Shown here: piece by piece, positions 1 to 64,000 of the stretch | How the letters are laid out: every line of letters starts with the position of its first letter | Numbering within the stretch: position 1 is the stretch's first letter | NCBI GenBank assembly: GCA_022823775.1 | Contig: JAJEHI010000048.1 | Location: forward strand, 42,267-106,266 | Source of the DNA: Defluviicoccus sp. | GTDB taxonomy: Bacteria > Pseudomonadota > Alphaproteobacteria > MPNO01 | DNA length: 64,000 nt | Reading direction: 5' to 3' | The notes under the pieces: model-generated | The model's database searches: none | What the model saw: the letters and a program-made list of their open reading frames with translations, nothing else | What the model was told of the DNA's origin: nothing | Made by a program: the position numbers and the translations under genes

Positions 1-403
1 CCGTGCCGCCGCTCGCCACCAGAAGGCAGGGAAGCTCCGCGGCGGAATCGGCATGCGCGATGCTGCCGCCGACAGTCCCCCGGTTGCGGATCGCGATATG
101 GGCGACGTTGTCGAGCACTTCGCCGATCAGCGGGTTGGCCGCGTTGGCCGCCCCATGGGCCTCGAGCTCGCGGTGCCGCGTCATCGCGCCGACGCGGATC
201 GAGCCGTTCTCGACCGCGATCCCGCGCAGCGACTCGATCTTTCCCAGGTCGACCAGCCGGCCCGGGGTCGAGAGGCGGAAATTCATCGTCGGGATCAGGC
301 TCTGCCCACCGGCGAGAGGACGCGCGGTCTCGTCCCCGGCGAGCGCCGCCACCGCCGCCTCGACGGTCTCCGGCGCGACGTAATCGAACAGCGCAGGCTT
401 CAC
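1..403 (-). CDS. FAD-binding subunit of a molybdopterin-dependent hydroxylase (CoxM / xanthine dehydrogenase family); only the N-terminal ~134 codons lie in the window
   Basis: Manual minus-strand translation gives VKPALFDYVAPETVEAAVAALAGDETARPLAGGQSLIPTMNFRL...AIRNRGTVGGSIAHADSAAELPCLLVASGGT. The FDYxxPxT N-terminus and the RNRGTxGGSxxHADPAA region are typical of CoxM-family FAD subunits. The GTG start at 403 overlaps the hyuB stop (GTGA). It is absent from the ORF track because its stop lies beyond the window edge. Confidence 0.7.
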   Translation of the reverse strand, partial: MKPALFDYVAPETVEAAVAALAGDETARPLAGGQSLIPTMNFRLSTPGRLVDLGKIESLRGIAVENGSIRVGAMTRHRELEAHGAANAANPLIGEVLDNVAHIAIRNRGTVGGSIAHADSAAELPCLLVASGGT

Positions 404-2310
404 TCCGCCGCCTCCGCCGCGGTCTCGGCCCACCAGCCGGCGTCGGGATCCTGCCAGCCCTCGGGCCAGTCGAGCCCGCCGCCGGCGCGCGCGGCCTCGA
501 CATAGGGGCCCCGGTCGAACATCGGCAGCGCGCCCCGCTTCGCGCGAAGCCGCGCCCGGCGCGCGTCGGTCGCCGCGCGATCGACCGCGGCCCGCGGCCC
601 GTCCCGCTGCAGGACGACGCCGTATTCCTCCTCGGCGGATTGCCGGGAAACCAGGCCGCATTCGACATCGTAGGCGACCAGACTGGGCTCGCGCAGCAGG
701 GGATCGCCCCAGCCGCCTCCCCCGGTGGTCTGGATGCGGACGGTGGCGCCCGCCGGCACCTCGATATTGTCGGCCATGCCGGCGACCTCGCGAAGCTCGC
801 CCGGTTCGTCCTCGATCGCGATCCGGTAGGTCGAGCCGGGCTTGCCGCCGTTGACGCCGTAGGTGTTGACCAGCGCGCGGTCGGCGTTCGACAGCAGCCG
901 GCAGGGTTGCAGCGCGCGGATGCGCTTGTCGTAGCCGAACCCGCCGCGCCGGAAGCCCGCTCCGCCGGAATCGCTGGCAAGCCCGAGCTTTTCGACCAGC
1001 ACCGGATAGCGGGTCTCGGAGAACTCGGCCGGCAGGTTGCGCGAGTTGGGAACGATGTGGACCACGTCCGAACCGTCCGCCCAGGGACGGCCGGGACCTC
1101 CGCCCCCCAGCACCTCGCGAAACAGGAAGAAATCCTCGTTCGAGGCGCCGCCGTGGAGTCCCCAGATACGGATCGTCTCGTGATCGGCCGGCATCTGCCC
1201 GCCCGTCGCCTTGGAGAGCAGCGCCGCGAAAATTCCGAGCGAGCGCAGCAGGATGAAGAACCGCATCCCCGTCGCCTTGCCGAAATTGGGCGTGACCAGC
1301 GTGCCTTTCTCCGGGAATTTCACGTCGATCACGTCGAGGACGCCCTCGTTCATGTCGATCTCGGCCGCACGCTCGGGCGAGGACGCGAGAGACCGCAGAA
1401 CCGGGCCCATCCATTTGCGGACGAATTTGCCGTCGGAATAGTCGATCGCCCAGTTGATCGGGCCCTTGGCCTCCTTGCTGGTGCCGGTGAAGTCGAGCAG
1501 GATCCTGTCGGCGGTCTTGGTCATGGTGACGCGCATCGCGTGCAGCCGGGGCGCATCGACGCCGTCGTTCTCGATATAGTCCTCCCAGGTGTAGACGCCG
1601 TCCTCGATCCTGGGCAGAAGTTCGCGCCGGATCGCCTCGGCGCAGTTCTCGATCATCGCGTCGAACGCCGCCTCGAGCGTATCGGCGCCGTAGCGCTCGG
1701 CGAGCGCCACCACCCGCCTCGAGCCCAGCATGGCGGCGCCGATCTCGGCGTCGAGGTCGCCGCGCAGATGCTCCGACAGGCGGGAGTTGCGCTCGATGAT
1801 GCGGAACGCCGCCTCGTTGACCTTGCCGCGTTCGTAGAGCTTGATCGGCGGGATCACCAGCCCCTCGGTCCACATGTCTTCGGCATGCACGGGCAGGCTT
1901 CCCGGCACCGAGCCGCCGACATCGTCGTGGTGGCCGAAGACCTGGGAGAAGCCGATCAGACGGCCGTCGTGGAAGATCGGCAGGGTCGAGCAGAGGTCGG
2001 GGATGTGGCCGATGCCGCCCGAGGAGTTGTAGGGGTCGTTCCAGAAGAACACGTCGCCCGGCTCGATGTCGTCCTCCCCGAAATACTCGAACACCGGTTC
2101 GACCAGCGCCGAGTAGGAGCGCCCGGTGAGCTTGCGGCCCCTGGCGTCGAACAGGGCGACCCGGTAGTCGTGCTGGTCGCGGATCATCGGGGAACGCGAG
2201 GTGCGTTCGACGGCGGCCTCGATCTCAAGTTCGGCCGACCGGATGGTGCCGGTAATGATCTCGAGTTCCACCGGCCCGAGCCGCCGAGCCTCGTCAGAGG
2301 GCTTGCTCAT
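400..2310 (-). CDS. hyuB: Hydantoinase B / 5-oxoprolinase family protein (HyuB-like)
   Basis: The track ORF 400..3285 carries a ~320-aa arginine-rich read-through in front of the real start MSKPSDEARRLGPVELEIITG at 2310. The body matches the hydantoinase_B family (GGGGWGDP, HIVPNSRNLPAEF). Its ATG overlaps the hyuA stop (ATGA). Confidence 0.85.
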   Translation of the reverse strand: MSKPSDEARRLGPVELEIITGTIRSAELEIEAAVERTSRSPMIRDQHDYRVALFDARGRKLTGRSYSALVEPVFEYFGEDDIEPGDVFFWNDPYNSSGGIGHIPDLCSTLPIFHDGRLIGFSQVFGHHDDVGGSVPGSLPVHAEDMWTEGLVIPPIKLYERGKVNEAAFRIIERNSRLSEHLRGDLDAEIGAAMLGSRRVVALAERYGADTLEAAFDAMIENCAEAIRRELLPRIEDGVYTWEDYIENDGVDAPRLHAMRVTMTKTADRILLDFTGTSKEAKGPINWAIDYSDGKFVRKWMGPVLRSLASSPERAAEIDMNEGVLDVIDVKFPEKGTLVTPNFGKATGMRFFILLRSLGIFAALLSKATGGQMPADHETIRIWGLHGGASNEDFFLFREVLGGGGPGRPWADGSDVVHIVPNSRNLPAEFSETRYPVLVEKLGLASDSGGAGFRRGGFGYDKRIRALQPCRLLSNADRALVNTYGVNGGKPGSTYRIAIEDEPGELREVAGMADNIEVPAGATVRIQTTGGGGWGDPLLREPSLVAYDVECGLVSRQSAEEEYGVVLQRDGPRAAVDRAATDARRARLRAKRGALPMFDRGPYVEAARAGGGLDWPEGWQDPDAGWWAETAAEAAE

Positions 2311-4358
2311 GAGGATTTCTCCAGGATGAGGTTGCCGTAGCGGTCGACGGTCGACCGCCAGCTCTCCGGCACGACGGTCGTCGACCCGTATTCCTCCACG
2401 ATCGCCGGCCCGGTCACCGACGCGCCGACGCCGAGGTCGCGCCGGCGCCAGATGCCGCACTCTATCCAGCCGCCGTCGCGCCAGTAAACCCGGCGGGACG
2501 CGACGGGAGCGGCCCCTCCGCCGCCGGATTCGAGAGGTCGGATTCCCGGCCGGTGCACGCGCCCAACCGCCTGGACCCTGAGGCTCACCACCTCGACATC
2601 CTGGCGGCCCTCGTAATGGAAGCCGAAGGTGCTCTCGTGCACCCGGTGGAAGTCGCGCCACATGGTCGCTACCGCATCGCCGCCGACGGTGCCGGGCGGA
2701 ACCGGTACCGGTACCTCGTGACCCTCGCCCACATAGCGCATGTCGGCGCTGCGGAACAGGTCGATGGCCTCGCGCGCGACGCCCTCGGCCGCGATCTCGT
2801 TCCTGCCGGCATCCTCCAGCGCGGACCAGACGGCTTCGAGCTCGCCCGCGTCGTGCGACGACTGCTGGCGCACGCAGGTCCGGACGTAGTCGCGCTTGAC
2901 GTCGGACACGTGAAGCCCGAAGGCGGACAGGTTTCCCGGGTTGGGCGGCACCATGGCGGTGGCGATCCCGAGGAAATCGGCGACCTCGGCGGCGAACAGC
3001 CCGCCGGCGCCGCCGAAGGCGACCATCGCGTAATCGCCCGGATCGAGGCCGCGCGTGGTGGTGACCCGCCGGATGCCGTGTACCTGGTTGGCCGACGCGA
3101 TCTCCAGCACGCCGGCCGCGGCTTCCTCCGCCGGGATTTCGAGCTCGCGGCCGAGCTCCTCGTATGCGGCCCGGGCCGCGCCGGCATCGAGCTTCAGCCC
3201 GCCGCCGATCAGCGCCTCCGGCAGTCGCCCCAGCGCGAGCCCGGCATCGGTCACCGTCGGTTCGGTGCCGCCGCGGCCATAGCATATCGGCCCCGGATCG
3301 GCGCCGGCGCTCCGCGGTCCCACCTTCAGCGCCCCGTAGTCGTCGATCCAGGCGAGCGACCCGCCGCCGGTCCCCACCGTCTCGATATCCAGCATCGGCG
3401 ACTTGACGGGGTAGTTCTCGATCGTCGCGTGGCTCGTGAGCTGGGGCGTCAGGTTCTGGACCAGGGACACGTCGGTCGACGTGCCGCCGACGTCGAGGGT
3501 GAGCACGTTCCGGTAGTCGGCCAGCCGCGCCATGTGCGTCGCGCCGAGCACACCGCCGGCGGGGCCGGAAACCAGCATCGTCACCGGCTTCTCGGCCGCC
3601 TTGGCGCTGGTCACGATGCCGCCGTTCGACTGCATGATGAGGAACGGCACCGGGCCCGAACGCTCACGGATGCTGCGCTCCGCGTGGCCGAGATAGGTCT
3701 TGCAATAGGGCTTCACCATGACGTCGATCAGGGTCGTCATGGCGCGCTCGTATTCGCGGTATTCCGGAAGCACGACCGAGGAAAGCGAGACGTGGATCTC
3801 CGGGTGCCGTTCGGCCACCAGTTCGCCGACCCGGTTCTCGTGCGCCGGGTTGGCGTAGGAGTGGAGCAGGCAGACGGCGAGGCGGTTTACCCCGAGCGCG
3901 GCCAGCTCGTCCGCCGCGCGGACGACGCTGTCTTCCTCGAGCGGCGCCAGCTCCGAACCGTCGTGGCGTATGCGCCCAGTCACCTCGCGCACCAGATGCA
4001 GGGGCACGAGGCGTTTCGGCTTCACCCAGAAGAACGAGTTGCCGTAACCGTCCGGGACCGACTGGCGCGCGATCTCGATAAGGTGCCGGAAGCCGCTGGT
4101 GACAAGCAGTCCGAGGCCCTCGAACTTGTGCTCCAGCACGGCGTTGGTCGCCGTCGTCGTGCCGTGCAGGATCTGGCCGATTTCGGTCCGCGCGACACCT
4201 GCCGCGTCCAGCACCTCGTCGATGCCGTTCAGCAGCCCGAGGCTCGGATCGGCCGGCGTGCTCGGGGTCTTGATCGCGAACTGGTCGCCCGTTTCCTCGT
4301 CGAGCGCGATCACGTCCGTGAAGGTGCCGCCGGTGTCGATGGCTATGCGGAGCGACAT
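2307..4358 (-). CDS. hyuA: Hydantoinase A / N-methylhydantoinase A family protein (HyuA-like)
   Basis: The 683-aa ORF starts MSLRIAIDTGGTFTDVIALDEETG, the typical hydantoinase_A N-terminus, and has the GGTSTDVSL ATP-binding motif. It is translationally coupled to hyuB. Confidence 0.85.
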   Translation of the reverse strand: MSLRIAIDTGGTFTDVIALDEETGDQFAIKTPSTPADPSLGLLNGIDEVLDAAGVARTEIGQILHGTTTATNAVLEHKFEGLGLLVTSGFRHLIEIARQSVPDGYGNSFFWVKPKRLVPLHLVREVTGRIRHDGSELAPLEEDSVVRAADELAALGVNRLAVCLLHSYANPAHENRVGELVAERHPEIHVSLSSVVLPEYREYERAMTTLIDVMVKPYCKTYLGHAERSIRERSGPVPFLIMQSNGGIVTSAKAAEKPVTMLVSGPAGGVLGATHMARLADYRNVLTLDVGGTSTDVSLVQNLTPQLTSHATIENYPVKSPMLDIETVGTGGGSLAWIDDYGALKVGPRSAGADPGPICYGRGGTEPTVTDAGLALGRLPEALIGGGLKLDAGAARAAYEELGRELEIPAEEAAAGVLEIASANQVHGIRRVTTTRGLDPGDYAMVAFGGAGGLFAAEVADFLGIATAMVPPNPGNLSAFGLHVSDVKRDYVRTCVRQQSSHDAGELEAVWSALEDAGRNEIAAEGVAREAIDLFRSADMRYVGEGHEVPVPVPPGTVGGDAVATMWRDFHRVHESTFGFHYEGRQDVEVVSLRVQAVGRVHRPGIRPLESGGGGAAPVASRRVYWRDGGWIECGIWRRRDLGVGASVTGPAIVEEYGSTTVVPESWRSTVDRYGNLILEKSS

Positions 4359-4406
4359 ATTTTATCTGCTATTTCAATACTCTATCCATCGCCCGCCACG
4401 ATATTG

Positions 4407-5132
4407 TCATGCGCCCACCGGGTCAATCGCACACGTCTCCTCGGGCGCGCCGGTTGCGGTCTGGTCCTCCCATTCCGCGAGCAGGTCCGCGCTGTCCATC
4501 ACCAGCCCCATGTGGATCGACACCATCTTGAGCGCCGCGTCCTCCATCTCGTCGTTGGTGCCCCGAACCAGATCGCGCAGCACGACGACGCGGTAGTCGC
4601 GGTTGCTGGCATCGAAAGCGGCGTTCAGCACGCAGCAATCGGTGAATCCGCCGTTCAGCACGACCGTCCGGATGCCCATGTTGCGCAGCAGGAAGTCGAG
4701 ATCGGTCGGATAGAAGACCGACAGCCGCTTCTTGGTCTCGACGATCTGGTCGCCGGGCTTGACCCGGGTCTCGAACTCGGTCCAGCGGCTGCCCTCGATC
4801 GCGTGGGAGTCAGCATTCGGTATGTCGCCCACATAGAGCGGGAAGACCTGCCGCCATGCCGAACGCAGCCCGTTGACGTCATCGACGCCGCCTTTCCTCA
4901 GCACCGTCCTGACATGGACGACCGGAATGCCGAGTCGGCGCGCCTCGTCGTGGAAAATGTCGATCGGCGCGACGATCTCGCGGGCGCGCGGCGCGGGGCA
5001 GGGGCAATCCGGCGTGTCGGCGAGGTGGCCCCGATGCATGTCGATCGACACCACCGCCGACTTGCCGCGATCGGCATAAAGCTCGAACCCGTCCGGCAGG
5101 ACGCGGCGTTCGCCGTAGACGTAAGCCTGCAT
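4407..5132 (-). CDS. Isochorismatase-family cysteine hydrolase
   Basis: 241 aa. The family fold shows in VVSIDMHRG...IRTVVLNGGFTDCCVLNAAFDASNRDYRVVVLRD, with the catalytic Cys in TDCCV. Confidence 0.8.
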   Translation of the reverse strand: MQAYVYGERRVLPDGFELYADRGKSAVVSIDMHRGHLADTPDCPCPAPRAREIVAPIDIFHDEARRLGIPVVHVRTVLRKGGVDDVNGLRSAWRQVFPLYVGDIPNADSHAIEGSRWTEFETRVKPGDQIVETKKRLSVFYPTDLDFLLRNMGIRTVVLNGGFTDCCVLNAAFDASNRDYRVVVLRDLVRGTNDEMEDAALKMVSIHMGLVMDSADLLAEWEDQTATGAPEETCAIDPVGA

Positions 5133-5145
5133 ATCCGCCCCCTCG

Positions 5146-6507
5146 TCAGTGTTCGCCGCCGTTCTCGCTTTCGGCGTAAGCGGCGATCAGGCGTCGGATA
5201 CGCTCGTCGCGGTCGGCGGCGTCCTGGTGCGCGCCCTCGACGTTGATATCGGTGATCCGCTCGCCCGCCCGGCGAAGCAGCACGTCGTCGCTGCCGTTCC
5301 CGTCCGCCGGGATGCGTACCACCGTGTCGTGGCAATAGGTCGGAATCCGGCCGTCGGCGCGGAAACGCGGCGCTTTCGGATCGCCGCCCGAGGCCACCCG
5401 GCGGATCTCGGCCCTCAGCAGCTTGCGCAGCATCAGGACGCCCTTGTCGGTGGCGGTCATGTGCTCCAGCGCATGGACCGCGATCGGCCGCTGGCTGGTC
5501 TGGGCGTCGAAATCGCCCGGGATGCGCTGGCGGTCCTCGTAGCTCCTGGCGCCGCTCTGGCCGAAGAAGTCGACGCGCTCCGGACCGCACTGGCTCTCGT
5601 CCGCGTTGTTCCCAGGATCGCCGTCGGGGTGGAAATGCCGCCAGCCGATGATACGGCATGTCCGGTTGTCGACCGGCGTGGTCCAGCGCGTGATGCCGGT
5701 CCGCATGTAGAGTTTGGGCTCCTGCCCGTCCTCCCAGATATGCCCGACCTGGGCGATGTTGCCGAAGACGATGTCGTTCGAGCGCACCCAGACGTTGTCG
5801 CCCCAGCGCCGCGTGGTGATGTAGATCATGCCCGTTGGGGTCTCGCGGAACTCGGTGACCGGAAGCTCGCCCCAGGCGTCGGCGAACTGGGAGAAGCTGA
5901 TCCGCGTATGCAGGAACACCGCATGCGCCGGGTCCATCACGTTTTCCTGCACCTGGAGCCAGTTGCAGGGGTAGGTGATGTAGTAGGGCACCAGCCGGTC
6001 ATCCGGCATGGCCAGCGTGTCGTAAGGCGCGAAGTCCGAGCGTTTGTCGGGCGGTCCCATATAGGCGAACACCAGACCGTTGTGCTCCTCGACCGGGTAG
6101 GCGCCGTGATAGAGCCGGTCCTTGAGCGTGCTCGACGGGGGTTCGCCCGGCGTCTCCAGAATCCGGCCGTCCGGCGCGAACAGCCAACTGTGATAACAGC
6201 AGCGAAGGCCGCCGAGCTCGACGACGCCGTATTCGAGCGAGGTTCCGCGATGGCTGCAATGGAGGTCGAGCAGCCCCCATTCGCCGGCGCGACTCCGGAA
6301 CAGCACCAGGTCCTCGCCGAACATGCGCACCTTGAGCGGAAGTTCTCCGACCTCCGAGGCGATGGCGACGGGTTGCCAGAAGCGCCGCAGGTACTCGCCG
6401 CAGGGGGAACCGCGCTCGACATGAGTCAACTCGGTGTCCTCTTGCGGCGTCGGCGGGTTGTGATAGGCGCCATAGGGGGTGCGCAGAAAATGCTTCTGCC
6501 CGGCCAT
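5146..6507 (-). CDS. Aromatic-ring-hydroxylating (Rieske non-haem iron) oxygenase alpha subunit
   Basis: Rieske motif CSHRGTSLEYG...CCYHSWLF; mononuclear-iron region DPAHAVFLHT. Real start MAGQKHFLRTPYGAYHNPP at 6507; the track ORF 5146..6879 includes an upstream read-through. No beta-subunit gene is adjacent. Confidence 0.8.
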   Translation of the reverse strand: MAGQKHFLRTPYGAYHNPPTPQEDTELTHVERGSPCGEYLRRFWQPVAIASEVGELPLKVRMFGEDLVLFRSRAGEWGLLDLHCSHRGTSLEYGVVELGGLRCCYHSWLFAPDGRILETPGEPPSSTLKDRLYHGAYPVEEHNGLVFAYMGPPDKRSDFAPYDTLAMPDDRLVPYYITYPCNWLQVQENVMDPAHAVFLHTRISFSQFADAWGELPVTEFRETPTGMIYITTRRWGDNVWVRSNDIVFGNIAQVGHIWEDGQEPKLYMRTGITRWTTPVDNRTCRIIGWRHFHPDGDPGNNADESQCGPERVDFFGQSGARSYEDRQRIPGDFDAQTSQRPIAVHALEHMTATDKGVLMLRKLLRAEIRRVASGGDPKAPRFRADGRIPTYCHDTVVRIPADGNGSDDVLLRRAGERITDINVEGAHQDAADRDERIRRLIAAYAESENGGEH

Positions 6508-6634
6508 CCGTCGTCTTCCTCCGCAGTGGCTCGGTCCGATGCTACGGCGCGAACGGGCGCGCGGAAACGATAAATTGCCGGCCCGTGGACGCGCTGTTAG
6601 CGTTCGCGCGGCGCGGCGGGGTGTGCGAGGTGGA

Positions 6635-7792
6635 ATGGAGGGCAGGAGGATTCGGTTCGGCACCTTCCTCGCGCCGTTCCATTCGGTCCACGAGAATCCG
6701 ACGCTCGCGTTCGACCGCGATCTCGCGCTGGTGGAGCATCTCGACCGGCTCGGTTTCGACGAGGTCTGGGTAGGCGAGCACCATTCCGGCGGGATGGAGA
6801 TCGTAGCCTCGCCCGAGATCTTCATCGCCGCGGCCGCGGAACGAACCCGGCGGATCGGGCTCGGAACGGGCGTGGTCACGCTCCCCTATCACCACCCGTT
6901 CCTGGTCGCCGAGCGTATCAACCAGCTGGATCATCAGACCAAGGGGCGGACGATGTTCGGCGTCGGCGCCGGCGCGCTGCCCTACGACGCGGACATGCTG
7001 GGGATCGACGTAGCCCGGATCCGCGACATGATGACCGAGGCCCTTGATGTCATCGTTCCGCTGCTCGACGGCGAGACGGTGAGCCGCAGGACCGACTGGT
7101 TCGAGCTCCGCGAGGCCCGGCTACAACTCGCTCCTTTCACCCGCCCGCGCGTCGAGCTCGCGGTTCCGTCGGTGGTCTCTCCGTCCGGGCCCCGCGCGGC
7201 CGGCAAGTACGGCATGAGCCTGCTGTCCACCGCCGCCACGACCCGGGCCGCGTTCGAGGCCCTGCCGGAGACATGGGAGATCTGCGCCGACGAGGCGAAG
7301 GCGCACGGCCGGCACGTGGACCGCGCGCGCTGGCGGCTGGTGGGGCCCGTCCACATCGCCGAAACCCGCGAGCGGGCGCGCGCCAATGTCCGTTTCGGGA
7401 TCCAGGAATGGCTCCATTACTTCGCCTATGTCGGCCATCTGCCGCTCGACGCCACCGGCGAGGGCGACGTCGAGTCCGACATCGACGCGCTGATCGAGTC
7501 GAAGATAGCAACGATCGGCACGCCGGACGACCTGATCGCCCAGATCGAGCGGCTGGAGCGCCAGTCGGGCGTCTTCGGCGTCTTCCTCGACATGGCGCAT
7601 AACTGGGCCGACTTCGCCGAGACCAGGCGCAGCTACGAGCTCATCGCCCGCTACGTCATGCCCCGCTTCGACGGCCGCGCCGGCCGGCAGGAAGAAGCCT
7701 ATCGCCGGGCGATGGAGAAAAAACCGGAACTCGCGGAACGGCGCCAGGCCGGCATCGACAAGGCGATCCGCGACCTCAACCCTCGAACGTGA
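6635..7792 (+). CDS. LLM-class (luciferase-like) flavin-dependent monooxygenase/oxidoreductase
   Basis: MEGRRIRFGTFLAPFHSVHENPTLAFDRDLALVEHLDRLGFDEVWVGEHH is a typical LLM N-terminus. Transcribed divergently from the Rieske operon. Confidence 0.75.
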   Translation: MEGRRIRFGTFLAPFHSVHENPTLAFDRDLALVEHLDRLGFDEVWVGEHHSGGMEIVASPEIFIAAAAERTRRIGLGTGVVTLPYHHPFLVAERINQLDHQTKGRTMFGVGAGALPYDADMLGIDVARIRDMMTEALDVIVPLLDGETVSRRTDWFELREARLQLAPFTRPRVELAVPSVVSPSGPRAAGKYGMSLLSTAATTRAAFEALPETWEICADEAKAHGRHVDRARWRLVGPVHIAETRERARANVRFGIQEWLHYFAYVGHLPLDATGEGDVESDIDALIESKIATIGTPDDLIAQIERLERQSGVFGVFLDMAHNWADFAETRRSYELIARYVMPRFDGRAGRQEEAYRRAMEKKPELAERRQAGIDKAIRDLNPRT

Positions 7793-8648
7793 TCTCCGCC
7801 GACTGGGCGATGCCGCCTGCGGGGGTGAGGGCCCACAGCCGGCCTTCGCCTTCGCCCGGGCCGGGCGCGCCCGCGACGGTGAACGGCGTCCCGTCGAACA
7901 GCGGCGCGAGCGCGCGCACCGCGTAGGTCCTGAGCGTCGCCTCGGGCCGCGAACGGCGGAACAGGTCGAGGAGCAGCGTCGTGATCAGGTTGCCGTGGAC
8001 CAGCAGGCCCGGATAGCCCTCGACCCCGGTCACGTAGTCGCGGTCGTAGTGAATCCGATGGCTGTTCATGGTCAGCGCCGAATAGCGGAACAGCAATACG
8101 GTGGTCGGCTCGATCTCGCGCGACCAGACCTTTTCGACTTCCGGCGCTTCGCGCGGCGTCGGCGCATTGGCCGCGCCGCCCGGATCGGCTTCGCGATAGA
8201 CGGTGGTGTGCTCCTCGTGGGTCGCGAGCCCGTCCTCGCCGAAGATCTCGTGGCGCACGGTCACGAAGCAGAGCGTTCCCGATCTGCCGCTCTTCGGCGC
8301 CACGTCCGTGATCGTGGAGACCCGCCGCGCCGTCTCGCCGACCCGGAGCGGCCGGTCGAAGCGCATCCGAACCCCGGCCCACATGCGGCGCGGCAACGGT
8401 ACCGGCGGCATGAAGCCGCCCTTGGCCTTGTGGCCGTCCGGCCCGGTCTCGCAAAGCTTCACGACCTCCGGGAAATAGTACCAGTGCCAGCCCGGGGGGA
8501 TCGGGTCGCCTTCCCTCAGCGGCGGATCGTCGCGGTCGAAGGTGGCGGCGAGGATGTCGGCCGGAGCGGCGGTGATCGGCCCGGTCGCGGTCTCGCTCCG
8601 CCCGATCCAGTCGCGCGCCCGTTCGAGCGCTTCGTCCGGCGCGTTCAT
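7776..8648 (-). CDS. MaoC-like / FAS1-like (R)-specific enoyl-CoA hydratase (hot-dog fold; mesaconyl-/itaconyl-CoA hydratase-like)
   Basis: Real start MNAPDEALERARDWIG at 8648. The ATG overlaps the CoA-transferase stop (ATGA). The hot-dog hydratase motif region is HRIHYDRDYVTGVEGYPGLLVHG. Confidence 0.7.
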   Translation of the reverse strand: MNAPDEALERARDWIGRSETATGPITAAPADILAATFDRDDPPLREGDPIPPGWHWYYFPEVVKLCETGPDGHKAKGGFMPPVPLPRRMWAGVRMRFDRPLRVGETARRVSTITDVAPKSGRSGTLCFVTVRHEIFGEDGLATHEEHTTVYREADPGGAANAPTPREAPEVEKVWSREIEPTTVLLFRYSALTMNSHRIHYDRDYVTGVEGYPGLLVHGNLITTLLLDLFRRSRPEATLRTYAVRALAPLFDGTPFTVAGAPGPGEGEGRLWALTPAGGIAQSAEITFEG

Positions 8649-9766
8649 GCCGCGAACTCCGCGCGGATCGCTTCGGAATCGGCTCCGGCTTCCGGCACCG
8701 GGCCGAGGTCCCGCGAGGCCCTGTCGATCCGCGCCGGCGGCGCGACGATGTCGATCGCTCCGTCCGGAATGCCGATCCCGCTCCGGCGAAGCGCCGGGTG
8801 GCGCCCGAGGCCGCCGACGTCGTTGACCTCCCCGAAGGCGATCTTGGCCTTGCGCAGCCGTTCGATCAGCGCGTCCCGTTCTATCGACGTGAAGACCTCG
8901 CGGACAACGGCATCGAAAGGCTCGCGGTTGTCCAGCCGGGCGATGTTGCTCTCGAAACGCGGATCCTCCGGCAGCCCGGGGCGCTGCAGCACCTCGGCGC
9001 ACAGGCGGACGAACTCGCGCTCGTTCTGGATCGCGATCAGAATCGGCGAGCCTTCTTTGGTCGGGTAGGCGCCGTAGGGGTGGATCGAGGGGTGGTTGAG
9101 CCCGATCCGGGGCGGTCCCTTGCCGTCCGATTCCCAGTGCAGGAGCGGCACCGTCATCCAGTCGGCCATGCCGGAAAACAGCGAGGTCTCGATGGCGCAG
9201 CCCTCGCCGGTTTCGCCGCGCGCGATCACCGCCTCCAGCACCGCCATGTAGCTGTACATGCCGCAGGCGATGTCGCAGACCGACACGCCCACGCGCCCCG
9301 GCCCTTCCGGCCCGCCGGTCACCGAGCAAAGGCCGGATTCCGCCTGGACCAGGAGGTCGTACGCCTTCATGTCGGCATAGGTTCCTTCCGACCCGTAGCC
9401 GCTGATGTCGACCGCGATCAGCCGGGGGTTGCGGCCGCGCAGCTCTTCGGAGGCGAACCCCGCGCGCGCGGCGGCTCCGGGGGCGAGGTTCTGGATGAAC
9501 ACGTCGGCCTTCCCCAGGATACGGTAGAGCAGCGCCCGGTCGTCCGGGTCCTTGATGTCGGCGATAAGCGACTCCTTGCCGCGGTTGAGCCAGACGAAGT
9601 AGGCGCTCTCGCCGCCGGCGAAATTATCGTATTTGCGCGCGAAGTCGCCGCCCTCGCGCTCGATCTTGATGACCCGCGCACCCGCGTCGGCGAGGCGCGA
9701 CGAGCAGTAGGGCGCGGCCACCGCCTGTTCCATCGACACGACGAGCAGGCCGTCCAGCGGCCGCAT
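8645..9766 (-). CDS. CaiB/BaiF family (class III) CoA-transferase
   Basis: MRPLDGLLVVSMEQAVAAPYCSSRLADAGARVIKIE matches the family N-terminus consensus (L.G..V.D....AGP.c...LAD.GA.VIKVE). 373 aa. Confidence 0.8.
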   Translation of the reverse strand: MRPLDGLLVVSMEQAVAAPYCSSRLADAGARVIKIEREGGDFARKYDNFAGGESAYFVWLNRGKESLIADIKDPDDRALLYRILGKADVFIQNLAPGAAARAGFASEELRGRNPRLIAVDISGYGSEGTYADMKAYDLLVQAESGLCSVTGGPEGPGRVGVSVCDIACGMYSYMAVLEAVIARGETGEGCAIETSLFSGMADWMTVPLLHWESDGKGPPRIGLNHPSIHPYGAYPTKEGSPILIAIQNEREFVRLCAEVLQRPGLPEDPRFESNIARLDNREPFDAVVREVFTSIERDALIERLRKAKIAFGEVNDVGGLGRHPALRRSGIGIPDGAIDIVAPPARIDRASRDLGPVPEAGADSEAIRAEFAA

Positions 9767-9780
9767 CGCGTCGCGCCCCG

Positions 9781-10932
9781 TCAATAGGACCTCGGCAGGC
9801 CGAGAACGTGCTCGGCGATGTAGGAGAGCACGAAATTGTTGGAGATCGGCGCGATCCGGTAGAGCCGGGTCTCGCGGAACTTGCGTTCGATGTCGTACTC
9901 CTCGGCGAAGGCGAAGCCGCCATGGGTCTGCATGCACATGTCGGCCGCCTGCCACGACGCCTCGGACGCGAGGTACTTCGCCATGTTGGCCTGCTCGCCG
10001 CAGGGCTCGCCCGCCTCGAACAGCGCCGCCGCCTTCTTCACCATGAGGTCCGCCGCCTCGGTCTTCGCGTAGGCCTCGGCGATCGGGAACTGGACGCCCT
10101 GGTTCTGGCCGATCGGTCGGTCGAACACGCGGCGTTCGCCGGCATACTCGCTCGCCCTGCCGATGAACCAGCGCGCGTCGCCGATGCATTCGGCGGCGAT
10201 CAGGATGCGCTCGGCGTTCATCCCGTCGATGATGTAGCGGAAGCCCTTGCCCTCCTCGCCGACCAGGCTGTCGGCCGGGATGCGCAGATTGTCGAAGAAG
10301 ATCTCGGTCGTGGCGTGATTGATCATCGTGCGGATCGGGCGGATCTCGAGCCCGTTTCCGAGCGCCTTCCGCATGTCGACGATGAAGACGGAAAGCCCCT
10401 CGGTGCGCCGTTCGACCGCTTCCTTCGGCGTGGTGCGGGCGAGCAGGAGCATCAGGTCGGAATGCTCCGCCCGCGAGGTCCAGACCTTCTGACCGTTGAC
10501 GACATAGCCGTCATTGCCGTCCCGCACCGCCGTGGTCCGGAGGCTGAGGGTGTCGGTGCCGCTGGTGGGCTCGGTGACGCCGAAGGCCTGGAGGCGGAGG
10601 TCTCCCGAGGCGATCTTCGGGAGGTATTCGCTCTTCTGCGTCGCGCTGCCGTGCCGGAGCACGGTTCCCATCGTGTACATCTGGGCGTGGCAGGCCGCGC
10701 CGTTGCCGCCCGATTTCTGGATTTCCTCGAGGATCGCGGCCGCCGCCGAGATGCCGAGCCCGCTGCCGCCATATTCCTCCGGGATCAGGACGGAGAGGTA
10801 GCCGTTATCCGTCAGATCCTCGATGAACGCGGTCGGATAGGTCCGGTCGCGGTCGAGTTCGCGCCAGTATTCGCCGGGATAGTTGGCGCACAGCCTGGCG
10901 ACGGCGTCGCGGATTTCCGTGTACTCGTCCAT
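9781..10932 (-). CDS. Acyl-CoA dehydrogenase
   Basis: 383 aa. It has the FGVTEPTSGTD motif and the C-terminal ACAD domain; it is the first gene of the ACAD / CoA-transferase / hydratase operon. Confidence 0.85.
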   Translation of the reverse strand: MDEYTEIRDAVARLCANYPGEYWRELDRDRTYPTAFIEDLTDNGYLSVLIPEEYGGSGLGISAAAAILEEIQKSGGNGAACHAQMYTMGTVLRHGSATQKSEYLPKIASGDLRLQAFGVTEPTSGTDTLSLRTTAVRDGNDGYVVNGQKVWTSRAEHSDLMLLLARTTPKEAVERRTEGLSVFIVDMRKALGNGLEIRPIRTMINHATTEIFFDNLRIPADSLVGEEGKGFRYIIDGMNAERILIAAECIGDARWFIGRASEYAGERRVFDRPIGQNQGVQFPIAEAYAKTEAADLMVKKAAALFEAGEPCGEQANMAKYLASEASWQAADMCMQTHGGFAFAEEYDIERKFRETRLYRIAPISNNFVLSYIAEHVLGLPRSY

Positions 10933-11029
10933 CTGTCCCCGAACTTCCCGACCGGTCCCGCAGTGGCCCCGTTTGTACGCGCATAGTCACGCCGATCCAA
11001 GGGCCACGCCGGCCTTGAGCCTTGGATAT

Positions 11030-11076
11030 ACATTTTAATATGATATTGTTTGTCAATAGATATTGGAGACGAGACG
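11030..11076 (+). promoter_or_regulatory. AT-rich putative promoter/operator region upstream of vapBC
   Basis: An AT-rich stretch, tatacattttaatatgatattgtttgtcaatagatattggagacgagacg, in an otherwise ~70% GC context, immediately upstream of the vapB ATG. TA promoters are typically autoregulated by the antitoxin. Confidence 0.3.
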
Positions 11077-11307
11077 ATGCTGGTATCCAAGTGGGGCAAC
11101 AGCCTCGCCGTCCGGCTGCCGAGGTCGATGGTCGACGGCCTCGATCTGAAGTCCGGAGACCGGCTGGAAATCGTCTCCGCCACGGCGGAACGGGTGGTGC
11201 TCGCGAAGGACCGGCGGCGGGCGCGAGCGGTCGAGCGGATGCGCGCGCGCGCCTTGCCGCTGCCGGCGGACTATGTCTTCGACCGCGATGACGCCAACCT
11301 CCGGTGA
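11077..11307 (+). CDS. vapB: AbrB/MazE/SpoVT-family antitoxin (VapB)
   Basis: MLVSKWGNSLAVRLPRSMVDGLDLKSGDRLEI is a classic SpoVT/AbrB swapped-hairpin antitoxin N-terminus. Its stop overlaps the vapC GTG start. Confidence 0.7.
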   Translation: MLVSKWGNSLAVRLPRSMVDGLDLKSGDRLEIVSATAERVVLAKDRRRARAVERMRARALPLPADYVFDRDDANLR

Positions 11308-11711
11308 GCGCTTTCCTGGACACGAACCTGCTGATCTACGCGCAGTCCGCCGACCCGAAGGGCGAGATCGCGAGACAGGCGATCCTGACCGGCGGAACGA
11401 TCAGCGTTCATGTGGTGAACGAGTTCAGCGCCGTGCTCCGCCGCAAGTTCCGCCTCGAGTGGCACGAGATCGCGGATGCGGTGGACGACGTGCGGGCCGC
11501 GCTGGATCCGGTTCGCCCGGTCGGCATCGACACCTGGACCGCCGCCGTTGCCCTTGCTCGGCAGCACCGTTTCGAATTCTACGACTCGCTGATCCTCGCC
11601 TCGGCGCTCGAAGCCGGCTGCGATACCCTGTTGACCGAGGACATGCAATCCGGCCGCCGCATCGAGGGCCTGACGATCGTCAACCCGTTCGATACCGCTC
11701 CGAAGTCGTAA
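11304..11711 (+). CDS. vapC: PIN-domain ribonuclease toxin (VapC)
   Basis: 135 aa with the conserved acidic PIN residues FLDTN, NEF, FYDS and TEDM. GTG start, 4-bp overlap with vapB. Confidence 0.8.
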   Translation: MSAFLDTNLLIYAQSADPKGEIARQAILTGGTISVHVVNEFSAVLRRKFRLEWHEIADAVDDVRAALDPVRPVGIDTWTAAVALARQHRFEFYDSLILASALEAGCDTLLTEDMQSGRRIEGLTIVNPFDTAPKS

Positions 11712-11770
11712 GCCCCTCCCGAGCCCGCCCGTCCGCTTGACAGCGCACCCCGCCCCGGGGACCATCCGGC

Positions 11771-12943
11771 ATGCCTATCATCAACCGCATCGCCGAGTTC
11801 CACGAGGAGATGACGGGTTGGCGCCGCGACATTCACGCCCATCCCGAGACCGCCTTCGAGGAGCATCGGACGTCTCAATTCGTCGCCGACCGCCTGACCG
11901 AGTTCGGTATCGAGATCCACCGCGGCCTCGCCGGGACCGGCGTGGTGGGAACGCTGGCCGGCGCTCGCGGGGACGGGCCGTCGATCGGGCTCCGCGCCGA
12001 TCTGGACGCGCTCCATATCGAAGAGAAGAACGACTTCGATCACCGCTCGCAAACGCCCGGAAAGATGCATGCCTGCGGGCATGACGGGCACACGTCGATG
12101 CTGCTGGGCGCCGCCAAGTATCTCGCCGAGACGCGCAATTTCGCCGGCACGGTCCGGTTCATCTTCCAGCCGGCGGAAGAGAACGAGGGCGGCGCGCGGG
12201 TGATGGTCGAGGAGGGTCTGTTCGACAAGTTCCCGATGGAGCAGGTGTTCGGCATGCACAACATGCCGCGGGTCGAGATCGGCGAGATGGCGGTCCGTTC
12301 GGGACCCATGATGGCGGCGTTCGACATCTTCGAGGTCCGGGTCACCGGCCACGGCACCCACGCCGCCGCGCCCCATCTCGGCAGCGACGCCATCGTGGCC
12401 GCGGCCGAGATGGTGACGGCGCTCCAGACCATCCCGAGCCGCGTCGTCGATCCGCAGGAGTCGGTCGTCGTCACCGTCACCCAGATCCACGGCGGCGATA
12501 CCTGGAACGTGATCCCGGAGGACGTGATCCTGCGCGGCACCGTGCGCGCCTTCCTGCCCGAGGTCCAGGAGCTCGCGGAAACCTCGCTCAGGCGCATCGT
12601 CGCCGGGATCGCGGCGACGCACGGGCTCGAGGCAGCGGTCGATTACGAGCGGCGCTACCCGCCCACCATCAACCATGACGCGGAATCGGAACTGGCCGCC
12701 CGCGTCGCCGCCGAGGTGGTTGGCGTGGACAACGTTCATCGCGGCCTCCATCCCAAGATGGCGGCGGAGGATTTCTCCTTCATGCTCAACGAGCGGCCGG
12801 GCTGCTATGTCTGGCTCGGCAACGGCCCTGGCGACGGCGGCTGCCTCCTGCACAACCCGCATTACGATTTCAGGGACGAGGCGCTGCCGATCGGCGCGAG
12901 CTACTGGGCCCGGCTGGTGGAAACCCGCCTCGCGCCGCAGTAG
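11771..12943 (+). CDS. M20D-family amidohydrolase (hippurate hydrolase / N-acyl-amino-acid amidohydrolase-like)
   Basis: 390 aa. It contains the MHACGHDGH metal-binding motif and the PAEE motif typical of M20D peptidases. Confidence 0.85.
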   Translation: MPIINRIAEFHEEMTGWRRDIHAHPETAFEEHRTSQFVADRLTEFGIEIHRGLAGTGVVGTLAGARGDGPSIGLRADLDALHIEEKNDFDHRSQTPGKMHACGHDGHTSMLLGAAKYLAETRNFAGTVRFIFQPAEENEGGARVMVEEGLFDKFPMEQVFGMHNMPRVEIGEMAVRSGPMMAAFDIFEVRVTGHGTHAAAPHLGSDAIVAAAEMVTALQTIPSRVVDPQESVVVTVTQIHGGDTWNVIPEDVILRGTVRAFLPEVQELAETSLRRIVAGIAATHGLEAAVDYERRYPPTINHDAESELAARVAAEVVGVDNVHRGLHPKMAAEDFSFMLNERPGCYVWLGNGPGDGGCLLHNPHYDFRDEALPIGASYWARLVETRLAPQ

Positions 12944-13047
12944 CCGGCCTCCGCGGCGCCGCCGGAAACGTCGAGCGATGTTTGCGGCATTTGTTGCATT
13001 TACGGCACATATACCCCATCTTGCGTACAGATGACAAGGACGCCGCG

Positions 13048-13503
13048 ATGGCGAGAGAGAACGCGACGAGGATGGAACGCGGCCTCCCCAGTGACCGGGA
13101 TGCGGCGCTGGCCGGCCGGGCACGCCGTCGGCTGGCGTCATGGATCGAAGGGACGGATCCTGTGCCCGCACGATTCGGTACCGCGGTGGAGCCCGTCGAA
13201 ATTCCCACCTCCGCGATGCGGCTGCTCAAGGAGATCCTGGATCAGATGGCCGACGGCAACGGTGTCGCGCTGTTGCCGATGCACGCCGAACTGACCACGC
13301 GACAGGCGGCCGAACTCCTGCAAGTGTCGCGGACGCATCTTGTACAGTTGCTCGACGCGGGACGGATCCCCTGCCGAAAGGTGGGAGCGCACCGGAGGGT
13401 CCGCCCCGAGGACATCCTCGCCTACCGCAACGCGACCGAGTCCGGTCGCCGCCAGGCGCTCGACGAAATGACGGCCCGCGATCAGGAACTCGGCCTGCAG
13501 TAG
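13048..13503 (+). CDS. Helix-turn-helix (excisionase/MerR-like HTH) DNA-binding protein, putative antitoxin of the downstream PIN gene
   Basis: The HTH region is ELTTRQAAELLQVSRTHLVQLLDAGRIPCRKVG. A PIN gene follows 4 bp downstream, a known HTH-PIN toxin-antitoxin arrangement. Confidence 0.6.
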   Translation: MARENATRMERGLPSDRDAALAGRARRRLASWIEGTDPVPARFGTAVEPVEIPTSAMRLLKEILDQMADGNGVALLPMHAELTTRQAAELLQVSRTHLVQLLDAGRIPCRKVGAHRRVRPEDILAYRNATESGRRQALDEMTARDQELGLQ

Positions 13504-13506
13504 ACG

Positions 13507-14087
13507 ATGGCCGGCCCCACGGCGTTACTCGACGCCAATGTTCTCTATCCGGCCGGCCTTCGTGATTTCCTGCTTCGGTTGGCGGATCGGCGCTTGTATG
13601 CGCCGCTATGGAGCGCCGACATCCATGCGGAATGGATGCGGAATGGATGCGGAACCTCCTCGCCGATCGGCCCCACCTATCCGCCGATACGCTGGAGCGC
13701 ACACGCGCGGCCATGGACTGGCACTTTCCCGCAGCAGTGGTGACGGGATATGCCGCCCTTGCCGAGATGCTCGATCTACCGGACCCTGGCGATCGCCACG
13801 TACTGGCCGCGGCGATACCGGGGCGCGCGGACGTGATCGTGACTTGGAACCTGCGGCACTTCCCTGCCGACCGTCTCGCGTCCAGCGTCCTCGCGGCACG
13901 CAGCCCCGACGCGTTTATCGCGGGTCTGTTCGAGACCGGTCCCGAAGAGGTCGTGGCGGCCGTGCGCGGGCATCGCGCGGCGCTGAGAAACCCGCCGCGC
14001 TCAGCATCGGATCACTTGACCGCCCTCGAACGCGTCGGGCTGGCGAGGACGGCCGCGCTGCTCCGACCGCACGTGGGCGCCATTTGA
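13507..14087 (+). pseudogene. PIN-domain toxin gene disrupted by a +11 bp frameshift
   Basis: Frame 1 (13507..13743) encodes MAGPTALLDANVLYPAGLRDF...ADIHAEWMRN. The sequence continues only in another frame (13608..14087: ...EWMRNLLADRPHLS...HVLAAAIPGRADVIVTWNLRHF). Removing one copy of the duplicated GCGGAATGGAT restores a single ~190-aa PIN ORF. Confidence 0.65.
13617..13638 (+). repeat. Perfect 11-bp tandem duplication (GCGGAATGGAT x2) that frameshifts the PIN gene
   Basis: The sequence atccatGCGGAATGGATGCGGAATGGATgcggaacc is seen directly. 11 = 2 mod 3, which matches the observed frame change. Confidence 0.8.
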
Positions 14088-14278
14088 TCGGCGCGCGCCC
14101 CGTACGCAGAGGTCCAAGGCTGGATAGCCGCGCCCGCGCCCGGTATGTTCGGAATATTCCCACAGGCGACCGGCCGCCGATGTGCGGACCGTTCCGGTAA
14201 AGTGGAACACTGGCACGGACCGGACCTCGATCGGATGCCGGTCTCCGTATCGCGCCCGCGCAACAGGTGACAGGAACG

Positions 14279-15865
14279 ATGTCGAAGACAGACAGCTTCG
14301 CGGGGACGACGGTCTCCCGCTCTCCGGTTTACGGCACGAGGGGCATGGTGGTCTCCGGCCATTCTCTGGCTTCGCTCGCCGGGCTCCGCACCCTCGAACG
14401 CGGCGGCTCGATGGTGGACGCGATGATTGCCTGCTCCGCCGCGCTCTCGGTGGTGGTGCCGCAGGCGACCTCGCTCGGCGGCGATGCGTTCATCCTCTAT
14501 CACCGGGCGGAGGACGGGCGGACCATCGGCATGAACGCGTCCGGCCACGCGCCCGCAGGCGCGACGCTCGATGTCTACGAGGCGGGAATCCCGCACCGGG
14601 GGCCGCTCGCCTTCAGCGTGCCGGGGATGATCCGGGGCTGGGAGCGGATGCACGAGCGTTACGGCAAGCTCCCCTGGGCCGATCTCTTCGCCGACGCTGC
14701 GGCGCTGGCCGAGGCCCACCCGCTGTCGCGCGTCCTCGCCGGCGCGCTCAACCTCTTCCGCGAGGACGTCGAGGGCGACGCCGGCTGCCGCGACGTCTAC
14801 TACCCGGACGGCAAGCCGCTGCCGGCGGGCGCGATCGTGCGCCAGCCGGCGCTTGCTCGCACGGTGGGTCTGATCGCCGAGCACGGGAGTTCGGTCTTCT
14901 ACGAGGGCGAGATCGCGCAATCTATCGCCGCGTCCGCCCGGGCGCAGGGCGGGGTGGTCGCGGCCGACGACTTCGTCGGTTACGAGCCGGAATGGGTCGA
15001 GCCCGTGGAATCGGGCTACCGCGGGCTCACCATCCGGGTCATGCCGCCCAACTCCTACGGCGTGCTGATGCTGATGCAGCTCAACGCGCTCGACGGCGTG
15101 GACCCGGCGGAATTGAGCGGCGACGAGAGCAGGCGTCTCGCCTACCTGATGCGCGCCCAGCGCGCAGCTTTCGCCGCCGGGCAGAAGCACATCGCCGATC
15201 CGCGCACGAACCCCGCGCCGATCGACCGCCTGCTGGGCGACGAGACGACGGCGGCGCTGCGCGCAGAAGTGATGGGAGCCGCGCAACCCGCGCCCGCCAT
15301 GGCCCATCCCGCCGCCGGCACCTCCTGCATCACGATCGCCGACGGCGAGGGCGATGGGATATCGGTGGTGCAGAGCGTGTTCCACGTCTTCGGCAGCGCG
15401 TTCCTCGACCCCGGCACCGGCATCCTGATGAATAACCGGATGACCGGCTTCAGCATCGATCCGGAGAGCGCCAACGTGCTGGCGCCCAACAAGCGCCCCG
15501 CGCACACCCTCAACCCGGTGGCGGTCCTCGACGGCGACAGGGTTCGCTACCTGCTGACCACGCCGGGCGGGCCGAGCCAGACGCTGTCCCACGTCCAGAT
15601 CCTCAACAACCTGGTCGACCGGGGCATGGAGCTGACGGCGGCCATCGAGGCGCCGCGCTGGTCGATTACCCTGCAGGGCGAGACACTGCTCGACGAAGAG
15701 TTCGACGACGGCGTCGCCGACCGGCTGGCCGACGAAGGCTTCACCGTCAAGCGGGCCGCGGGCGCGGCCTATTTCGGGTCCGCCAAGGTGATCGAGGTCG
15801 CCAAGGACGGCGTGCTGATGGGAGCCGCCGACAGGCGCCGCGAGGCCTTCGCGGTCGGCGCCTGA
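14279..15865 (+). CDS. ggt: Gamma-glutamyltransferase family protein
   Basis: 528 aa. The GGT-family nucleophile region is GTSCITIADGEGDG and the C-terminal small-subunit motifs are present. The stop overlaps the next start (TGATG). Confidence 0.85.
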   Translation: MSKTDSFAGTTVSRSPVYGTRGMVVSGHSLASLAGLRTLERGGSMVDAMIACSAALSVVVPQATSLGGDAFILYHRAEDGRTIGMNASGHAPAGATLDVYEAGIPHRGPLAFSVPGMIRGWERMHERYGKLPWADLFADAAALAEAHPLSRVLAGALNLFREDVEGDAGCRDVYYPDGKPLPAGAIVRQPALARTVGLIAEHGSSVFYEGEIAQSIAASARAQGGVVAADDFVGYEPEWVEPVESGYRGLTIRVMPPNSYGVLMLMQLNALDGVDPAELSGDESRRLAYLMRAQRAAFAAGQKHIADPRTNPAPIDRLLGDETTAALRAEVMGAAQPAPAMAHPAAGTSCITIADGEGDGISVVQSVFHVFGSAFLDPGTGILMNNRMTGFSIDPESANVLAPNKRPAHTLNPVAVLDGDRVRYLLTTPGGPSQTLSHVQILNNLVDRGMELTAAIEAPRWSITLQGETLLDEEFDDGVADRLADEGFTVKRAAGAAYFGSAKVIEVAKDGVLMGAADRRREAFAVGA

Positions 15866-17538
15866 TGGCCGCGCCCGCCGACCTCGCGATCATCCGGGGC
15901 AAGGTGATCGCGGTCGACGCCAAGGGCACGATCGCGGAGGCCGTCGCGGTCGCCGGGGACAGGATCGCGGGCATCGGCTCCGCCGCCGAGATCGAACCGC
16001 TCATCGGTCCGGAAACCGTCCGGATAGACGCCCGGGGCCGCGCGGTCGTGCCGGGACTGATCGACGGCCATGCCCATTTGGACCGCGAGGGGCTGAAACC
16101 GGTCTTTCCCTCGCTCGCGGGCTGCCGATCCATCGACGATGTCCTGGCGCGCATCGAGGCGCTCGTCGCGGACGCCGAGCCCGGCGAGTGGATCGTCACC
16201 ATGCCCATCGGCGAGCCGCCCTATTACTGGGACGTGCCCGACAATCTCGCCGAAAAGCGCTTCCCGACGCGCTGGGAGCTGGACGGCGTATCGCCCGACA
16301 ACCCGGTCTATATCCGGCCGATCTGGGGCTTCTGGCGCCACATCCTGCCGCTCACCTCGGTCGCCAATTCGGCCGCGCTCGCCGCCGCGGGAATCGGGCG
16401 CGACACGCCCGACCCGTCCCCCTCCATCGAGATCGAACGCGACCCCGGCACCGGGGAGCCCAACGGCATAATCCACGAGCACACCTACATGCCGGTGATG
16501 GAGCTCAGCCATTTCAACCGGGCGCCCCGCTTCACCCATTCGGACCGGGTCGCGGGCATCAAGGCGGCGATGGCGATCTACAACCGGACCGGGACAACCA
16601 GCATCTTCGAGGAGCACGGCGCCGCGCAGGAGCTGATCCAGGCCTATCAAGCGGTAAACGCGGCGGGCGAGGCGACGGTCCGCGCCAACCTCGTCTTCAG
16701 CCCGTCCTGGGGACCGGAGCGCGACATCGACTACACCCACGCCCTGCGCTCATGGTCCGGCTGGCTCCGTGGCCGGGGGCTCGGCGACGACTGGCTGGCG
16801 GTGGGCGGTCTCTATACCGAGTTCGGCTTCGACGCGGACGCGCTGCTCCGGGCGCGGGCCTCCCCCTATACCGGCTGGTCGGGGTTCAACTACGATTGCG
16901 GCGTGCCGCGCGACCGCATGGTCGACTTCCTGGTCGAAGCCGCCCGCAACGGCATCCGCATCTGCGCGATATGGTCGGACTTCCTGCCGCTGTTCGAGGA
17001 AGTCGACAGGCGGGTGCCCATCGGCGACATGCGCTGGGTGCTGGGCCACATCAACACGCTGAGTCCGGACGAGATCCGGCGCGTCGCCGATCTGGGTCTC
17101 GTGCTGACCACCCACACCAACCGCTATATCCACAAGCAGTCGCACATCACGCGCGACGAGATCGGCCGCGAGCGCGAGAACGACATCGTGCCGATCAAGG
17201 CGCTGCTCGATGCCGGCGTGCATGTCGCGCTCGCCACCGACAACGTGCCGACCAGCCTGTTCTTCCCGGTCTGGCAGTCGATCGCGCGGGAGAACCTGCA
17301 TACCGGCGAGCGCATCGCCCCCGACCAGGCGCTGTCGCGCGCCGAAGCACTCCGCTGCGCCACCGTCGAGGGCGCCTGGCTTACCTTCGAGGAGGACCGC
17401 AAGGGCTCGCTCGAGGAGGGCAAGCTCGCCGATATGGCCGTGCTGTCCGACGACCCGCTCACCTGCCCGGAGGACGCGATCAGGGACATCGTCGCCGAGA
17501 CCGTCGTGGTCGGAGGCAAAATCGTCCGTGGGGGGTAG
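15865..17538 (+). CDS. Amidohydrolase-family metal-dependent hydrolase (Amidohydro_3 / YtcJ-like)
   Basis: 557 aa. PGLIDGHAHLD is the metal-binding HxH and the C-terminal amidohydrolase barrel ends in ...LADMAVLS. Confidence 0.8.
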   Translation: MAAPADLAIIRGKVIAVDAKGTIAEAVAVAGDRIAGIGSAAEIEPLIGPETVRIDARGRAVVPGLIDGHAHLDREGLKPVFPSLAGCRSIDDVLARIEALVADAEPGEWIVTMPIGEPPYYWDVPDNLAEKRFPTRWELDGVSPDNPVYIRPIWGFWRHILPLTSVANSAALAAAGIGRDTPDPSPSIEIERDPGTGEPNGIIHEHTYMPVMELSHFNRAPRFTHSDRVAGIKAAMAIYNRTGTTSIFEEHGAAQELIQAYQAVNAAGEATVRANLVFSPSWGPERDIDYTHALRSWSGWLRGRGLGDDWLAVGGLYTEFGFDADALLRARASPYTGWSGFNYDCGVPRDRMVDFLVEAARNGIRICAIWSDFLPLFEEVDRRVPIGDMRWVLGHINTLSPDEIRRVADLGLVLTTHTNRYIHKQSHITRDEIGRERENDIVPIKALLDAGVHVALATDNVPTSLFFPVWQSIARENLHTGERIAPDQALSRAEALRCATVEGAWLTFEEDRKGSLEEGKLADMAVLSDDPLTCPEDAIRDIVAETVVVGGKIVRGG

Positions 17539-17541
17539 ACG

Positions 17542-18630
17542 ATGAAGATCGCCGAACTCGACACCCCGGTGCTCCTGGTCGACGCCGACGCCTTCGAACG
17601 CAACGTGGCGCGGATGGCCGAGCTCTGCGCCGATGCCGGTGTCGCCTGCCGGCCGCACGCCAAGGCCCACAAGTCGCCCGAGGTCGCGCGGATCCAGATG
17701 GAGGCGGGCGCCGTCGGGATGTGCTGTGCCAAGCTGGGGGAGGCCGAGGTGATGTCGGCGGCCGGGATCGAGGACCTCCACATCACCACGCCGGTGGTGG
17801 GGGCCTCGAAAATCATGCGCCTGCTCGAGGCCGCCCGGCAGTCGCATGTCTCGGTCGTCGTCGACGACGCGGACAATATCTCGGATCTCGCCGCCGGGGC
17901 GCAAACGGCCGGATTGAGGCTCGACGTGCTGGTCGAGGTCGACGTGGGGCAGGGCCGTTGCGGGGTCCCGCCCGGACCGCGCGCGGCCGAGCTCGCCCGG
18001 CTGATCGACGGCCATCCCTGGCTCCATTTCCGCGGGCTCCAGGCCTATCATGGCCCGATCCAGATGCGGGGAGATGTCGCGGAACGTCGCGCGGGCGCCG
18101 CGGAGGCGCTGGAGAAGGCCGAGCTGTCCGCCCGGCCGATCCGCGAGGCCGGGCTGGAGATCGAGGTGCTGACCGGCGGCGGCACCGGCACTTCCGCTAT
18201 CGACGCCGCGGCCGGCGGGCTCACCGAGCTTCAGCCGGGCTCCTACATCTTCATGGACACCAACTACAGCGCCATCGGGTGGGAGGGCGCGCCGGCGCCG
18301 CCCTTCGAGAACGCGCTCACCCTCCTTGCCGGCGTGCTCAGCAAGCCCGCCCCCGGCCGCGCGATCCTCGATTCCGGCATGAAGGCGATCAGCGGCGACG
18401 GCGGTGCGCCGCGCGCGCCCGGTTATCCCGAGGCGGAATTCCGCTTCGCCGGCGACGAGCACGGCCAGCTTTCCTTCCCCGGCGAGGCGCCGCTCGAGGT
18501 GGGCGACAAGGTGACCCTGCTGCCGAGCCACTGCGACACCACGGTCAACCTCCACGACCGCTTCATCGTTACCCGCGGGGACGAGGTGGAGGGGGTCTGG
18601 GAAATCGCCGCGCGAGGGCGCTCTCAGTAG
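17542..18630 (+). CDS. DSD1-family PLP-dependent enzyme (D-serine dehydratase-like / alanine-racemase N-terminal fold)
   Basis: 362 aa. PLP-lysine context RPHAKAHKSPE; the TPVLLVD start is typical of DSD1 / D-threonine aldolase-like enzymes. Confidence 0.8.
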   Translation: MKIAELDTPVLLVDADAFERNVARMAELCADAGVACRPHAKAHKSPEVARIQMEAGAVGMCCAKLGEAEVMSAAGIEDLHITTPVVGASKIMRLLEAARQSHVSVVVDDADNISDLAAGAQTAGLRLDVLVEVDVGQGRCGVPPGPRAAELARLIDGHPWLHFRGLQAYHGPIQMRGDVAERRAGAAEALEKAELSARPIREAGLEIEVLTGGGTGTSAIDAAAGGLTELQPGSYIFMDTNYSAIGWEGAPAPPFENALTLLAGVLSKPAPGRAILDSGMKAISGDGGAPRAPGYPEAEFRFAGDEHGQLSFPGEAPLEVGDKVTLLPSHCDTTVNLHDRFIVTRGDEVEGVWEIAARGRSQ

Positions 18631-18717
18631 ACGGCCGGGCGTCGATCGGAGCGCGGCGCGACGCGTGCGCGGTCCGACGGGGCCGCCGCCGAGACCGCCG
18701 AATGTCGTCTTATCCGC

Positions 18718-19290
18718 TCACGCGGCGTCGGACTGCGGCAGGTCGGTGCCCGCCGACGAGCCGGCTCCGACGACTTTGACGCTGTCGGTCTCCGGTTCGT
18801 AGGTCAGCGTGTCGACCTTGAACAGGTCGGCGCCCGTGACCCGAATGAACCCGGCCTCGTCCTCGAAATGGATCTGGTGGATTTCATGCGGGCCGAACTT
18901 GCCGACCTGGCCCGGTTCGAGCCGGTAGGCCCGGGTCCGTTCGATCTTCGCGTGGCCCTCCTTCGAACCGTCGTCGGTACGGCGGTATTCCGTCATGTCG
19001 GTCACGTTCCAGGCCTGGCCGTAGATCGCCCAGGACGCGCCGTGATCGTGCGGCGGAGAGGTTCGGCCACCGACGCTCTTGTGGGCATAGACGATGAAGC
19101 CCTTTTCGGGGTCCTTGTAGAGTTCCCGAATGCCGAAATCGAACTTCGGATCGCATTCCCGGGCCACGAAATCCGGGTTGTCGCGAATGAGCCGTTCGAG
19201 ATTCGACCGGATCCGCTCAAGATCGGCGACACCGTCCGGACCGTAAGCGCGCCTGTTGTCGGCGCAAAACTCTTCGAAGCTGTATGTCAT
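18718..19290 (-). CDS. Cupin-fold protein, cysteine-dioxygenase-like
   Basis: 190 aa. The cupin motif 1-like stretch is SPPHDHGASWAIYGQ, with HxH followed by Gly. Confidence 0.5.
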   Translation of the reverse strand: MTYSFEEFCADNRRAYGPDGVADLERIRSNLERLIRDNPDFVARECDPKFDFGIRELYKDPEKGFIVYAHKSVGGRTSPPHDHGASWAIYGQAWNVTDMTEYRRTDDGSKEGHAKIERTRAYRLEPGQVGKFGPHEIHQIHFEDEAGFIRVTGADLFKVDTLTYEPETDSVKVVGAGSSAGTDLPQSDAA

Positions 19291-19505
19291 GGCGGTTCCC
19301 TTCCATGAGCGACCGGGATTGGCCGGCGATCATGCTGCGATGCGCCGAATATTCACTCCCCGGAAGCCGGGAATGTCAATGGGTTCGAACGCCTTCAGAA
19401 CGATCGAAGGCGCTCTTCATCGGGCCGCGGTATGATGGGCCGGGCATTTCGGGCCGCGAGAGCGGTTCCCCGTCCCGCGGTGCGTTGCGATAACGGTTAT
19501 GGACA

Positions 19506-20300
19506 TTGGACATGGATGAGTTCGCTCACCAAGAAATCGCCGTGCCGATCGGGCCGGCCGACGTAAGCGCGGAAGAATGGAACGCCCGTGTCGACCTGGC
19601 CGCCGCGTTTCGCGTCGCCGCCCACTTCGGCTGGAACGATACGATTTACAATCACTTCTCCGCGCGAGTGGTCGATGCCCCGGCGACCATGGTGATGAAC
19701 CCGATGGGGATCGACTGGCACGAGGTGACGGCATCCAGCCTGATCAAGTCCGATTTCGAGGGCAACGATCTCTCCGACAGCCCTCTCGCCCTGGCGCCCG
19801 CGGGACGCAACTTCCACAGCGCCATATTCCGGCTGCGGCCCGACATCGGCTGCGTTCTGCACATCCATCCCGTCGCGGGCGTCGTCGTTTCCGCGCTGGA
19901 AGAGCCCTTGCTGCCGATCGATCAAAGCTCCGCGCTACTACAGGGCAAGGTCTCGTATCACGGCTACGAAGGCCTTGCCGAGGAGGCCGATGAGGGCCCG
20001 CGGATCGTCGACGATCTGGGCGAGAACAGGCTGCTGATCATGCGCAACCACGGCCTGTTGACCGTCGGGCGCACCATCGGCGAGGCCTTCGCGGGAATGC
20101 ACATGCTGGTCGACGCCTGCGAGGCCCAGGTCCGGCTGTTCGCGACAGGCCGGCAGGTCAGCGTACTCCCCCAAGATCTGTGCCGTCGCGTGCAGGAGCA
20201 GGTCGCCCGACGGCGCGACGACGCAACGCCCGGCGGCGGGCTTGAATGGAGGATGTACCGCCGCCTCGCGCTTCGCCTCGATCCGGGCTTCCGGACCTAG
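19506..20300 (+). CDS. Class II aldolase/adducin-family protein
   Basis: 264 aa. The family motifs are LHIHPVAGVVVSALE and the FSARV..MNPMG region. Confidence 0.75.
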   Translation: MDMDEFAHQEIAVPIGPADVSAEEWNARVDLAAAFRVAAHFGWNDTIYNHFSARVVDAPATMVMNPMGIDWHEVTASSLIKSDFEGNDLSDSPLALAPAGRNFHSAIFRLRPDIGCVLHIHPVAGVVVSALEEPLLPIDQSSALLQGKVSYHGYEGLAEEADEGPRIVDDLGENRLLIMRNHGLLTVGRTIGEAFAGMHMLVDACEAQVRLFATGRQVSVLPQDLCRRVQEQVARRRDDATPGGGLEWRMYRRLALRLDPGFRT

Positions 20301-21994
20301 CGTCCGAGAGCGACGTCGACGATCGCCGTCTGTCCGCGCTCCACCCTCGCCAGACCGTCCGCCAGCGTTTCCGCCAGCTCGTCGGGGCCCTCGACCCGCA
20401 CGCCATGTGCGCCGAATGCCGCCGCGAGATGACGGTAGTCGGGCGCGGCGATCTGCAGGCCGTCGAATGCGTTTTCCGCGACCGCCACGCCGTCGGGGTA
20501 AGAGCGTTCGTGCTCCCACTGCATGGCCGCGTAGCGGCCGTTGTCGAACACGACGATCAGGATCGGCAGGCCGTAATCCCGGGCGGCGCCGAGACTCTGC
20601 ACGACCGGATTGTAGAGCAGCCCGCCATCGCCCATCAGCGCGACCACCGGCCGCTCTGGCGCGGCGAGTTTCAACCCGAGCGCCAGGCCCAGACCCTGCC
20701 CCAGCCCGCCGCGCGAAGTGAAGTAGCTCTTGGCCCGGCTCCATTCCAGGTGAGCCCGGATCATCCCGCCGTGAAGCGTGGTTTCGTCGACATAGATCGC
20801 TTGTTCCGGAACGGCACGGTTGAGCGATTCGATGAGCCACAGGGGGTCGATGGGCGCGGTCCTGCGAGTCTCTTCGCGGCGACGGTGGAGCGTTTCAACC
20901 AGCGACTGGTGTTCGGCGTACAACCTTTCGCGGCGCACCTCGATCTTTCGTTCGTCCACCGGCAGGGTATCCAGCGCGCCGAGGAGCTGTTCCAGGGTGC
21001 GCGCCGCATCCCCTTCGAGATAGAGATCGGCGGACAGGTTCTGAAACGCCATGTGCGGCCGGTGCGGGTTCTCGTCGATGCTCACCACGGTGGCGGCGGG
21101 CGGGCGGTTCCGCGTCGGGTACCACGGTGCGCGCGTCCGGATTGCGAGAACGAGATCGACATCCCCGGGGAACCGATCGGGACTCATCCCCTGATAGAGG
21201 CCGTCGGTCTTGTCGAAATTGGCGGACGCCGAAGACGCCCCGTCGAAGACGGCGACAGCCATCCGCTCGGCGAGGCGCGCAAGCGCTTCGAACCCGCGCT
21301 CGCTTGCGCCGAGCGTTTCGGCGACGACGACGGGATTTTCGGCCTCGACCAGGAGGCGGGCGGCTTTCTCGACGTCCTCGGCCGCGGACTGCACGGGCGA
21401 AGGGGCGGCGACGTCCCGGACGGCATCCGGAGCCTCCCACTCCGCCAGCATCGTTTCGTAAGGGATACTCAGATAGGTCGGCCCCCGGGGAACGCGCTGG
21501 GCGATTTCTCCCGCCCGTACGACCGACTGGTAGACCGTGTGCGGCGAGGAAACATGGGTTGCCCACTTCGCAATCGGCGCGACGAGGGATTGCGTGCCGC
21601 CGACCACGCTCAGGTTGCGCAGCCACTGGCCGCCCGGATCGAAATCGGGATCTTCGCCATAGGACGACGATTCGCCCGAGAGCACGACCAGCGGAACCTC
21701 CCAATGGGTCGCGCCCATGATACCCATCGCGCCCTGGAGCAGACCCGCCCCGGCGTGGAGCATCACCGCTTGGAGCCGCTCCGTGGCGAGCGCATAGCCG
21801 ATCGCCATGTCGACGGCGAGCGTCTCGTGCCAGCAATCGAGGAATCGGGGACCCTCGGAATTGGCGCGGTTTTGCCGCGCGACGGCTTCCCAGACCGGGC
21901 CGAGCTCGGAACCGGGCGAAGACATGATGCAGTCGACCCGCAAGCGCCTGAGCGCCTCAAGCACGGCTTCGCCGATATCTGCGCGATTGGTCAT
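20297..21994 (-). CDS. Thiamine-pyrophosphate-dependent enzyme (acetolactate synthase / benzoylformate decarboxylase-like)
   Basis: 565 aa. The TPP-binding motif is GDGGLLYNPVVQSLGAARDYGLPILIVVFDNGRY. Confidence 0.8.
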   Translation of the reverse strand: MTNRADIGEAVLEALRRLRVDCIMSSPGSELGPVWEAVARQNRANSEGPRFLDCWHETLAVDMAIGYALATERLQAVMLHAGAGLLQGAMGIMGATHWEVPLVVLSGESSSYGEDPDFDPGGQWLRNLSVVGGTQSLVAPIAKWATHVSSPHTVYQSVVRAGEIAQRVPRGPTYLSIPYETMLAEWEAPDAVRDVAAPSPVQSAAEDVEKAARLLVEAENPVVVAETLGASERGFEALARLAERMAVAVFDGASSASANFDKTDGLYQGMSPDRFPGDVDLVLAIRTRAPWYPTRNRPPAATVVSIDENPHRPHMAFQNLSADLYLEGDAARTLEQLLGALDTLPVDERKIEVRRERLYAEHQSLVETLHRRREETRRTAPIDPLWLIESLNRAVPEQAIYVDETTLHGGMIRAHLEWSRAKSYFTSRGGLGQGLGLALGLKLAAPERPVVALMGDGGLLYNPVVQSLGAARDYGLPILIVVFDNGRYAAMQWEHERSYPDGVAVAENAFDGLQIAAPDYRHLAAAFGAHGVRVEGPDELAETLADGLARVERGQTAIVDVALGR

Positions 21995-22024
21995 CTGGCG
22001 TCCTTTCGAGACCGGACCGGTTTC

Positions 22025-23344
22025 CTAGCCCAGGCGCATCAGCGCCGGCAGCCAGGTCACCGCGCCCGGAACGAGCATCAGCACGATAAGCAGCGCGATC
22101 TCGAGCAAGATGAAGGGCGCGACGGCAAGGTAGATCTGCTGCATCGTGGTGTCCTTGGGCGCGACGCTCTTCATGACGAAGAGGAGCAGGCCGAAGGGCG
22201 GCGTCGTCTGGCCGATTTCGAGCGCCAGCAGCATCAGGACCCCGAACCAGATCAGGTCGAAACCCGCGAAATGCGCCAGCGGGACGAAGAAGGGCAGCGT
22301 GATCAACATGATGCTGAGCGGGTCCATGATGCAGCCCAGGATGAGAGTGATCGCCATCATCCCCGCGATCAGCACCAGCGGCGACGGCTCGACCAGACGC
22401 ATCAGACCGAGCAGTCCGGATGTCGCACCGGAAAATGCCAGGATCTGCGAAAACGTAAGGGACGCGGCGATGATGAACAGGACCATGACCGCGATCCGGC
22501 CGGTCTCCCGCACGGCGGTCAGGAACGACGCCCAGGTGAAGGAGCGATAGGCCATCGCCGCGATCACCGCGCCGATGGCGCCGCACGAGGCCGATTCCGT
22601 CGGCGTCGCGAAGCCGGCAAGAATGCTCCCGATCACCAGCAGGAACAGCCCGAACAGGGGAACTACGTAGATCAGAAAGGGCCTGACGCGCTCCCGAAAG
22701 CTCATTCGCGGCAGATCGTAGGCGGGCGCAAGCGAGGGATCGAACCGGCATCGCAGGATGACGTACGAAAAATGGGTGCACGCCATCAGGAAGCCCGGCA
22801 CCGCGCCGGCGATGAGAATTCCCGCGATCGAGATCTCCGCGAGGCTGCCCAGCAGAATCGCGAGCCCCGACGGCGGGATGAGCATCGCGATGCCGCCGGT
22901 GCCGAGGATGGGACCCATCGTCATCGACCAGTGATAGCCGCGCCGGCGCATTTCCGGCATCAGGGTGGAGCCCAGCATCGCCGTATTCGCCATCGTCGAG
23001 CCGGACAGCGCGGAAAACGTGGTCCCGCCGATCACCGCGACCAGACAAAGCCGGCCCGGCACCCGGGCGATCAGCCGGTCGATGGCGTCGATCGCGCGGA
23101 CCGCGACGCCGGAGTGGTAGAGGACCTCGCCCATCAACAGGAAGCACACGACCGGCGCGAGCGGGAACTTTCCCACCGCTTCGACCGTGTTCCGGACCCA
23201 CTGGATCAGGCCGGGCTCGCCGCCGAAAAAGATCGTCGCGCCGACGATATTGGCCCCGAAGAACGCGAACGCGACCGGAACGCCCATCAGCATCAGGGCG
23301 ATGGACAGGCCGACAAGGAGCAGCAGCGCCAGATACCATTCCAT
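22025..23344 (-). CDS. dctM: TRAP transporter large permease (DctM family)
   Basis: Real start MEWYLALLLLVGL at 23344; the track ORF 22025..23830 has a 162-aa read-through. It is a polytopic membrane protein with DctM-family motifs. Confidence 0.85.
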   Translation of the reverse strand: MEWYLALLLLVGLSIALMLMGVPVAFAFFGANIVGATIFFGGEPGLIQWVRNTVEAVGKFPLAPVVCFLLMGEVLYHSGVAVRAIDAIDRLIARVPGRLCLVAVIGGTTFSALSGSTMANTAMLGSTLMPEMRRRGYHWSMTMGPILGTGGIAMLIPPSGLAILLGSLAEISIAGILIAGAVPGFLMACTHFSYVILRCRFDPSLAPAYDLPRMSFRERVRPFLIYVVPLFGLFLLVIGSILAGFATPTESASCGAIGAVIAAMAYRSFTWASFLTAVRETGRIAVMVLFIIAASLTFSQILAFSGATSGLLGLMRLVEPSPLVLIAGMMAITLILGCIMDPLSIMLITLPFFVPLAHFAGFDLIWFGVLMLLALEIGQTTPPFGLLLFVMKSVAPKDTTMQQIYLAVAPFILLEIALLIVLMLVPGAVTWLPALMRLG

Positions 23345-23346
23345 CG

Positions 23347-23880
23347 CTACAGCCCCTCGCGGCGCGGATCGCCGCGGCGCATTTCGCCGTCTTCGCCCCG
23401 GACGACGTCGCGAAGCCGGCGTACGCACTCGATGCAGAGGAGCAGGGCGGCCACGGGCAGCACCGCGAGCAGCCACCATTCGCGGATTGTGAAGGTCTTG
23501 ACCAGGGCGTAGTTCTCGGCGCGCGAGAGGAGCGCCGCCCGGACGCCGTAGTAGAAAAAGATCGCACAGATGACGAGCAGCAGGATACCGGCGAGGATCG
23601 CGAGGTAACGCCTCGGACGCGGCGGCAGGACGCCCGGAACGATGTCCACCGTAACGTGCCGGCCCAGGCGAAGGACGTAGGCTGTCCCGACGAAAGTCAG
23701 CAGGAACAGGCCGTACTCGACGACCTCGATCATCCACTCGATGCTTCCGACGCCGATGTTGCGCAGCACGACATCGACGGCGATCCCGCAGACGACGAGC
23801 ACGACGATGACGCCGGGAATTTCGCCGCATGCGCGCAGCAGCCCGTCATGGGCGCGGCGGAGGTGATGCGTCATCGCCAA
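23347..23880 (-). CDS. dctQ: TRAP transporter small permease (DctQ family)
   Basis: 177 aa with four TM helices, immediately upstream of dctM. Confidence 0.75.
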   Translation of the reverse strand: MAMTHHLRRAHDGLLRACGEIPGVIVVLVVCGIAVDVVLRNIGVGSIEWMIEVVEYGLFLLTFVGTAYVLRLGRHVTVDIVPGVLPPRPRRYLAILAGILLLVICAIFFYYGVRAALLSRAENYALVKTFTIREWWLLAVLPVAALLLCIECVRRLRDVVRGEDGEMRRGDPRREGL

Positions 23881-23953
23881 ATCGATCCGGGCCGGCCCGC
23901 GGACGAGAACCGTCCTGCGCCCGGCCGGTGCCGGGCGCCGGAACGGAGGCGTG

Positions 23954-24958
23954 CTAGTCGGTCACCAGCGGCTTCAGCGTGCCGGTGAACTCGGGCCCCG
24001 TTTTCATCGCCGCGCCCCAGATCGCATCCTGGGACATCCTGGCCAGCCGGTCCGCCTCCGCCTTGGGCAGCTCGACAAGCTCAAGCCCGAGCTCGAGCAG
24101 CTTCGCGCCCATCTCGTCGTTCTTACGGAAGAAATCCTGGTTGACCTGACCCTCGATAAAGAGTCCCATCCCCTCCATGAAACTCCGTTGAGCGTCGTTC
24201 ATGCGCTTCCACGCGCCCAGATTGACAAGCACCATGACGGCCGGGTTGTAGACGCCCGGATCGACGCGGTATTTGACGACCTTGTAAAGCCGTGTGGGCA
24301 AGACGAAGTTGAACGGCAACACAAAACCTTCCACCACGCCCCGTTCGGTCGCGGTGTATATCTGGCCCAACCCCATCGACACGCCGTCGGCTCCTAGATC
24401 CTGAATCAGCTGGCGGGTCGCCGGCGAACGTCGGATCCTGAGACCCTTGAAATCGCCGAGCGTGCCAACCTTCTTCTTGAGGAAGAAGTGATGCGGCGCG
24501 CCCCATCCGAACTGCGCGAGGAAGTGTATGTTCGTCTTCTTGGCGAAAACCTCGCGCAGATATTTGTAGGCGCCCGCCTTGCGTTGTTCGGCGGGCGGAC
24601 GCGTCGTTGCGTTCAGAACTTCCGATCCCGGTATGAGATTGTTGCACCAGCTGACCGGAAACGCCGCGATCTGGACGATCCCGTTCTTGACCACGTTGCA
24701 CCATTGCTGGCGCGAAACCGTCTCCGGACCGACGACCTTGGGGATCTGCACGACCCCCTTGCCCTTCCGGTTCACCTCGTCGACGAACCGTTGCCAGCCC
24801 ACGCCGTAAAGCGACCGCTTCGCGGCCGTGAAGAATCCCGCGTTGAGGTCCATCGCGGCAGACGCTGCCACGCCGCCGGCCATTGGCGCCGATAGCGCCG
24901 CCAGTATCGCCGCGACGCCCAATTGCCTCGTAAGTCCGGTTCGTGACGCTTTGTGCAT
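23954..24958 (-). CDS. dctP: TRAP transporter substrate-binding protein (DctP family)
   Basis: Real start MHKASRTGLTRQLGVAAILAALSA (signal peptide) at 24958. The RBS GGGAGGAGA lies 8 nt upstream. Confidence 0.8.
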   Translation of the reverse strand: MHKASRTGLTRQLGVAAILAALSAPMAGGVAASAAMDLNAGFFTAAKRSLYGVGWQRFVDEVNRKGKGVVQIPKVVGPETVSRQQWCNVVKNGIVQIAAFPVSWCNNLIPGSEVLNATTRPPAEQRKAGAYKYLREVFAKKTNIHFLAQFGWGAPHHFFLKKKVGTLGDFKGLRIRRSPATRQLIQDLGADGVSMGLGQIYTATERGVVEGFVLPFNFVLPTRLYKVVKYRVDPGVYNPAVMVLVNLGAWKRMNDAQRSFMEGMGLFIEGQVNQDFFRKNDEMGAKLLELGLELVELPKAEADRLARMSQDAIWGAAMKTGPEFTGTLKPLVTD

Positions 24959-25016
24959 TTTCTCCTCCCTTTCTCTTGCGTTGCGTATTCCTTCGACCGG
25001 GATCCGGCGGACGCCT

Positions 25017-26402
25017 TCAAAAGGCGTTCGCCAGGACGCGATCGGCCGCCCGCGCGCCCGCCACACGCCCCGAGGCGAGCGCCCATCCGAGCGCATGGCC
25101 ATGACCGCCGAAATAATGAATCCAGCCCGCGCAGGCGCCGGCCGCGTAGAGGCCCGGGATGGGATCGCCGTCGACGGAGAGGACCCGCATCTCTTCGTCG
25201 ATCGCCAACCCCGCGCCGTCGATCATGAGGTAATTGCGCAGCGGGCCGAGGACGAAATAAGGCGGTTGCGCGAGGCTCGCGCCGCTGGCCCGGAGGTCCG
25301 TGGTCTTGCAGCCCACGAGCTCTGCTATGCCGTCGAGCGTGTCGGTCTCCGCGTACCACTCGAGTGCCTTGCAGTCCTCGAGATAGAAATATCCGACGGT
25401 GGGCGCCGTCGCGATATAGGGCTTGCCCGTCCGTTTCCAGCCGTCGCGGCCGGGGCCGACATCGTCGGCGGCGGAGGCCAGGCGAGCGGCGACCGCGGAG
25501 TCGAAGACGATGAAGATATCCTCCGGCTCCTCGACCTCGGCTTGCGGGGAAGGATGGGTGCGCCCCGAACGACCGATCCGGACCGCGCCCGCGGCGTAGA
25601 AATCCGCCGCGGGCTCCACATGGGGAGCATCGACGAAGCGGCATTGCGGCGCGGGCGGGCGCTGAGGCGGGTTCATTCGCGCACCGGCGCGCATCGCCAT
25701 TTTCTGAACTTCTCCCGAGGCGAAGCTGCGAAAGACCTCACCCTCCACCGCTGTGCCCGTTAGCGCCTCGATCAGCGCGAAATCCGCGGCGCTGTCGCCC
25801 GCGGCCAAGACCGCCGTCCCGGCGCGGATGTGCCGGCTCTCGCCGTTTCGCTCGCAGACGACTCCCGAAACCCGTCCGGCGTGATCGAGGATCAGATCCT
25901 TCGCCGGGCTTTCCCTTACGATCCTGACGCCCAGCTCGCGGCAGCCTTTTTCGAGCGCTGCGACGATGGCGCCGCCGTCCGGCACGACATTGTGCAGTCT
26001 CGGGGTTCGGTGCGGCTTTTCCGGGTGGGGCCCCCTGAACTCCACGCCGAGCGCCGTCAGCTGTTCGAAGGTTTCCGGAGACCGTTCGATCAGGAACCGG
26101 GCCTTCTCCTCCTCGAGCCGGGCGCCCGTCCTGTCGAAATAATCCCTCAGCTCCGCCAGATGATCTTCGTGGCGGTCGTCGATCCCGGCTTGCTTCTGAA
26201 ATTCGGTTTGGGAGGCGGTCAGGATGCCCATCGCCAGTGCGGTCTTGCCGCCGAGAGCCGCTTCGCGCTCGAACAGACCCACCTCGACCCCCTTCTCGGC
26301 GGCGACGAGGGCCGCCATGAGTCCCGCGCCGCCGCCGCCGATGACGACGGCATCCACGGCGTCGTCCCAGATCGTCCGCGAGAGATGCAACGGACCGCTC
26401 AT
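25017..26402 (-). CDS. FAD-dependent oxidoreductase (FAD_binding_2; fumarate-reductase/succinate-dehydrogenase flavoprotein-like, TcuA/KstD-like)
   Basis: Real start MSGPLHLSRTIW at 26402. The dinucleotide-binding motif is AVVIGGGGAGLMAALVAAEKG. It is the first gene of the dctPQM operon. Confidence 0.75.
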   Translation of the reverse strand: MSGPLHLSRTIWDDAVDAVVIGGGGAGLMAALVAAEKGVEVGLFEREAALGGKTALAMGILTASQTEFQKQAGIDDRHEDHLAELRDYFDRTGARLEEEKARFLIERSPETFEQLTALGVEFRGPHPEKPHRTPRLHNVVPDGGAIVAALEKGCRELGVRIVRESPAKDLILDHAGRVSGVVCERNGESRHIRAGTAVLAAGDSAADFALIEALTGTAVEGEVFRSFASGEVQKMAMRAGARMNPPQRPPAPQCRFVDAPHVEPAADFYAAGAVRIGRSGRTHPSPQAEVEEPEDIFIVFDSAVAARLASAADDVGPGRDGWKRTGKPYIATAPTVGYFYLEDCKALEWYAETDTLDGIAELVGCKTTDLRASGASLAQPPYFVLGPLRNYLMIDGAGLAIDEEMRVLSVDGDPIPGLYAAGACAGWIHYFGGHGHALGWALASGRVAGARAADRVLANAF

Positions 26403-26616
26403 TCCGGGACCTGTTTGCCCCGGCCGCCCTCGGCCAGCGCGCCCGGGATCGCGGCGGCGGTCTCGACCGAGCCGATGCCGGGCCGGCTCTCCCCCTCTGC
26501 TGCCATCCCGCCCCTCGACAGCTCCCCGTTGACTCATAAAATATAACCGATCATATTTACTATGACAAGAAATCGCCGTTGACCGATCTGTCCCCGCTTC
26601 CCCGACCGTCATGCCC

Positions 26617-26866
26617 GGAGTCGTGCCACTGCTGTCCGGTTTAATTCCCGTGGACCGAGTGCAAGGCTTGGGCACGCGCGGGTTATCGACCGCTCGGTCG
26701 GATCGATGCCCGGATCGCGCCACGCCGCGCCGCCCGTCGTCGTTGCCCGCTCTTGCCTCCCTCGTCATTTCGACCGGAGCGCGAAATGACGAGAGGGCGG
26801 AGACGGTCTTCCGTATCGGCGCGGAGCCCGGTCCGAAATTTAACCGGACAGCAGTGGCACGAGTCC
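26617..26866. repeat. MITE-like element: ~32-bp imperfect terminal inverted repeats flanking ~185 bp with an internal 14-bp perfect-arm palindrome
   Basis: Left inverted repeat GGAGTCGTGCCACTGCTGTCCGGTTTAATTCC (26617-26648). The reverse complement of the right repeat is GGACTCGTGCCACTGCTGTCCGGTTAAATTTC (26835-26866), with about 4 mismatches. The internal palindrome is CCCTCGTCATTTCG-accggagcg-CGAAATGACGAG(AG)GG. The region is non-coding, between two divergent TRAP operons. Confidence 0.45.
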
Positions 26867-27082
26867 GGCGTGACGATACCAGGGTAGGCGCCGCGTCGAC
26901 CGTGACGGGCGGTAGGAGAGATGCGCGTCCGCCGAGCCGGTCCGGGATCTTCCGGAAGGCCACCGTCGGTGCCGGCATCCTTGTTTCCGCGCGGGAACGG
27001 GTAGGCTACGATGTGCCGGTTGTTACGGCGTGTGCGTTGCGTATCCAGTCCCGGACGTAAATCGCAAAGCGAGGAATGAGAT

Positions 27083-28075
27083 ATGAGCATCGCCAAGACG
27101 CTACTCATGGTTGCCACGGGGCTCGTCTTCGCCACGGGCGTGGCGGCCCAGACGGTGATCAAGATCGGGCACGACCAGCCCGAGCACAGCACCCACCACC
27201 AGGCCGTGCTCAAGTGGAAGCAGGCCGTAGAAACGCGCAGCAAGGGCGCCTACAAGGTGGAGGCCTTCCCGGCCATGACGCTCGGTTCGGGCGTGCAGAT
27301 GGTCGAGCAGGTGCAGGCCGGAGCGATCCAGGCGGTCGCCGTTCCCTCGGCCTGGATCGCCCCCATCGTGCCGGACGTCCAGGTGCTCGACCTGCCCTTC
27401 CTGTTTCCCAGCCGCGAGGTGCTCTACAAGGTGGTCGACGGCCCGGTGGGCGTCGAAATCCTCAAGCCTCTCAACAAGGCCAATCTGCAGGGCATCGCCT
27501 TTTGGGAGAGCGGCTTCAAGCAGTTCACCGGCAATTTCCCGATCCGCCAGCCCAAGGACTACGAAGGCCACAAGATCCGCACCATGCCCGCACCGGTGAT
27601 CATGGAGCAGTTCAAGGCGTTCGGCGCCTCGCCGGTGGCGATCGATTTCAAGGAGCTCTACAACGCCCTGCAGCAGAAGGTGGTCGACGGCCAGGAGAAC
27701 CCGATCGCCACGATCGCGCTCATGCGGTTCTTCGAGGTCCAGAAATACCTGACGCTGAGCGACCACGGCTTCATCGCCTACATCTTCATGATGAACAAGG
27801 CGTTCCTCGACGGCCAGCCGGCCGACATGCGGGAGATCCTGGTCGACGAGGCGCGCGCCGCCGGGCGTTTCCAGCGCGATATCATCGCCAAGAGCGAGGC
27901 CGGCCACCTCGAGACCTTCCGCAAGGCGGGCGTCGAGATCATCGAGCTCTCGCCCGAGCAGCGGGCGATGTTCCAGAAGGCCTCGGGGCGGGTCTATGAC
28001 TGGTACGCCGAGAAGAAGGGCGTGGCGACCCTCAACCTGATCCGCGAGGCGGTCAAGTCCGTCACGATGAAATAG
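27083..28075 (+). CDS. dctP: TRAP transporter substrate-binding protein (DctP family)
   Basis: 330 aa with signal peptide MSIAKTLLMVATGLVFATGVAAQ. Confidence 0.85.
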   Translation: MSIAKTLLMVATGLVFATGVAAQTVIKIGHDQPEHSTHHQAVLKWKQAVETRSKGAYKVEAFPAMTLGSGVQMVEQVQAGAIQAVAVPSAWIAPIVPDVQVLDLPFLFPSREVLYKVVDGPVGVEILKPLNKANLQGIAFWESGFKQFTGNFPIRQPKDYEGHKIRTMPAPVIMEQFKAFGASPVAIDFKELYNALQQKVVDGQENPIATIALMRFFEVQKYLTLSDHGFIAYIFMMNKAFLDGQPADMREILVDEARAAGRFQRDIIAKSEAGHLETFRKAGVEIIELSPEQRAMFQKASGRVYDWYAEKKGVATLNLIREAVKSVTMK

Positions 28076-28113
28076 CCGGCGGCGGCTGGGCGGCGTCCCG
28101 CGACGGCGGTGCG

Positions 28114-28653
28114 GTGGAGCGGAGCGCCAGGGTGATCGGGTCGGTCTTAGCGCGGCTCGACCGGGCGCTCGGCCTCTGCGAAGCGGCCTTCGTCGCCCTG
28201 ACGATGGCGGCGGCGAGCATCCTCCTGTTCGTCAACGTCATCCTGCGCTACGTGTTCCTGTCGGCGCTGTCGTGGGCCGAAGAGGTCACGATGTATCTCA
28301 TCGTGTGGCTGGTCTTCGTCGGCGGCAGCGTCACGCTGCGGATGTTCGGCCACATTTCGATCGACCTGCTGCCGCTCGCTTTGCCGCCGGGCGGCCAGCG
28401 CCGGCTGAAGCTCGCCGTCTCGGCCGCGATGCTCGTCTTCTTCGCGGCCTTCTTCTATTACAGCGGGCAACACACCCTGCGGGTGATGGCGACGGGCCAG
28501 CTCACCCCGGTCCTCGAAGCGCCGATGTGGCTGACCTATCTTGCGATGCCGGTGGGCAGCCTGCTGATGGGCATCCGGACGGCCCAGATTCTCTACCGCA
28601 CGGCCTCGGCCGCGGGCGATGACACGTCGGGCACGACGACGCTCGCCGACTGA
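28114..28653 (+). CDS. dctQ: TRAP transporter small permease (DctQ family)
   Basis: 179 aa with four TM helices. Confidence 0.75.
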   Translation: MERSARVIGSVLARLDRALGLCEAAFVALTMAAASILLFVNVILRYVFLSALSWAEEVTMYLIVWLVFVGGSVTLRMFGHISIDLLPLALPPGGQRRLKLAVSAAMLVFFAAFFYYSGQHTLRVMATGQLTPVLEAPMWLTYLAMPVGSLLMGIRTAQILYRTASAAGDDTSGTTTLAD

Positions 28654-28689
28654 CGCCCCGAACCGGGCGCGTCCGCGCGGAGCCGCCGG

Positions 28690-29979
28690 ATGACGGCCGC
28701 GCTCGTCTTCGGGCTGCTCGCGCTCGGCCTGTTCCTCAGCGTACCGATGTTCATCGTGCTGACCGGCACGGCGTTCGTCGTCTTCGCGCTGACCACGCCG
28801 ATCCCGCTCTCCATCCTGCCGCAGCGCGTGTTCGCCGGGATCGAGAATTTTCCGCTGATGGCGATCCCGTTCTTCGTGCTGGCCGCCAACATCATGGGCA
28901 AGGGCGGGCTTTCGGCGCGGCTGGTGCGGTTCATCGAGTCGCTGGTCGGCCACCTGCCCGGCGGGCTCGGCGTGACGGTGGTGCTGACCTGCGTGCTGTT
29001 CGCCTCGATCACCGGTTCCAGCGCGTCCACCATCGTCGCCGTCGGCGGGATCCTGTACCCGGCGCTGGTGCAGGCGGGCTACTCGGAGCGCTTCTCGATC
29101 GGCGTGATCACCTGCTCGGCCCTGATCGGCATGATCATCCCGCCGAGCAACGCGATGATCGTGTTCGGCGCGGTCGCCGGGGTGTCGATCGGCGCCCTGT
29201 TCATGGCCGGGATCGGCGCGGGCGCGGTGTTCGCGCTGCTCTACGGGGTCTATTGCGTCGTCTGGTCCATCGCCAACCGGGTGGAGCGCCGCCCACGCGC
29301 GACGCTCGAAGAGCGCTGGCGGGCAACGCGCGAGGTGGCGTGGGGCATCGGCCTGCCGATCGTCATCGTCGGCGGCATCTATGGCGGCGTGTTCACGCCG
29401 ACCGAGGCGGCCGCGGTCTCGGTGGTCTACGCCGCCTTCGTCTGCGTGCTGGTGTACCGCGAGCTCGACCTGCGCGGGCTCATGCTGGTCTGTCTGGAAG
29501 CCGGGGTGATCAGCGCGCGCATCCTCATCATGGTGGGCGCGGCGAGCCTGCTGTCCTGGCTGTTCACCCTGTCCGGCATCACCCGCGACATCGTCGCGCC
29601 CTTCGCCGACCTCAAGGAGTCGCCGGGGATCGTGCTGCTGCTGGCGAACGGGCTCTTTCTGGTCTCCGGCATGTTCATCGACGTGTTCTCTAACATCCTG
29701 ATCCTGGTGCCGATCCTGCTCGGCACGGTGACCGCGGCCGGCATCAACGGCGTCCATTTCGGCATCGTCACCTCGGTCAATGTCGATATCGGCAACATCA
29801 CCCCGCCCTTCGGCTTCAACCTGTTCATCGCGAGCGGCACGTTCAACAAACCCTATCTAACCGTGCTGCGGGCGGTGCTGCCGTGGCTTGCCATCGCCTT
29901 GTTCTGCCTCGCCATCGTCACCTACGTGCCGGAGATCAGCCTCTGGCTGCCGAGGCAACTCTACCCGCAGATGTCCTGA
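28690..29979 (+). CDS. dctM: TRAP transporter large permease (DctM family)
   Basis: 429 aa polytopic membrane protein. Confidence 0.85.
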   Translation: MTAALVFGLLALGLFLSVPMFIVLTGTAFVVFALTTPIPLSILPQRVFAGIENFPLMAIPFFVLAANIMGKGGLSARLVRFIESLVGHLPGGLGVTVVLTCVLFASITGSSASTIVAVGGILYPALVQAGYSERFSIGVITCSALIGMIIPPSNAMIVFGAVAGVSIGALFMAGIGAGAVFALLYGVYCVVWSIANRVERRPRATLEERWRATREVAWGIGLPIVIVGGIYGGVFTPTEAAAVSVVYAAFVCVLVYRELDLRGLMLVCLEAGVISARILIMVGAASLLSWLFTLSGITRDIVAPFADLKESPGIVLLLANGLFLVSGMFIDVFSNILILVPILLGTVTAAGINGVHFGIVTSVNVDIGNITPPFGFNLFIASGTFNKPYLTVLRAVLPWLAIALFCLAIVTYVPEISLWLPRQLYPQMS

Positions 29980-30008
29980 GCGGGGCGTCCTTCGACAGGC
30001 CGCTCGCG

Positions 30009-31292
30009 TCAGGCGTCGGGCTTGCGGTTGCTCCAGAAATGCTCGGCGCGGCGGGCGAGGCGTTCGTCGAGCCAGCGCTTCGCGCGGGCGCCGTCGCCGC
30101 TCCTGAGCGCCGCCTCGAGCAACGTGTCGTGGAACGCGTCGCGCTGGGTCTTGCTGCCGCCGAGCCGGATAATCTCGTCCCAGATCGGCTCGGTCTTCGC
30201 GACGACCCGGTCCCACTCGCCCCGGACGAAGGCGTGCTGCGCCTCGTTGAGGGGGATCACCACCCGCTCCCAGATGTCGTTTCCGGACGCCCGGCCGCGC
30301 GCGCGCAGGATGTCGAGATGCCGCTCCGCGGTCTCCCAGTCGCGCCCGCCCGCGAGCGCCATGCCGACATGCGAATGGTGGAACGGCGAATCCTCGGGCC
30401 GGTCGAGCTGATCCCTGAGGATGTCGACGAAGGGCTGCCAGCGTTCGCCGACATCCATGCCGAAGAGTTCGAAGCGCCACAGCGTCGACACCGTGTTGCG
30501 CAGGTCCAGCCCGCGCGGCGACGGCTCGCGCTCGAACCAGTCGCGGCACATCTCCGAGGCCGCGTCGTAGCCGCCGACCGCGACCCGGAACAGCACCAGA
30601 TGCCACAGCATGTGGTTGCGGTAGTAGTTCATGTGGACGCAGGCATCGAGCGCCGGCGGCACCCGCTCCAGCGCCTCGTCGTAGGCCTCGAGGTCGTAGA
30701 GGGCGTGCGTCAGCGCGTGAACGCCCCAGGTATCCTCGGGATTTTGCGAGATGCAGCGCTCGGCCCAGCGCACCGCCTCCTCTCCCTCTCCCTGCTCCTC
30801 CAGGACGAAGGCGAGGAAGCCGTGCACGAAGGAATCCTCGGGCAGCGCCGTCAGCAGCGTCTCCGACAGTTCCCGCATGTCGGCGAAGCGCCCCTGGAAG
30901 AACCACATCAGATAGAGCCGCTGCGCGATCGCGAGGTCCGCCGGCCAGGCGCCGAGATGGGCGCGCATCGCCGCCTCGGCGTCGCGGGGCCGCAGGTTCA
31001 CATAGTGGTCGAGCGCGGCCACCAGGCTTCGTTCGCGCTCCGAACCCGTGCCGGCGGCTTCCCGGGCCGCCGACATGGCGGCACGCGCCTCGGCGAATTC
31101 CTCCTCGACGAAATGGGCTACCGCGAGCCCGGCATGGGCGGCGGCGAGCCCGGAATCCCCGGCCACCGCGTCGCGGAAGCAATCCACCGTGCGTCGGTCC
31201 CACGACAGCAACCCGTCGACGCCCCGGTCGAACGCGGCGGCGGCGTCGGACGAACCGGTCGACAGGGGAAGCCGATAGGCATCGAGCTGCAT
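30009..31292 (-). CDS. Tetratricopeptide-repeat protein
   Basis: 427 aa, entirely alpha-helical with a TPR-like repeat pattern (A/L/Y/W periodicity); cytoplasmic. Confidence 0.55.
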   Translation of the reverse strand: MQLDAYRLPLSTGSSDAAAAFDRGVDGLLSWDRRTVDCFRDAVAGDSGLAAAHAGLAVAHFVEEEFAEARAAMSAAREAAGTGSERERSLVAALDHYVNLRPRDAEAAMRAHLGAWPADLAIAQRLYLMWFFQGRFADMRELSETLLTALPEDSFVHGFLAFVLEEQGEGEEAVRWAERCISQNPEDTWGVHALTHALYDLEAYDEALERVPPALDACVHMNYYRNHMLWHLVLFRVAVGGYDAASEMCRDWFEREPSPRGLDLRNTVSTLWRFELFGMDVGERWQPFVDILRDQLDRPEDSPFHHSHVGMALAGGRDWETAERHLDILRARGRASGNDIWERVVIPLNEAQHAFVRGEWDRVVAKTEPIWDEIIRLGGSKTQRDAFHDTLLEAALRSGDGARAKRWLDERLARRAEHFWSNRKPDA

Positions 31293-31409
31293 GATGTCGT
31301 CCCCGCCGATTTGCTGTAGTCTGAATCAGTTTAGCGGCGCCCGAAAAAGGCGATCAAGCAGGATGGCGGCCGGCCGCGCGCCGCCGTACGGCCGCGGGGA
31401 GGTGTCGCG

Positions 31410-32225
31410 ATGGATGGGTTGATCGGCTCGGCCCGGCTTTACGAATGGTCGCCCGGCCTCGCGGCCGCCTGGGGCGACCTGCTGCGCTGGGTGAGCGAGA
31501 CGGCCGGCGTCGCCTACGAGGTTATTCCGCGCGACGTGCCGATGGGGCTCGACGAGCTTTGGGCGCGCGGCGACATGGGCTGCGTCGCGATGTGCGGCTA
31601 CCCCTGGGCGCTGGCCGTGGAACCGCCCCGCCTGCTCGCCGCCCCGGTGCCCGCGCCGCCGCGCTACGGAGACCGGCCGGCTTATGTGAGCGACTTCGTG
31701 GTGCCCGCCGACAGCCCGTTCGAGACCCTGGAAGACACGTTCGGCCACCGCTTCGCCTACTCCACCACGCACTCGCAGTCGGGCTACAACGCGGCGCGCT
31801 ATCATCTGCTGCCCTACCGGACGGCGGACCGGCCGTCGCTGTTCGGCGAGGTGCTGGGGCCCTATATGCGCCAGGGCGCGGTGCTCGACGCGCTCGCCGC
31901 CGGCGAGGCGGATGTCGCCGCGGTCGACGGGTTCGCGCTCGACCTGCTGCGTCATCACGAACCCGATTCGGCAGGCCGCGTGCGCGTGGTCGCCACCACC
32001 GAGGCGGCGCCGATCCCGCCCATGGTGACCTCGCTCGCCGCGGTCGACGCGGGCCGACGGCGCCTCGTCGAAGCGCTGCTCGCCGTCGGCGATGCGCCCG
32101 GGATGGCGGCGACGAGGGACGCGCTGCTGCTCAGCCGCTTCGAGACGGTGCCGGGCGAGGCGTTCGACGAGCTGATCGACCGCCAGCGCGCGGCCGAGGA
32201 CGCGGGCTACGCCAGCATCGCCTGA
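31410..32225 (+). CDS. PhnD/SsuA-like periplasmic-binding-fold protein (no signal peptide evident)
   Basis: 271 aa. It resembles phosphonate/phosphite ABC substrate-binding proteins; the N-terminus is not hydrophobic. Confidence 0.45.
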   Translation: MDGLIGSARLYEWSPGLAAAWGDLLRWVSETAGVAYEVIPRDVPMGLDELWARGDMGCVAMCGYPWALAVEPPRLLAAPVPAPPRYGDRPAYVSDFVVPADSPFETLEDTFGHRFAYSTTHSQSGYNAARYHLLPYRTADRPSLFGEVLGPYMRQGAVLDALAAGEADVAAVDGFALDLLRHHEPDSAGRVRVVATTEAAPIPPMVTSLAAVDAGRRRLVEALLAVGDAPGMAATRDALLLSRFETVPGEAFDELIDRQRAAEDAGYASIA

Positions 32226-32276
32226 CGCCGGCCGGGCGGACGCCCGGCGGAAGTCGCGCCGCCTCGACGGCCCCCT

Positions 32277-33446
32277 TCAAAGCCGCGCCTCCAGCCAGTC
32301 GAGCATCAGCGGCACGTTGTGGGCCCAGGCGTCGTGGGCGCAATGGGCGATACCGCCGTTCTTGGGGTCGTCGTAGATCTTGAGCGTCTTGTCGGCCGCG
32401 CCGGTCTCGGCGAACAGGCGTTCCGCGCCCTTGACGTCCATCAGCCGGTCGGGCCGCGGGTGGACGATCAGGGTCGGGCAGGTAATTTTTTCGGCGAGCC
32501 CCTCCATGGTGTAGGCCTTGAGCCGCTCCAGCGCCTCTTCGTGGCTGACGCCCCCGAGGAGCCGTCTCAGCGTGGGCTTGAGCCCGTCGTAGAACAAATA
32601 GATGTCGTCGAGCAGCGAGTAGCAGCCGCACCAGGCTATCAGCGCCCTCACCCGCTCGTCGAAGGCGGCGACGCGCGGCGCATAGTAGCCCGCCATCGAA
32701 ATTCCCATCAGGCCGATCCGGTCGGGGTCGACCTCGGGGCGCGACACCAGCCAGTCGATGGAAGCCATGCCGGGGACCTCGTAGTCGGGCCGCGTCGGGA
32801 TGCCCTTGAGATACATCGACGAGCCGCGCCCCGGCGTGTCCACCAGCAGCATGGCGATGCCGCGCTCGCACATCTGCCTGCCGGAGAAATAGATTTCCTC
32901 CGCGTAGGCGTCCGCGCCGCCGATGAAGAACACCGCCGGCCATTTCTTCCCCGGCGCCGGATCGGCCGGGTGGCAGAAATAGCCGTCATAGGTCTCCTCG
33001 CCGCAGGCGACCTCGACGATCTCGATCCGGGGCGAATGCAGCTTCGCCGCCTCGCGGAAGCAGGCCTGCGCCTTGGAGAACCGCTCGGCCCGGTCGGCCG
33101 CGCGGTCCTCGCCCAGGAACACGTCGGCCATGCGCCAGTACTGGTTGGCATGGAAGAAGTACTTCATCGCCGTCGTGTTCCGCCCGTCGGCGAGCGCCCC
33201 GCGCGCAAGGCCCTCGATCCTCTCGGCGAGCCCCACCCACGCCCGTTCCCAGCTGTCGGTGTCGCCCTCCTCGATCTCGCGGCAGCAGCGCGCGATATCG
33301 AACACGTCGCCGCCGCCCTGCTGGGCTTCCGCGACCAGACGCAGCGTCTGCGAGCCGAAGGCGTGGCTCGGAAACAGAAAATCGAACACGTCGTTCTCCC
33401 TCGATTGGCGCGCCGCCATATTCTCCCTAGACTCGGCCGCGCGCAA
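32277..33446 (-). CDS. Alpha/beta-hydrolase-fold enzyme (dienelactone hydrolase / S9-like)
   Basis: The nucleophile elbow is GISMAG (GxSxG); the helical N-terminal cap plus C-terminal hydrolase core resembles the 2,6-dihydroxypseudooxynicotine-hydrolase family. Confidence 0.7.
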   Translation of the reverse strand: MRAAESRENMAARQSRENDVFDFLFPSHAFGSQTLRLVAEAQQGGGDVFDIARCCREIEEGDTDSWERAWVGLAERIEGLARGALADGRNTTAMKYFFHANQYWRMADVFLGEDRAADRAERFSKAQACFREAAKLHSPRIEIVEVACGEETYDGYFCHPADPAPGKKWPAVFFIGGADAYAEEIYFSGRQMCERGIAMLLVDTPGRGSSMYLKGIPTRPDYEVPGMASIDWLVSRPEVDPDRIGLMGISMAGYYAPRVAAFDERVRALIAWCGCYSLLDDIYLFYDGLKPTLRRLLGGVSHEEALERLKAYTMEGLAEKITCPTLIVHPRPDRLMDVKGAERLFAETGAADKTLKIYDDPKNGGIAHCAHDAWAHNVPLMLDWLEARL

Positions 33447-33466
33447 ATCCGGGGACGGAGAGGGCG

Positions 33467-34507
33467 ATGTTTCTGCGGAACTGCTGGTACGTGGCGGCGT
33501 GGAGCCACGAGGTCGGGGAAGAACCGCTGGGCCGCACGCTGCTGAACGATCCGGTCGTGCTGTTTCGCACCGGGGACGGAACGCCGGTCGCGCTGGAGGA
33601 CCGCTGCTGCCACCGGGCGCTGCCGCTCTCGCTCGGGAGGGTGGAGGGCGGCAATCTGCGCTGCGCCTATCACGGCCTCCTGTTCGATCGCGACGGCGCC
33701 TGCGTCGAAGTGCCGGGGCAGACCCGGATGCCGCCCGGAAGCGCGGTCAGGTCCTACCCCCTGGTCGAACGGGCCGGCTGGATATGGATCTGGATGGGGG
33801 AGGAGACGCCCGACGAAGGCCTGCTGCCCGACTGGTGGTGGATGGACCGTCCCGACTGGAAGACCGTGCCCGGGAACAACGGGAAGCCCCTCTACTCGCG
33901 TTGCAGCCACCGGCTAATCGTCGACAACCTGCTCGACCTCTCGCACCTCGCCTTCGTCCACACCGACACCATCGGCAACGACGAGATCACCCGCTTCCCC
34001 TGCCGGACCGAGCGCGAGGCGCGTGCGGTTCGAATGGTGAGGCTGATGCCCGGTGTCGAACCCCCGCCGTTCTACAAGGCGGCCGGCGGGTTCGCGGGCA
34101 AGGTCGACCGCTGGCAGATCGTGGACGCGACCCTGCCTTGCTATGTCGACGTCGATGTCGGTTGCACCGAGGTAGGGCGCGGCGCGCTCGACGGCGACCG
34201 GGTGCAGGGGACCGCCTTCCACGTCCCCAACTGCCCGACGCCCGAGACCGAGCGCACGACCCACCATTTCTACGCCCATACCCGCCTGTTCCATACCGAC
34301 AGCGCAGAGATGGACGAGGTGTTCCGCACCGACTTCCTGCGGGTGTTCCACGAGGATCTCGCGATCATGGAAGCCCAGCAGCGCGTGTTCGATTCCCGGC
34401 CCGACGCGCCGCTGGTCGACATCAACGTCGACGCGCCCGCGCTCACCTTCAGGCGGATGCACGAAGACGCGCTCAAGGCGGAGGCCGGGGCGAGAACCGC
34501 CGCCTGA
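33467..34507 (+). CDS. Rieske non-haem iron oxygenase, alpha-only class (VanA / phthalate-family demethylase-monooxygenase-like)
   Basis: Rieske motif CCHRALPLSLG...CAYHG; NCWYVAAWSHEV is a typical VanA-like start. 346 aa. Confidence 0.8.
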   Translation: MFLRNCWYVAAWSHEVGEEPLGRTLLNDPVVLFRTGDGTPVALEDRCCHRALPLSLGRVEGGNLRCAYHGLLFDRDGACVEVPGQTRMPPGSAVRSYPLVERAGWIWIWMGEETPDEGLLPDWWWMDRPDWKTVPGNNGKPLYSRCSHRLIVDNLLDLSHLAFVHTDTIGNDEITRFPCRTEREARAVRMVRLMPGVEPPPFYKAAGGFAGKVDRWQIVDATLPCYVDVDVGCTEVGRGALDGDRVQGTAFHVPNCPTPETERTTHHFYAHTRLFHTDSAEMDEVFRTDFLRVFHEDLAIMEAQQRVFDSRPDAPLVDINVDAPALTFRRMHEDALKAEAGARTAA

Positions 34508-34528
34508 GCCGACAGGGAGAATGTTCGC

Positions 34529-35878
34529 ATGCCCATGAAGCCGCTCTGGGACCTCGCCGGGGATCTGGCCGAGGGCCGCACGACCTCGGCCGCGCTGACC
34601 GCCGAATGCTTCGACCGGATCGACGACCCGGACGGGGAGGGCGCGCGCGCCTTCATCCGCCTGTTCCGGGACGCCGCGATGGATGCGGCGCTCGCTTCCG
34701 ACCGGGCGCGGGGTCACGGCATCGTCCCTTCGCCGCTCGCCGGGATCCCGGTCTCGATCAAGGACCTCTGCGACGTGCGCGGCTACACCACCCTCGCCGG
34801 ATCGAAGGCGCTGGAAGGCCGCCCGCCCGCGACCGAGGACGCGCCGGTCGTCGCCCGACTCCGCGCCGCCGGCGCGGTCGTCCTCGGCACCACCAACATG
34901 ACCGAGTTCGCCTTCGGCGCGCTCGGCCTCAACCCGCACTACGACACGCCGCGCAACCCGTGGGACCGGGCGACGGGGCGTATTCCCGGCGGATCGTCCT
35001 CGGGCGCCGCCGTTTCGGTGACCGACGGCATGGCGGCGGTCGCGCTCGGCAGCGACACCGCCGGGTCGGTGCGAATGCCGGCGGGATTCTGCGGCATTAC
35101 GGGCTTCAAGCCGACCACGGGGCGCATCCCGATCGACGGCCTCGTGCCGCTAGCGGCCACCCTCGACAGCGTCGGCCCGCTCGGCAACAGCGTGCGGTGC
35201 TGCGCGCTGGTCGATGCGGTGTTCGCAGGGGAGAAGCCCGAACCGGTCGTCGTCCATCCGGTCGAACGCGCGACGATCGCGGTTCCGAAACGCCTCGTCT
35301 GCGACGATCTCGACGAAGCGGTCGCGAGCGGCTTCGAGTCGGCGCTCGACCGCCTGTCCGCGGCCGGCGCAAGGATCGTCGAGATCGAGTTCGCGGAGCT
35401 CGACGAGATCGCCCCGCTCAACGCCAGCGGGACCCTGCCGATCATGGAGGGCCATGCCTGGCACCGCGAATTGCTGGCCGAGAGGGGCGACCTCTACGAT
35501 CCGATCATCGTGCAGCGGCTGCGGGCCGGGGCGGAAATCCCGGCGCACGTCTATCTCGACCTGCTGGCCGCGCGGCGCGACCTCATCGCCCGCGCCGACG
35601 CGGTGACCGCGCCCTACGATGCCGTCGCGATGCCGACGCTCGCCTGGGTCGCGCCGCCGATCGCCTCGATCGGGAACAGCGCGGAGGAATGGCTGGCCGC
35701 CAACGCGCGCACGCTCCGCAACACCTTCGTCGGCAATTTCCTCGACCGCTGCGCCATCACCATGCCCTCCCACGAGCCCGGCTCCGGGCCGGTCGGCCTG
35801 ATGCTGATGGGCACCAGAGGCGGCGATGCCGCGCTGCTCAGCCTTGCGGCGGGGGTAGAGGCGGCGCTGGCGCGCTGA
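34529..35878 (+). CDS. Amidase (amidase-signature family)
   Basis: 449 aa. The amidase-signature motif is GGSSSGAAVSV, together with the Ser-cisSer-Lys triad context. Confidence 0.85.
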   Translation: MPMKPLWDLAGDLAEGRTTSAALTAECFDRIDDPDGEGARAFIRLFRDAAMDAALASDRARGHGIVPSPLAGIPVSIKDLCDVRGYTTLAGSKALEGRPPATEDAPVVARLRAAGAVVLGTTNMTEFAFGALGLNPHYDTPRNPWDRATGRIPGGSSSGAAVSVTDGMAAVALGSDTAGSVRMPAGFCGITGFKPTTGRIPIDGLVPLAATLDSVGPLGNSVRCCALVDAVFAGEKPEPVVVHPVERATIAVPKRLVCDDLDEAVASGFESALDRLSAAGARIVEIEFAELDEIAPLNASGTLPIMEGHAWHRELLAERGDLYDPIIVQRLRAGAEIPAHVYLDLLAARRDLIARADAVTAPYDAVAMPTLAWVAPPIASIGNSAEEWLAANARTLRNTFVGNFLDRCAITMPSHEPGSGPVGLMLMGTRGGDAALLSLAAGVEAALAR

Positions 35879-35880
35879 GC

Positions 35881-36657
35881 TCACCTGCCGGTGAAATTCG
35901 GCTTCCGCTTCTCGACGAAGGCGGTCATGCCCTCGCTCTGGTCGGCGGTCCCGAAGGTCGCCTGGAACAGGCGGCGCTCGAAACGGACGCCTTCGCTGAG
36001 CGTCGCCTCGTAGGACCGGTTGACCGCTTCCTTGACCATCAGCGCGATGGGGAGCGACATTCCGGCGATCTTCTGCGCGGTCTCGACCGCCTCGTCGACC
36101 AGCCGGTCGACGGCGACGACGCGGCTCACCAGACCCGAGCGCTCGGCCTCTTCGGCATCCATCGTCCGCCCGGTCAGGCACATTTCCATCGCCTTGGACT
36201 TGCCGACGAAGCGGGTCAGGCGCTGCGTCCCGCCGGCGCCCGGGGTGACGCCCAGCTGGATCTCCGGCTGGCCGAACCGCGCGTTGTCCGCGGCGATGAT
36301 GAAGTCGCACATCATCGCAAGCTCGCAGCCGCCGCCCAGCGCATAGCCCGCCACCGCCGCGATCACCGGCTTGCGGCAGCGCAGGATGTATTCCCAGTCG
36401 GCCGTGATGAAGTCCTCGGTGTAGGTGTCGGGCCAGCTCTTGGACTGCATCTCCTTGATGTCGGCGCCCGCCGCGAAGGCCTTTTCCGAGCCGGTGACCA
36501 CCATCGCGCCGATCGCGGAATCCGCCTCGAACGCGGTCAGCGCGTCGCGGAGCTCGCGAACCAGCGGGGTGGAAAGCGCGTTGAGCGCGGCGGGGCGGTT
36601 GAGCGTGATCAGCCCGACATTCTCGCGGGTCTCGATGACGATGTTCTCGTATGCCAT
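35881..36657 (-). CDS. Enoyl-CoA hydratase (crotonase family)
   Basis: 258 aa. LNALS...[19 protein letters not shown] is canonical crotonase. Confidence 0.85.
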
Positions 36658-36685
36658 GGACGCCTCGTCCTATTGGGGTTGGGGA

Positions 36686-37060
36686 CTATCGGGTGAGCAG
36701 GAAGCGGGCCGTGGTGTCGCCGCGCTCGGACACGAGCTCAAGCTCCAGCGACTCGCCGTCGCGCGCGTACCGGTCGGGCGGGTCGCACGGGGGGGCCGCG
36801 CATTCCGGCACCCAGCCGAGCGGTGGCAGGGTAAGGCGGTAGAACCGCCTGATCGCGGCCGGCTCCACCGGCCCCGACGCGACGGCGGTCGCCACCTGTC
36901 CGGTGGCGTGGTCGAACACCACCGCCGCCTCCGGCCGTTCGGTCAGCCCCGGCATCAGCGGAAGATCGGGAAACCCGTCGAAGAAATCGCCCGCCCGGAC
37001 GGCCGATGCGGCCAGAAGGACGGCAAGCGCGAAGAAAACCGCGAGACGAACCGGCCGCAT
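36686..37060 (-). CDS. Small exported hypothetical protein
   Basis: 124 aa with signal peptide MRPVRLAVFFALAVLLAASAVRA. It is the C-terminal part of track ORF 36686..37921, whose upstream part is antisense to mutM. Confidence 0.45.
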   Translation of the reverse strand: MRPVRLAVFFALAVLLAASAVRAGDFFDGFPDLPLMPGLTERPEAAVVFDHATGQVATAVASGPVEPAAIRRFYRLTLPPLGWVPECAAPPCDPPDRYARDGESLELELVSERGDTTARFLLTR

Positions 37061-37068
37061 GTCCCCCC

Positions 37069-37914
37069 TCAACGCTGCCGCGCGGCGCAATAGAAGGTCG
37101 AGCGTCCCGACTGCACGATCCGCCGCACCGCGCCGCCGCAATCGCAGCCCGGGCAGGGCTCGCCCTCGCGGCCGTAGACCTTGAACCGGTGCTGGAAATA
37201 GCCGAGCTCCCCATCGGGCGCGACATGGTCTCGGAGCGTCGAGCCGCCCGCGTCGATCGCCGAGGCGAGGGTCTCCCGGATGGCGCGGGCCAGCCGGCCG
37301 GCGCGCGCGGGCCCCACATTGGCGGCGAGGCGGCGGGGCGATATCCGGGATTCGAACAGGCTCTCGCAGACATAGATATTGCCGAGCCCGGCGACCACCC
37401 GCTGGTCGAGCAGAGCCGCCTTGATCGGGGTGCGCTTGCCCTCGAGCAGCGCCCGGAGCCGGTCCCCGTCGAATTCCGCGCCGGTGGGCTCGGGGCCGAG
37501 ATGCGCGATGAGCGGGTGGTCCGAAAGCCTGCCGTCCGCGATCCAGTCCATCATCCCGAAGCGCCTCGGATCGGCGAAACGGACGAACGTCCGGTTGCCC
37601 AGCACGAAGGTGACGTGCTCGTGGTTCGCGAGCGGGTGGGACGAAGCCCCGTCGGGGCCGTTCTCGTCCACGATCATGCGTCCCGACATGCCGAGATGGG
37701 CGAGCAGCACGCCGCCGTCGTCGAGGCCGATGGTCAGATATTTCGCCCGGCGGCCCACCGCGGTCACGGTCCGGCCGGTCAGGCGTTCCTCGAAATCCGG
37801 GGGCAGCGGGCGCCTGAGATCGCGACGCGCCACGCGCACGCCGTCGATGCGCCGACCCTCCATCGCGCGCGCGAGCCCGCGGCGGACGGTTTCGACCTCG
37901 GGAAGTTCGGGCAT
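37069..37914 (-). CDS. mutM: Formamidopyrimidine-DNA glycosylase
   Basis: [14 protein letters not shown] is the invariant N-terminus; the C-terminal zinc finger is CPGCDCGG...FYCAARQ. Confidence 0.9.
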
Positions 37915-37997
37915 GACGCAAACTAGCGCATTTTCATGCGAAGTCGAATGGCATCGCCGGGCGGGAACCGCGTTGGCGACCGGGCGCGCATGGGATT

Positions 37998-38771
37998 ATG
38001 GTCGACGCGATGGCGAAGAAACCCGGCACTGCGGAAGCGGGCGAGGCGCTGTTCGGATTCCGGAAGCTCGGCGCGGAAGAGCACGCCGAGCGGGTGCGCG
38101 GCGTCTTCGCCGCCGTCGCGCCGCGCTACGACCTGATGAACGACCTGATGAGCGGCGGCCTCCACCGGGTGTGGAAGGCGCTGATGATCGACTGGCTCGA
38201 TCCCCGACCTGGCTGGACGGTGATCGATATCGCGGGCGGCACGGGGGATGTCGCGCGCGGCATTCTCCGCCGCGCCGACGTCGAAATCGTCGTCTGCGAC
38301 CCGAGCGTCGAGATGCTGGAGGTCGGAATCGACCGGACGGTCGACAGCGGGCGGCTCTCCGGCATCCGGTTCGTCGCGGGCCGCGCCGAGGCGCTGCCTT
38401 TTCGGTCCGGTGGCGCGGATGCGTGCACCGTCGCCTTCGGTCTCCGGAACGTCACCGACCGGGCGGCCGCGCTCGGCGAGGCGCGGCGGGTCCTGAAGCC
38501 CGGCGGCCGGCTGCTGTGCCTCGAATTCAGCCGACCCGTCGCGGCGGCGTTGCGCCCGCTCTACGACGCCTATTCCTACGCGATCCTGCCCCGTCTCGGC
38601 GCCGCCGTGGCAGGCGATGCCGGCGCCTACCGCTATCTGGCCGACAGCATCCGGACCTTCCCCGACCAGGAAGCGCTTGCCGAGGAGTTTCGCGCCGCCG
38701 GCTTCGGGGCCGTTCGCTACCGTAATCTCAGTGCCGGCATCGCCGCCCTGCACTCCGCCTGGCGGACCTGA
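37998..38771 (+). CDS. ubiE: Ubiquinone/menaquinone biosynthesis C-methyltransferase
   Basis: The family motifs are YDLMNDLMSGGLHRVWK and the SAM-binding DIAGGTGD. Confidence 0.85.
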   Translation: MVDAMAKKPGTAEAGEALFGFRKLGAEEHAERVRGVFAAVAPRYDLMNDLMSGGLHRVWKALMIDWLDPRPGWTVIDIAGGTGDVARGILRRADVEIVVCDPSVEMLEVGIDRTVDSGRLSGIRFVAGRAEALPFRSGGADACTVAFGLRNVTDRAAALGEARRVLKPGGRLLCLEFSRPVAAALRPLYDAYSYAILPRLGAAVAGDAGAYRYLADSIRTFPDQEALAEEFRAAGFGAVRYRNLSAGIAALHSAWRT

Positions 38772-38774
38772 GCG

Positions 38775-40340
38775 ATGTTTCACGGTCTTCGAAACCTCCG
38801 GCGCATATGGCGCATCCTGCGCACGCTCGCCCGTCACGATGCGCTCTCGGCGTTCGAGCCGGTCAAGGCTCATGCGAGCCTCCGGATGGCGTTGTGGCTG
38901 CTCGGCAGGCCCCGGATCGACGGCGCGCGGTCGAGACGTCCCGGCGAGAGGCTGTCCGCGGCGTTTCAGGAGCTGGGACCGGCCTTCGTGAAGCTCGGCC
39001 AGGCGCTGTCGGTGCGTTCCGATCTGGTCGGCGAGGAGCTGGCGGCCGATCTCTCCCGTTTGCAGGACAGGTTGCCTCCGTTCCCGAGCGCGGAAGCGCG
39101 GAAGACCATCGAGGCCGAGCTCGGCTGCGGCCTAGACGAAGTGTTCGCCGGGTTCGACGACGAGGCCGTCGCCGCCGCCTCGATCGCCCAGGTGCATCGT
39201 GCCGTGACCGCCGACGGCGACGAAGTCGCGGTCAAGGTGCTGCGACCGGGGGTCGAAGCGGCGTTCAACCGCGATCTCGACCTCATCCGCTGGCTGGCGG
39301 GCATGGTCGCCCACCTGCGCGGCACCTTCGACCGGCTCAAGCCGGTGGAGGTGGTCGAGACCTTCGCGGAATCGGCGCGGATCGAGATGGATCTCCGCCT
39401 CGAAGCCGCGGCCGCGCAGGAGCTCCAGGCCAATTTCGAGGACATGGAGGGCTTCGAGGTGCCGACGGTCGACTGGCGGAGGACCGCACGCCGCGTGCTT
39501 ACCTCGAGCTGGGTCGAAGGCGTGCCGATCCACGACCGGGAAAGGCTGGAGGCCGAAGGGCACGATCTGGCGGAAATCGTGGCGCTGATGGCCTCGGTCT
39601 TCTTCTTCCAGATCTTCCGGGACGGTTTCTTCCATGCCGATCTCCACCCGGGAAACCTACTGGTCGACAGCGAGGGCCGGGTGCACGCGGTCGATTTCGG
39701 CATCATGGGGCGGGTCGACCGGCCGACCCGCCGCTACCTCGCGGACATGCTCTATTCGTTCCTCGTCCGGGACTACAACCGGGTTGCCGAAATCCATGTC
39801 TCGGCGGGGCTGGTGCCCGCCGATCAGTCTGTGGACGGTTTCGCCCAGGCGGCCCGCGCGATCGCCGAGCCAATCCTCGGCCTGCCGCTCAACCAGATCT
39901 CGCTGGCGCGGCTGGTGGGCCAGCTCTTCCAGGTCACCAAGCGCTTCAGGATGGAGGTGCAGCCCCAGCTCCTGCTGTTGCAAAAGACCATGCTGGTCGC
40001 CGAGGGGGTGGGCAGGCGGCTCCACCCCGAAACGAACATGTGGGAGCTCGCCCGTCCGTTGATCGAGGAATGGATGGCCGAGCAGATGGGGCCGCAGGCG
40101 CGCGTCCGCGAGACCGTGGAAACGCTGTCGGAGGCGCTTGCCCGGCTGCCCAAGGCGCTCGGAGACCTCGAACGGACGGTCGACGTGCTCGCCCAGAACC
40201 GCGTCCAGCTCGACCCGGATACGGTCGCCGCGCTCCGCTCCGAGATGGCGGGGCGCCGCGATGCGCGGGGGCTGTGGATCGCCATCGCCGCGCTCGCAGC
40301 CCTCGCGGCGGTCCTCGTCTGGACGCAGGCCGGAGGGTAG
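38775..40340 (+). CDS. ubiB: Ubiquinone biosynthesis protein kinase-like regulator UbiB (ABC1 family)
   Basis: 521 aa with the ABC1 kinase-like motifs AAASIAQVH, HADLHPGN, VDFG and a C-terminal TM segment. Confidence 0.85.
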   Translation: MFHGLRNLRRIWRILRTLARHDALSAFEPVKAHASLRMALWLLGRPRIDGARSRRPGERLSAAFQELGPAFVKLGQALSVRSDLVGEELAADLSRLQDRLPPFPSAEARKTIEAELGCGLDEVFAGFDDEAVAAASIAQVHRAVTADGDEVAVKVLRPGVEAAFNRDLDLIRWLAGMVAHLRGTFDRLKPVEVVETFAESARIEMDLRLEAAAAQELQANFEDMEGFEVPTVDWRRTARRVLTSSWVEGVPIHDRERLEAEGHDLAEIVALMASVFFFQIFRDGFFHADLHPGNLLVDSEGRVHAVDFGIMGRVDRPTRRYLADMLYSFLVRDYNRVAEIHVSAGLVPADQSVDGFAQAARAIAEPILGLPLNQISLARLVGQLFQVTKRFRMEVQPQLLLLQKTMLVAEGVGRRLHPETNMWELARPLIEEWMAEQMGPQARVRETVETLSEALARLPKALGDLERTVDVLAQNRVQLDPDTVAALRSEMAGRRDARGLWIAIAALAALAAVLVWTQAGG

Positions 40341-40513
40341 GCGGAGGACCCTGGGTTGCGACGCGCTCCGAGGCTGCGCGCGGCTGCCGCGCGCGTTCTC
40401 CTCACCGCTGCCCCCCGAACGAGTCGGGAGCTCCGGTCGAAACGCCCGACAGGTATAGGAAGAGACGCGATGGCTATGAAGATCGGTCGGCGCGATGCCG
40501 GAACGGCCCGCCC

Positions 40514-40852
40514 GTGATCCCCCGTATCAAGGCGTCGATCTGGGTGGCTGCGGAAATCCGGCGCTGCCGGGTGAACGGTATCGACGCCTATCTGGTGCGT
40601 CGGGGCGACGAGCATGCCGGCGCGATCCTGATCAAGCACAACCGGTTCGAGGCGGGCTGCACCGTCTATACGCCGGCCACCCCGCCCGACGGCGGCCGGG
40701 CGTGGCGCCGCGGCATCGGCGACGATCCGGTTCCGGAGGCCGAGGCCGACGCCTATATCGTTCGCCAGCGCGGCTACGATCCCGATCTATGGGTGCTGGA
40801 GATCGAGGACCCGCGCGGCATCTGGGCGCTCGCCGAGCCGGTGCTGTCGTAA
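40514..40852 (+). CDS. Conserved hypothetical protein, DUF1491-like
   Basis: It is the last 112 codons of the alternative-frame track ORF 38807..40852. GTG start, VIPRIKASIWVAAEIRRCRVNGIDAYLVRRGDEHAGAILIK. A conserved small protein in alphaproteobacterial ubiB-coaBC neighbourhoods. Confidence 0.5.
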   Translation: MIPRIKASIWVAAEIRRCRVNGIDAYLVRRGDEHAGAILIKHNRFEAGCTVYTPATPPDGGRAWRRGIGDDPVPEAEADAYIVRQRGYDPDLWVLEIEDPRGIWALAEPVLS

Positions 40853-41007
40853 GGCGGTGCCGTTTCGGCCGGCCGGCCGCCCACTCTCCCCCGGCCCTCC
40901 CGCAAGCGGGAGGGGAGAAGAGTCGGAGCGGTAAGCCCCCTCGCCGCCCAACCGATTTCTTCCGATTGCTTCCCCGGGGCGGGTATTATGGCGGGGTCGC
41001 TCGAACC

Positions 41008-42240
41008 ATGCGGAGCGGGGCCGTGCTGGACGGCAAGCGCATACTCCTGATCGTCGCGGGCGGGATCGCCGCCTACAAGACGCTCGAATTGACCCGCCGC
41101 CTCGTCGAGCGCGGCGCCCGGGTGCGTTGCGTGCTGACCGAGGCCGGAGCGGAGTTCGTCACCCCGCTGTCGCTGTCGGCGTTGAGCGGCGACAAGGTAT
41201 ACCGGGACCTGTTCTCGCTCACCGACGAGCACGAGATGGGGCACATCCGGCTCTCGCGCGAAGCCGACCTCGTCACGGTGGCCCCGGCGACGGCCGACAT
41301 GCTCGCGAAAATGGCGGGCGGGCTCGCCAACGACCTCGCGACCACGCTCCTGCTCGCGACCGACAAGGATGTACTCGCCGCGCCCGCCATGAACGTTCGG
41401 ATGTGGGAGCACGCGGCAACCCGCGCCAACGTCGCGCTCCTGCGCGAACGCGGCATCCGCTTCGTCGGACCGGACGAGGGGGAGATGGCCTGCGGCGAAT
41501 ACGGCCCCGGCCGTATGGCCGAGCCCGCCGCGATCCTCGACGCGATCGAGGCGTATTTCGCGTCGCGCGGCCGGCTGGAGGGGCGCGCCGCGCTGGTCAC
41601 CAGCGGGCCGACATACGAGGCGCTCGACCCGGTGCGCTTCCTCGGCAACCGCTCGTCCGGCAAGCAGGGCCACGCCATCGCCGCGGCGCTCGCCCGCGCC
41701 GGCGCGCGGACCCGCCTGGTGACCGGGCCGACCGGCGAGCCCGACCCGGCGGGGGTGGAGGTCGTCCGCGTCGAATCGGCGCGCGAGATGCTGGACGCCT
41801 GCCGCGCCGCCCCGCCAACCGATGTCGCGGTGTTCGCGGCCGCGGTATCGGACTGGCGCCCGGCCAGCGAGGCCGGGCGCAAGATCAAGAAATCGGACGG
41901 CGCGCCCAAGCCGATCGAGCTGGTCGAGAACCCGGACGTGCTGGCCTCGGTCGCCGCCGCCGGCAACGCCCGGCCGGCGCTCGTCGTGGGCTTCGCCGCC
42001 GAGACCGACGACCTCCTCGGCAACGCGCGGCGGAAGCTGGAGGCCAAGGGCTGCGACTGGATCCTCGCCAACGACGTCGCGCCGGGATCGGGGACGTTCG
42101 GCGGCGAGGCGAACACGATTCGCCTGGTGAGCGCCGATGGGGTCGAGGACTGGCCCACCCTCGCCAAGGGCGCCGTCGCCGAGAGGCTGGCGGCCAGGAT
42201 CGCCGACTGGTTTGACGCCCGCGCCGAGGCGGCCGAATGA
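41008..42240 (+). CDS. coaBC: Bifunctional phosphopantothenoylcysteine decarboxylase / phosphopantothenate-cysteine ligase
   Basis: Real start [24 protein letters not shown] at 41008; the track ORF 40495.. has a 171-aa read-through. It contains both the flavoprotein and CoaB domains. Confidence 0.9.
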
Positions 42241-42698
42241 GCGATGTCGCGGTCGCGGTGACCCGGCTTCCGGGAAACGACGACATCGCGTTGCCCCGCT
42301 ACGAGACCGAGCAGTCCGCCGGGCTCGACCTCGCCGCGGCGGTGCCGGCCGCGGTGATGCTGGCGCCGGGCGGGCGGGCGACGATTCCCACCGGTCTCGC
42401 GATCGCCCTGCCGCCGGGCTACGAGGCGCAGATCCGCCCGCGCTCCGGGCTCGCCGCGCGGCGCGGAGTCACGGTGCTGAACGCGCCCGGCACGATCGAC
42501 GCGGATTACCGGGGCGAGATCAAGGTGGTGCTCGCCAATATGGGCGCCGAGCCGTTCGCGGTGGAGCGTGGCATGCGCATCGCCCAGATGGTTGTCGCGC
42601 CGGTGACGCGGGTCGCCTGGAACGAGGTTGGGGCGCTGCCGGAGAGCGCCCGCGGCGGCGGCGGGTTCGGCTCGACCGGCACCGGGCCGGCCGGCTGA
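42237..42698 (+). CDS. dut: dUTP diphosphatase
   Basis: 153 aa. Motifs SAGLDL, RSGLA and [10 protein letters not shown]; its start overlaps the coaBC stop (ATGA). Confidence 0.9.
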
Positions 42699-42721
42699 GC
42701 GCGGCCGCGGGCGCCTCGAAG

Positions 42722-43480
42722 ATGCTGACCGAAGACCAGCTGCACCGCTACGCGCGGCACATCGTCCTTCCCGAGGTTGGAGGCGTCGGCCAGGAAAAGC
42801 TGCTGCAATCCCGCGTGCTCGTGGTCGGCGCGGGCGGGCTCGGCGCGCCGCTGCTCCTTTATCTCGCCGCGGCCGGGGTCGGCACCATCGGGGTGGTCGA
42901 CGACGACGCGGTCGACCTTTCCAACCTGCAGCGTCAGGTGATCCATGCCACCGACCGGATCGGCATGCCCAAGGTCGACAGCGCGGCCGAGGCGGTCGCG
43001 GCGGTCAACCCTGGAGTCCGGCTGGTGACGCACCCGACGAGGCTCGATGCCGGTAACGCCGCCGGGCTGATCGCCGGTTACGATGTGATCGCCGACGGCA
43101 GCGACAATTTCGAGACCCGCTTCACGCTCAACGACGCCTGCCACGCGGCCGGCAAGACCCTCGTCGCCGCCGCCCTGCTGCGCTTCGAAGGGCAGCTCGC
43201 CACCTTCAAGTCGGGGCTCGACCCGGCCCTGCCGTGTTATCGCTGCCTCTACCCGTCGCCTCCGCCGCCCGGGGTCGTCCCCAGCTGCGCCGAAGGCGGC
43301 GTGCTCGGCGCGCTCGCCGGCACGATGGGCTCGCTGCAGGCGACCGAGATCCTCAAGGAGGCGATGGGGATCGGCGAAAGCCTCGCCGGCCACCTCCTGA
43401 TCTACGATGCGCTGACCACGACGGTCCGCAAGATGGCGCTCAAGCGCAACCCGCGCTGCGCGACCTGCGGCGATGGCTAA
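42722..43480 (+). CDS. moeB: Molybdopterin-synthase adenylyltransferase (MoeB/ThiF/HesA family)
   Basis: Real start MLTEDQLHRYARHIVLPEVG (the track ORF 42137.. reads through). Motifs VVGAGGLG and CxxC...CxxC. Confidence 0.8.
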   Translation: MLTEDQLHRYARHIVLPEVGGVGQEKLLQSRVLVVGAGGLGAPLLLYLAAAGVGTIGVVDDDAVDLSNLQRQVIHATDRIGMPKVDSAAEAVAAVNPGVRLVTHPTRLDAGNAAGLIAGYDVIADGSDNFETRFTLNDACHAAGKTLVAAALLRFEGQLATFKSGLDPALPCYRCLYPSPPPPGVVPSCAEGGVLGALAGTMGSLQATEILKEAMGIGESLAGHLLIYDALTTTVRKMALKRNPRCATCGDG

Positions 43481-43856
43481 GCTCGCGATAATCGTGCAGT
43501 CGGGCGCTTTCGACCGGGTGCATTACGCGCTGGTGATGGCGAGCGCGGCGGCTGCGATCGACCGGGAGGTGACGCTGTTCTTCACCATGGAGGGCTGCCG
43601 CGCGCTGCGTCCCGCCCAGGCGCTGGGAGACTGGGCGGCGCCGGAGCGAGGGTTGCGCGAGAAGGGGCTCGCCACGCTCGAGGAGCTTCTCGCGGCGGCC
43701 GCCGAACTCGACGTGCGCTTCACGGTCTGCGAGCTCGGACTCCGGGCCGTCGGGCTCGCGCTCGAGGATCTCCGCGACGATCTCGGCATCCGCGAGACCG
43801 GCGCGGTCACCTTCCTCAACGACGCCGGGCCCGACGCTCAGATGGTGTTCGTTTAG
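43473..43856 (+). CDS. DsrE/DsrF/TusD-like small protein
   Basis: 127 aa; MAKLAIIVQSGAFDRVHYAL is DsrE-family-like. It overlaps the moeB stop. Confidence 0.5.
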   Translation: MAKLAIIVQSGAFDRVHYALVMASAAAAIDREVTLFFTMEGCRALRPAQALGDWAAPERGLREKGLATLEELLAAAAELDVRFTVCELGLRAVGLALEDLRDDLGIRETGAVTFLNDAGPDAQMVFV

Positions 43857-43890
43857 GGCGGTCGTCCGCGCCCGGGACCGCCCGGCCGGT
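43856..43890 (+). terminator. GC-rich hairpin after the DsrE-like gene (putative terminator, no U-tract)
   Basis: GGGCGGTC-gtccgcgcccg-GACCGCCC has perfect 8-bp arms immediately after the stop codon. An AT-rich non-coding region follows. Confidence 0.3.
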
Positions 43891-44019
43891 CCGCCCCAAA
43901 CACTGCTTCGGGGGATCGAGGGCAACTCAATCACAAATTGTTTATCAAGTGAAACGTGCAGTCTAGCTGTAATACTGATACCGTTCACGCAGATTTGATG
44001 GCACTGAGATGATATAAGC

Positions 44020-44039
44020 CCATCTCATTATTGAGATGG
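44020..44039. promoter_or_regulatory. Perfect palindrome CCATCTCA-TTAT-TGAGATGG in an AT-rich intergenic region; candidate LysR-type (ATC-N10-GAT) operator
   Basis: Seen directly about 45 bp upstream of the LysR ATG. The 43.90-44.08 kb interval is strongly AT-rich compared with the rest of the window, and TGAGATG recurs at 44005. Confidence 0.35.
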
Positions 44040-44081
44040 AAAGCAGTAATACTTTTGAATATTTCATCTCTAAGAGTGCCT

Positions 44082-44996
44082 ATGGTTGGTCGCTCCCGAG
44101 TACGCATCCCGGCGGTAAGCACTCTGATCGCGTTCGAGAGTGCCGGCCGGCTCGGCAACTTTTCTCGTGCGGCCGAAGAGTTGCAGACTTCCCAGTCCGC
44201 GATCAGCCGCCACATCGCGAAACTTGAGGAACAGCTTTCGACACGGGTGTTCCATCGGTCCCGGACCGGCGTAAGCCTGACCGAGACGGGAAGCGACCTT
44301 TACGACGCCGTGGCGGCCGGGCTCAAGACGATCGACAGCGCCATCGTCAGGGCCGGAGAGGCGTGCGACGAAGAGCACCTGTCGATCGCGTGTTCGCACG
44401 ACGCTTGGCAGTTCGTGTTCATGCCCCGGCTCGATGCGCTCCAGGAGTTTGTCGGCGAGAATTTCCCGATCCGTTTCACGCTTTACCCTCAGGACTCCCG
44501 GCATGTACCGCTGGATCCGGATGCCGACGTGGTATTCACCTGGGACGCGAGCGGCGCCGGTCCGGACACGCTGACAATCCCGGAAGCCGTCAGACCGGTC
44601 TGCTCGCCCCGATACGCGGAGGCCAACCCGGAAGTATTCGAAGGGCCGGCCGGCGGATGGAGCGGATTGACCCTGCTCGACTTCTCGATCCCGGACGGGG
44701 GTTGGGCATCCTGGGCGGACTGGTTCGGGATCGCCGGACGACCCGATCCCATGCCCCGCATCGTGGATCTCGACAGCTATGGCGATATCTTGCGAGCGGT
44801 GGCCGTCGGCAAAGGCGTGGCGCTCGGTTGGCGCTACTGCGTCGAACGATATATCGAAGCGGGTGCGTTGGTCCCGCTGGGCGATGACTTTATCGAATTC
44901 GACAATTTCTTTTGCGGATTGCTGACCGAGAAGGGACGAAAAAGGCCGGCCGCGCGCAGCTGTCTCGGTTTCATCGACGCGGCCATCGGGACCTGA
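44082..44996 (+). CDS. LysR-family transcriptional regulator
   Basis: N-terminal HTH LIAFESAGRLGNFSRAAEELQTSQSAISRHIAKLEEQL and a C-terminal substrate-binding domain. 304 aa. Confidence 0.8.
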   Translation: MVGRSRVRIPAVSTLIAFESAGRLGNFSRAAEELQTSQSAISRHIAKLEEQLSTRVFHRSRTGVSLTETGSDLYDAVAAGLKTIDSAIVRAGEACDEEHLSIACSHDAWQFVFMPRLDALQEFVGENFPIRFTLYPQDSRHVPLDPDADVVFTWDASGAGPDTLTIPEAVRPVCSPRYAEANPEVFEGPAGGWSGLTLLDFSIPDGGWASWADWFGIAGRPDPMPRIVDLDSYGDILRAVAVGKGVALGWRYCVERYIEAGALVPLGDDFIEFDNFFCGLLTEKGRKRPAARSCLGFIDAAIGT

Positions 44997-45026
44997 GCGC
45001 GAACCGGGCGTCCGCCCGCCGGGGGA

Positions 45027-46649
45027 TCAGTAAATCCGGCGGATCGTCCTCAGCTGTCTCGCAATATCCGAAAACGCCGCCCGGAGCGTTTCGGGGTCCC
45101 GGTTTTCCAGGAAAACGTATGTTCCATCCGGTTTTTCCGCCTCGCTGGAGCACGCGCGCAGCGCCGTTCCCAGGGTCCCGGATACATTGTCCGGATGCAT
45201 CGCCGCGATGACGAAGATCTCGGTCCCGGCGGCCTTCGCGGCGTTACACGCCACGGCGCGATCGATGCCGACATCGTTGGTCTCGCAAGCCGGATCGTTA
45301 AGCCCGCACGGGTTGTCCTCTCCGTCCGTAAGCAGCACGATCGCTTTTCGGGTACCGGCGTTGCCCGAAGCGTCGGTGTCTACCGGATGGACGCCGCCGC
45401 CCCATGCATCCGTCCAGGAATGCGACAGCAGCCTTTGCCCCCACAGGACCCCGAGCGTGGAATAGGTCCGGAATCCCACCGGCGCGAGCGAGTCGATCGC
45501 CGCGCGGACCGCCGCGGCGTCGGATGTCAGCGGCAGAATGGATGGAATGACGGTGCCGTCATACGGCGATGTGCAGCCTCTCTGGGCGGACGTGCGGTCG
45601 TAGACCCCCCGCAGGTCGGCGGGGTCGTCGCCGTAACAGACCTGGTAGTTGAAGTTGTCGGGCAGCGGCGACTGCAGGCACTCGTACGCCACCCCCTGTA
45701 CCGACGGGAAGATCGCTTGAGCGAAAGGGTGCGACGACGGGGGGGCGAGCAAATCGGAGACGGCGGGCAGGGACGCATGATCCCCCGGCCCGGAGATCCG
45801 ATGCTCGTCCAGGCAGCCCTGCCAGGTCTCGTCGAATGTGGGCGGGAGCGTGTGGTCGACATCGAAAGCCGTGCAATTGCCCTCCGGTCGGCACGCGTAG
45901 GAGGCGGCATAGTTGCGGCTTTGCGGGTATTTCGCCCAACCGTCGGCTGCCCAGCCGGCCTGCATCGTTGCCGGCAGCCGGACCAGGATGTGCCACGGCA
46001 CCAGCCCCACCGCCACCCGGCTTTCTTCGCGCGGATCGAGAATGTCGACCAGGTCGAGGGCTGCCTGCCTTACGATATTCATCCGGCTGGGATCCTCGCC
46101 CCAGGCCGGAGAGCCATCCAGCCCGTCCCGCATCGACGCGCTGATGTCGATGGCAAGCACCACCTCGACGGCGTTCCTGACACTCTCCACCGCGCTCTCC
46201 CGCGCCACCGGACCCGGTCCGGAATAGCCGAACAGCCGTTCGGATATCGCCGTCCGCCCGATATCCGCCTGGACCGACGCGCCGACCGTTCCCGCCGTCC
46301 GGTCGATATCCAGCGTCACCGAGATATCCCCGGCCTCCAGATCGGGGTCGTTCGTGTTTCCCAGGACGTTCAGAACGGCATATTTTCGCGCGACGGCCAT
46401 AAGCCGTTCCTCCACGTCGCCGTCGGACATGGAGCTCGGCAACCCGCTCAGTTCCAGCGTCGCGGACATCGACACGGCGTCGGCCGCGCTCTTCAGGAGA
46501 TCGCGCCGATCGACGAGCCGATCATGATCGACGATCACGGCCGCGCCGCCCACCGTCATGATGACGACCCCGATGGCGACATAAGCGGTCGCCGCGGCGC
46601 GCCTGTTGCGAAGAAAGCGGCGAACGGGGCGGGTCGAATTCCGGAACAT
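45027..46649 (-). CDS. tadG: TadG-like Flp-pilus assembly protein with von Willebrand factor A domain
   Basis: The N-terminal Tad-like membrane anchor is RRAAATAYVAIGVVIMTVGGAAVIV and the vWA region is VVLAIDISASM...IVLLTDGEDN. Confidence 0.7.
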   Translation of the reverse strand: MFRNSTRPVRRFLRNRRAAATAYVAIGVVIMTVGGAAVIVDHDRLVDRRDLLKSAADAVSMSATLELSGLPSSMSDGDVEERLMAVARKYAVLNVLGNTNDPDLEAGDISVTLDIDRTAGTVGASVQADIGRTAISERLFGYSGPGPVARESAVESVRNAVEVVLAIDISASMRDGLDGSPAWGEDPSRMNIVRQAALDLVDILDPREESRVAVGLVPWHILVRLPATMQAGWAADGWAKYPQSRNYAASYACRPEGNCTAFDVDHTLPPTFDETWQGCLDEHRISGPGDHASLPAVSDLLAPPSSHPFAQAIFPSVQGVAYECLQSPLPDNFNYQVCYGDDPADLRGVYDRTSAQRGCTSPYDGTVIPSILPLTSDAAAVRAAIDSLAPVGFRTYSTLGVLWGQRLLSHSWTDAWGGGVHPVDTDASGNAGTRKAIVLLTDGEDNPCGLNDPACETNDVGIDRAVACNAAKAAGTEIFVIAAMHPDNVSGTLGTALRACSSEAEKPDGTYVFLENRDPETLRAAFSDIARQLRTIRRIY

Positions 46650-46837
46650 TTACGATCGAAACCTTAATTTCTCGGTCGGGGAATGAATGGTCGGCAGGCC
46701 GGTCCGCATGGGGCAGCGCTGATATTCGGCGCCGTGAATCCCGTCAAGCGAATGCCCCCGCGACGGATCGCCGCGCCCCGCCGCCGGTCCGGGGCGCCGG
46801 ACGCACAATCCTCCCCGGCCAACGCGCCGTTTCCGAC

Positions 46838-48952
46838 TCAATAGTAGTAGCCGCCAACCAGCGCCGGGGCGGGTTCGTCCCGCTCTTCCGGAGACCCGCC
46901 GGTCCGGACCAGCCGGGCCGTGACGATCACCACCAGCTCGAGGTCCTCCGATCGTATCGAGCGATGCCCGAACAGCGGTCCCAGCAACGGGATGTCCTTG
47001 AACACCGGGAGGCCCGCCTCCCGCGTGTCGGACGCGTTGCGGAACAGCCCGCCTATCACGATCGAGTCTCCGTCGCCCACTTCGACCGTCGTCTCCGCGC
47101 GGCGCACGTTGATCACCGGGATATTGACGCCCACCACCTGGACCGCCTGGTTCAGCGACGGCTCCGACACTTCGGGCCTGACCTTCAGCACGATCCTGCC
47201 GGCGTCTATGACCGTGGGGACGAAGTCGAGCAGGACGCCGTATTTCTTGTATTCGAACAGGATGACCCCGTCCTCGAACCCGGTCGGCAGCGGGTATTCG
47301 CCACCCGAGAAGAACGACGCCGCCTCGCCCGACACGGCGGTGAGGTTGGGCCTGGCCAGCACGTTCGCCGAGCCGGCCCTGGCAAGCGCGTCGATCATGC
47401 CCGAGATGCGCGTGTCCTTCGTATGCCTGCCGAAGAAGAGACCGGGGGAGGGCTGACCGTCGACGAGTGACGGAGCGAAGGCGCCGATCGCGCTTCCCGC
47501 GACCGACGGGACGCTCGCCAGCCGGCCGATCCGGAAGCCGAACACGTTGTCGCCCGGGGTCCGGAATGCCTCCCAATTGATCCCGAGGTCCTCGCTGAGC
47601 GAGCGCTGGACCTCGGCGATCTGGACTTCAAGGCTCACCTGCTGCGCGCCGGCCACACGCAGTTCGGTTTCGACGACGGTGTCCTTCGGCAGAGCCGCCG
47701 CCGCGAGCCGGAGGGCGCGTTCGGCGAGAGCGGCGGAGGCGACATCGCCCGACAGCGCTATTCCCCGCGCGACCCGCCTCGCCCGTACGCCGCGCAGATC
47801 GGGCTCTCCGGCCAGGTTCGCACGAACGGGTTCGAGGTCGAGCATGACGGACACGATCCAGTCCCGCACCCGACCGTCCTCTCCGAGCACCGCGACGGAG
47901 GTTCTGCCGACGCTCTTGCCGACGATGTACAGCACGTCGGGCGATAGCAGCTGAACGTCCGCCACCTCGGGCGCCGCCACCAGCAGCGAGGTCGCGCTGG
48001 AATCGAGCCCGAGGCGCCTGCTCTGCCCCAGCGAAAGGGTCATCGTCGCCGGCAGGGGGACGCCCGGCGTTCGGTCCGCGGCCGCCTCCGCCTCCGGGAC
48101 CGGCGGCGCCTCCCGCTCCGTTCCGGGACCCTGCGGGGAGGGCCGTTCCGCAATGCGAAGCAGGGCGCCCGTGGACCCCGGCAGCGCCGCTTCGCGGGCC
48201 GCGGGGCCGTCCCCTTCCCGCGCCGGCAGACGCATCGCGAGGCTCGGATGGACCGCACGCGCCGCGGCCTGGCGCCGCCGCTCCCGCCGCGCTTCCTCGA
48301 TCAGATGCCACAGCGAAGAACCGTCCTCGCCCAGCCAGAAGGACGGATCGTGCCGCGCGTGAACCTCCGCCGCGCTCTCTTCCTTCCCGGCCGCCAGCAG
48401 CATGCGCACGAAATTCGCGGTGATCCCCGGATGGCCCGAAGACAGGCGGAGAGCCCGGCGGTATTCCGCCTCGGCCGTCTCGTAATCGCCTTCGAGGCTG
48501 GCGAGGACGCCGATGCCGTTGGCGACCCAGGCCGCCGAGGGCCCCCGTCCCGCCGATTCGCGCGCGCTCCCGAAGTGCCGCCGCGCGTCGTCCAGCGTGC
48601 CTTGGGCGAGCGCCGTCCGCCCCGCGCCGAGGAGCGCTTCCGCCTTGATGGCCGGCGCCTCCTCCGCCAGCGCCGCGGCCCCGAGGAAATAGTCCTTCGC
48701 GGCCGGCAGGTCGTTGTCGAGGGACGCGATATATGCCAGCCCGAGGAGCGGTTCGGGAGCCTCGTCGAAGCGTTCGGCCAGGGAGCGGTATAGCCTGCGG
48801 GCGACCGACGGCTGGCCCGCGGTAAAGGCGGCGGCCGCGACGGACAGGTTGTTTTCAAGAAGATCCTGGCGGCCGGCGGGATCGTCCGACGACGGGCCGG
48901 TCGCGCATGAGGCGACCGCCGCGACCGAGATGAAAACGGCAGCGGCGCGCAT
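46838..48952 (-). CDS. cpaC: CpaC/RcpA-type secretin fused to an N-terminal TadD-like TPR domain; lipoprotein signal
   Basis: Real start MRAAAVFISVAAVASC at 48952. The first ~270 aa are TPR-like. These are followed by the pilus-formation N-domain (LSLGQSRRLGLDSS...VLYIVGKSVGRTSV) and the secretin core (ARPNLTAVSGEAASFFSGGEYP...FKDIPLLGPLFG). Confidence 0.75.
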   Translation of the reverse strand: MRAAAVFISVAAVASCATGPSSDDPAGRQDLLENNLSVAAAAFTAGQPSVARRLYRSLAERFDEAPEPLLGLAYIASLDNDLPAAKDYFLGAAALAEEAPAIKAEALLGAGRTALAQGTLDDARRHFGSARESAGRGPSAAWVANGIGVLASLEGDYETAEAEYRRALRLSSGHPGITANFVRMLLAAGKEESAAEVHARHDPSFWLGEDGSSLWHLIEEARRERRRQAAARAVHPSLAMRLPAREGDGPAAREAALPGSTGALLRIAERPSPQGPGTEREAPPVPEAEAAADRTPGVPLPATMTLSLGQSRRLGLDSSATSLLVAAPEVADVQLLSPDVLYIVGKSVGRTSVAVLGEDGRVRDWIVSVMLDLEPVRANLAGEPDLRGVRARRVARGIALSGDVASAALAERALRLAAAALPKDTVVETELRVAGAQQVSLEVQIAEVQRSLSEDLGINWEAFRTPGDNVFGFRIGRLASVPSVAGSAIGAFAPSLVDGQPSPGLFFGRHTKDTRISGMIDALARAGSANVLARPNLTAVSGEAASFFSGGEYPLPTGFEDGVILFEYKKYGVLLDFVPTVIDAGRIVLKVRPEVSEPSLNQAVQVVGVNIPVINVRRAETTVEVGDGDSIVIGGLFRNASDTREAGLPVFKDIPLLGPLFGHRSIRSEDLELVVIVTARLVRTGGSPEERDEPAPALVGGYYY

Positions 48953-49254
48953 GCGCCGGACGAGATGTCGACATGGTTGCCGGATCACGAGCATTTCCAA
49001 TCCGGCCCCGTTGTCAGCGAACGAAGCACGACCGCTCCATCTTCCGTCAAGATTTCGAACCCGGGCGAAGAATGAACGCGGTTCCCGAATTCGATCCTAT
49101 CGATCCAGAGACCGCGAACCTGGGTGTATCCCCGCGATCCGGACGCTCGATCCGGCACCGCCGCAACCGGCGAACCCATAAGCGAACTTGGCAGAATATG
49201 CCTAACACGATATGAATTGTGAACAGAAGTGAGATATTTTGTCGCCCTCGCCCC

Positions 49255-49743
49255 ATGCGGAGGCGGCGTTGTTGCATCGCGCGGAAGGTTCTTTTCCGCG
49301 CGTCGTTTCGGAGACGATCCGTGTTCGAACCCGGGTGCCTGCGGCGGGGCATATTCGTCGCCGCGGCGTTTCTGCCGCTGTTGTTTTCGGCTGGATGCCA
49401 GCAACCCCTCGCCGTCCACGACCCGTATTTCAGGCCGGGCAACACGACTGCCGCTGCGCAAGGCGCCGAAGCGAGACGGGTCGTCAGATACCGCCGGGCG
49501 CTGCAGACCGCGCGGAGATCGTGTCCGACCGATGCGTCCGCCGAGGCCGGCACGCGGGACGGTCCGGTCCCGGCGGACAAGGCGGGCCGCGCGGCGCTCG
49601 CGGCGCTTTGCGCCGATTTGCGCGAGCCGTCCACGGCCGCGCATGGCGGGACCTCGAACGCCTATCGGCGGTGGGTGGAAGACAGGATCCGCGAGCTGCC
49701 GAAGGCGGCGGCGACCGGCGCCGGCGCCGCCGGCGGCTCATGA
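49255..49743 (+). CDS. Putative exported/lipoprotein (possibly a CpaD-like pilus assembly lipoprotein); start uncertain
   Basis: Signal-like segment GIFVAAAFLPLLFSAGCQQ. GC3 is very high in this frame; two other overlapping frames are also open (49229.., 49239..) and are judged spurious. Confidence 0.4.
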   Translation: MRRRRCCIARKVLFRASFRRRSVFEPGCLRRGIFVAAAFLPLLFSAGCQQPLAVHDPYFRPGNTTAAAQGAEARRVVRYRRALQTARRSCPTDASAEAGTRDGPVPADKAGRAALAALCADLREPSTAAHGGTSNAYRRWVEDRIRELPKAAATGAGAAGGS

Positions 49744-49788
49744 CCCGACCGGTCGAAACGTCCCCGCCTCCGGCCGGTTGAGCCCGGG

Positions 49789-50919
49789 ATGGCGGCGTCT
49801 TCCAAGGCTCACTATGCGCGCGGGTTCGCGGCCGACGCCCGGACCGAGCGGGCATTGCGCGCCGGACTTGCCGGCCGCGACGCGAAGGTCCAGCGAGGAC
49901 GCCTGGAAATCGCGCTCCGCACTCTGGCGGCCGAGCCCGCCTCCAGTCTGGTGTTCGTCGACCTCGACGGCAATTCGGACCCGGAAACCGCGGCCAGGCG
50001 ACTGACCGAAGTTTGCCCTTTCGAGACTGCGGTGGTCGCGATCGGTTCCACCGATTCGGCGCGGTTCGGCCACGCGCTCCTGCAACAGGGGATGGCGGAC
50101 TATCTGGTCAAGCCGCTGTCGGCCGCGGTCGTGCGCGAGGCGGTCGCCGCCCTCAGCGGGGAGGCGCCCGAGCATCTCTACGCGGGAGACGTCATCGCTT
50201 TCGCGGGAAGCCCCGGCAGCGGCGTCTCCACCCTGGTCGCCGCGGTCGCGCACGCCGCCGCCGCCGACGGCCGCACCGCTTCCGTCGTCGACCTCGACCC
50301 GGTTTGCGGCAAGCTCTCCGCGCGGCTCGGCGTCGAACCCGGGGACGGCCTGCGCCCGCTCCTTGCTTCGATCGGCGCCGGCGCGGCCGATGACCCGGAC
50401 CCTCATATCGACCCCGACAGGATCGACCGAATATCGACGCCGGCGGCTTCCGGCATTTCGCTGATCGCTTACCCGAAGGCCGAGGCGCCGCCGGAAAGCG
50501 CCGACGCGGCGGCGCTCTCCGCCCTCTTCAGGCATCTCGCCAACCGGACCCATCTCGTGCTGGCGACCGGGATGCCGGATCCCGAGACGCAGCTTCTGCT
50601 GATGCGGGACGCCGATGCTCGGGTTCTGGTCTACGAACCGACGATAGCGAGCGTCGGCGCCGTGGTGCGTCGGTTGGCGCGGCTCGGCCCCGACCGGCCC
50701 GCCACGCTGGTCCAGTGCTCCACGCGGGGTCGCCGTTACACGCTGTCCTCCGCCCATGTCCGCTACGCGTTCGGCGACCGGCGCCCGGACGTCGTGCTTC
50801 CCTTCGATCCGGCGCTCCACGCGGCCGCCACCGGCAAGCCATCGGGCCGCCCGGGAAAGGCCTACCGCAAGGCGCTGCGCCAGGCGATAGAGCTGGTCGG
50901 ACAAGATCATCGTTCGTGA
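49789..50919 (+). CDS. cpaE: CpaE/TadZ-family pilus assembly protein (receiver-like N-domain + MinD/ParA-like domain), paralogue 1
   Basis: The receiver-like part is LVFVDLDG...ADYLVKPL. The deviant Walker A, IAFAGSPGSGVSTLVAA, lacks the conserved lysines. Confidence 0.7.
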   Translation: MAASSKAHYARGFAADARTERALRAGLAGRDAKVQRGRLEIALRTLAAEPASSLVFVDLDGNSDPETAARRLTEVCPFETAVVAIGSTDSARFGHALLQQGMADYLVKPLSAAVVREAVAALSGEAPEHLYAGDVIAFAGSPGSGVSTLVAAVAHAAAADGRTASVVDLDPVCGKLSARLGVEPGDGLRPLLASIGAGAADDPDPHIDPDRIDRISTPAASGISLIAYPKAEAPPESADAAALSALFRHLANRTHLVLATGMPDPETQLLLMRDADARVLVYEPTIASVGAVVRRLARLGPDRPATLVQCSTRGRRYTLSSAHVRYAFGDRRPDVVLPFDPALHAAATGKPSGRPGKAYRKALRQAIELVGQDHRS

Positions 50920-51265
50920 CCGCGAAGGCCGCATTTCACGCGTCGGGAAGAGTCGGAACTCCGATTTTCCCGGTCTTGGGAGCGGGCATTGCGCGTCGTG
51001 CGTCAATCCGCCGCAACGGCGGTCGTAGACGGGAGTCGGCGGTCGGGCAAAGATAAGCTCCATTAACGGTTTAGGCGGGGTGAGGGCGGTTTCGCTTATC
51101 GCCCTCCAGCTTGCGGCGAACCGTCCCGACGCGCCGATTTCGCGCTCCGCAACGCAAAATATCGTTGACGCTTTTCGCCCCGGCGAATAGATGACCGCAC
51201 CGATATGGCGGCATGACCCGGATGAGATCGATATCGATCCGCGCGGGGGCCGCTGCATCGTCCGC

Positions 51266-51291
51266 CGGCCGGACAAGCCCGTCCGGCCGGG
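51266..51291. promoter_or_regulatory. Perfect 10-bp-arm hairpin CCGGCCGGAC-aagccc-GTCCGGCCGG, 15 bp upstream of tadE-like gene
   Basis: Seen directly. It lies in the 388-bp intergenic region, where a candidate -35/-10 (TTGACG-N17-TAGATG at ~51166) is also present. Confidence 0.3.
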
Positions 51292-51306
51292 CTTGATCGC
51301 AATTCG

Positions 51307-51849
51307 ATGCGGAGCGGGTGCGTGAACCGGATCGTCAGACATGGCTGGCTTGCAGCGCGGGACTTCTGGCGCGCCCGGCGCGCGGCGGTCGCGCTGGAAA
51401 CGGCGATCGCGGTGCCGGTTCTCCTCTTCGCGTTCGCGGGCCTGATGGAAATCGTGCACTCGGCCTATGTCAGCGACAACATGAACCGCGCCGCCCGCGC
51501 CGCCGCCCGAGCGATCGCGATCGCGCCGGACAGCGCGGCGGGTAGCGGCGCGCTCGACAGCGTCGCCTGCACGGCGATCCGGCGCGAACTCAAGCTGGTC
51601 GAGAGTTTCGACTGCGGCGCGAGCTGGACGCTCACGGTCGACACGGATCTCACTCCCGCCGCCTTGCTGGCCGGCGGAGACGGGGGCGACGGCGAGGCGG
51701 ACGGGGACATGGTGGTCGTGCGGATCGCCTGGAGCCGGGAGCCCTGGGAGATCGGCCAGCTCATCGCCTCGCTCGACGAGGGAGACGGCGAGCCCGACCG
51801 CCGGATCGCGGTCGGCGTCGCCCGCCGGGAACCGGTGGCGGGGAGCTGA
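51307..51849 (+). CDS. tadE: TadE/TadF-like pseudopilin-type protein
   Basis: The N-terminal TadE motif is AAVALETAIAVPVLLFAFAGLMEI; 180 aa. Confidence 0.65.
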   Translation: MRSGCVNRIVRHGWLAARDFWRARRAAVALETAIAVPVLLFAFAGLMEIVHSAYVSDNMNRAARAAARAIAIAPDSAAGSGALDSVACTAIRRELKLVESFDCGASWTLTVDTDLTPAALLAGGDGGDGEADGDMVVVRIAWSREPWEIGQLIASLDEGDGEPDRRIAVGVARREPVAGS

Positions 51850-51856
51850 TCCGCCC

Positions 51857-52528
51857 GTGACCGCGCTCCCGTCCCTCCCGCTCCGGTCCTTCGTCCGCGA
51901 CACGCGCGCCCTGGCCGGTATCGAGCTCGCGTTCGGATCCGTGGCGCTCGCGACGATCGCCACGCTGTGCTTCGACCTCTACTCGCTGGTCGGCGTCACC
52001 AGCGCCAGCGCGCGTAGCGCCGTCGCCATGGCGGAGTACGTTTCGCGCGACAGCGCCCCGGACGGGGATCAGGTGACGGCGCTGGGCCGGTTCCTGCACC
52101 GGGAGGAGTTCGGCGCCCCCGCCGATCTGGTCTACGTGATCTCCGCCGTCCGGCGTCCGCCGGGGGACGAGCCCGCGGAAGTCCTGTGGGTCGACGACAC
52201 GATCCGGTTCGGCGACTCCGCGACGACGGCGGCCCTCGCCGGCGAGTGCGCCCGCCGCGGCAGCGCGGGCTGGCGGGCCGGGCTGCTTGGCGCGCCGGGC
52301 TCCCTCGGCATGAGCGAGGGGGAGGTGGCGATCGTGGCCGAGGTCTGCGCGCGTCCCATGCGCGAGGGCATGCTTTCCGGCCGCCTGGTCACCGGAGACA
52401 TCTACCGCGTTCATATCCTGCCGTCCCGCGATCCCCGGCAGGCGCCAGAGCCGCCAGTCCATTCGACCTCGGCGGAGGACACGGACAGGACGGGCGCCGG
52501 TCCGCCGCACAAGGTTTCGATTTCATGA
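51857..52528 (+). CDS. tadF: TadE/TadF-like protein (second copy)
   Basis: GTG start; N-terminal LAGIELAFGSVALATIATLCFDLYS; 223 aa. Confidence 0.6.
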   Translation: MTALPSLPLRSFVRDTRALAGIELAFGSVALATIATLCFDLYSLVGVTSASARSAVAMAEYVSRDSAPDGDQVTALGRFLHREEFGAPADLVYVISAVRRPPGDEPAEVLWVDDTIRFGDSATTAALAGECARRGSAGWRAGLLGAPGSLGMSEGEVAIVAEVCARPMREGMLSGRLVTGDIYRVHILPSRDPRQAPEPPVHSTSAEDTDRTGAGPPHKVSIS

Positions 52529-52682
52529 TCGCCGGGGCCGACGGCAACGGCGATTCCGCTCACGATCGATAACGCAACGGGAGAACCGAGACATCGAGTA
52601 GACCGACCAGATAGTTGCCGATGCAACCAAGCCGGCACGGTGCGCCGGCGACCGTTTTTACCGACCCAGAAGGGATTCCAAA

Positions 52683-52922
52683 ATGAATACTCGATTTGCA
52701 ACCCGCCTGTTCAGGCGCTTCGCGCGCGACAACAAGGCCGTCTCCGCCCTCGAATACGCCATCCTGGTGGGTGTCATCACCGCCGGCGTCGGCGCAGCCG
52801 TCGCGGCGTTCACGGACCAGATCGACGACATGATCGATCAAATCGCCACCAACGTGACCGCCAACGAGGCCAACATCGGCACCGGTGGCGCCGGCGGTGG
52901 CGGCGGCGACGCCGCCGAGTGA
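52683..52922 (+). CDS. flp: Flp/Fap-family type IVb pilin
   Basis: 79 aa. The Flp motif ...DNKAVSALEYAILVGVITAGVGAAV has G/A before the EY; the C-terminus is a Gly-rich acidic tail TGGAGGGGGDAAE. Confidence 0.75.
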   Translation: MNTRFATRLFRRFARDNKAVSALEYAILVGVITAGVGAAVAAFTDQIDDMIDQIATNVTANEANIGTGGAGGGGGDAAE

Positions 52923-53110
52923 TCGATACCGCCTGGAGCGCCGGTCGCCGTGCCCTCGGGGCGGCGGCCGGCGCGGCTGTCCCGCTACCGTAACGGACAT
53001 GGCCGCCCCCGGCTCCGGGCGGCCGTTTCCGGCATCCGGCGGGCCTGACCGCGGGTCCTCCGGATTTTCGGGGCCGCGGCCGAACCGGTTCCTTTCCGAA
53101 AAAGCCCACA

Positions 53111-54612
53111 ATGACTCTCGACGCTTCTCCGAACGGCCGCGATCGTCCGGCCGGGCCTCCCCCGGAACGCGCGCCCGACTTCGACCTCGATTTCGACGTC
53201 GATTTCGAGGCCCTGCTGCGGGCCGGGCTTCCGGACGATCCGGGCGAGGGCGAGGACGCCACCGCCGCCGACCTGGCGAGCGCTCTCTCCGCCGGCCCCT
53301 TGGACGATCCATCTCCGCCGCCGGCCGATCCGGACCTGCCCGACCTCGCGGACCTTTCCGGCATCGCGGCGGACCTGCCGGGTCCGGGCGCCGCGATCGA
53401 CGCCGGCAGCGATGAGGACGCGGACGACACGGCTTCCGAGTCGACGCCCGAAGGTCCCGCCGCCGCGCTCGCCTTCGCGGCCGATGCGGAGACCGAGAAC
53501 GCCCTGCGCGAGGGTCTGATGCATTTCGAAGGGGCGATGCCGGACTGCGACGATCCCCAGGTTTGGCCGGGCGGCCTGCGAGCGGCCGTCGCGGCGCTCG
53601 CCGACGGGCATTCCTCCGGTCTCGTCATCGTCGATATCGACGGTATCGCCTACCCGTCGGGCGCCATTCACGAGCTTGCCGAGGTCTGCGAGATCGGAAC
53701 CGTCGTCATCGCGGTCGGCTCGAACGGCACCGCCCGTTTCAGCCGCGAAATATTGCTTGCCGGGGTCAGCGACTATCTGGTGAAGCCGCTCACCCCGCAG
53801 ACGGTGAGGGAGGCGACACGCCGCGCGGCCGCGTCCCGGGCGGACGCCCCCGCGAGGGGATGCGTCGCCGGGTTCGCCGGCACCGGCGGCAGCGGCGCGA
53901 CCACCCTGGCGGTGGCGACCGCGCTCCATGCGGCGGAGACCGGCCGTTACGTTTCTGTGCTCGATCTGAACCGGACCGTCCCCGTCGCGGCGCTTCTGCT
54001 CGACGTGCAGCCGGCGGCCGGGCTGGAACAGGTCATCGAGGTCGCCGGCGACGCGCCGCTCGAGGCAAACACGCTGGACGGCGTCCGGGCGCAGCGCTCC
54101 GAGCGGGTATCGATCTACGCCTATCGCTGGTCTCCCGTGCTGCCCCCGGCGCCGTCGGGCCCGGCGCTCGCCCGCCTGCTGGGCGAACTGAAGAGCCGGT
54201 CCCAGCTCGTGCTCGTCGACGGGATCGACGATCCGCCGACCCAATTCGCCCTGCTGTCCGAGGTCGATGTCCCCGTTCTGGTGGCGGAACCGACGGCGGA
54301 CGGCGCAACCCGCGCGGCCCGTATGCTGGAGCTTCTCCCCGGCGACGCCCCGGCCGTCGCGGTGAAGAACCACACGCGCGCGTTCCGGCCGGACGCGGGG
54401 GCGCGGGCGCTCGTCGACGCCGGGATGGAGGCCGCGCCGGACATCCTGGTTCTGTACCTTCCGTCGCTGCCGGAAATCGCCGACCGGGGCTGGCCGCGCG
54501 GCAGGCTTCCCCGCCGCTTGCGCAAGCCCGTCGCGAGCCTTCTCGAACGGATCCTCGCATCGGCCCGCCTCGCCCGTGTCGTCCCGGACGGGCGCCTCGC
54601 GGAGGCGGCGTG

Positions 54613-54613
<1 letters not shown>
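53111..54613 (+). CDS. cpaE: CpaE/TadZ-family protein, paralogue 2, with a ~140-aa acidic/Pro-rich N-terminal extension
   Basis: The receiver-like region is LVIVDIDG...SDYLVKPL. The MinD-like domain has the Walker A-like GFAGTGGSGATTLAVA, again without lysine. Confidence 0.7.
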
Positions 54614-56006
<1,393 letters not shown>

Positions 56007-56010
<4 letters not shown>

Positions 56011-56966
56011 CGCACTTCCTGATCGTCGTGGGCACGGCCCTGGTGGCGACGCTGCCCGGGGTCGCCTTCCTGCTGCTGCTGTGGAACCGCGACCGGCGGT
56101 TGCGCGGCCGGCTTCAGGGCGCGTCCGCTTCGCATATCGACGAGGCGGTCTCCGAGGACGATGCGACCGAGGCCATCGTCTTTCGCTCCTCGGCCGGATC
56201 GCGGTCGGCTCGCCTCCGGCGCGCGATCGAGAGCCGGTATCCCCTGCTCGACGCCCGGCGGGCGGTTCCGCGCGCGGTTCTCGCGGGCGGCGCGGCGGCG
56301 GCCGGCCTGTGGGTTTCGATGTGGTTCCTGAAGATCCCCTCCGGCTGGTGGACGATGCCCCTCGTCGGGTTGGGCGGCGTGGGCGGCATCTGGTACGCGC
56401 TGTCGTGGTTTCACTCGCGGCAGGCGACCGAGTTCACCCGCCAGTTCCCCGAAGTCATCGACCAGATCGTGCGGCTATCCGCGGCGGGGCTGCCCGCGCT
56501 TGAGGCGATCCCTGTCGCCGCCGAAGACGCCCGGGCGCCCGTCAAGCCGGTGCTGAACGCCGTCTGCGACGGGCTTAGCGGCGGGCTCGATCCCGACACC
56601 GCTCTTCGAACTGTCGCCACCCGCGTCCGCCTCGCGGACTTCACCTTGTTCGCCGCGGTGATACTGCTGCAGCGCCGCGCCGGCGGCGGTATCTCCGCCG
56701 CGTTCGCCACCCTCTCCCGCACGCTTCGCGATCGTCGCAACACCGCGCTGAAGGCGCAGACATCCACCGCGCAGACCCGCCTGACCCTTATGGTGCTGTC
56801 CGTGATGCCGGTGGTGATGCTCAGCATCCAGAAGTTCATCTCGCCCCAATCCGCCGCGATCCTCTTCGAGACCGAACGGGGGACGACCCTCCTGCATTGG
56901 GGCGTCGGCCTGATCGTCGCCGGCCTTCTGGTCGCGAAGGCTATCGCTTCGCGCGTCGAGCAATAG
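56007..56966 (+). CDS. tadB: TadB (T2SS-F-domain inner-membrane platform protein)
   Basis: GTG start overlapping the cpaF stop (GTGA); 319 aa with a T2SSF domain. Confidence 0.8.
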
Positions 56967-56983
56967 GGAAGGGCGGGCCTCTC

Positions 56984-57955
56984 ATGCAGAACGCCTTCAT
57001 ACCGGTCGCCGGACTCGTCCTGGGCGCCGCCTACGTGCTGCTTCTCGCGCCGCTGATTATCCGGGAAACGCGGCGGGCGCAGCAAATGGACAGGCGGTTG
57101 ACCGCGTTGCGCGATTCCCCGTTCGGCTACGCCGCCGGACACGCGGCCCGCGACGGCGGCCGGGGCAAGGCCCTGATCAGGGCGCTCGGCCTGACGGCCA
57201 TGCGTGTGGCGTCGATGCTGGTCCCGATCGGCGCGGCCGAGCGCGAGAAACTCACCCGCATGCTCCGCGCGGGCGGCTTCGGGCAGCACGAAGCGCTCTC
57301 CGTTTTCCTCTCCGCGAAGCTCGGCGGCGCGTTCCTCCTCGCCATCGGCGCCGGGCTCTGGGCGACCTCTTCGGAGACGGTCGGACAGCACGCGTTTCTC
57401 GCCCTGTTCGCCGCGCTGGCGGGCTTCGTGATCGGCGGTGTCATCCCGGAATACGTGCTGCGTGCGCTGGTGGCCCGAAGGCTGCAACGGATGACCGCGG
57501 TCCTGCCCGACGCGCTGGACATGCTGGTGATGTGCCTCGAATCCGGCCTGACGGCGGAACGGGGAATCCTGACGGTCGCCGACACGCTGGCGCCCATCGA
57601 GCCCAATCTCGCCAGGGAGTTCCAGCAGATCGAGGCGGAGCTGCGGGTCGCGTCGGACCGCCGCGCGGCGCTCACCGAGTATTACCGGCGCACGGAGATC
57701 GACGGTCTGCGCGACCTCGTGATGGCGCTCATACAGGGCGACCGGTACGGCACCCCGCTGTCCCAGTCGATGAAGAACATCGCGGCCGACGAACGGATGC
57801 AAAAGGCGGCGCGCATCGCGACCCAGGCCGAGCGCCTGCCGGTCCTGATGACCCTGCCGATGATCATTCTCGTGGTTCCCGGAACCATGCTCCTGGTGGC
57901 GGGCCCCGCCGTTCTGGGCGCGCTTACCGGGCTGGCAAAAATGAGTGGCGGATAG
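56984..57955 (+). CDS. tadC: TadC (T2SS-F-domain inner-membrane platform protein)
   Basis: Start MQNAFIPVAGLVLGAAYVLL; 323 aa with a T2SSF domain. Confidence 0.8.
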   Translation: MQNAFIPVAGLVLGAAYVLLLAPLIIRETRRAQQMDRRLTALRDSPFGYAAGHAARDGGRGKALIRALGLTAMRVASMLVPIGAAEREKLTRMLRAGGFGQHEALSVFLSAKLGGAFLLAIGAGLWATSSETVGQHAFLALFAALAGFVIGGVIPEYVLRALVARRLQRMTAVLPDALDMLVMCLESGLTAERGILTVADTLAPIEPNLAREFQQIEAELRVASDRRAALTEYYRRTEIDGLRDLVMALIQGDRYGTPLSQSMKNIAADERMQKAARIATQAERLPVLMTLPMIILVVPGTMLLVAGPAVLGALTGLAKMSGG

Positions 57956-57956
57956 G

Positions 57957-58943
57957 ATGTACAAGACGCGCGGTCGCTCTTCCGCCGGACGGGCGGTTTC
58001 CCTGCTTGCCACTTTGGCCGCGGGCCTCACGTGGCTCGCCTGCGGCGATCTCCGCGCCGAGGAGCCGATCCTGCCGATCCCCGAAAATGTCGACGTCGAT
58101 CCGGCCAAGGTCGAGCTGGGCCGAAAGCTGTTCCACGACCCGATATTGTCGAAGGACGGCACGATCTCCTGCGCTAGCTGCCACGATCTGGCGGGCGGCG
58201 GCGATGACGGCCGCAAGATTTCGCTCGGCGTCGACGACAAGCCGGGAATGGTCAACTCGCCCACCGTGTTCAACGCGGGCATGAACTTCAAGCAGTTCTG
58301 GGACGGCCGCGCGAGCACGCTCGAGCATCAGATCGACGGTCCGGTGCAAACCGCCTTCGAGATGGGCAGTCTCTGGCCGGACGTCGTCGCCAAGCTCTAC
58401 CGCGACGGCGCCTATCCCAAGCTCTTCAAGAAGAGCTATCCCGACGGGATCAATCGCAAGAACGTCAAAAACGTCATCGCCGAGTTCGTAAGGTCCCTCA
58501 ACACTCCCAACAGCCGCTTCGACCGGTGGCTGAAAGGCGACAAGAACGCTCTCAACGCGCAGGAAAAGCGCGGCTACGCATTGTTCAAGGACTATGGCTG
58601 CTCGTCGTGCCACCAGGGCGCGAACGTCGGCGGGAACATGTTCCAGGTGTTCGGCGTCCTGAACGACTACTTCAAGAAACGCGGCAACATCACGGAAGCC
58701 GATCTGGGCCGCTACAACATCACCGGAAACGAAGAAGACCGGCACGCCTTCAAGGTTCCCAGCCTGCGGATGGCGGCGATGACGGCACCCTATCTGCATG
58801 ACGGAAACGCGGCCACGCTCCGCGACGCCGTCGACGCGATGTTCGAATTTCAACTGGGGCGCGAAGCCCCCGACAAGGACAAGGAAGCCATCGTGGCGTT
58901 CATCGAGACGCTGGTGGGCGAATCCAAGGAGCTATCGAAATGA
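57957..58943 (+). CDS. ccpA: Di-haem cytochrome c peroxidase (CcpA/MauG family), periplasmic
   Basis: Two CxxCH haem motifs (CASCHD, CSSCHQG), a signal peptide, and the conserved FKVPSLRMAAMTAPYLHDG. The track begins at a GTG at 57945; the ATG at 57957 is preferred. Confidence 0.85.
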   Translation: MYKTRGRSSAGRAVSLLATLAAGLTWLACGDLRAEEPILPIPENVDVDPAKVELGRKLFHDPILSKDGTISCASCHDLAGGGDDGRKISLGVDDKPGMVNSPTVFNAGMNFKQFWDGRASTLEHQIDGPVQTAFEMGSLWPDVVAKLYRDGAYPKLFKKSYPDGINRKNVKNVIAEFVRSLNTPNSRFDRWLKGDKNALNAQEKRGYALFKDYGCSSCHQGANVGGNMFQVFGVLNDYFKKRGNITEADLGRYNITGNEEDRHAFKVPSLRMAAMTAPYLHDGNAATLRDAVDAMFEFQLGREAPDKDKEAIVAFIETLVGESKELSK

Positions 58944-60733
58944 GGTCTGGCGCAGTCATTCTCGGCATTGCCGTCTCCGCCGTCCTGCTGGCCGTCGCGG
59001 GCGGTCTTTATGTGCTGGCGGGCAATAACAGCGGAGACGGTTATCGCAAGGCGATCGATCTCGTGCGGCAGATCCAGCTGCTGTCGTCGGAATGGAGCAT
59101 GGAAGTCACGCGCGTGAAATCCGATCAGTTCGCCGATTTCGACTCGCTGGCCGCCTTCCTGCCGCGCATGGCGCGGCTGAAGGACGAGCTTGCCGACACG
59201 GCCCAGCGCATCCCCCAACTTCCCGACCGGATCGCCAGCGACATGCAGGCCTATCTCAACGCGATCGAAGCGAAGGAAGAGCGCATAGAACGCTTCAAGA
59301 CGGGCTACGCCGTGGTGCGCAACTCCAACCGCTACCTGCCGCTGGCCGCGACCAACGTCCTGCAGCAGGCGCAGAACTCGAGGGACGACGCGCTGGTCCG
59401 GAATATTTCGAGCCTGATCCGGGATGTGAACCTCTATCTCGCCACGCCGACGGACACGTCCCAGTCCCGGCTGACCGCCGAGATCAAGAAGCTCCGCGAA
59501 TCCAGCGTCTCCTATCCGCCTCCGCTCGCCAACGCGCTGGCCAATCTGTTCTCCCACGCCGAGGTGCTTGTGGCCAAGCAGGGGCCGACGGAGGAGCTGT
59601 TCAAGAGGGCCACGTCCGGCGAAGTCTCCGACCTGACGGAGCAGCTGAGCAGCAATCTGCAGTTCGAGCTCGGCAAGAAGGTGCTCCTCGCGACCTATTA
59701 CGACCGGGGCATTCTCGTGGTGTTCGCCGCGCTGATCCTGTTCTGGATCCTGCTCGCGCTGCAGCAGCGGATTCGCGGCGGCTCCGCCGTGACCCGGGTC
59801 GCTTCCCGCCCCTCGGCGATCGAGATCGCACCCGCGCCCGCCGGCGCCGGGGAGGCCGTCGTCGCGGCGGAGGAGACGCATCCGGCGCCGGTGCGGCCCG
59901 CGCCCGTCGAGGCGGAAGCCATCCGTCTGCCCGACGAACCCGAATCCCTGCCCGTCGCGGCGGCGGCTTCGTCCCCGGAACCGAGCGCCGAATCCATCCT
60001 GATGCAAGGGTTCGTCGTCAAATGCGTGGCCGGAATCATGGCCGCCTCGGCCGACGAAATCGCCGGCCGCATGGAGTATCTGCGCCGAACCCAGAACAGG
60101 ATCCAGGACGCCTTCCGAAACAGCGACGGTATCGCGGAAACGTCCGATGGAACGGATGTCGACGAAGAGATCGAAACGATCTCCGCCATCGCGCTGAGCG
60201 TCCGCCAGAGGATGAACGGCATCGCCGATCTCGCGAAGCGGCTCGACTCCTATTCCAACGGTCACGCCAACGGGGCGGACCGCGGAATGATCGACCTCAA
60301 CGCCTGTGTCGAGAACGTCATCGAGACCGCCGGTGCCGCGAACCGGGCGACGGTCGTGAGGAACCTGGGCGACATCCCGGAGATATTCGCCTCCAGGACC
60401 GAATTTCAGCTGCTCCTGTCGGAACTGATCGACAACTCGATGGTCGCGGTCGAGGGACTCGACGACAGAAAGGGCATCATCAAGATCGATACCGCGCGGA
60501 AGAACGACGAAATCCTGATCACCGTCATCGACAATGGCGACGGTATCGCCCCCGACAAGCGCGCGAACATCTTCAAGCCGTTCTACACGTCCCGCGACGG
60601 GGCGATGGGCATCGGCCTGACCCTCGCCGGTCACCTGGTCAAGAAATACGAGGGGGTCATCAAGATCAATTCGTTGCCCGGCCAGGGGACGGTGGCGCGC
60701 GTCACGCTGCCGGCCGGCGTGTCGGGGGCGTAG
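58940..60733 (+). CDS. Membrane sensor histidine-kinase-like protein (two TM helices, periplasmic domain, C-terminal HATPase_c); no canonical H-box recognised
   Basis: N-box LLLSELIDNSMVA, G1 DNGDGI, F FKPFYT, G2 GMGIGL. TM1 AVILGIAVSAVLLAVAGGLYV and TM2 ILVVFAALILFWILLAL. The ATG overlaps the ccp stop. Confidence 0.65.
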   Translation: MRSGAVILGIAVSAVLLAVAGGLYVLAGNNSGDGYRKAIDLVRQIQLLSSEWSMEVTRVKSDQFADFDSLAAFLPRMARLKDELADTAQRIPQLPDRIASDMQAYLNAIEAKEERIERFKTGYAVVRNSNRYLPLAATNVLQQAQNSRDDALVRNISSLIRDVNLYLATPTDTSQSRLTAEIKKLRESSVSYPPPLANALANLFSHAEVLVAKQGPTEELFKRATSGEVSDLTEQLSSNLQFELGKKVLLATYYDRGILVVFAALILFWILLALQQRIRGGSAVTRVASRPSAIEIAPAPAGAGEAVVAAEETHPAPVRPAPVEAEAIRLPDEPESLPVAAAASSPEPSAESILMQGFVVKCVAGIMAASADEIAGRMEYLRRTQNRIQDAFRNSDGIAETSDGTDVDEEIETISAIALSVRQRMNGIADLAKRLDSYSNGHANGADRGMIDLNACVENVIETAGAANRATVVRNLGDIPEIFASRTEFQLLLSELIDNSMVAVEGLDDRKGIIKIDTARKNDEILITVIDNGDGIAPDKRANIFKPFYTSRDGAMGIGLTLAGHLVKKYEGVIKINSLPGQGTVARVTLPAGVSGA

Positions 60734-60857
60734 CGAGACCGGAAGCGGGCGGGGAGCGGGATCGCCCCGACCCGTCGATAGACGCGTTACCAGCAACCTT
60801 TCAGCGAGTCGGAACCATGGAAAACCGTTACGACAACCCAATCCCGAGGGCGTTTCG

Positions 60858-62177
60858 ATGACTTCGCGGGGAGATCGAAACAGCAGCCTGCGGATGCAGC
60901 TGGTGTCCAACGCGCTCCTGAGCGTCGCGCTGCCGATCCTGATCGTCGGCGGATTGACCTTCTTTCTGCTCGCGTATCATCTCGACATCATCGAGACGAG
61001 CTTCGCGCGGAGCCGGGATGCGGTAACCAACGACATCGCGCGGACCGACCTCGTGTCGCGGGCGACAACCACCGCGAGCCAGATCGATACTTTCCTGGTC
61101 AGCCGTATCACCGAAGCCAAGGCCTGGGCGACGTCGAAGGCCGTCGTCGAGGCCGCCCGGTCGGCCGGCGCCAGGCACGCGGCCGAGGGGTTCGTCAAGA
61201 CCCCCGCCGCCGAGGTCGAAAGGAGATTCCGCATCGAAAAGAGCCTGGGCCTCTGGCCGGAAGCCGATTCCTTCCTGCGCCAGCAGGTCGCGGCGTCGCC
61301 TTACTTCGCGGAACTCTTCTTTACCGACAGCAACGGTTTCAACGTCGCGCTCACCAACCCCACCAGCGATTTCATCCAGTCCGACGAGGAATGGTGGAAG
61401 CGAGCCTGGAGCCAGGGGATTTCCGTGGGCGAGGTCGAGTACGACGACTCCGCCGGGGTCTGGTCCGTGGAAATCTCGGTCCGGATAGACAACCCGACCG
61501 GGAAAAAGGCGCTCGGCGTCATGAAGACGGTGCTCGCCATCGAGCCCATTCAGAACATCGCCGACAGGGCGGCCCAGTCCGTTCCGGGCGGCCGCGTCCA
61601 GGTCGCGACGGGGCGCGGCGCGCTGATCGCCGAGACGGCCTCCGGCCACGCCCGGGAACGAATTATGAATGGCGAAGTCAACGTGCAGGAACAGGGCGAA
61701 CCGTCGGTGCGGGCCGGTTTCGGCGGTGAACAGACGGGGTTCGCCACCGACCGGGAATGGCTCACGGGGTACGCCCGGACCGGCGGCCGCGAGACCTATG
61801 CTTCCGCCGTCGGCCGGTTCGCGGGTTTCGACTGGATCGTGATCGTCCAGAAACCGATCGCCGCCATCCACGAGCCGATCACGGCGCTTCGCGGTATCGA
61901 GGACGCGCTGCGCGATTGGCGCCTCATTCTCGCGCTGGCCCTGGGCGGCATGGCGTTGCTGAGTTCGGTGCTGGCGATTTCCCTCGCCGTCGGGGCCGCC
62001 CGGCGTTACGCGAACGCCCTGGGCGCGGTCACCGAGATGGCCGAACGTTCGGCCCGGGGCGAACGGGTCAGTCCCGCGGTCATCCGCAACCCCCAGGAGA
62101 TCGTTCGCGTGAACGACGCCGTCCATCGCCTGGTTCAGGTGTTCGCCGGCGTCCGGGAGCGACCGCGAGCGACGTAG
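60858..62177 (+). CDS. Cache-domain sensor with two TM helices and a C-terminal HAMP domain, lacking any output domain
   Basis: TM1 LLSVALPILIVGGLTFFLLA, a ~300-aa periplasmic Cache-like region, TM2 LILALALGGMALLSSVLAISLAV, then HAMP-like NALGAVTEMAERSARGERVSPAVIRNPQEIVRVNDAVHRLVQVF, followed by the stop. Confidence 0.6.
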   Translation: MTSRGDRNSSLRMQLVSNALLSVALPILIVGGLTFFLLAYHLDIIETSFARSRDAVTNDIARTDLVSRATTTASQIDTFLVSRITEAKAWATSKAVVEAARSAGARHAAEGFVKTPAAEVERRFRIEKSLGLWPEADSFLRQQVAASPYFAELFFTDSNGFNVALTNPTSDFIQSDEEWWKRAWSQGISVGEVEYDDSAGVWSVEISVRIDNPTGKKALGVMKTVLAIEPIQNIADRAAQSVPGGRVQVATGRGALIAETASGHARERIMNGEVNVQEQGEPSVRAGFGGEQTGFATDREWLTGYARTGGRETYASAVGRFAGFDWIVIVQKPIAAIHEPITALRGIEDALRDWRLILALALGGMALLSSVLAISLAVGAARRYANALGAVTEMAERSARGERVSPAVIRNPQEIVRVNDAVHRLVQVFAGVRERPRAT

Positions 62178-62262
62178 GTCCGGTCCGCCGCCCCTTTGCG
62201 AACCGACGGGACCCGTCGAATGACGATCCCGCGAGGATGCGCGGAGAGGCGCGCGCGGCAAG

Positions 62263-62745
62263 GTGGAGAGCCGTTCGATGGCGAACGCAACCGCATGGAT
62301 CGTCTGGCTGGCGGGGTGGGCCGCATGCGGCCTGTTCGTCGCCGCCGCGGTCAGCGACCTTCGGACCCGCCAGGTGTCGAACGCGATACCCCTGCTGCTG
62401 CTCGGGCTTTTCGCGGTGTACGCGGCGGCCGGCGCGGTCCGGCCCGCAACGTCGCTCTGGCAGCATCTGGCGATAGGCGCCGTACTGCTCGCCGCCGGTT
62501 TCGCGCTCTACACGACCGGTCGCTTCGGCGGGGCCGATGCGAAGCTGATCGCCGTGGCGGGGTTGTGGGCCGGTCCGAACGACCTGGCGGCGTTCCTGTT
62601 CGTTCTGGGCGGGTGCGCTTTGTTGCTGAGCCTGTATGCCTTGCTGCCTCACGCGGGGGCGCGGCGTCTGCGGTCGGAACTTCCCTTCGCCCTGGCGATC
62701 GCGCCGCCGAGCCTGGCGGTCATCGTCCCGCGCGCGCTGCCATGA
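62263..62745 (+). CDS. cpaA: Prepilin peptidase CpaA/TadV (A24 family)
   Basis: 160 aa polytopic membrane protein; the catalytic Asp contexts are AAVSDLRTRQVSN and GGADAKL. Confidence 0.75.
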   Translation: MESRSMANATAWIVWLAGWAACGLFVAAAVSDLRTRQVSNAIPLLLLGLFAVYAAAGAVRPATSLWQHLAIGAVLLAAGFALYTTGRFGGADAKLIAVAGLWAGPNDLAAFLFVLGGCALLLSLYALLPHAGARRLRSELPFALAIAPPSLAVIVPRALP

Positions 62746-62783
62746 CGTCCCCGGGACGGCGCTAGAACGGGAGATCTTCCCCG

Positions 62784-64000
62784 ATGCAAAGATACCGTAC
62801 GGTTATCGTCCTGCTTCTCCTGGTGGCCGTGCCGCTTGCCGCGGCGGTGGTCGCGGCGCGCTTCTTCATGCCCGGAACCGGTGCCGAGCCGGGTCGGGCG
62901 GAAGCGAAGCAGGTGGCTCCCGGCCCCGCCGAGAAGCCGAAGATGCGCAAGATCTTCGTGGCCGCCCGCAGGCTTCCGGTGGGCACGCTGTTGACCGATG
63001 ACGATCTGACGACGCTCGATCTGCCGGAAAATGAGATCAGGCGCGCCCATCTCGCGATGGACGGCCCGAAGGCGGTCGACGGGCTGCGCGGCCACGCGGT
63101 GCGCGAGCCCGTCGCCGCGGGTGCGCCGCTCGTCCGGTCGGCGGTCGTCGGACCGGGCCAGCGGGGCTTCCTCGCGGCCGTTCTCAAGCCCGGCACGCGC
63201 GCGGTGACGATCCGGCTCGGAAAGGGGGCGAGACATGCCGGCCTGATCGATCCGGGCGATCGGGTGGACGTGATTCTCACCGCCAAGCTGCGGCTCGAAG
63301 GTCGGGTGCAGACGGTGTTCGCGCGGACCATCCTGGAGGACGTGCGCGTCGTCGCCGTCGACCGCCAAGTCGGGGCGAGCACCGAAACGCCCGAGGGCGG
63401 CAAGCGGGTCAAGCGGACCGAAATCCTCACCGCGACGCTGGAGGTCTCGCCGGCCCAGGCGGATCGTCTGGCGCTGGGCGAACACGAGGGCGAGCTCTCG
63501 CTCGCGGTGCGCTCCCTCATCGGTGCCGTGGAGCGGGTGCGAAACGAAGCGGTGGACCTCCAGGAGCTGTTGTCCCTGACCAAGGAGGCGCCGCCCTCCT
63601 CCGAGCCGGCCGCGCCCGCCCCGCCGCCGCCGATCGTCGAGGAGCCCGCGACACGGGCGGTTCTCGCGGCGGCCCGGGCGCTGCCCGTGGGGACGCTTCT
63701 CACGGGCGAGGACTTCGCCGAAATCGAGATCGCGGCGGAAGACGTCCGGCGCGAGCATGTCGTCGCGGCCGACGGCGCGGCGATCGAATCGTTGCGCGGA
63801 TATGCCGTCCGCGAGCCGGTCGGTGCCGGAGCGGCTCTCACCTGGTCCTCCGTCGTCGGACCCGGTCAGAGAGGCTTTCTCGCGGCCGTTCTCGATCCCG
63901 GCACCCGCGCGGTGACGATCCAGCTCGGAAAAGGAACGAGGCATGCCGGCCTGATCGATCCGGGCGATCGCGTGGACGTGATCCTGACCGCGAAGCTGGC
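62784..64000 (+). CDS. cpaB: CpaB/RcpC Flp-pilus assembly protein, 3'-truncated by window edge, containing an internal tandem duplication of the SAF-RcpC module
   Basis: Manual translation of frame 0 from the ATG at 62784 gives MQRYRTVIVLLLLVAVPLAAAVVAARFF..., with the block KIFVAARRLPVGTLLT...VVGPGQRGFLAAVLKPGTRAVTIRLGKGARHAGLIDPGDRVDVILTAKL occurring twice. It is not in the ORF track because there is no stop in the window. Confidence 0.75.
   Translation, partial: MQRYRTVIVLLLLVAVPLAAAVVAARFFMPGTGAEPGRAEAKQVAPGPAEKPKMRKIFVAARRLPVGTLLTDDDLTTLDLPENEIRRAHLAMDGPKAVDGLRGHAVREPVAAGAPLVRSAVVGPGQRGFLAAVLKPGTRAVTIRLGKGARHAGLIDPGDRVDVILTAKLRLEGRVQTVFARTILEDVRVVAVDRQVGASTETPEGGKRVKRTEILTATLEVSPAQADRLALGEHEGELSLAVRSLIGAVERVRNEAVDLQELLSLTKEAPPSSEPAAPAPPPPIVEEPATRAVLAAARALPVGTLLTGEDFAEIEIAAEDVRREHVVAADGAAIESLRGYAVREPVGAGAALTWSSVVGPGQRGFLAAVLDPGTRAVTIQLGKGTRHAGLIDPGDRVDVILTAKL
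63060..64000 (+). repeat. Intragenic tandem duplication, period 708 bp (236 codons), within cpaB; last ~150 bp of each copy about 85-90% identical at the nucleotide level
   Basis: Seen directly: gtcgtcggaccgggccagcggggcttcctcgcggccgttctcaagcccggcacgcgcgcggtgacgatccggctcggaaagggggcgagacatgccggcctgatcgatccgggcgatcgggtggacgtgattctcaccgccaagctg at ~63144 against a near-identical run at ~63852. Confidence 0.7.

Follow-up and report, generated by a model that had tools for sequence, protein, structure and literature searches.

The tad/Flp pilus operon in the window (the whole 64,000-nucleotide stretch of Defluviicoccus sp. DNA that was analysed) contains three genes between tadC and cpaA, encoding a cytochrome c peroxidase (CCP), a membrane protein with DAHL and HATPase_c domains, and a dCache protein. 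Upstream are the T2SSF platform genes tadB and tadC; downstream are the Peptidase_A24 gene cpaA and RcpC/cpaB.

49789..50919, + strand: cpaE/tadZ-like ATPase 1, a second copy (TIGR03815 CpaE-homologue match of 41.1 bits, under the 154-bit cut-off; motif DYLVKPL in the translation)
53111..54613, + strand: cpaE/tadZ-like ATPase 2 (N-terminal receiver-like domain; matches the solved CpaE receiver-like domains 4myr and 4n0p, E 4e-9)
56981..57955, + strand: tadC, T2SSF platform protein (PF00482, E 1.4e-15; gene call)
57957..58943, + strand: ccp, periplasmic di-haem CCP (PF03150, E 1.7e-56)
58940..60733, + strand: DAHL-domain membrane pseudo-histidine kinase, 597 aa (Pfam, alignments, AlphaFold, Foldseek)
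59042..59662, + strand: its periplasmic DAHL domain, residues 35-241 (PF19443, 101.9 bits; cut-off 38 bits)
59780..60004, + strand: its low-complexity Pro/Ala-rich linker, residues 281-355 (pLDDT, alignment gaps)
59987..60262, + strand: its DHp-like helical hairpin, residues 350-441, without phospho-acceptor His (alignments, AlphaFold model, Foldseek)
60398..60715, + strand: its HATPase_c (CA) domain (PF02518, E 3.3e-19; invariant alignment columns)
60858..62177, + strand: dCache-TM-HAMP-like membrane protein, 439 aa (AlphaFold model, Foldseek; PF02743 at 28.9 bits, under the 45-bit cut-off)
62263..62745, + strand: cpaA prepilin peptidase, the downstream neighbour (PF01478, E 6e-15)

A single base separates the tadC stop codon (TAG, 57953-57955) from the ccp ATG in the sequence from 57920 to 57990, and the ccp stop overlaps the start of the DAHL gene as ATGA at 58940-58943, bearing out the gene positions and tight junctions of the preliminary description. 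Gaps of 124 nt and about 85 nt precede the dCache gene and cpaA, respectively. Transcripts showing an independent promoter and terminator had been named as grounds against an embedded module; at the level of sequence, neither gap contains terminator-like or promoter-like sites or Rfam matches. The tight junctions and the lack of terminator-like sites fit co-transcription with the Tad genes. All three genes have the same GC3 as the genes around them, so the module was not inserted recently.

The ccp product (328 aa from the ATG at 57957, the start chosen by gene callers) begins with a Sec signal peptide and is a di-haem CCP, as first described. It shares with the periplasmic CCP of N. europaea (PDB 1iqc, E 3e-73) and the periplasmic enzyme of PDB 9qdt (E 1.5e-88) the two CxxCH haem motifs, the Trp between the haems, Gln and Glu as catalytic residues, the Met ligand and a Ca-site Asn. 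Val occupies the distal His position of the peroxidatic haem, as it does in 9qdt. The N-terminus of 9qdt ('Probable cytochrome c peroxidase'), presumably a membrane-anchored tri-haem enzyme of the E. coli YhjA type to judge by name and length, is about 120 residues longer. Every catalytic or haem-binding residue checked is kept in all 89 DAHL-linked CCPs. The distal His by which classical enzymes block their active haem is missing from every one of them, and 88 have Met rather than Tyr as ligand of the electron-transfer haem. In contrast to 1iqc and 9qdt, CCPs of this clade have their genes immediately upstream of one for a DAHL sensor, in 78 of the 79 genome loci; the exceptional locus begins at the DAHL gene.

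A MauG-like enzyme modifying a periplasmic substrate was raised at the outset as an alternative. This reading, widened to MbnH-like enzymes and with oxidative modification of the Flp pilin or a pseudopilin as an example, is very improbable. The CCP_MauG superfamily does contain such enzymes, the gene is located among pilin-processing genes, and the MbnH and MauG models are the best partial NCBIfam matches, but both matches are far below cut-off (165 versus 363 bits and 156 versus 444 bits), and the clade also occurs in 30 loci without Tad genes. Matches to solved CCPs have E values of 1e-60 to 1e-88, compared to about 1e-20 for MauG; because of this difference and the Met ligand, the window CCP is, by its residues, a catalytically intact di-haem peroxidase type and not MauG-like.

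The second gene product consists of TM1, an all-helical periplasmic DAHL domain, TM2, a linker, a His-less DHp-like hairpin and an intact HATPase_c domain. The DAHL domain is better conserved than the cytoplasmic half and bears a clade signature (DFD, EERIERFK..A..RNSxRYLP and the invariant His206). The linker, about 75 residues here and predicted to be disordered (pLDDT < 36 in the AlphaFold model), is as short as tens of residues in some homologues and as long as roughly 550 in others; homologues of 769-1036 aa carry DAHL N-terminally and HATPase_c at the very C-terminal end. The N, G1 (DNGDGI), F (FKPFYTS) and G2 (GMGIGL) boxes are intact, and Foldseek matches the DHp-CA module to ZraS, YycG, CckA, HK853 and DivL. 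The hairpin reads VAGIMAASADEIAGRMEYLRR in the window protein and VAGVAHEINTPLGY in true DAHL kinases; across 76 aligned orthologues, the cytoplasmic part, including the DHp H-box, has no conserved His. Thus the kinase-like protein of the preliminary description retains its two TM helices and its HATPase_c domain, but lacks the phospho-acceptor, and its sensor domain is DAHL. To judge from its sequence, it cannot act as a classical histidine kinase, because the H-box His is missing in the orthologues, response regulator genes are absent within 10 kb, and past TM2 lies the disordered linker, across which it is hard to picture a classical transmembrane signal reaching the DHp-CA module. The Caulobacter pseudokinase DivL likewise has a DHp-CA fold without phospho-acceptor His, and the natural reading of this analogy is a role through protein contacts rather than phosphotransfer. 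DivL differs in having Tyr at the His position and PAS sensor domains, with neither a periplasmic haem partner nor a disordered tether.

Genuine DAHL histidine kinases are encoded in uncharacterised operons of ccp, kinase and response regulator in metagenome-assembled genomes of Thiolapillus, Reinekea, Thiotrichales and Thiolinea. All 14 such metagenome loci have ccp upstream and none has Tad genes; their CCPs are 54-74% identical to the window CCP, and the regulator follows the kinase wherever the contig reaches beyond it. The CCP clade, the DAHL signature and the gene order are shared with the window, whereas the H-box His, a short linker and the regulator are kept only in these operons, which lie outside Tad loci. 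The regulator is composed of two receiver-like domains (REC and REC-like) with no DNA-binding domain, which argues against a system that merely regulates ccp transcription; its best match in the window is only a single 41-residue stretch (E 3.6e-4). A Thiolinea locus with part of the DAHL signature has the same ccp-kinase-regulator order, and more distant DAHL kinases without the signature (L099, L100 and L101) have no ccp. The co-conservation of CCP and DAHL domain is strict and clade-specific.

Control of tad transcription by an ordinary two-component sensor, through a phosphorelay to an unlinked response regulator, is very unlikely: the DHp-CA fold is present and related proteins are true kinases with regulators, but the 76 orthologues have no conserved cytoplasmic His, the window has no regulator gene within 10 kb of the module, and even the canonical regulator is without a DNA-binding domain. 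Two-component systems are known in Tad loci: PprA-PprB, which adjoins the flp-tad-rcp locus of P. aeruginosa, acts on transcription through a functional kinase and a regulator that binds DNA. The window module resembles PprAB in being a signalling module encoded with Tad/Flp pilus genes, and differs in that it lacks a phospho-acceptor His and a regulator and is partnered by a peroxidase.

The CCP + DAHL pair was surveyed in 79 genome loci of Alpha- and Gammaproteobacteria, Binatia and Thermodesulfobacteriota, and all loci in the comparison derive from metagenome-assembled genomes, with no carrier that is in culture or open to genetics among those identified. The commonest junction between the two genes is the ATGA overlap (38 loci). 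The order tadB-tadC-ccp-DAHL/HATPase-(dCache)-cpaA is repeated in relatives at 50-85% identity, and the arrangement is thus far more than chance. The most conserved parts of the module are the CCP and the periplasmic DAHL domain; CCP identity is 66-89% in cases with 35-40% for the whole DAHL protein. A co-occurrence search of the kind proposed in the preliminary description located the pair within Tad clusters in 58 of the 79 loci, in at least three distant lineages. It occupies two positions there: Alpha- and Gammaproteobacteria have the order tadC-ccp-HK-cpaA, and the order in Binatia and Thermodesulfobacteriota is TPR gene-ccp-HK-tadE. The adjacency is conserved, not a chance insertion.

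Horizontal spread could have brought the pair beside Tad genes as a hitch-hiker, carried by an island that is mobile or often transferred, leaving the adjacency functionally meaningless. CCP identity of 66-70% between phyla is compatible with such spread, several genomes have two or three copies, and locus L004 is surrounded by transposases. However, the linkage is held at two positions in differently ordered Tad clusters, the junctions with Tad genes are no longer than 1 nt, GC3 is like that of host genes, and the pair is embedded among Tad genes in 26 of 26 alphaproteobacterial and 18 of 19 Binatia loci. This reading is already largely refuted by the two-position linkage and the locus counts, and has the slimmest of chances. 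The pair is not Tad-specific, and thus has a function independent of pili too, since 16 long gammaproteobacterial loci and all the true-kinase operons are without Tad genes. Many of the bacteria carrying the pair are seemingly sponge-associated.

The third gene is less constant. The genes had first been described as a triad, but the conserved unit is the pair: only 16 of the 79 loci (13 alphaproteobacterial and three gammaproteobacterial) contain the dCache gene, a lineage-specific third member, and an unrelated gene of about 390 aa replaces it in Pseudomonadales and Azotimanducaceae. The Cache assignment is upheld by the AlphaFold model (pLDDT 81.7), which in Foldseek resembles the dCache sensor domains of McpB, PctD, CtaA, PctA and DctB in the PDB. 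For HAMP, also proposed, Pfam gives no match in the window protein; a HAMP-like region is suggested by a pair of helices that follow TM2 in the model and by a PF00672 match in relative P0239. The protein has no output domain, and almost all its listed relatives are likewise proteins of about 430-480 aa without one.

The explanation favoured here, with a probability of roughly 0.5, is that CCP and DAHL protein constitute a periplasmic sensing unit, and that the window contains a pseudokinase derivative controlling the Tad pilus through protein contacts. The core unit would pair the soluble di-haem CCP with a membrane protein through the all-helical DAHL domain of the latter, a partner dedicated to the CCP, binding between them being suggested by gene linkage. 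In its canonical form the unit would feed a two-component system; on this reading the window form has lost the phospho-acceptor His and the response regulator, gained the long disordered tether from TM2 to the DHp-CA module, and been built into the Tad/Flp operon alongside an output-less dCache-HAMP co-receptor. The CCP, as periplasmic co-sensor, would react with periplasmic H2O2 or report the redox state of its own haems; peroxide is the presumed signal, and another could serve. The DAHL domain would read the state of the CCP, and the tethered ATP-binding DHp-CA module, in the role of pseudokinase or scaffold, may act on Tad components in the cytoplasm, tying pilus assembly to peroxide/redox cues. 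A peroxide/redox input into pilus biogenesis is a reasonable inference. Both CpaE/TadZ-like ATPases are candidate partners, with their receiver-like domains as the best candidate targets; the guess that ATPase 2 may dock the His-less DHp domain is drawn from its receiver-like fold.

A much less probable explanation is that the DAHL protein serves the CCP, as membrane anchor or as regulator of a respiratory or detoxifying enzyme, and that placement among Tad genes co-expresses peroxide protection with attachment. The CCP is catalytically complete by residues, its lack of the extra N-terminal residues of 9qdt leaves room for a separate anchor, and the long flexible linker speaks against classical signalling. 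Yet a plain anchor needs neither a conserved HATPase_c domain with intact boxes nor the complete HisKA kinase and response regulator that the canonical form has, and the DAHL protein has no haem-binding CxxCH in its DAHL domain and only two TM helices, with no obvious quinol site.

As the preliminary description had supposed, no such Tad system or CCP-DAHL module was found in the literature searched; if the sensing-unit explanation is true, the pair would be an undescribed bacterial route linking peroxide/redox cues to surface attachment. In TorT-TorS and LuxP-LuxQ, sensor kinases read a soluble periplasmic partner that is encoded alongside and strictly co-conserved, and the periplasmic sensor domain of TorS is all-helical, as is DAHL. 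The window pair, by gene linkage, similarly combines a soluble periplasmic protein with a membrane sensor, but its partner is a redox enzyme instead of a solute-binding protein and its kinase is His-less. Separate haem proteins encoded beside a kinase are its sensors in H-NOX/HnoK and NosP/NahK; the adjoining haem-protein and kinase genes are paralleled in the window, whereas those partners are cytoplasmic gas sensors with b-type haem and the window partner is a periplasmic c-type di-haem peroxidase.

The triad lies in a Tad/Flp pilus cluster, of which the region covers the 3' half; the genome has approximately 70% G+C. The cluster includes genes for the Flp pilin, TadE-like pseudopilins, CpaE/TadZ, CpaF, TadB, TadC, a prepilin peptidase, RcpC/CpaB and a secretin, arranged in the window as follows:

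46838-49000, minus strand, TPR-secretin (Secretin and T2SS-T3SS_pil_N domains)
49789-50919, plus strand, cpaE-like 1, a CpaE/TadZ-like ATPase of 376 aa with a 'DYLVKPL' motif
51307-51849, plus strand, tadE-like
51857-52528, plus strand, tadE-like
52683-52922, plus strand, flp
53111-54613, plus strand, cpaE-like 2, a CpaE/TadZ-like ATPase of 500 aa with a 'DYLVKPL' motif
about 54610-56010, plus strand, cpaF
about 56007-56966, plus strand, tadB
about 56981-57955, plus strand, tadC
57957-58943, plus strand, ccp (gene 1), CCP_MauG family (PF03150, E 1.7e-56)
58940-60733, plus strand, gene 2, encoding DAHL (PF19443, 101.9 bits; cut-off 38) and HATPase_c (PF02518, E 3.3e-19) domains
60858-62177, plus strand, dCache gene (gene 3; dCache_1 28.9 bits, below the cut-off of 45)
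62263-62745, plus strand, cpaA
62784-63998 and past the window end, plus strand, duplicated cpaB/rcpC (13845-15605 of L084, the source contig)

The preliminary description had placed three genes between tadC and cpaA and had noted an overlap of the ccp stop codon with the kinase start; both points are confirmed by domain matches, coordinates and reading of the sequence, and gene calls made independently for the source contig (ENA ERZ23491513, scaffold_122, 170 kb) give the same gene picture. A single base separates the tadC stop codon from the ATG of ccp, and the end of ccp and the start of gene 2 share the sequence ATGA. No terminator-like or promoter-like site was found by sequence scanning in the gaps before gene 3 (124 nt) and before cpaA (approximately 85 nt), which is consistent with an operon; counts of predicted promoters and terminators are at background level, and no Rfam family was matched anywhere across the region. 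A single transcript through the triad would fit this arrangement. The G+C content of the triad (0.61-0.66 over 58000-61500) is lower than the approximately 0.71 of the flanking Tad genes, a dip confined to codon positions 1 and 2 and attributable to amino-acid composition. Recent horizontal insertion, proposed from this dip, was rejected on the basis of a GC3 of 0.83-0.84, like that of the neighbours.

To assess the neighbourhood in other genomes, one genome per species was scanned, yielding 79 loci, all in metagenome-assembled genomes (MAGs), with clade labels taken from record titles and neighbours found by tblastn with the window proteins. In 78 of these loci the DAHL gene is directly preceded by ccp, and the sequence of the remaining locus starts with the DAHL gene itself. 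Two or more Tad genes are present within 10 kb in 58 of the 79: all 26 loci of Alphaproteobacteria, 18 of 19 of Binatia (the other is a 2.2-kb contig), the only locus of Thermodesulfobacteriota, and 13 of 33 of Gammaproteobacteria. In Alpha- and Gammaproteobacteria the order is tadB-tadC-ccp-HK-(dCache)-cpaA, and the loci of Binatia and Thermodesulfobacteriota have TPR gene-ccp-HK-tadE-tadE...flp...secretin-cpaE-cpaF-tadB-tadC. Retention of the linkage despite such rearrangement is good evidence that the ccp-HK pair is functionally tied to Tad. The co-occurrence check called for in the preliminary description came out in favour of a conserved adjacency, for the pair rather than the triad. The rival view, that the pair merely hitch-hikes with Tad genes, is contradicted by linkage at two cluster positions, by the tight junctions and by a GC3 equal to that of the neighbours. 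The ATGA overlap is the commonest ccp/HK junction (38 loci), large negative values having been set aside as artefacts of over-extended kinase reading frames in high-G+C loci. In Pseudomonadales/Azotimanducaceae the neighbours of the ccp-DAHL pair are unrelated to it, among them ileS, the gene of a TRAP-transporter binding protein and a sulfatase gene. The CCPs are 66-89% identical to that of the window everywhere, and identity of the DAHL proteins falls to 35-40%. The carriers are mainly uncultured Alpha- and Gammaproteobacteria and Binatia, many of them apparently sponge symbionts, as judged by bin names only.

Some MAGs possess two or three separate ccp-DAHL copies, usually each in its own Tad cluster (L005/L012, L007/L010, L009/L018, L028/L032/L064, L065/L069 and L070/L076), and three loci have additional ccp or DAHL copies in tandem (L022, L059 and L081). 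In L004 (1-3457, 12138-15545) a stretch of transposase genes (DDE_Tnp_1, IS21 IstB) truncates the Tad cluster immediately behind the DAHL gene, and a displaced fragment of the dCache gene is located 10 kb away on the opposite strand. The Binatia loci give a tblastn match to approximately 30% of the window TPR-secretin protein a short way upstream of ccp, which is read as a candidate separate TPR-like gene.

The solved structures closest to the window CCP are di-haem peroxidases: 9qdt (E 1.5e-88), Nitrosomonas europaea 1iqc (3e-73) and Shewanella 3o5c (6e-68). An alignment of 89 CCPs encoded next to DAHL genes was used for a census of functional residues. Both CxxCH haem c motifs are present in the window CCP and in all 89, as are the catalytic Gln, the catalytic Glu and the Asn of the Ca site, and 88 have the Trp between the haems and the Met that serves the electron-transfer haem as sixth ligand. 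The distal His of the peroxidatic haem, characteristic of the classical, reductive-activation type, occurs in none of the 89; its position is occupied by Ile, Val or Met throughout, and by Val in both the window CCP and 9qdt. This absence marks a bCCP subtype and is compatible with PF03150 membership. The N-termini are Sec signal peptides that end directly before a conserved 'EEPI.PIP' motif. The window CCP is thus a soluble enzyme of the periplasm whose peroxidatic haem is unblocked, and it is not MauG-like. Conservation is high, with 145 of 332 columns at least 95% conserved from Alphaproteobacteria to Binatia.

The possibility, raised in the preliminary description, of a MauG-like enzyme that modifies a periplasmic substrate has been abandoned: the NCBIfam MauG/MbnH models TIGR03791 and TIGR04039 score 156 and 165 (cut-offs 444 and 363), the position of the MauG-type Tyr axial ligand is occupied by Met, and the match to MauG in the PDB is only about E 1e-20. 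If the modified substrates were pilins, the 30 loci without Tad genes would also contradict it. No NCBIfam model reached its cut-off for any of the three triad proteins. The CCPs of Binatia (L040:9709-9969, L069:9742-9969) have a C-terminal tail of approximately 90 residues, of low complexity and rich in Lys, Arg and Gly, that the proteobacterial enzymes lack.

The AlphaFold model of the gene 2 product predicts the following parts:

residues 3-27, first transmembrane helix (TM1)
residues 31-250, all-helical periplasmic domain (pLDDT 80-92)
to about residue 280, second transmembrane helix (TM2)
residues 281-355, Pro/Ala-rich disordered stretch (pLDDT below 36)
residues 350-393 and 407-441, DHp-like helical hairpin (modest pLDDT, 50-72)
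residues 449-591, CA domain

With Foldseek, approximately 250 columns of this model align to the DHp-CA cores of ZraS, YycG, CckA, HK853 and DivL. The N, G1, F and G2 boxes of HATPase_c are invariant in an alignment of 21 orthologues. However, Pfam finds no HisKA match, and no conserved cytoplasmic His exists among those 21 orthologues or in a larger set of 76, the sole invariant His being the periplasmic His206. Where true DAHL kinases read 'VAGVAHEINTPLGY' (AHEINTPLGY) at the H-box, the window protein reads 'VAGIMAASADEIAGR'. Nor is a PF00072 response regulator gene present within 10 kb of the triad. The product of gene 2 is thus best classed, from its residues, as a pseudokinase: of the kinase-like character first ascribed to it, the HATPase_c domain with intact boxes and the DHp hairpin remain, and the phospho-acceptor His and a cognate response regulator do not. 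Classical two-component transcriptional control of the pilus genes is contradicted by the same two absences.

The periplasmic DAHL domain is better conserved than the cytoplasmic half of the protein, which is unusual for sensors. In some homologues, of 769-1036 aa, a linker of up to roughly 550 residues separates an N-terminal DAHL from a HATPase_c at the very end of the chain. The His-less proteins P0286 (1036 aa), P0294 (927 aa), P0283 and P0275 have DAHL at approximately residues 35-255, HATPase_c at the extreme C-terminus, and roughly 420-670 residues without a recognised domain in between. On annotated plasmids, tblastn with the window kinase gave only generic HATPase matches covering at most 40% of the query.

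Used by itself as the query, the DAHL domain found only 493 of 1.84 billion cluster representatives at E <= 1e-3, and the family is therefore small. Among the 90 long proteins from the best 150 DAHL matches, 15 have an H-box. In these true kinases the linker is short and the DAHL signature is that of the window protein (DFD, KEExIERFKS..A..RNSxRYLPLA, SHAxVL); NCBI-named carriers include Thiolapillus, Reinekea, Thiotrichales and Thiolinea, and a Thiolinea locus has the order ccp-DAHL HK-RR. A metagenome scan with true-kinase DAHL domains yielded 14 loci, all with ccp directly upstream, encoding CCPs 54-74% identical to that of the window, and none with Tad genes. A response regulator of approximately 310 aa is encoded directly downstream of the true kinase wherever the sequence reaches that far. 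Pfam confirms one receiver domain in it; the C-terminal half looks, by eye, like a second, degenerate receiver ('...YRFLCKP...'), and no DNA-binding or enzymatic output domain was found (L086:7864-8799, L093:7804-8739, L095:4768-5694). The best match of this regulator in the window is a single 41-residue hit (E 3.6e-4), and 84 loci gave no match at E <= 1e-3. In three DAHL kinases that are more remote, the signature is missing, and their loci have a regulator gene but no ccp, which rules out a ccp linkage common to all DAHL proteins; the linkage is therefore specific to one DAHL clade, following the conserved periplasmic residues.

In the model of the gene 3 product (pLDDT 81.7), TM1 is followed by two alpha/beta modules and by a long helix that passes through TM2, after which come two more helices; the model matches the dCache receptors McpB, PctD, CtaA, PctA and DctB (Foldseek E 1e-9 to 1e-13). 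It is predicted on this basis to be a dCache-fold receptor protein with a double PAS-like periplasmic fold. Motifs for amine and amino-acid binding, relevant to the ligand class of a dCache protein, are shown in PMC10589655. The protein ends after the two HAMP-like helices that follow TM2, which have no match to PF00672 (one relative, P0239, has PF00672 on record), and no signalling output domain (MCPsignal, kinase, GGDEF or similar) is found in it or among the 120 relatives listed, nearly all of about 430-480 aa. A dCache gene is present in 16 of the 79 loci (13 Alpha, 3 Gamma). In 23 loci of Pseudomonadales/Azotimanducaceae, another conserved gene takes third place after ccp and the DAHL gene (e.g. 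L033:11674-12870; also L031, L036, L039, L047 and L062). Its product of approximately 390 aa begins with a TM helix, continues with a globular region and ends in a coiled coil rich in Glu, Arg and Gln. It was rejected as a dCache counterpart, having no similarity to the window protein (E 0.37), and Pfam was uninformative, with one weak sub-threshold coiled-coil match in one of three proteins tested.

From the gene anatomy and co-conservation, we infer everything mechanistic that follows. On the simplest reading of the gene linkage, the CCP would serve this DAHL clade as a partner or co-sensor in the periplasm, and the complete, unblocked active site makes peroxide or the redox state of the CCP haems the obvious candidate signal. 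The same partner-protein logic is known from TorT-TorS and LuxP-LuxQ; here the partner would be a redox enzyme. If the DAHL protein were instead an anchor or regulator of a detoxifying CCP, the N-terminal region that the window CCP lacks relative to 9qdt would be accounted for, but the conserved ATP-binding domain and the canonical kinase-regulator form would be left unexplained. With the CCP as co-sensor, the canonical output would be a phosphorelay to the REC-REC regulator, which would have to act through protein contacts. On the same reading, in the window lineage loss of the His, the change of the linker into a long flexible tether and loss of the regulator coincide with recruitment into Tad operons. 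The most plausible role for the His-less DHp-CA module would then be that of a pseudokinase or scaffold, in the manner of DivL. Receiver folds are natural docking partners of DHp domains, and the module might, speculatively, dock on the receiver-like N-domains of the two CpaE/TadZ-like ATPases; that of cpaE-like 2 matches the solved CpaE domains 4myr and 4n0p. The dCache/HAMP-like protein could bring in a small-molecule input through membrane pairing with the DAHL protein.

We put at about one in four the chance that CCP-DAHL is a dedicated periplasmic H2O2 receptor, whose pseudokinase version in host-associated bacteria wires host- or neighbour-derived peroxide to Tad pilus assembly or retraction via the CpaE/TadZ receiver-like domains. 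The catalytic cycle of the enzyme would be read out by the membrane sensor, a peroxidase-relay logic comparable to yeast Gpx3-Yap1, except that the CCP-DAHL version would span the bacterial inner membrane. To our knowledge, the bacterial peroxide sensors described to date (OxyR and PerR, for instance) work in the cytoplasm; if true, the readout of a periplasmic peroxidase by a membrane sensor would be a different sensing principle. The strict clade-specific linkage offers ccp as a concrete candidate partner for the DAHL domain. We know of no upstream partner for the receiver-like domain of CpaE/TadZ, and the His-less DHp module, encoded in its operon, is an obvious candidate for that role. The CCP-DAHL module could also be relevant to the way in which oxidative cues from a host are linked to attachment in symbionts, and is a clear natural case of a two-component kinase becoming a pseudokinase upon recruitment into the operon of a machine.

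The bCCP, the histidine kinase-like pseudokinase, the dCache receptor and the Tad pilus are all of known kinds; their combination and strict coupling appear undescribed. The literature searched describes no CCP-coupled sensor, no ligand or partner of DAHL and no such module in Tad loci. It likewise gave nothing relevant on CCP in connection with Tad pili, on pseudokinases of pilus systems or on the Tad pili of sponge symbionts; reports on a Myxococcus CCP SNP and the Kil system and on the Leptospira PerR regulon are unrelated.

The Tad components of the window have several features of their own. The protein encoded by cpaE-like 2 (53111-54613) has an acidic, Pro-rich N-terminal extension of approximately 120 residues, and both CpaE/TadZ-like copies are kept in most related alphaproteobacterial loci. 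In the product of 46838-49000 (minus strand), a TPR region is fused N-terminally to the secretin, and its gene is transcribed divergently from the remaining cluster. The Flp prepilin (52683-52922) reads '...RDNKAVSALEYAILVG...', with Ala or Lys rather than the usual Gly at position -1 before xxxxEY, which suggests that the prepilin peptidase site is atypical. An internal duplication gives CpaB/RcpC two SAF + RcpC units within 586 aa; it is followed beyond the window by a 650-aa protein without a Pfam domain and then by a protein with TPR and SPOR domains.

Follow-up and report, generated by a model that had tools for sequence, protein, structure and literature searches.

The stretch of Defluviicoccus sp. 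DNA analysed here, a window of 64,000 nucleotides, carries a gene for a histidine-kinase-like protein directly downstream of a cytochrome c peroxidase gene and close to genes of a Tad pilus cluster. The protein, which combines a DAHL sensor domain with a kinase module devoid of the phospho-acceptor His, will be referred to as the kinase-like protein. The genes of the locus are the following:

49789 to 50919: CpaE/TadZ-like paralogue with the same features as the next gene
53111 to 54613, + strand: CpaE/TadZ-like protein, receiver domain with Asp, Ser and Lys (PDB 4myr, 4n0p); candidate docking partner
54613 to 56010, + strand: CpaF ATPase (Tad genes assigned from the Pfam T2SSE/T2SSF annotation of the identical contig); kept across loci
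56007 to 56966, + strand: TadB
56984 to 57955, + strand: TadC, last gene of the Tad block (54613 to 57955) directly 5′ of the peroxidase gene
57945 to 58943, + strand: periplasmic di-haem cytochrome c peroxidase (Pfam CCP_MauG, E 1.7e-56)
58940 to 60733, + strand: kinase-like protein, 597 aa, ATG start (ORF list)
60858 to 62177, + strand: accessory gene encoding a TM helix, a dCache-like periplasmic domain, a second TM helix and a HAMP-like tail, without an output domain
62278 to 62745, + strand: prepilin peptidase (Pfam Peptidase_A24, E 6e-15)
from ~62784, after the prepilin peptidase and extending past the window end: RcpC (gene table of the identical contig)

The reading frame of the kinase-like protein lies exactly where the first-pass annotation had placed it, and an identical protein (P0001) was found on a 170-kb metagenome scaffold. 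An AAGGAG motif is located 8 nt 5′ of the ATG, and the start codon shares the sequence ATGA with the stop codon of the peroxidase gene. This 4-nt overlap recurred in 45 of 78 loci, and the peroxidase gene was found directly 5′ of a relative of the kinase-like gene in ~78 of 80 loci with 69–89% identity, being conserved more strongly than the kinase-like gene itself. The kinase-like gene is thus translationally coupled to a conserved peroxidase neighbour. Clustering of ORFs over all loci yielded no universal cytoplasmic partner, leaving the peroxidase as the sole universal neighbour. A promoter and terminator scan of 52–64 kb gave counts not above those of shuffled sequence, which is consistent with a single operon, yet no evidence for one. 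DAHL relatives were also sought on plasmids of cultured bacteria in order to test the peroxidase pairing, with no match.

The peroxidase was compared with enzymes of known structure. By far the best matches were peroxidases (9qdt, 1.5e-88; the Nitrosomonas europaea enzyme 1iqc, 3e-73), followed by the MbnH-like 6e1c (5e-31) and MauG (1e-20). The protein contains two CXXCH motifs, and its QFWDGRA and P..EM motifs as well as the Met of AVDAM aligned with those of characterised peroxidases. Judged by these features, the neighbour belongs to the bacterial cytochrome c peroxidases proper. The top NCBIfam names suggested a MauG/MbnH-type enzyme, which might modify the DAHL domain; this was rejected as the leading explanation, since similarity to true peroxidases is far higher and the Met ligand region has been kept.

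The kinase-like protein shows the order TM1, periplasmic DAHL domain, TM2, a disordered linker of ~67 aa, a helical hairpin and HATPase_c; Pfam detected DAHL and HATPase_c but not HisKA. Its parts are as follows:

TM1, residues ~5–27, and TM2, residues ~254–276: membrane helices flanking DAHL
59042 to 59662, + strand: DAHL sensor domain, periplasmic, residues 35–241
59780 to 59980, + strand: Pro/Ala/Glu-rich disordered linker, residues 281–347, from TM2 to the hairpin
59987 to 60121, + strand: DHp-like helix 1, residues 350–394, with the degenerate H-box ASA-D372-EIAGRM (AF2; alignments to HEINNP-type kinases)
60053 to 60055, + strand: Asp372 codon, at the site where canonical kinases have the phospho-acceptor His (four phmmer alignments, hhalign)
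60158 to 60268, + strand: DHp-like helix 2, residues 407–443, with R434 and L435 nearly invariant (AF2; phmmer/hhalign to CckA helix 2)
60398 to 60715, + strand: CA (HATPase_c) domain, residues 487–592, N, G1, F and G2 boxes intact (Pfam, E 3.3e-19)

The bimodular, all-helical periplasmic domain between two TM helices matched the DAHL profile (PF19443), placing the protein among the DAHL receptors, and a sequence search returned no relative of this domain among solved structures. The linker (18 Ala, 11 Pro, 9 Glu) had a pLDDT below 50 in the AF2 model, varied between 48 and 106 aa in close homologues and evolved with a dN/dS of 0.38–0.95 vs 0.09–0.41 in the folded parts; locus L003 was left out of the dN/dS values.

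The first-pass annotation had described clear N, G1, F and G2 boxes and no H-box upstream of them, the His of SYSNGHANG being the only one in that region. Both observations held. In 77 aligned homologues N499, D531, G533, G535, F545, G557, G559 and L560 of the HATPase_c domain were invariant, and on this basis the protein probably binds ATP. It contains four His residues, H206 in the periplasm, H314 in the linker, H442 and, in the ATPase domain, H565. H442 is the His of SYSNGHANG and is Pro in most homologues, no His occurs within residues 315–441, and none of the four is usable as phospho-acceptor. Searches with the Pfam profiles HisKA, HisKA_2, HisKA_3, HWE_HK and H-kinase_dim were negative even at E ≤ 1, so that the significant HisKA match with a conserved His which would have overturned the claim was looked for and not found. 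NCBIfam kinase models aligned only from residue 407 or later.

A stretch of ~100 residues without His is not unusual statistically. The absence of His here is significant because homology puts Asp372 at the phospho-His site, and because this column was never His in 232 relatives. Four pairwise phmmer alignments (P0203, P0251, P0205 and P0278) and a profile alignment (hhalign) set ASA-D-EIAGRM opposite AGxA-H-EINNPL of canonical kinases, and helix lengths in the AF2 model favour the same position; Ala369, suggested by an alignment made by eye, was ruled out by these alignments. In the relatives the Asp372 column is mainly Glu or Asp, but also Ser, Arg, Ala or Gly. The residue four positions further on (His+4) is Gly in the kinase-like protein, so the canonical phosphatase motif is missing too; it is Gly, Ala or Asp in close relatives and often Thr or Ser in distant family members. 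Helix 1 is weakly conserved among distant relatives. With a dN/dS of 0.14–0.41 it resembles the other folded parts, and purifying selection acts on the hairpin.

In the AF2 model, a monomer with a pTM of 0.41, the region upstream of the CA domain folds as a normal DHp hairpin and superposes on CckA DHp-CA (2.2 Å over 221 residues). The closest structures to the whole module were ordinary histidine kinases. The structure prediction proposed in the first-pass annotation returned an ordinary hairpin and gave no support to the unusual dimerisation domain that had been considered: the H-box is degenerate within a normal DHp. An atypical or HWE-like kinase found no support either, as HWE, HisKA_2 and HisKA_3 gave no signal and the nearest canonical relatives, such as CckA, ZraS, AtoS and FixL, are HEINNP-type HisKA kinases. 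Best supported of the three options was a GHKL ATPase without (histidine) kinase function, with the qualification that the protein is clearly a histidine-kinase descendant with a whole DHp-CA and not a member of another GHKL class. HATPase_c_2 reached only 17.8 bits (cut-off 27.4) and a DHp hairpin is present, which separates the protein from the GHKL Ser/Thr kinases of the SpoIIAB/RsbW type. A HisKA_3 kinase (NarX/DesK type) and a CheA-type kinase (H-kinase_dim with a separate His-bearing HPt/P1 domain) did not fit either. From the canonical HisKA kinases the protein has the DHp hairpin and the CA domain with all four boxes, but lacks the H-box His (H-E-[LI]-[RN]-[TN]-P) and, among the ORFs scanned, an adjacent cognate response regulator. 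A kinase fold with the His substituted across orthologues is what defines a pseudo-histidine kinase, and both were found.

The proteins related to it form an uncharacterised family of 633 matches from several phyla, 44 representatives of which matched at E ≤ 1e-30. DAHL and HATPase_c without HisKA were present in all of the best 120 of the 633 matches, and no H-box motif was seen among the first ~55 representative matches. Of ten representatives tested separately, nine showed DAHL plus HATPase_c and none a HisKA match. All sequences derive from uncultured marine metagenome-assembled genomes, which sets a practical limit to work on the family.

Most loci of the family are Tad pilus clusters. 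In loci from Alphaproteobacteria, Binatia and some Gammaproteobacteria the module is embedded in Tad genes, whose order differs. At the Azotimanducaceae/Pseudomonadales loci the module is accompanied by a 399-aa TM/coiled-coil protein and Tad genes are absent within 10 kb, so Tad does not qualify as the output of all family members. Among the subset of called ORFs of the window that was scanned, none encoded a response regulator or an HPt protein. On the identical contig no stand-alone response regulator occurs within 10 kb, the only receivers being those inside the TadZ/CpaE-like proteins. These receivers look unusually canonical, with Asp, Ser and Lys kept in 45 loci; of the solved CpaE receiver-like domains in the alignment, two carry Glu as the acceptor-site residue and two lack the Lys. 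The receiver-like domains of TadZ are thought to mediate protein-protein contacts and have been called atypical (bioRxiv 10.64898/2026.07.08.737194).

Taken at about even chances, our explanation is that the kinase-like protein is an ATP-binding pseudo-histidine kinase which couples peroxidase/DAHL sensing to the Tad system without a His~P relay. It derives from HisKA-type sensor kinases of the HEINNP class, having retained the DHp hairpin and the predicted nucleotide-binding CA domain, and with the acceptor His lost (Asp372) a His-to-Asp phosphorelay would be impossible. We infer that the peroxidase physically contacts the DAHL domain, and the co-translated pair may serve as a periplasmic peroxide or redox co-sensor, as TorT does with TorS. 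Since a disordered linker of variable length connects TM2 with the hairpin, a rigid helical piston would be a less likely way of passing the signal than altered oligomerisation or clustering. The DHp-CA module loaded with ATP or ADP would then work in the cytoplasm by protein-protein contact, in the manner of pseudo-histidine kinases that bind a receiver or another kinase. The most plausible candidate partners are the TadZ/CpaE receiver domains of the same operon, in analogy to DivL binding DivK~P, and such contact might tune how the Tad pilus is assembled or positioned.

That the N, G1, F and G2 boxes are conserved without exception, as expected of an active phosphotransferase, leaves room for a real protein kinase with an acceptor other than the canonical DHp His. 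This acceptor might be a Ser, Thr or Tyr on the kinase-like protein or on a Tad component, or a His on a separate protein. Ser/Thr/Tyr acceptors have precedents in SpoIIAB/RsbW, mitochondrial PDK/BCKDK, plant phytochromes and subfamily-2 ethylene receptors, and CheA P4 phosphorylates a His in the P1 domain. However, helix 1 contains no Ser/Thr/Tyr column conserved family-wide, neither the scanned ORFs of the window nor the conserved neighbourhood include an HPt-like gene, and both the sub-threshold HATPase_c_2 score and the nearest structures point away from such enzymes. We therefore consider a non-canonical kinase unlikely, although worth keeping in mind.

The protein might instead be a dedicated nucleotide-stimulated phosphatase or sink for phosphorylated TadZ/CpaE receivers, with acetyl phosphate or a kinase from another locus as the source of the phosphate. 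Phosphatase activity persists in EnvZ and NtrB mutants devoid of the His, and the retention of the DHp hairpin and CA domain under purifying selection, the intact Asp, Ser and Lys of the receivers and the frequent Thr or Ser at His+4 in distant members would all suit this function. On the other hand, the HisKA phosphatase motif has Thr or Asn where the kinase-like protein and its close relatives have Gly, Ala or Asp. Phosphorylation of the TadZ/CpaE receivers is purely putative, and the departures of solved CpaE and TadZ receiver-like domains from the canonical type speak against it. A phosphatase thus appears improbable.

A normal autophosphorylating kinase, whose H-box escaped the profiles or whose His sits elsewhere, has very little left in its favour. 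The highest share of His in any column of residues 348–445 was 39%, at column 356 close to the N-terminal end of helix 1, where 83 of 215 relatives have a His that might act as an alternative acceptor. The kinase-like protein itself has Gln at this position, and given its His-free region, the negative HisKA, HisKA_2, HisKA_3 and HWE searches and a phospho-His column that is never His in the family, this explanation is already largely refuted by the sequence. A decaying, non-functional kinase relic, suggested by the lost catalytic His and the weakly conserved helix 1 of distant relatives, is refuted by intact ORFs in hundreds of genomes of several phyla, dN/dS values well under 1 across the folded parts, invariant ATP motifs and translational coupling to the conserved peroxidase.

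The pseudo-histidine kinase favoured above was compared with known systems. Only a handful of pseudo-histidine kinases are known, e.g. DivL and RcsD. DivL of Caulobacter crescentus carries Tyr at the His site, senses through cytoplasmic PAS domains and acts in the cell cycle. The kinase-like protein, in contrast, has Asp or Glu at this site, a periplasmic DAHL domain in front of a disordered linker, an obligatory peroxidase neighbour, a Tad context and fully conserved ATP boxes; sequence similarity to DivL (E 1e-4) is confined to the CA region and indicates no specific kinship. Closest by sequence and structure are the HEINNP-class HisKA kinases (CckA, ZraS, AtoS, NtrB, FixL), with matches to AtoS (NCBIfam, 2e-24), ZraS (2e-11) and CckA (6e-11; both PDB). 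Hairpin length and CA boxes are common to both, but A-H-E-I-N-N-P-L of this class is replaced by A-D-E-I-A-G-R-M, HAMP or PAS domains between membrane and DHp are absent, and so, among the ORFs scanned, is a cognate response regulator gene. RcsD and RetS are kinase-like proteins acting without autophosphorylation. RcsD has lost the ATP-binding boxes and possesses an HPt domain, and RetS retains the His, whereas the kinase-like protein has the ATP boxes and neither His nor HPt or receiver domain. Co-sensing is known from TorS-TorT and LuxQ-LuxP; TorT, however, is a periplasmic binding protein and not a haem enzyme, and TorS a canonical hybrid kinase with His. A kinase gene in or beside a Tad/Flp pilus cluster is likewise known from PprA-PprB of Pseudomonas aeruginosa. 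As a canonical two-component system, PprAB includes a regulator that binds DNA, of which none was seen among the ORFs scanned at our locus.

The gene pair itself has a counterpart in Campylobacter jejuni, where docA (Cj0020c), encoding a putative cytochrome c peroxidase dispensable for H2O2 resistance, lies directly 5′ of docB, the gene of the chemoreceptor Tlp10 (PMC3156733). The ligand-binding domain of Tlp10 is of the DAHL type (PMC9303924), and the likeness to our pair rests on gene order and domain type. The two differ in output, which is a methyl-accepting chemotaxis signalling domain in DocB and a His-less kinase module here. As DocA matters in host colonisation despite being dispensable for H2O2 resistance, a signalling role is suggested, and by analogy peroxidases paired with DAHL sensors may act as co-sensors and not as detoxifying enzymes. 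The genetic locking of a cytochrome c peroxidase to a DAHL sensor would thereby bear on the unexplained colonisation determinants docA/docB.

A family of more than 600 sequences from several phyla without the acceptor His but with all ATP-binding residues poses a puzzle for two-component signalling, namely what role ATP has. The position in a Tad operon with phosphorylatable-looking TadZ/CpaE receivers hints at a possible route from oxidant sensing to adhesion in host-associated bacteria. If the peroxidase-DAHL pair indeed controlled TadZ/CpaE, periplasmic signals would reach a type IV filament machine by a new route, bypassing the His-Asp relay. It is a speculative and rather improbable extension that the pair represents a general, so far unrecognised peroxide or redox sensor from Campylobacter to marine symbionts, and that the His-less DHp-CA controls or even phosphorylates the TadZ/CpaE receiver, thereby gating Tad by host oxidants.

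In this lineage a second input might come from the accessory protein encoded downstream. Its match to Pfam dCache_1 was weak and sub-threshold (1.1e-6), and the HAMP-like tail is a purely by-eye assignment. Its gene is restricted to the closer alphaproteobacterial and some gammaproteobacterial loci, and the C-terminal segment ARRYAxALGAVTEMAERSARGE...PEEIVRVNDAVHRL is common to 17 loci.

The kinase-like protein is encoded by a single open reading frame that fits its interval exactly:

58940-60733, forward strand, histidine-kinase-like membrane protein of 597 aa

An AAGGAG sequence lies 8 nt 5′ of the ATG, which forms an ATGA overlap with the stop codon of the preceding gene. Pfam analysis detected, above the curated cut-offs, a DAHL domain (residues 35-241, E 5.6e-29) and a HATPase_c domain (residues 487-592, E 3.3e-19), the ATP-binding (CA) domain in which the first-pass annotation had rightly recognised clear C-terminal N, G1, F and G2 boxes. 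It had also reported no H-box upstream of the N-box and had named a profile search, which was run and agreed: HisKA, HisKA_2, HisKA_3, HWE_HK and H-kinase_dim gave no match in the protein, even at E ≤ 1. NCBIfam kinase models (AtoS, VirA-like, EspC, PrsK and others) cover it only from residue 407 on, where hairpin helix 2 and then the ATPase domain lie. Of the protein's four histidines, H206 belongs to the periplasmic domain, H314 to a disordered linker and H565 to the ATPase domain; H442 (SYSNGHANG) is Pro in most homologues. The description of H442 as the sole histidine in the ~110 residues upstream of the N-box was thus accurate.

An AlphaFold2 model obtained with 77 homologues as input (mean pLDDT 77.7) shows a transmembrane helix, a large all-helical periplasmic domain (pLDDT ~90) and a second transmembrane helix in the N-terminal half, then residues 281-347 with pLDDT <50, two long helices (residues 350-394 and 407-443) and an alpha/beta domain. 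As this hairpin is modelled as a standard one, the unusual dimerisation domain considered earlier was not found; the region is predicted to be a standard DHp, the hairpin carrying the phospho-histidine in canonical kinases, with a sequence that has drifted past the reach of the HisKA profile.

To locate the lost histidine, residues 343-597 were compared with 1.84 billion representative proteins. The H-box motif was absent from about the first 55 matches, and below ~100 bits there were canonical kinases bearing a HEINNP or HELRTP motif. In all four pairwise phmmer alignments with such kinases (P0203, P0251, P0205 and P0278) the phospho-histidine fell on Asp372, with the following Glu and Ile/Leu on Glu373 and Ile374 (AS-A-D-E-I-A-G-R-M versus canonical AG-x-A-H-E-I-N-N-P-L). 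Profile-profile alignment also placed it on Asp372, with low confidence in helix 1. In an alignment of 232 family members (genes recovered at 79 genome loci, together with close homologues and representatives at 50% identity), column 372 never holds His: Glu or Asp predominate there, and Ser, Arg, Ala and Gly are found as well; the highest His share of any column from 348 to 445 is 39%, at residue 356, where our protein has Gln. A missed H-box is effectively excluded. The protein descends from histidine kinases yet cannot itself be one in the usual sense and, because the defining histidine was looked for and is not present, it is filed among the pseudo-histidine kinases and not in any named kinase subfamily.

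N499, D531, G533, G535, F545, G557, G559 and L560 are invariant in a 77-sequence alignment and also among 128 sequences, and the ATP pocket is, judged by these residues, intact. Pairwise dN/dS values against five close loci (the row for L003 is invalid) were as follows.

Ranges of dN/dS along the kinase-like gene
DAHL part, 0.12-0.29
Hairpin helix 1, 0.14-0.41
Hairpin helix 2, 0.10-0.26
CA domain, 0.09-0.35
Linker (59780-59980, forward strand), 0.38-0.95

These ranges indicate that the degenerate hairpin is under purifying selection and the linker close to neutral; the gene is, on such sequence-based estimates, functional, and gene decay is effectively excluded. The linker measures 48-106 aa in close relatives and reaches several hundred residues in longer representatives (up to 1036 aa) that share both Pfam domains; in the 1036-aa P0157 (DAHL and HATPase_c), the stretch between the second transmembrane helix and the hairpin appears to be ~550 aa. 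Since the tether is predicted to be disordered and varies in length, it argues against rigid helical transmission from membrane to hairpin.

A word-indexed search returned 633 homologues, the best 120 of which are ~580-636 aa long and all carry DAHL and HATPase_c but no HisKA (precomputed Pfam); the few named ones are called "ATP-binding protein" by NCBI. An exhaustive search (E ≤ 1e-30) gave 44 clusters at 50% identity, with DAHL and HATPase_c in 9 and HisKA in none of 10 sampled representatives. Together with the best homologues, this suggests that the His-less DHp-CA module essentially always has a DAHL domain attached. Scanning one genome per GTDB species yielded 79 loci, all in metagenome-assembled genomes of Alphaproteobacteria (Thalassobaculaceae, Defluviicoccus, Rhodospirillales), Gammaproteobacteria (Azotimanducaceae, Pseudomonadales, Immundisolibacterales, Ectothiorhodospiraceae), Binatia and one Thermodesulfobacteriota.

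Directly upstream, about 78 of 80 loci compared by tblastn encode a peroxidase, which in the window is:

57945-58943, forward strand, di-haem cytochrome c peroxidase

Of 78 loci, 45 have its stop overlapping the start of the kinase-like gene by 4 nt, and in 75 no more than 86 nt separate the two genes. The peroxidase is the more conserved partner (69-89% identity across loci versus 33-90%). It matches PDB entries 9qdt (1.5e-88), 1iqc of Nitrosomonas europaea (3e-73) and the Pseudomonas, Geobacter and Shewanella enzymes (~1e-60), and this similarity marks it as a bona fide cytochrome c peroxidase of the bacterial type. Post-translational modification of the DAHL domain by the peroxidase was considered and dropped, as matches to MbnH-like 6e1c (5e-31) and MauG (1e-20) are much weaker. 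The same peroxidase-DAHL pairing is independently documented in Campylobacter jejuni, in which docA, encoding a putative cytochrome c peroxidase, adjoins docB, encoding the chemoreceptor Tlp10, on its upstream side; both are colonisation determinants, and DocA plays no part in resistance to H2O2 (PMC3156733). The ligand-binding domain of Tlp10 is of the DAHL type (PMC9303924).

Several genomes contain the peroxidase-kinase pair in two or three copies that have diverged, e.g., to 83% and 63% identity with the window protein (L002 and L009 on contig CBDDOM010000002.1; L004 and L007; L006 and L015; L025, L029 and L061), most of them adjoined by Tad genes. Many isolate names among the related loci L002-L080 (RHO, APA, COS, IRC, SB06xx, Langseth) are similar to those used in marine-sponge microbiome series, and Azotimanducaceae have been mentioned in Arctic sponges (PMC12625764). 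Such names, and the spread over several phyla (Binatia, Defluviicoccus, Azotimanducaceae, Thalassobaculaceae), suggest a habitat-linked, horizontally shared module.

On a 170-kb metagenome scaffold encoding an identical protein, the surroundings are a Tad/Flp pilus cluster in the order secretin, TadZ/CpaE-like paralogue, TadE-like genes, a 79-aa ORF (by eye, a putative Flp pilin), second TadZ/CpaE-like gene, CpaF, TadB, TadC, peroxidase, kinase-like protein, dCache protein, prepilin peptidase, RcpC and TPR protein, the three genes between TadC and prepilin peptidase being inserted. Most alphaproteobacterial loci have the module flanked by Tad genes, and so, in a different order, do Binatia (TPR, peroxidase, kinase-like protein, two TadE-like genes, a protein of 595 aa resembling vWA by eye, secretin) and some gammaproteobacterial loci. 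TadZ receiver-like domains are generally seen as atypical protein-interaction modules (bioRxiv 10.64898/2026.07.08.737194). Both paralogues in the window have such an N-terminal domain:

53111-54613, forward strand, TadZ/CpaE-like paralogue
49789-50919, forward strand, TadZ/CpaE-like paralogue

Both domains match 4myr and 4n0p, solved structures of CpaE receiver-like domains with Glu at the acceptor position, whereas the acceptor Asp (L-V-I-V-D-I-D-G), the Ser ending beta-4 and the Lys (Y-L-V-K-P) are kept in all 45 aligned loci linked to the kinase-like gene; 4dn6 and 4dad, in contrast, are without the conserved Lys. The MinD-like Walker A motifs of both paralogues look degenerate, with no Lys (GSPGSGVST and GTGGSGATT).

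Receiver domains naturally dock on a DHp hairpin, and DivL, the best-studied pseudo-histidine kinase, acts by binding DivK~P. By this analogy, the hairpin would dock the TadZ/CpaE receiver domain as its output step. The best supported reading, to which we give about an even chance, has the protein as an ATP-binding pseudokinase through which a peroxidase/DAHL sensor in the periplasm is coupled to the Tad machine by protein contacts. The main rival, which we consider possible but rather unlikely, is that the perfectly conserved ATP site still phosphorylates a non-canonical acceptor. It appears improbable that the protein is a dedicated phosphatase for a phosphorylated TadZ/CpaE receiver: position +4 from the lost histidine is Gly, and canonical kinases have there the Thr/Asn of the HisKA phosphatase motif. 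Loss of the histidine alone has precedents. The interest of the pseudokinase lies in strict peroxidase-DAHL coupling, as in docA-docB, an intact ATP site and a location within Tad operons whose TadZ receiver domains look canonical, which together make an uncharacterised, testable signalling module.

Downstream of the pair and adjoining it lies a gene present only in the closer relatives:

60858-62177, forward strand, 439-aa membrane protein with a weak dCache_1 match

Its C-terminus is a conserved 50-aa segment, HAMP-like by eye (not called by Pfam) and without output domain, giving a sensor without effector beside a kinase-like protein without HAMP and without His. In Azotimanducaceae/Pseudomonadales loci (e.g., L030) housekeeping genes surround the module, and those with a 399-aa protein directly after it have no Tad genes nearby. 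This protein (L030, 11674-12873, forward strand) has an N-terminal transmembrane helix, a C-terminal coiled coil and no Pfam match; homologues occur in 22 gammaproteobacterial loci. A 650-aa protein 3′ of RcpC, likewise without Pfam match, is conserved in 22 alphaproteobacterial Tad loci containing the kinase-like gene; its estimated position, 64585-66537 (from L001 15646-17598), is beyond the window end. Adjoining the Tad secretin gene (46838-49096, reverse strand) is a 540-aa ORF (45027-46649, reverse strand) with gene-like codon GC and no Pfam match at 1e-5. Elsewhere the window codes for metabolic enzymes and TRAP transporters; the ORFs scanned in it (part of those called) contained no response regulator or HPt gene. 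A PIN-domain gene (11292-11711, forward strand; E 5.6e-14), probably the toxin of a toxin-antitoxin pair, stands among metabolic neighbours (hydantoinase, Rieske oxygenases, gamma-glutamyltranspeptidase, amidohydrolase, TRAP transporters).

Follow-up and report, generated by a model that had tools for sequence, protein, structure and literature searches.

The window, i.e. the whole stretch of 64 kb that was analysed and in which no tRNA genes were found, contains a Tad pilus operon with genes for a Flp pilin, TadE, CpaF, TadB, TadC and RcpC and a divergently transcribed secretin gene. Within this operon, the gene under study, whose product is termed here the Cache-HAMP protein, sits between tadC, a di-haem peroxidase (CCP) gene and a DAHL-HATPase gene on the one side and cpaA on the other. 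The features are as follows (window positions, all on the + strand):

54613..57955, +: Tad motor/platform genes (Pfam T2SSE 2.3e-60, T2SSF), made up of the next three entries
54613-56010, +: CpaF/TadA ATPase (Pfam T2SSE 2.3e-60)
56007-56966, +: TadB (Pfam T2SSF)
56984-57955, +: TadC (Pfam T2SSF)
57957..58943, +: di-haem cytochrome c peroxidase / MauG / MbnH-like protein (Pfam CCP_MauG 1.7e-56)
58940..60733, +: DAHL-HATPase, a candidate partner with DAHL domain, TM, disordered linker, DHp-like hairpin and HATPase_c
60858..62177, +: Cache-HAMP ORF, ATG start, 439 aa plus stop (ORF list, homologues, GC3)
60900..60986, +: TM1, residues ~15-43 (Kyte-Doolittle windows >=1.6; within AF2 helix 11-91)
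60990..61916, +: predicted double-Cache (dCache_1-like) periplasmic domain, residues ~45-353 (Pfam, AF2, Foldseek)
61917..61997, +: TM2, residues ~354-380 (hydropathy; within AF2 helix 334-399)
61998..62165, +: predicted HAMP-like cytoplasmic tail, residues 381-436 (AS1-like helix, Gly401, connector, Glu414, AS2-like helix)
62278..62745, +: cpaA/tadV prepilin peptidase (Peptidase_A24 6e-15, gene call, GC3 0.86; the frame also opens at GTG 62263)

The Cache-HAMP reading frame has a GC3 of 0.85 and is preceded by a Shine-Dalgarno-like GAGGG 7 nt 5' of the ATG, and a scan of the gaps flanking the gene for promoters and terminators gave nothing above shuffle expectation. A preliminary description, made from the DNA alone, had proposed a Cache-TM-HAMP-like architecture without transmitter, and Pfam, hydropathy and the AF2 model all agree with it: the cytoplasmic part comprises only 57-59 residues past TM2, the C-terminus lies 3 residues past the end of the HAMP-like segment (residue 436), and neither Pfam nor NCBIfam detected HisKA, HATPase, MCPsignal, GGDEF or any other output domain in the ORF. 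No NCBIfam model covers the protein.

The periplasmic part aligns with Pfam dCache_1 (PF02743) over residues 60-330 and profile positions 6-239 of 240 at an E-value of 1.1e-6; its 28.9 bits fall short of the gathering score of 45 bits. The same domain is found in 36 of 39 family members with a best E-value of 8.8e-13. In the AF2 model, which has a mean pLDDT of 81.7 and values mostly >90 in the periplasmic part, a long stalk helix at the N-terminus carries two PAS-like alpha/beta modules in tandem between the two TMs, as is the topology of dCache domains, with an additional helical insert at residues 94-146. With this model, Foldseek retrieved dCache ligand-binding domains at a probability of 1.00, namely PctD (7e-11), PctA, TlpQ, DctB, KinD and Tlp3, a full-length McpB/McpC model aligned over 431 columns (E 1e-13), and a WalK-YycH model was present among the matches. 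The predicted fold and the topology of sensor, TM and HAMP are like those of PctA/PctB/PctD, TlpQ, Tlp3, DctB, KinD and B. subtilis McpB/McpC (Foldseek E 1e-13 to 1e-8), but unlike these dCache_1 chemoreceptors and kinases the protein has no MCPsignal, HisKA or HATPase domain and carries the extra helical insert. Sequence identity to solved dCache domains is 10-16%, and a PDB sequence search with the family profile gave no meaningful match.

About 20 residues of the sensor are near-invariant in all forms, the stand-alone ones as well as the relatives that are fused to an output: E121, T156, D157, G160, N162, D171, F172, Q174, D176, E177, W179, W180, S198, R209, K223, Q232, T260, H264, M270 and W326. 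Those of the membrane-distal module are polar and aromatic, and they are common to the MCP- and the kinase-fused relatives. By position counting, the carboxylate-binding Arg of the PctA amino-acid motif appears to be replaced by the invariant Glu177. A Cache_heme identity was ruled out, as the protein has no Cys and therefore no CXXCH haem site. Judged from sequence and model, the Cache-HAMP protein appears to be a genuine, conserved membrane sensor with an external double-Cache domain and a predicted ligand-binding function.

The cytoplasmic tail is more difficult to assign. Pfam HAMP (PF00672) gave no match for the Cache-HAMP protein at E<=10, so that the gathering score of 25 bits is not reached, and only 4 of 39 clade-A relatives were matched at all (best E 9.8e-4). 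The terminal HAMPs of clades B and C lie above this cut-off, with 30-50 bits versus 25. An hhalign comparison of the tail with the HAMPs of fused relatives was weakly positive (E 3.9e-4, 35% probability) and mis-registered AS2 by one heptad, so that our assignment is based on the alignment of the whole family and on the signature spacing. There, Gly401 (kept in 43/47 sequences) and Glu414 (46/47) fall on the same columns as in those HAMPs of clades B, C and D that are significant in Pfam, the clear ones with 40-50 bits, and their spacing of 13 residues is canonical for HAMP. The AF2 model likewise predicts a helix-loop-helix: the TM2 helix runs on into AS1 and spans residues 334-399, the loop takes up 400-411, and residues 412-433 form the second helix. 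This is the layout of a HAMP domain, i.e. about 50 residues after TM2 with AS1, a connector that starts with Gly, and AS2 from the conserved Glu. Clade A, however, lacks the AS1 Pro and the DE(I/L)G-type start of AS2, and has the motifs ARRYAxAL and PxEIxRLN in their place; the tails of clades B and C retain RPI/APV and NDE(I/L/F). The proposed HAMP assignment thus stands as far as signature spacing and helix-loop-helix are concerned, but not in terms of a Pfam match for the protein itself, and we regard the tail as a predicted, degenerate HAMP domain. A PDB sequence search with the tail profile gave no meaningful match. A conserved phosphorylation site in the tail was considered and rejected, as neither the His of 'AVHRL' nor the Ser/Thr around residue 398 is conserved. 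Nor is HAMP degeneracy cleanly tied to the presence of a DAHL protein: one locus whose neighbour is a DAHL-only protein (L055) has a canonical HAMP.

Could the gene simply be a truncated MCP or histidine kinase, or could a frameshift in the assembly hide an output domain? The first of these had been offered as one option in the preliminary description, and both would fit with the fact that relatives of the same sensor bear MCP or kinase outputs, and with the degenerate HAMP of the window protein. Nevertheless, no coding continuation exists 3' of the TAG stop at 62175-62177. The read-through frame has a GC3 of 0.59, which is non-coding when compared with 0.85 in the ORF, and it overlaps the cpaA frame with its GC3 of 0.86 and its Peptidase_A24 match (E 6e-15), so that two earlier observations, the lack of a frameshifted continuation and cpaA directly downstream, hold. 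The orthologues have no conserved downstream coding continuation either, and an independent contig record (ENA contig ERZ23491513, scaffold_122) has a protein identical to the Cache-HAMP protein among its gene calls. The best 120 homologue clusters, at 47-92% identity, are almost all 420-480 aa long, the length is kept in >100 clusters and in 4 phyla, and the C-terminus lies 55-65 residues past TM2 in 39/39 aligned members. With dN/dS values of 0.15-0.29 over the entire gene and of 0.13-0.39 in the tail, all far below 1, the tail is under purifying selection, and the stand-alone forms cluster together in the sensor-domain tree. Length conservation, tail selection and recurrence across taxa refute the remnant, and we regard a truncation or a hidden frameshift as practically negligible.

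The family comprises 290 homologues, and 26 full-length stand-alone forms are among the best 150 matches in 1.84 billion representative proteins. The output-less form occurs in Alpha- and Gammaproteobacteria, Binatia and Thermodesulfobacteriota, and all relatives found come from uncultured MAGs. In 12 loci from other phyla, the same sensor is fused to HAMP-MCPsignal, HAMP-GAF-HisKA-HATPase-REC or HAMP-HATPase. The strongest contextual signal, which is absent from the preliminary description, is that the output-less family is a Tad-pilus-operon gene and the fused relatives are not: at least two Tad genes are present at 14/21 clade-A and 20/25 clade-C loci, and at 0/18 clade-B loci and 0/11 loci of fused relatives. 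In clades A and C, cpaA is the next gene after the Cache-HAMP gene or one gene away, and in clade C the gene order TPR - Cache/HAMP - TPR/SPOR - CpaA - RcpC is kept in about 20 loci. Genomes with several Tad clusters have one Cache-HAMP gene in each cluster, as for instance in two clusters on one contig (L009 and L015). Operon linkage is not universal, as there is no Tad or kinase gene nearby in clade B (18 loci) and in several clade-A loci (L022, L023, L028). A conserved neighbour for clade B was sought and rejected, since only short unannotated ORFs or housekeeping synteny (RelA/SpoT, aminotransferase, MttB-like) surround these genes; the small adjoining ORFs have no Pfam match. Our literature search found no paper linking Tad pili with Cache or HAMP proteins.

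We tentatively propose, with a probability of roughly 0.45, that the gene encodes a functional output-less receptor, composed of dCache, TM2 and terminal HAMP, that would serve as a trans-acting accessory sensor of the surrounding Tad (Flp) system. As relatives are found inside Tad clusters of several phyla, the protein probably signals by touching a partner and thereby links a chemical cue to pilus function. Sub-threshold dCache and HAMP scores of the Cache-HAMP protein, the missing AS1 Pro and DEIG-like motif of clade A, the non-obligate pairing with the DAHL-HATPase described below, the non-universal Tad linkage and the absence of such a component from the canonical Tad machine of Caulobacter (PMC13170226) speak against this reading. 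One could argue that the position amid structural genes, with one copy in each Tad cluster, would fit a non-sensing component in which the Cache fold serves as ligand-free periplasmic scaffold, comparable to PilN/PilO or GspL/M. The residues of the distal module are, however, common to fused relatives that are never near Tad genes, and this speaks for a ligand that all of them share and not for a contact specific to Tad; as clade B is not Tad-linked and many Tad operons of the same gene set have no Cache gene, such a structural role is very unlikely.

The genes directly upstream offer a candidate for the receiving side of the proposed sensor. The preliminary description had noted an H-box-less HATPase protein with its own periplasmic domain, and this is indeed what the adjacent gene encodes: Pfam detects DAHL (5.6e-29) and HATPase_c (3.3e-19) and no HisKA, and in 120 homologues the H-box position (residue 372) is occupied by E (58), D (39), S (11), G (7) or T (3) and never by His. 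The N, G1, F and G2 motifs are legible (ELIDNS, DNGDGI, FKPFY, GAMGIGL). The protein has no HAMP domain. A disordered linker of 73 residues, AF2 residues 280-352 with pLDDT 31-37, connects its TM2 with the DHp-like part, and the model continues with a hairpin (350-443) and a CA domain (448-591). Further upstream, the di-haem protein matches the MbnH-family (2.6e-48) and MauG (9.9e-46) models of NCBIfam, both under their cut-offs; its gene is directly 5' of the DAHL-HATPase gene in every examined locus with enough sequence, and in the window its stop overlaps the DAHL-HATPase start (ATGA). Nothing relevant was found in the literature on the DAHL domain or on a combination of Flp, peroxidase and kinase.

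The Cache-HAMP and DAHL-HATPase genes are adjacent in about 16/21 clade-A loci, and in 20 loci the DAHL-HATPase gene is immediately upstream. Clade-C relatives sit in Tad operons without DAHL-HATPase, and other Tad operons (L088, L090, L093, L094-096) carry the DAHL-HATPase and di-haem CCP genes, followed at once by cpaA, but lack a Cache gene. The pairing is thus frequent and non-obligate in both directions. That both membrane proteins constitute a split or heteromeric sensor, as had been suggested before, is possible. A different kind of assembly would be a purely periplasmic one, in which the dCache domain joins the all-helical DAHL domain and the MauG/MbnH-like di-haem protein in a sensing complex, and the HAMP tail only dimerises or anchors. 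All three proteins have periplasmic domains, they are co-operonic in at least 13 loci, the CCP and DAHL-HATPase genes are translationally coupled by the ATGA overlap, and membrane-anchored PDC-like proteins that regulate kinases are known, e.g. YycH/YycI with WalK. The purifying selection on the tail and its retained HAMP signature residues speak against such a complex, and canonical HAMPs are present in clades B and C without any DAHL or CCP partner, which renders this arrangement quite unlikely.

In mechanistic terms, the accessory sensor would be triggered by a periplasmic small molecule or ion that binds to the strongly conserved membrane-distal dCache pocket; we infer ligand binding from the fact that in other phyla MCP and kinase outputs are driven by this sensor, with its near-invariant polar and aromatic residues unchanged. 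The resulting conformational change would then be transmitted via TM2 to the HAMP-like bundle at the C-terminus, presumably that of a homodimer, as the architecture suggests. As the protein has no enzymatic domain, it must act in trans by protein-protein contact, and the HAMP or TM region would contact a partner encoded in the same operon. At the window locus, the favoured partner would be the adjacent His-less DAHL-HATPase, which has a sensor, TMs and an ATP-binding domain, lacks a HAMP and has a disordered tether. The DAHL-HATPase could in turn act on the Tad motor and platform, i.e. the CpaE-position protein, CpaF or TadB/C. Relatives without a kinase-like protein would have to contact a product of the Tad operon itself.

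The last point can be generalized: the TM/HAMP region may contact TadB/TadC, the CpaE-position protein, CpaF or the prepilin peptidase in all cases, with the ligand gating pilus assembly or retraction, and CCP and DAHL-HATPase would then be a separate accessory module. It is the Tad genes, and not a kinase-like protein, that clades A and C have in common, the pair of kinase-like protein and CCP occurs in Tad operons without Cache gene and the Cache gene without this pair, and in both clades the Cache-HAMP gene is directly 5' of, or one gene away from, cpaA. On the other hand, no known Tad component binds HAMP, the Tad machine of Caulobacter as described in situ has no Cache-HAMP-only component (PMC13170226), and the clade-A gene nearly always adjoins the kinase-like protein. 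Moreover, clade C retains the canonical HAMP and clade A departs from it, a sign that the partner may differ. Such a general direct coupling to the Tad machine is therefore possible, albeit doubtful.

A bolder version of the accessory-sensor reading, which we consider unlikely, would see the Cache-HAMP proteins as regulators that form part of the Tad machine and are gated by a ligand. A chemical cue, read by a sensor that chemoreceptors also use, would act post-translationally on the CpaF motor or the platform, either directly or by HAMP in trans via the His-less pseudo-histidine-kinase, and thereby switch extension, retraction or adhesion, so that a sensory unit without phosphorelay would result, maybe together with the di-haem enzyme. 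The CpaF motor, which has been described as bifunctional, would be the target of the periplasmic cue. In the three-gene form of this scheme, the MauG/MbnH-like enzyme may in addition oxidise a Trp in one of the two periplasmic sensor domains, which are rich in Trp, or it may provide a redox input.

HAMP domains are usually seen as in-line relays between input and output within one polypeptide. The Cache-HAMP protein is best read as a Tad-dedicated variant of recently described output-less Cache-HAMP receptors. In Pseudomonas azotoformans, Deshpande, Xu, Dunleavy, Zhulin and Crane described a Cache_heme-HAMP (CHH) receptor that has no output, and whose terminal HAMP binds a Ser/Thr kinase of the same operon, the likely partner for signalling in trans (bioRxiv 10.64898/2026.05.25.727664); this single 2026 preprint shows that such signalling to a separate kinase can occur. 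Both proteins comprise a periplasmic Cache-type sensor, two TMs and a C-terminal HAMP-like domain without fused output. Unlike the CHH receptor, the Cache-HAMP sensor is predicted to be a double Cache without CXXCH haem c motif, and beside it lies a His-less HATPase_c protein that is bound to the membrane and has a DAHL sensor of its own, whereas the CHH partner is a PknB-like Ser/Thr kinase whose helical repeats bind HAMP. No Pkinase match was obtained among the Cache-HAMP neighbours (CCP_MauG, DAHL-HATPase_c, Peptidase_A24 and Tad genes). Furthermore, the operon is a Tad pilus cluster, and the partner contact is a candidate one, derived from genes and models. If true, the family would extend the principle of HAMP signalling in trans to an ordinary double-Cache sensor, to another partner class and to several phyla.

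Sensor kinases that are modulated by an accessory protein anchored in the membrane are well known from YycH/YycI-WalK, LiaF-LiaS, SaeP/Q-SaeS and MzrA-EnvZ. The Cache-HAMP protein resembles YycH/YycI, LiaF, SaeP/Q and MzrA in that it has no enzymatic output and is encoded beside a kinase-like membrane protein, and by analogy it may tune this neighbour directly. In contrast to the Cache-HAMP protein, these accessory proteins have no HAMP and no canonical ligand-binding dCache domain with receptor relatives, and unlike in the WalK, LiaS, SaeS and EnvZ pairs, the DAHL-HATPase lacks the phospho-acceptor His and the pairing is facultative. Regulatory inputs to pili are known from PilJ-Chp and PilS-PilR (type IVa pili), PprA-PprB (P. 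aeruginosa Flp pili) and PleC/DivJ (Caulobacter). Like these, the Cache-HAMP protein is a sensory membrane protein that is genetically coupled to a pilus system, but the known systems use MCP or kinase outputs and act by phosphorelay or transcription.

Tad pili matter for adhesion, biofilms and surface sensing, and to our knowledge little is known about their environmental control beyond a few model organisms. If the proposed accessory-sensor function is correct, Tad pili would gain a dedicated chemical input. Should the mechanism be wrong, a well-defined unnamed family with a clear genomic signature would remain, which would be of annotation value only. The fused MCP and kinase versions of the sensor, as well as Tad operons with and without the Cache gene, constitute natural controls for the idea. 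At one further locus (L101), TbpB-like proteins occupy the slot of the Cache gene beside the pair of kinase-like protein and CCP.

The Cache-HAMP gene is located within the Tad (Flp) pilus cluster of the window, and its product is probably, with a probability of roughly 0.8, a functional, trans-acting receptor that is linked to this pilus system.

Features around the Cache-HAMP gene (window coordinates; L006 positions are added where the stretch runs past the window end)
44031-44996, + strand: LysR-type regulator
45027-46649, - strand: 540-aa protein, weakly VWA-like, divergent from the Tad operon
46838-49000, - strand: secretin with N-terminal TPR (TPR + T2SS-T3SS_pil_N + Secretin), divergent, upstream of the Tad operon
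53111-54613, + strand: 500-aa protein at the CpaE/TadZ position, just 5' of cpaF
57957-58943, + strand: di-haem cytochrome c peroxidase / MauG / MbnH-like gene (CCP), overlapping the DAHL-HATPase start (ATGA)
58940-60733, + strand: DAHL-HATPase, 597 aa, upstream of the Cache-HAMP gene
60858-62177, + strand: output-less Cache-HAMP ORF, ATG start, 439 aa (ORF list); by hydropathy, TM1 at residues ~15-43, TM2 at ~354-380 and a cytoplasmic tail of 57-59 residues after TM2
62784 onwards (L006 11927-13687): RcpC/CpaB homologue with two RcpC domains, 586 aa
Following the double-RcpC gene (L006 13728-15680; the stretch from 62784 passes the window end): 650-aa protein, no Pfam match

The ORF is a real gene, with a GAGGG motif 7 nt 5' of its ATG, and the identical protein is called on the same contig in a public record (ENA ERZ23491513, scaffold_122, 170.6 kb). 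Its sole Pfam match is dCache_1 (residues 60-330, E 1.1e-6), at 28.9 bits and thus below the gathering score of 45 bits, and NCBIfam profiles gave no match to the protein. The AlphaFold2 model, for which 39 family members served as input (mean pLDDT 81.7, periplasmic part mostly >90), has two alpha/beta modules and a long stalk helix in the periplasm, with an additional helical insert at residues 94-146, followed by a helix that passes through TM2 into the cytoplasm (334-399), a loop (400-411) and a last helix (412-433). In Foldseek, the model matched double-Cache domains with which chemoreceptors and sensor kinases bind ligands (PctD at 7e-11, PctA, TlpQ, Tlp3, DctB, KinD), as well as a full-length McpB/McpC model (1e-13, 431 columns). 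The protein therefore is, as initially described, a Cache sensor between two TMs without output domain, which resembles dCache chemoreceptors and kinases in fold and topology but lacks their transmitters.

Could it be a truncated MCP or histidine-kinase remnant, as the preliminary description had also considered, or an artefact? Of the best 120 clusters of homologues (47-92% identity), almost all have a length of 420-480 aa, and the C-terminus lies 55-65 residues past TM2 in 39 of 39 aligned members. Against seven orthologues, pairwise dN/dS is 0.15-0.29 over the whole gene and, with the tail taken separately, 0.13-0.39. The in-frame stretch past the TAG stop has a GC3 of 0.59, as compared to 0.85 in the ORF and 0.86 in the overlapping frame of the downstream cpaA (Peptidase_A24 match, Pfam). 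The locus leaves no space for an output domain, and in orthologues there is no conserved continuation past the stop. Constant length, dN/dS, the low GC3 past the stop and the overlapping cpaA thus rule out a remnant or artefact, and the proposed inspection of the downstream interval revealed no frameshifted continuation.

The assignment of the tail as HAMP-like holds only in part. A Pfam HAMP search of the window protein gave no match, only 4 of 39 close relatives have one (best E 9.8e-4), and in a profile-profile comparison the tail weakly matched the HAMPs of fused relatives, in which the same sensor is joined to an MCP or kinase output (E 3.9e-4, 35% probability). The HAMP call is nevertheless reasonable, because terminal HAMPs of 30-50 bits (Pfam cut-off 25 bits) are present in stand-alone relatives at greater distance, because Gly401 and Glu414, kept in 43 and 46 of 47 aligned sequences of all forms, are in register with these above-threshold HAMPs at the canonical spacing of 13 residues, and because the helix-connector-helix predicted by AlphaFold2 fits a HAMP in length and position. 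As the AS1 proline and the DEIG-type motif are lost in clade A, the window protein's group of stand-alone forms, the tail is termed a diverged HAMP.

The protein belongs to a family of output-less dCache-HAMP receptors that has no name yet, is phylogenetically broad and is associated with Tad pilus operons. When one genome per GTDB species was scanned, 390 relatives were found, and 79 loci were analysed; a stand-alone end, 51-77 residues past TM2, occurs in 70 loci (including loci from an earlier exact-protein look-up and several duplicate places), and 260-600 further residues are present in 12. Of 1.84 billion representative proteins searched exhaustively with an HMM, 210 matched at E<=1e-30, and the best 150 of these comprise 26 complete stand-alone proteins, 74 with at least 200 further residues, and fragments. 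All family members are from organisms that have not been cultured; MAG names suggest that several of these are sponge-associated. An unbootstrapped neighbour-joining tree built on the sensor domain places the stand-alone forms together and the fused ones apart from them.

Stand-alone clades and fused relatives (identity to the window protein; loci with at least two Tad genes, counted among loci of at least 9 kb, duplicates removed)
Clade A, stand-alone: Alphaproteobacteria (Thalassobaculaceae, Defluviicoccus) and some Gammaproteobacteria; at least 46%; 14/21
Clade B, stand-alone: Gammaproteobacteria; 37-40%; 0/18
Clade C, stand-alone: Binatia, Thermodesulfobacteriota, 'Deltaproteobacteria'; 35-44%; 20/25
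Fused: Cache-HAMP-MCPsignal in Rokubacteria/Methylomirabilota, Planctomycetota and Desulfobacterium, Cache-HAMP-GAF-HisKA-HATPase-REC in Dehalococcoidia, Cache-HAMP-HATPase in Acidimicrobiia; 0/11

In three acidimicrobial loci (L068, L076, L087), Cache-HAMP-HATPase_c proteins of 930-980 aa have the same sensor and no detectable HisKA; we take them to resemble actinobacterial CvnA-type ('conservon') sensor proteins.

About 20 sensor residues are nearly invariant in stand-alone and fused forms alike. Those of the distal module are E121, T156, D157, G160, N162, D171, F172, Q174, D176, E177, W179, W180, S198, R209, K223 and Q232; those of the proximal module are T260, H264, M270 and W326. This conservation argues for a sensor that would be signalling-competent and would bind one conserved ligand or cofactor. 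As the conserved pocket residues are acidic and aromatic, the ligand might be cationic, which is a lead and not a result; by a count of PctA motif positions, the window protein presumably has a Glu in place of the carboxylate-binding Arg.

In the window, TadE-like, Flp pilin, CpaE-position protein, CpaF, TadB and TadC are followed on the + strand by CCP, DAHL-HATPase, Cache-HAMP, CpaA, double-RcpC, the 650-aa protein and TPR-SPOR, and no promoter- or terminator-like sites were found flanking the Cache-HAMP gene. The 500-aa CpaE-position protein has no Pfam match at E<=0.01, and homologues are encoded at this place in loci of both clades, A and C; the 650-aa protein is likewise kept in related loci. 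Several of the clade-A loci that fall short of two Tad genes are contig ends. In about 20 clade C loci, the order is TPR (819 aa), Cache/HAMP, TPR/SPOR, CpaA and RcpC, with TadC-TadB-CpaF on the opposite strand, and a kinase-like gene is absent. Where a genome has several Tad clusters, each contains one Cache-HAMP gene, e.g. L009 and L015 on one contig (CBDDOM010000002.1). Two or three paralogues per genome were seen (L009/L015; L012, L021 and L028 in one Defluviicoccus MAG), most of them each in its own complete Tad + CCP + DAHL-HATPase cluster. The Caulobacter Tad machine as described has no such component (PMC13170226), and a literature search for Tad pili linked with Cache or HAMP proteins found no paper.

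The upstream HATPase protein was correctly described as H-box-less with its own periplasmic domain. It has an all-helical periplasmic DAHL domain (Pfam 5.6e-29), two TM helices, a linker of 73 residues that is predicted to be disordered (pLDDT 31-37), a predicted DHp-like hairpin (350-443), no HAMP, and a HATPase_c domain with readable N, G1, F and G2 motifs. Among 120 homologues, the phospho-acceptor position is occupied by Glu (58), Asp (39), Ser (11), Gly (7) or Thr (3), and never by His. The protein is thus a member of a conserved His-less family and appears to be either a pseudo-histidine kinase or a kinase of the non-His type that is devoted to Tad operons. The CCP gene directly precedes it in every related Tad locus with enough sequence. 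MauG-family enzymes modify Trp residues of partner proteins, and the periplasmic sensor domains of both the DAHL-HATPase and the Cache-HAMP protein are Trp-rich. The Cache-HAMP gene follows the pair in 20 loci. Since its slot can be empty, with cpaA directly next (L088, L090, L093, L094-096), or filled by two TbpB-like beta-barrel-domain proteins (L101, 7760-11074), the CCP + DAHL-HATPase pair and the Cache-HAMP gene are two separable Tad-associated modules, often but not necessarily found together.

How might such a receptor function? It has no catalytic domain, its sensor also occurs in true receptors, and its HAMP-like terminus is under selection. The most economical mechanism would be that it signals in trans, through contact with another protein and in dependence on a ligand. 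An output-less Cache_heme-HAMP receptor is a direct precedent: its terminal HAMP binds an operon-encoded Ser/Thr kinase with nanomolar affinity, and ligand binding alters HAMP phosphorylation (bioRxiv 10.64898/2026.05.25.727664). The output-less architecture is thus no longer unprecedented, and a like mode of working is proposed for the window protein, which lacks the two defining features of those receptors, the haem motif and the Ser/Thr kinase partner. The kinase accessory proteins YycH/YycI are similar by analogy only.

The most attractive partner in the window would be the DAHL-HATPase, because the two are complementary, one being a HAMP without output and the other an ATP-binding output without HAMP, held by a flexible tether; this specific route is tentative, with somewhat less than an even chance, and the diverged clade-A HAMP may be an adaptation to it. 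As the family can do without a DAHL-HATPase, judging from clade C, direct contact with an inner-membrane or cytoplasmic Tad component is a serious rival, if a rather unlikely one. The system is concrete and testable owing to its Tad linkage, to the contrast with the fused relatives, and to the His-less kinase and MauG-like pair that accompanies the gene.

In L055, a 470-aa DAHL protein without HATPase domain (7400-8809) is encoded 5' of a stand-alone Cache-HAMP gene with canonical HAMP, and the two are a second kind of output-less sensor pair.
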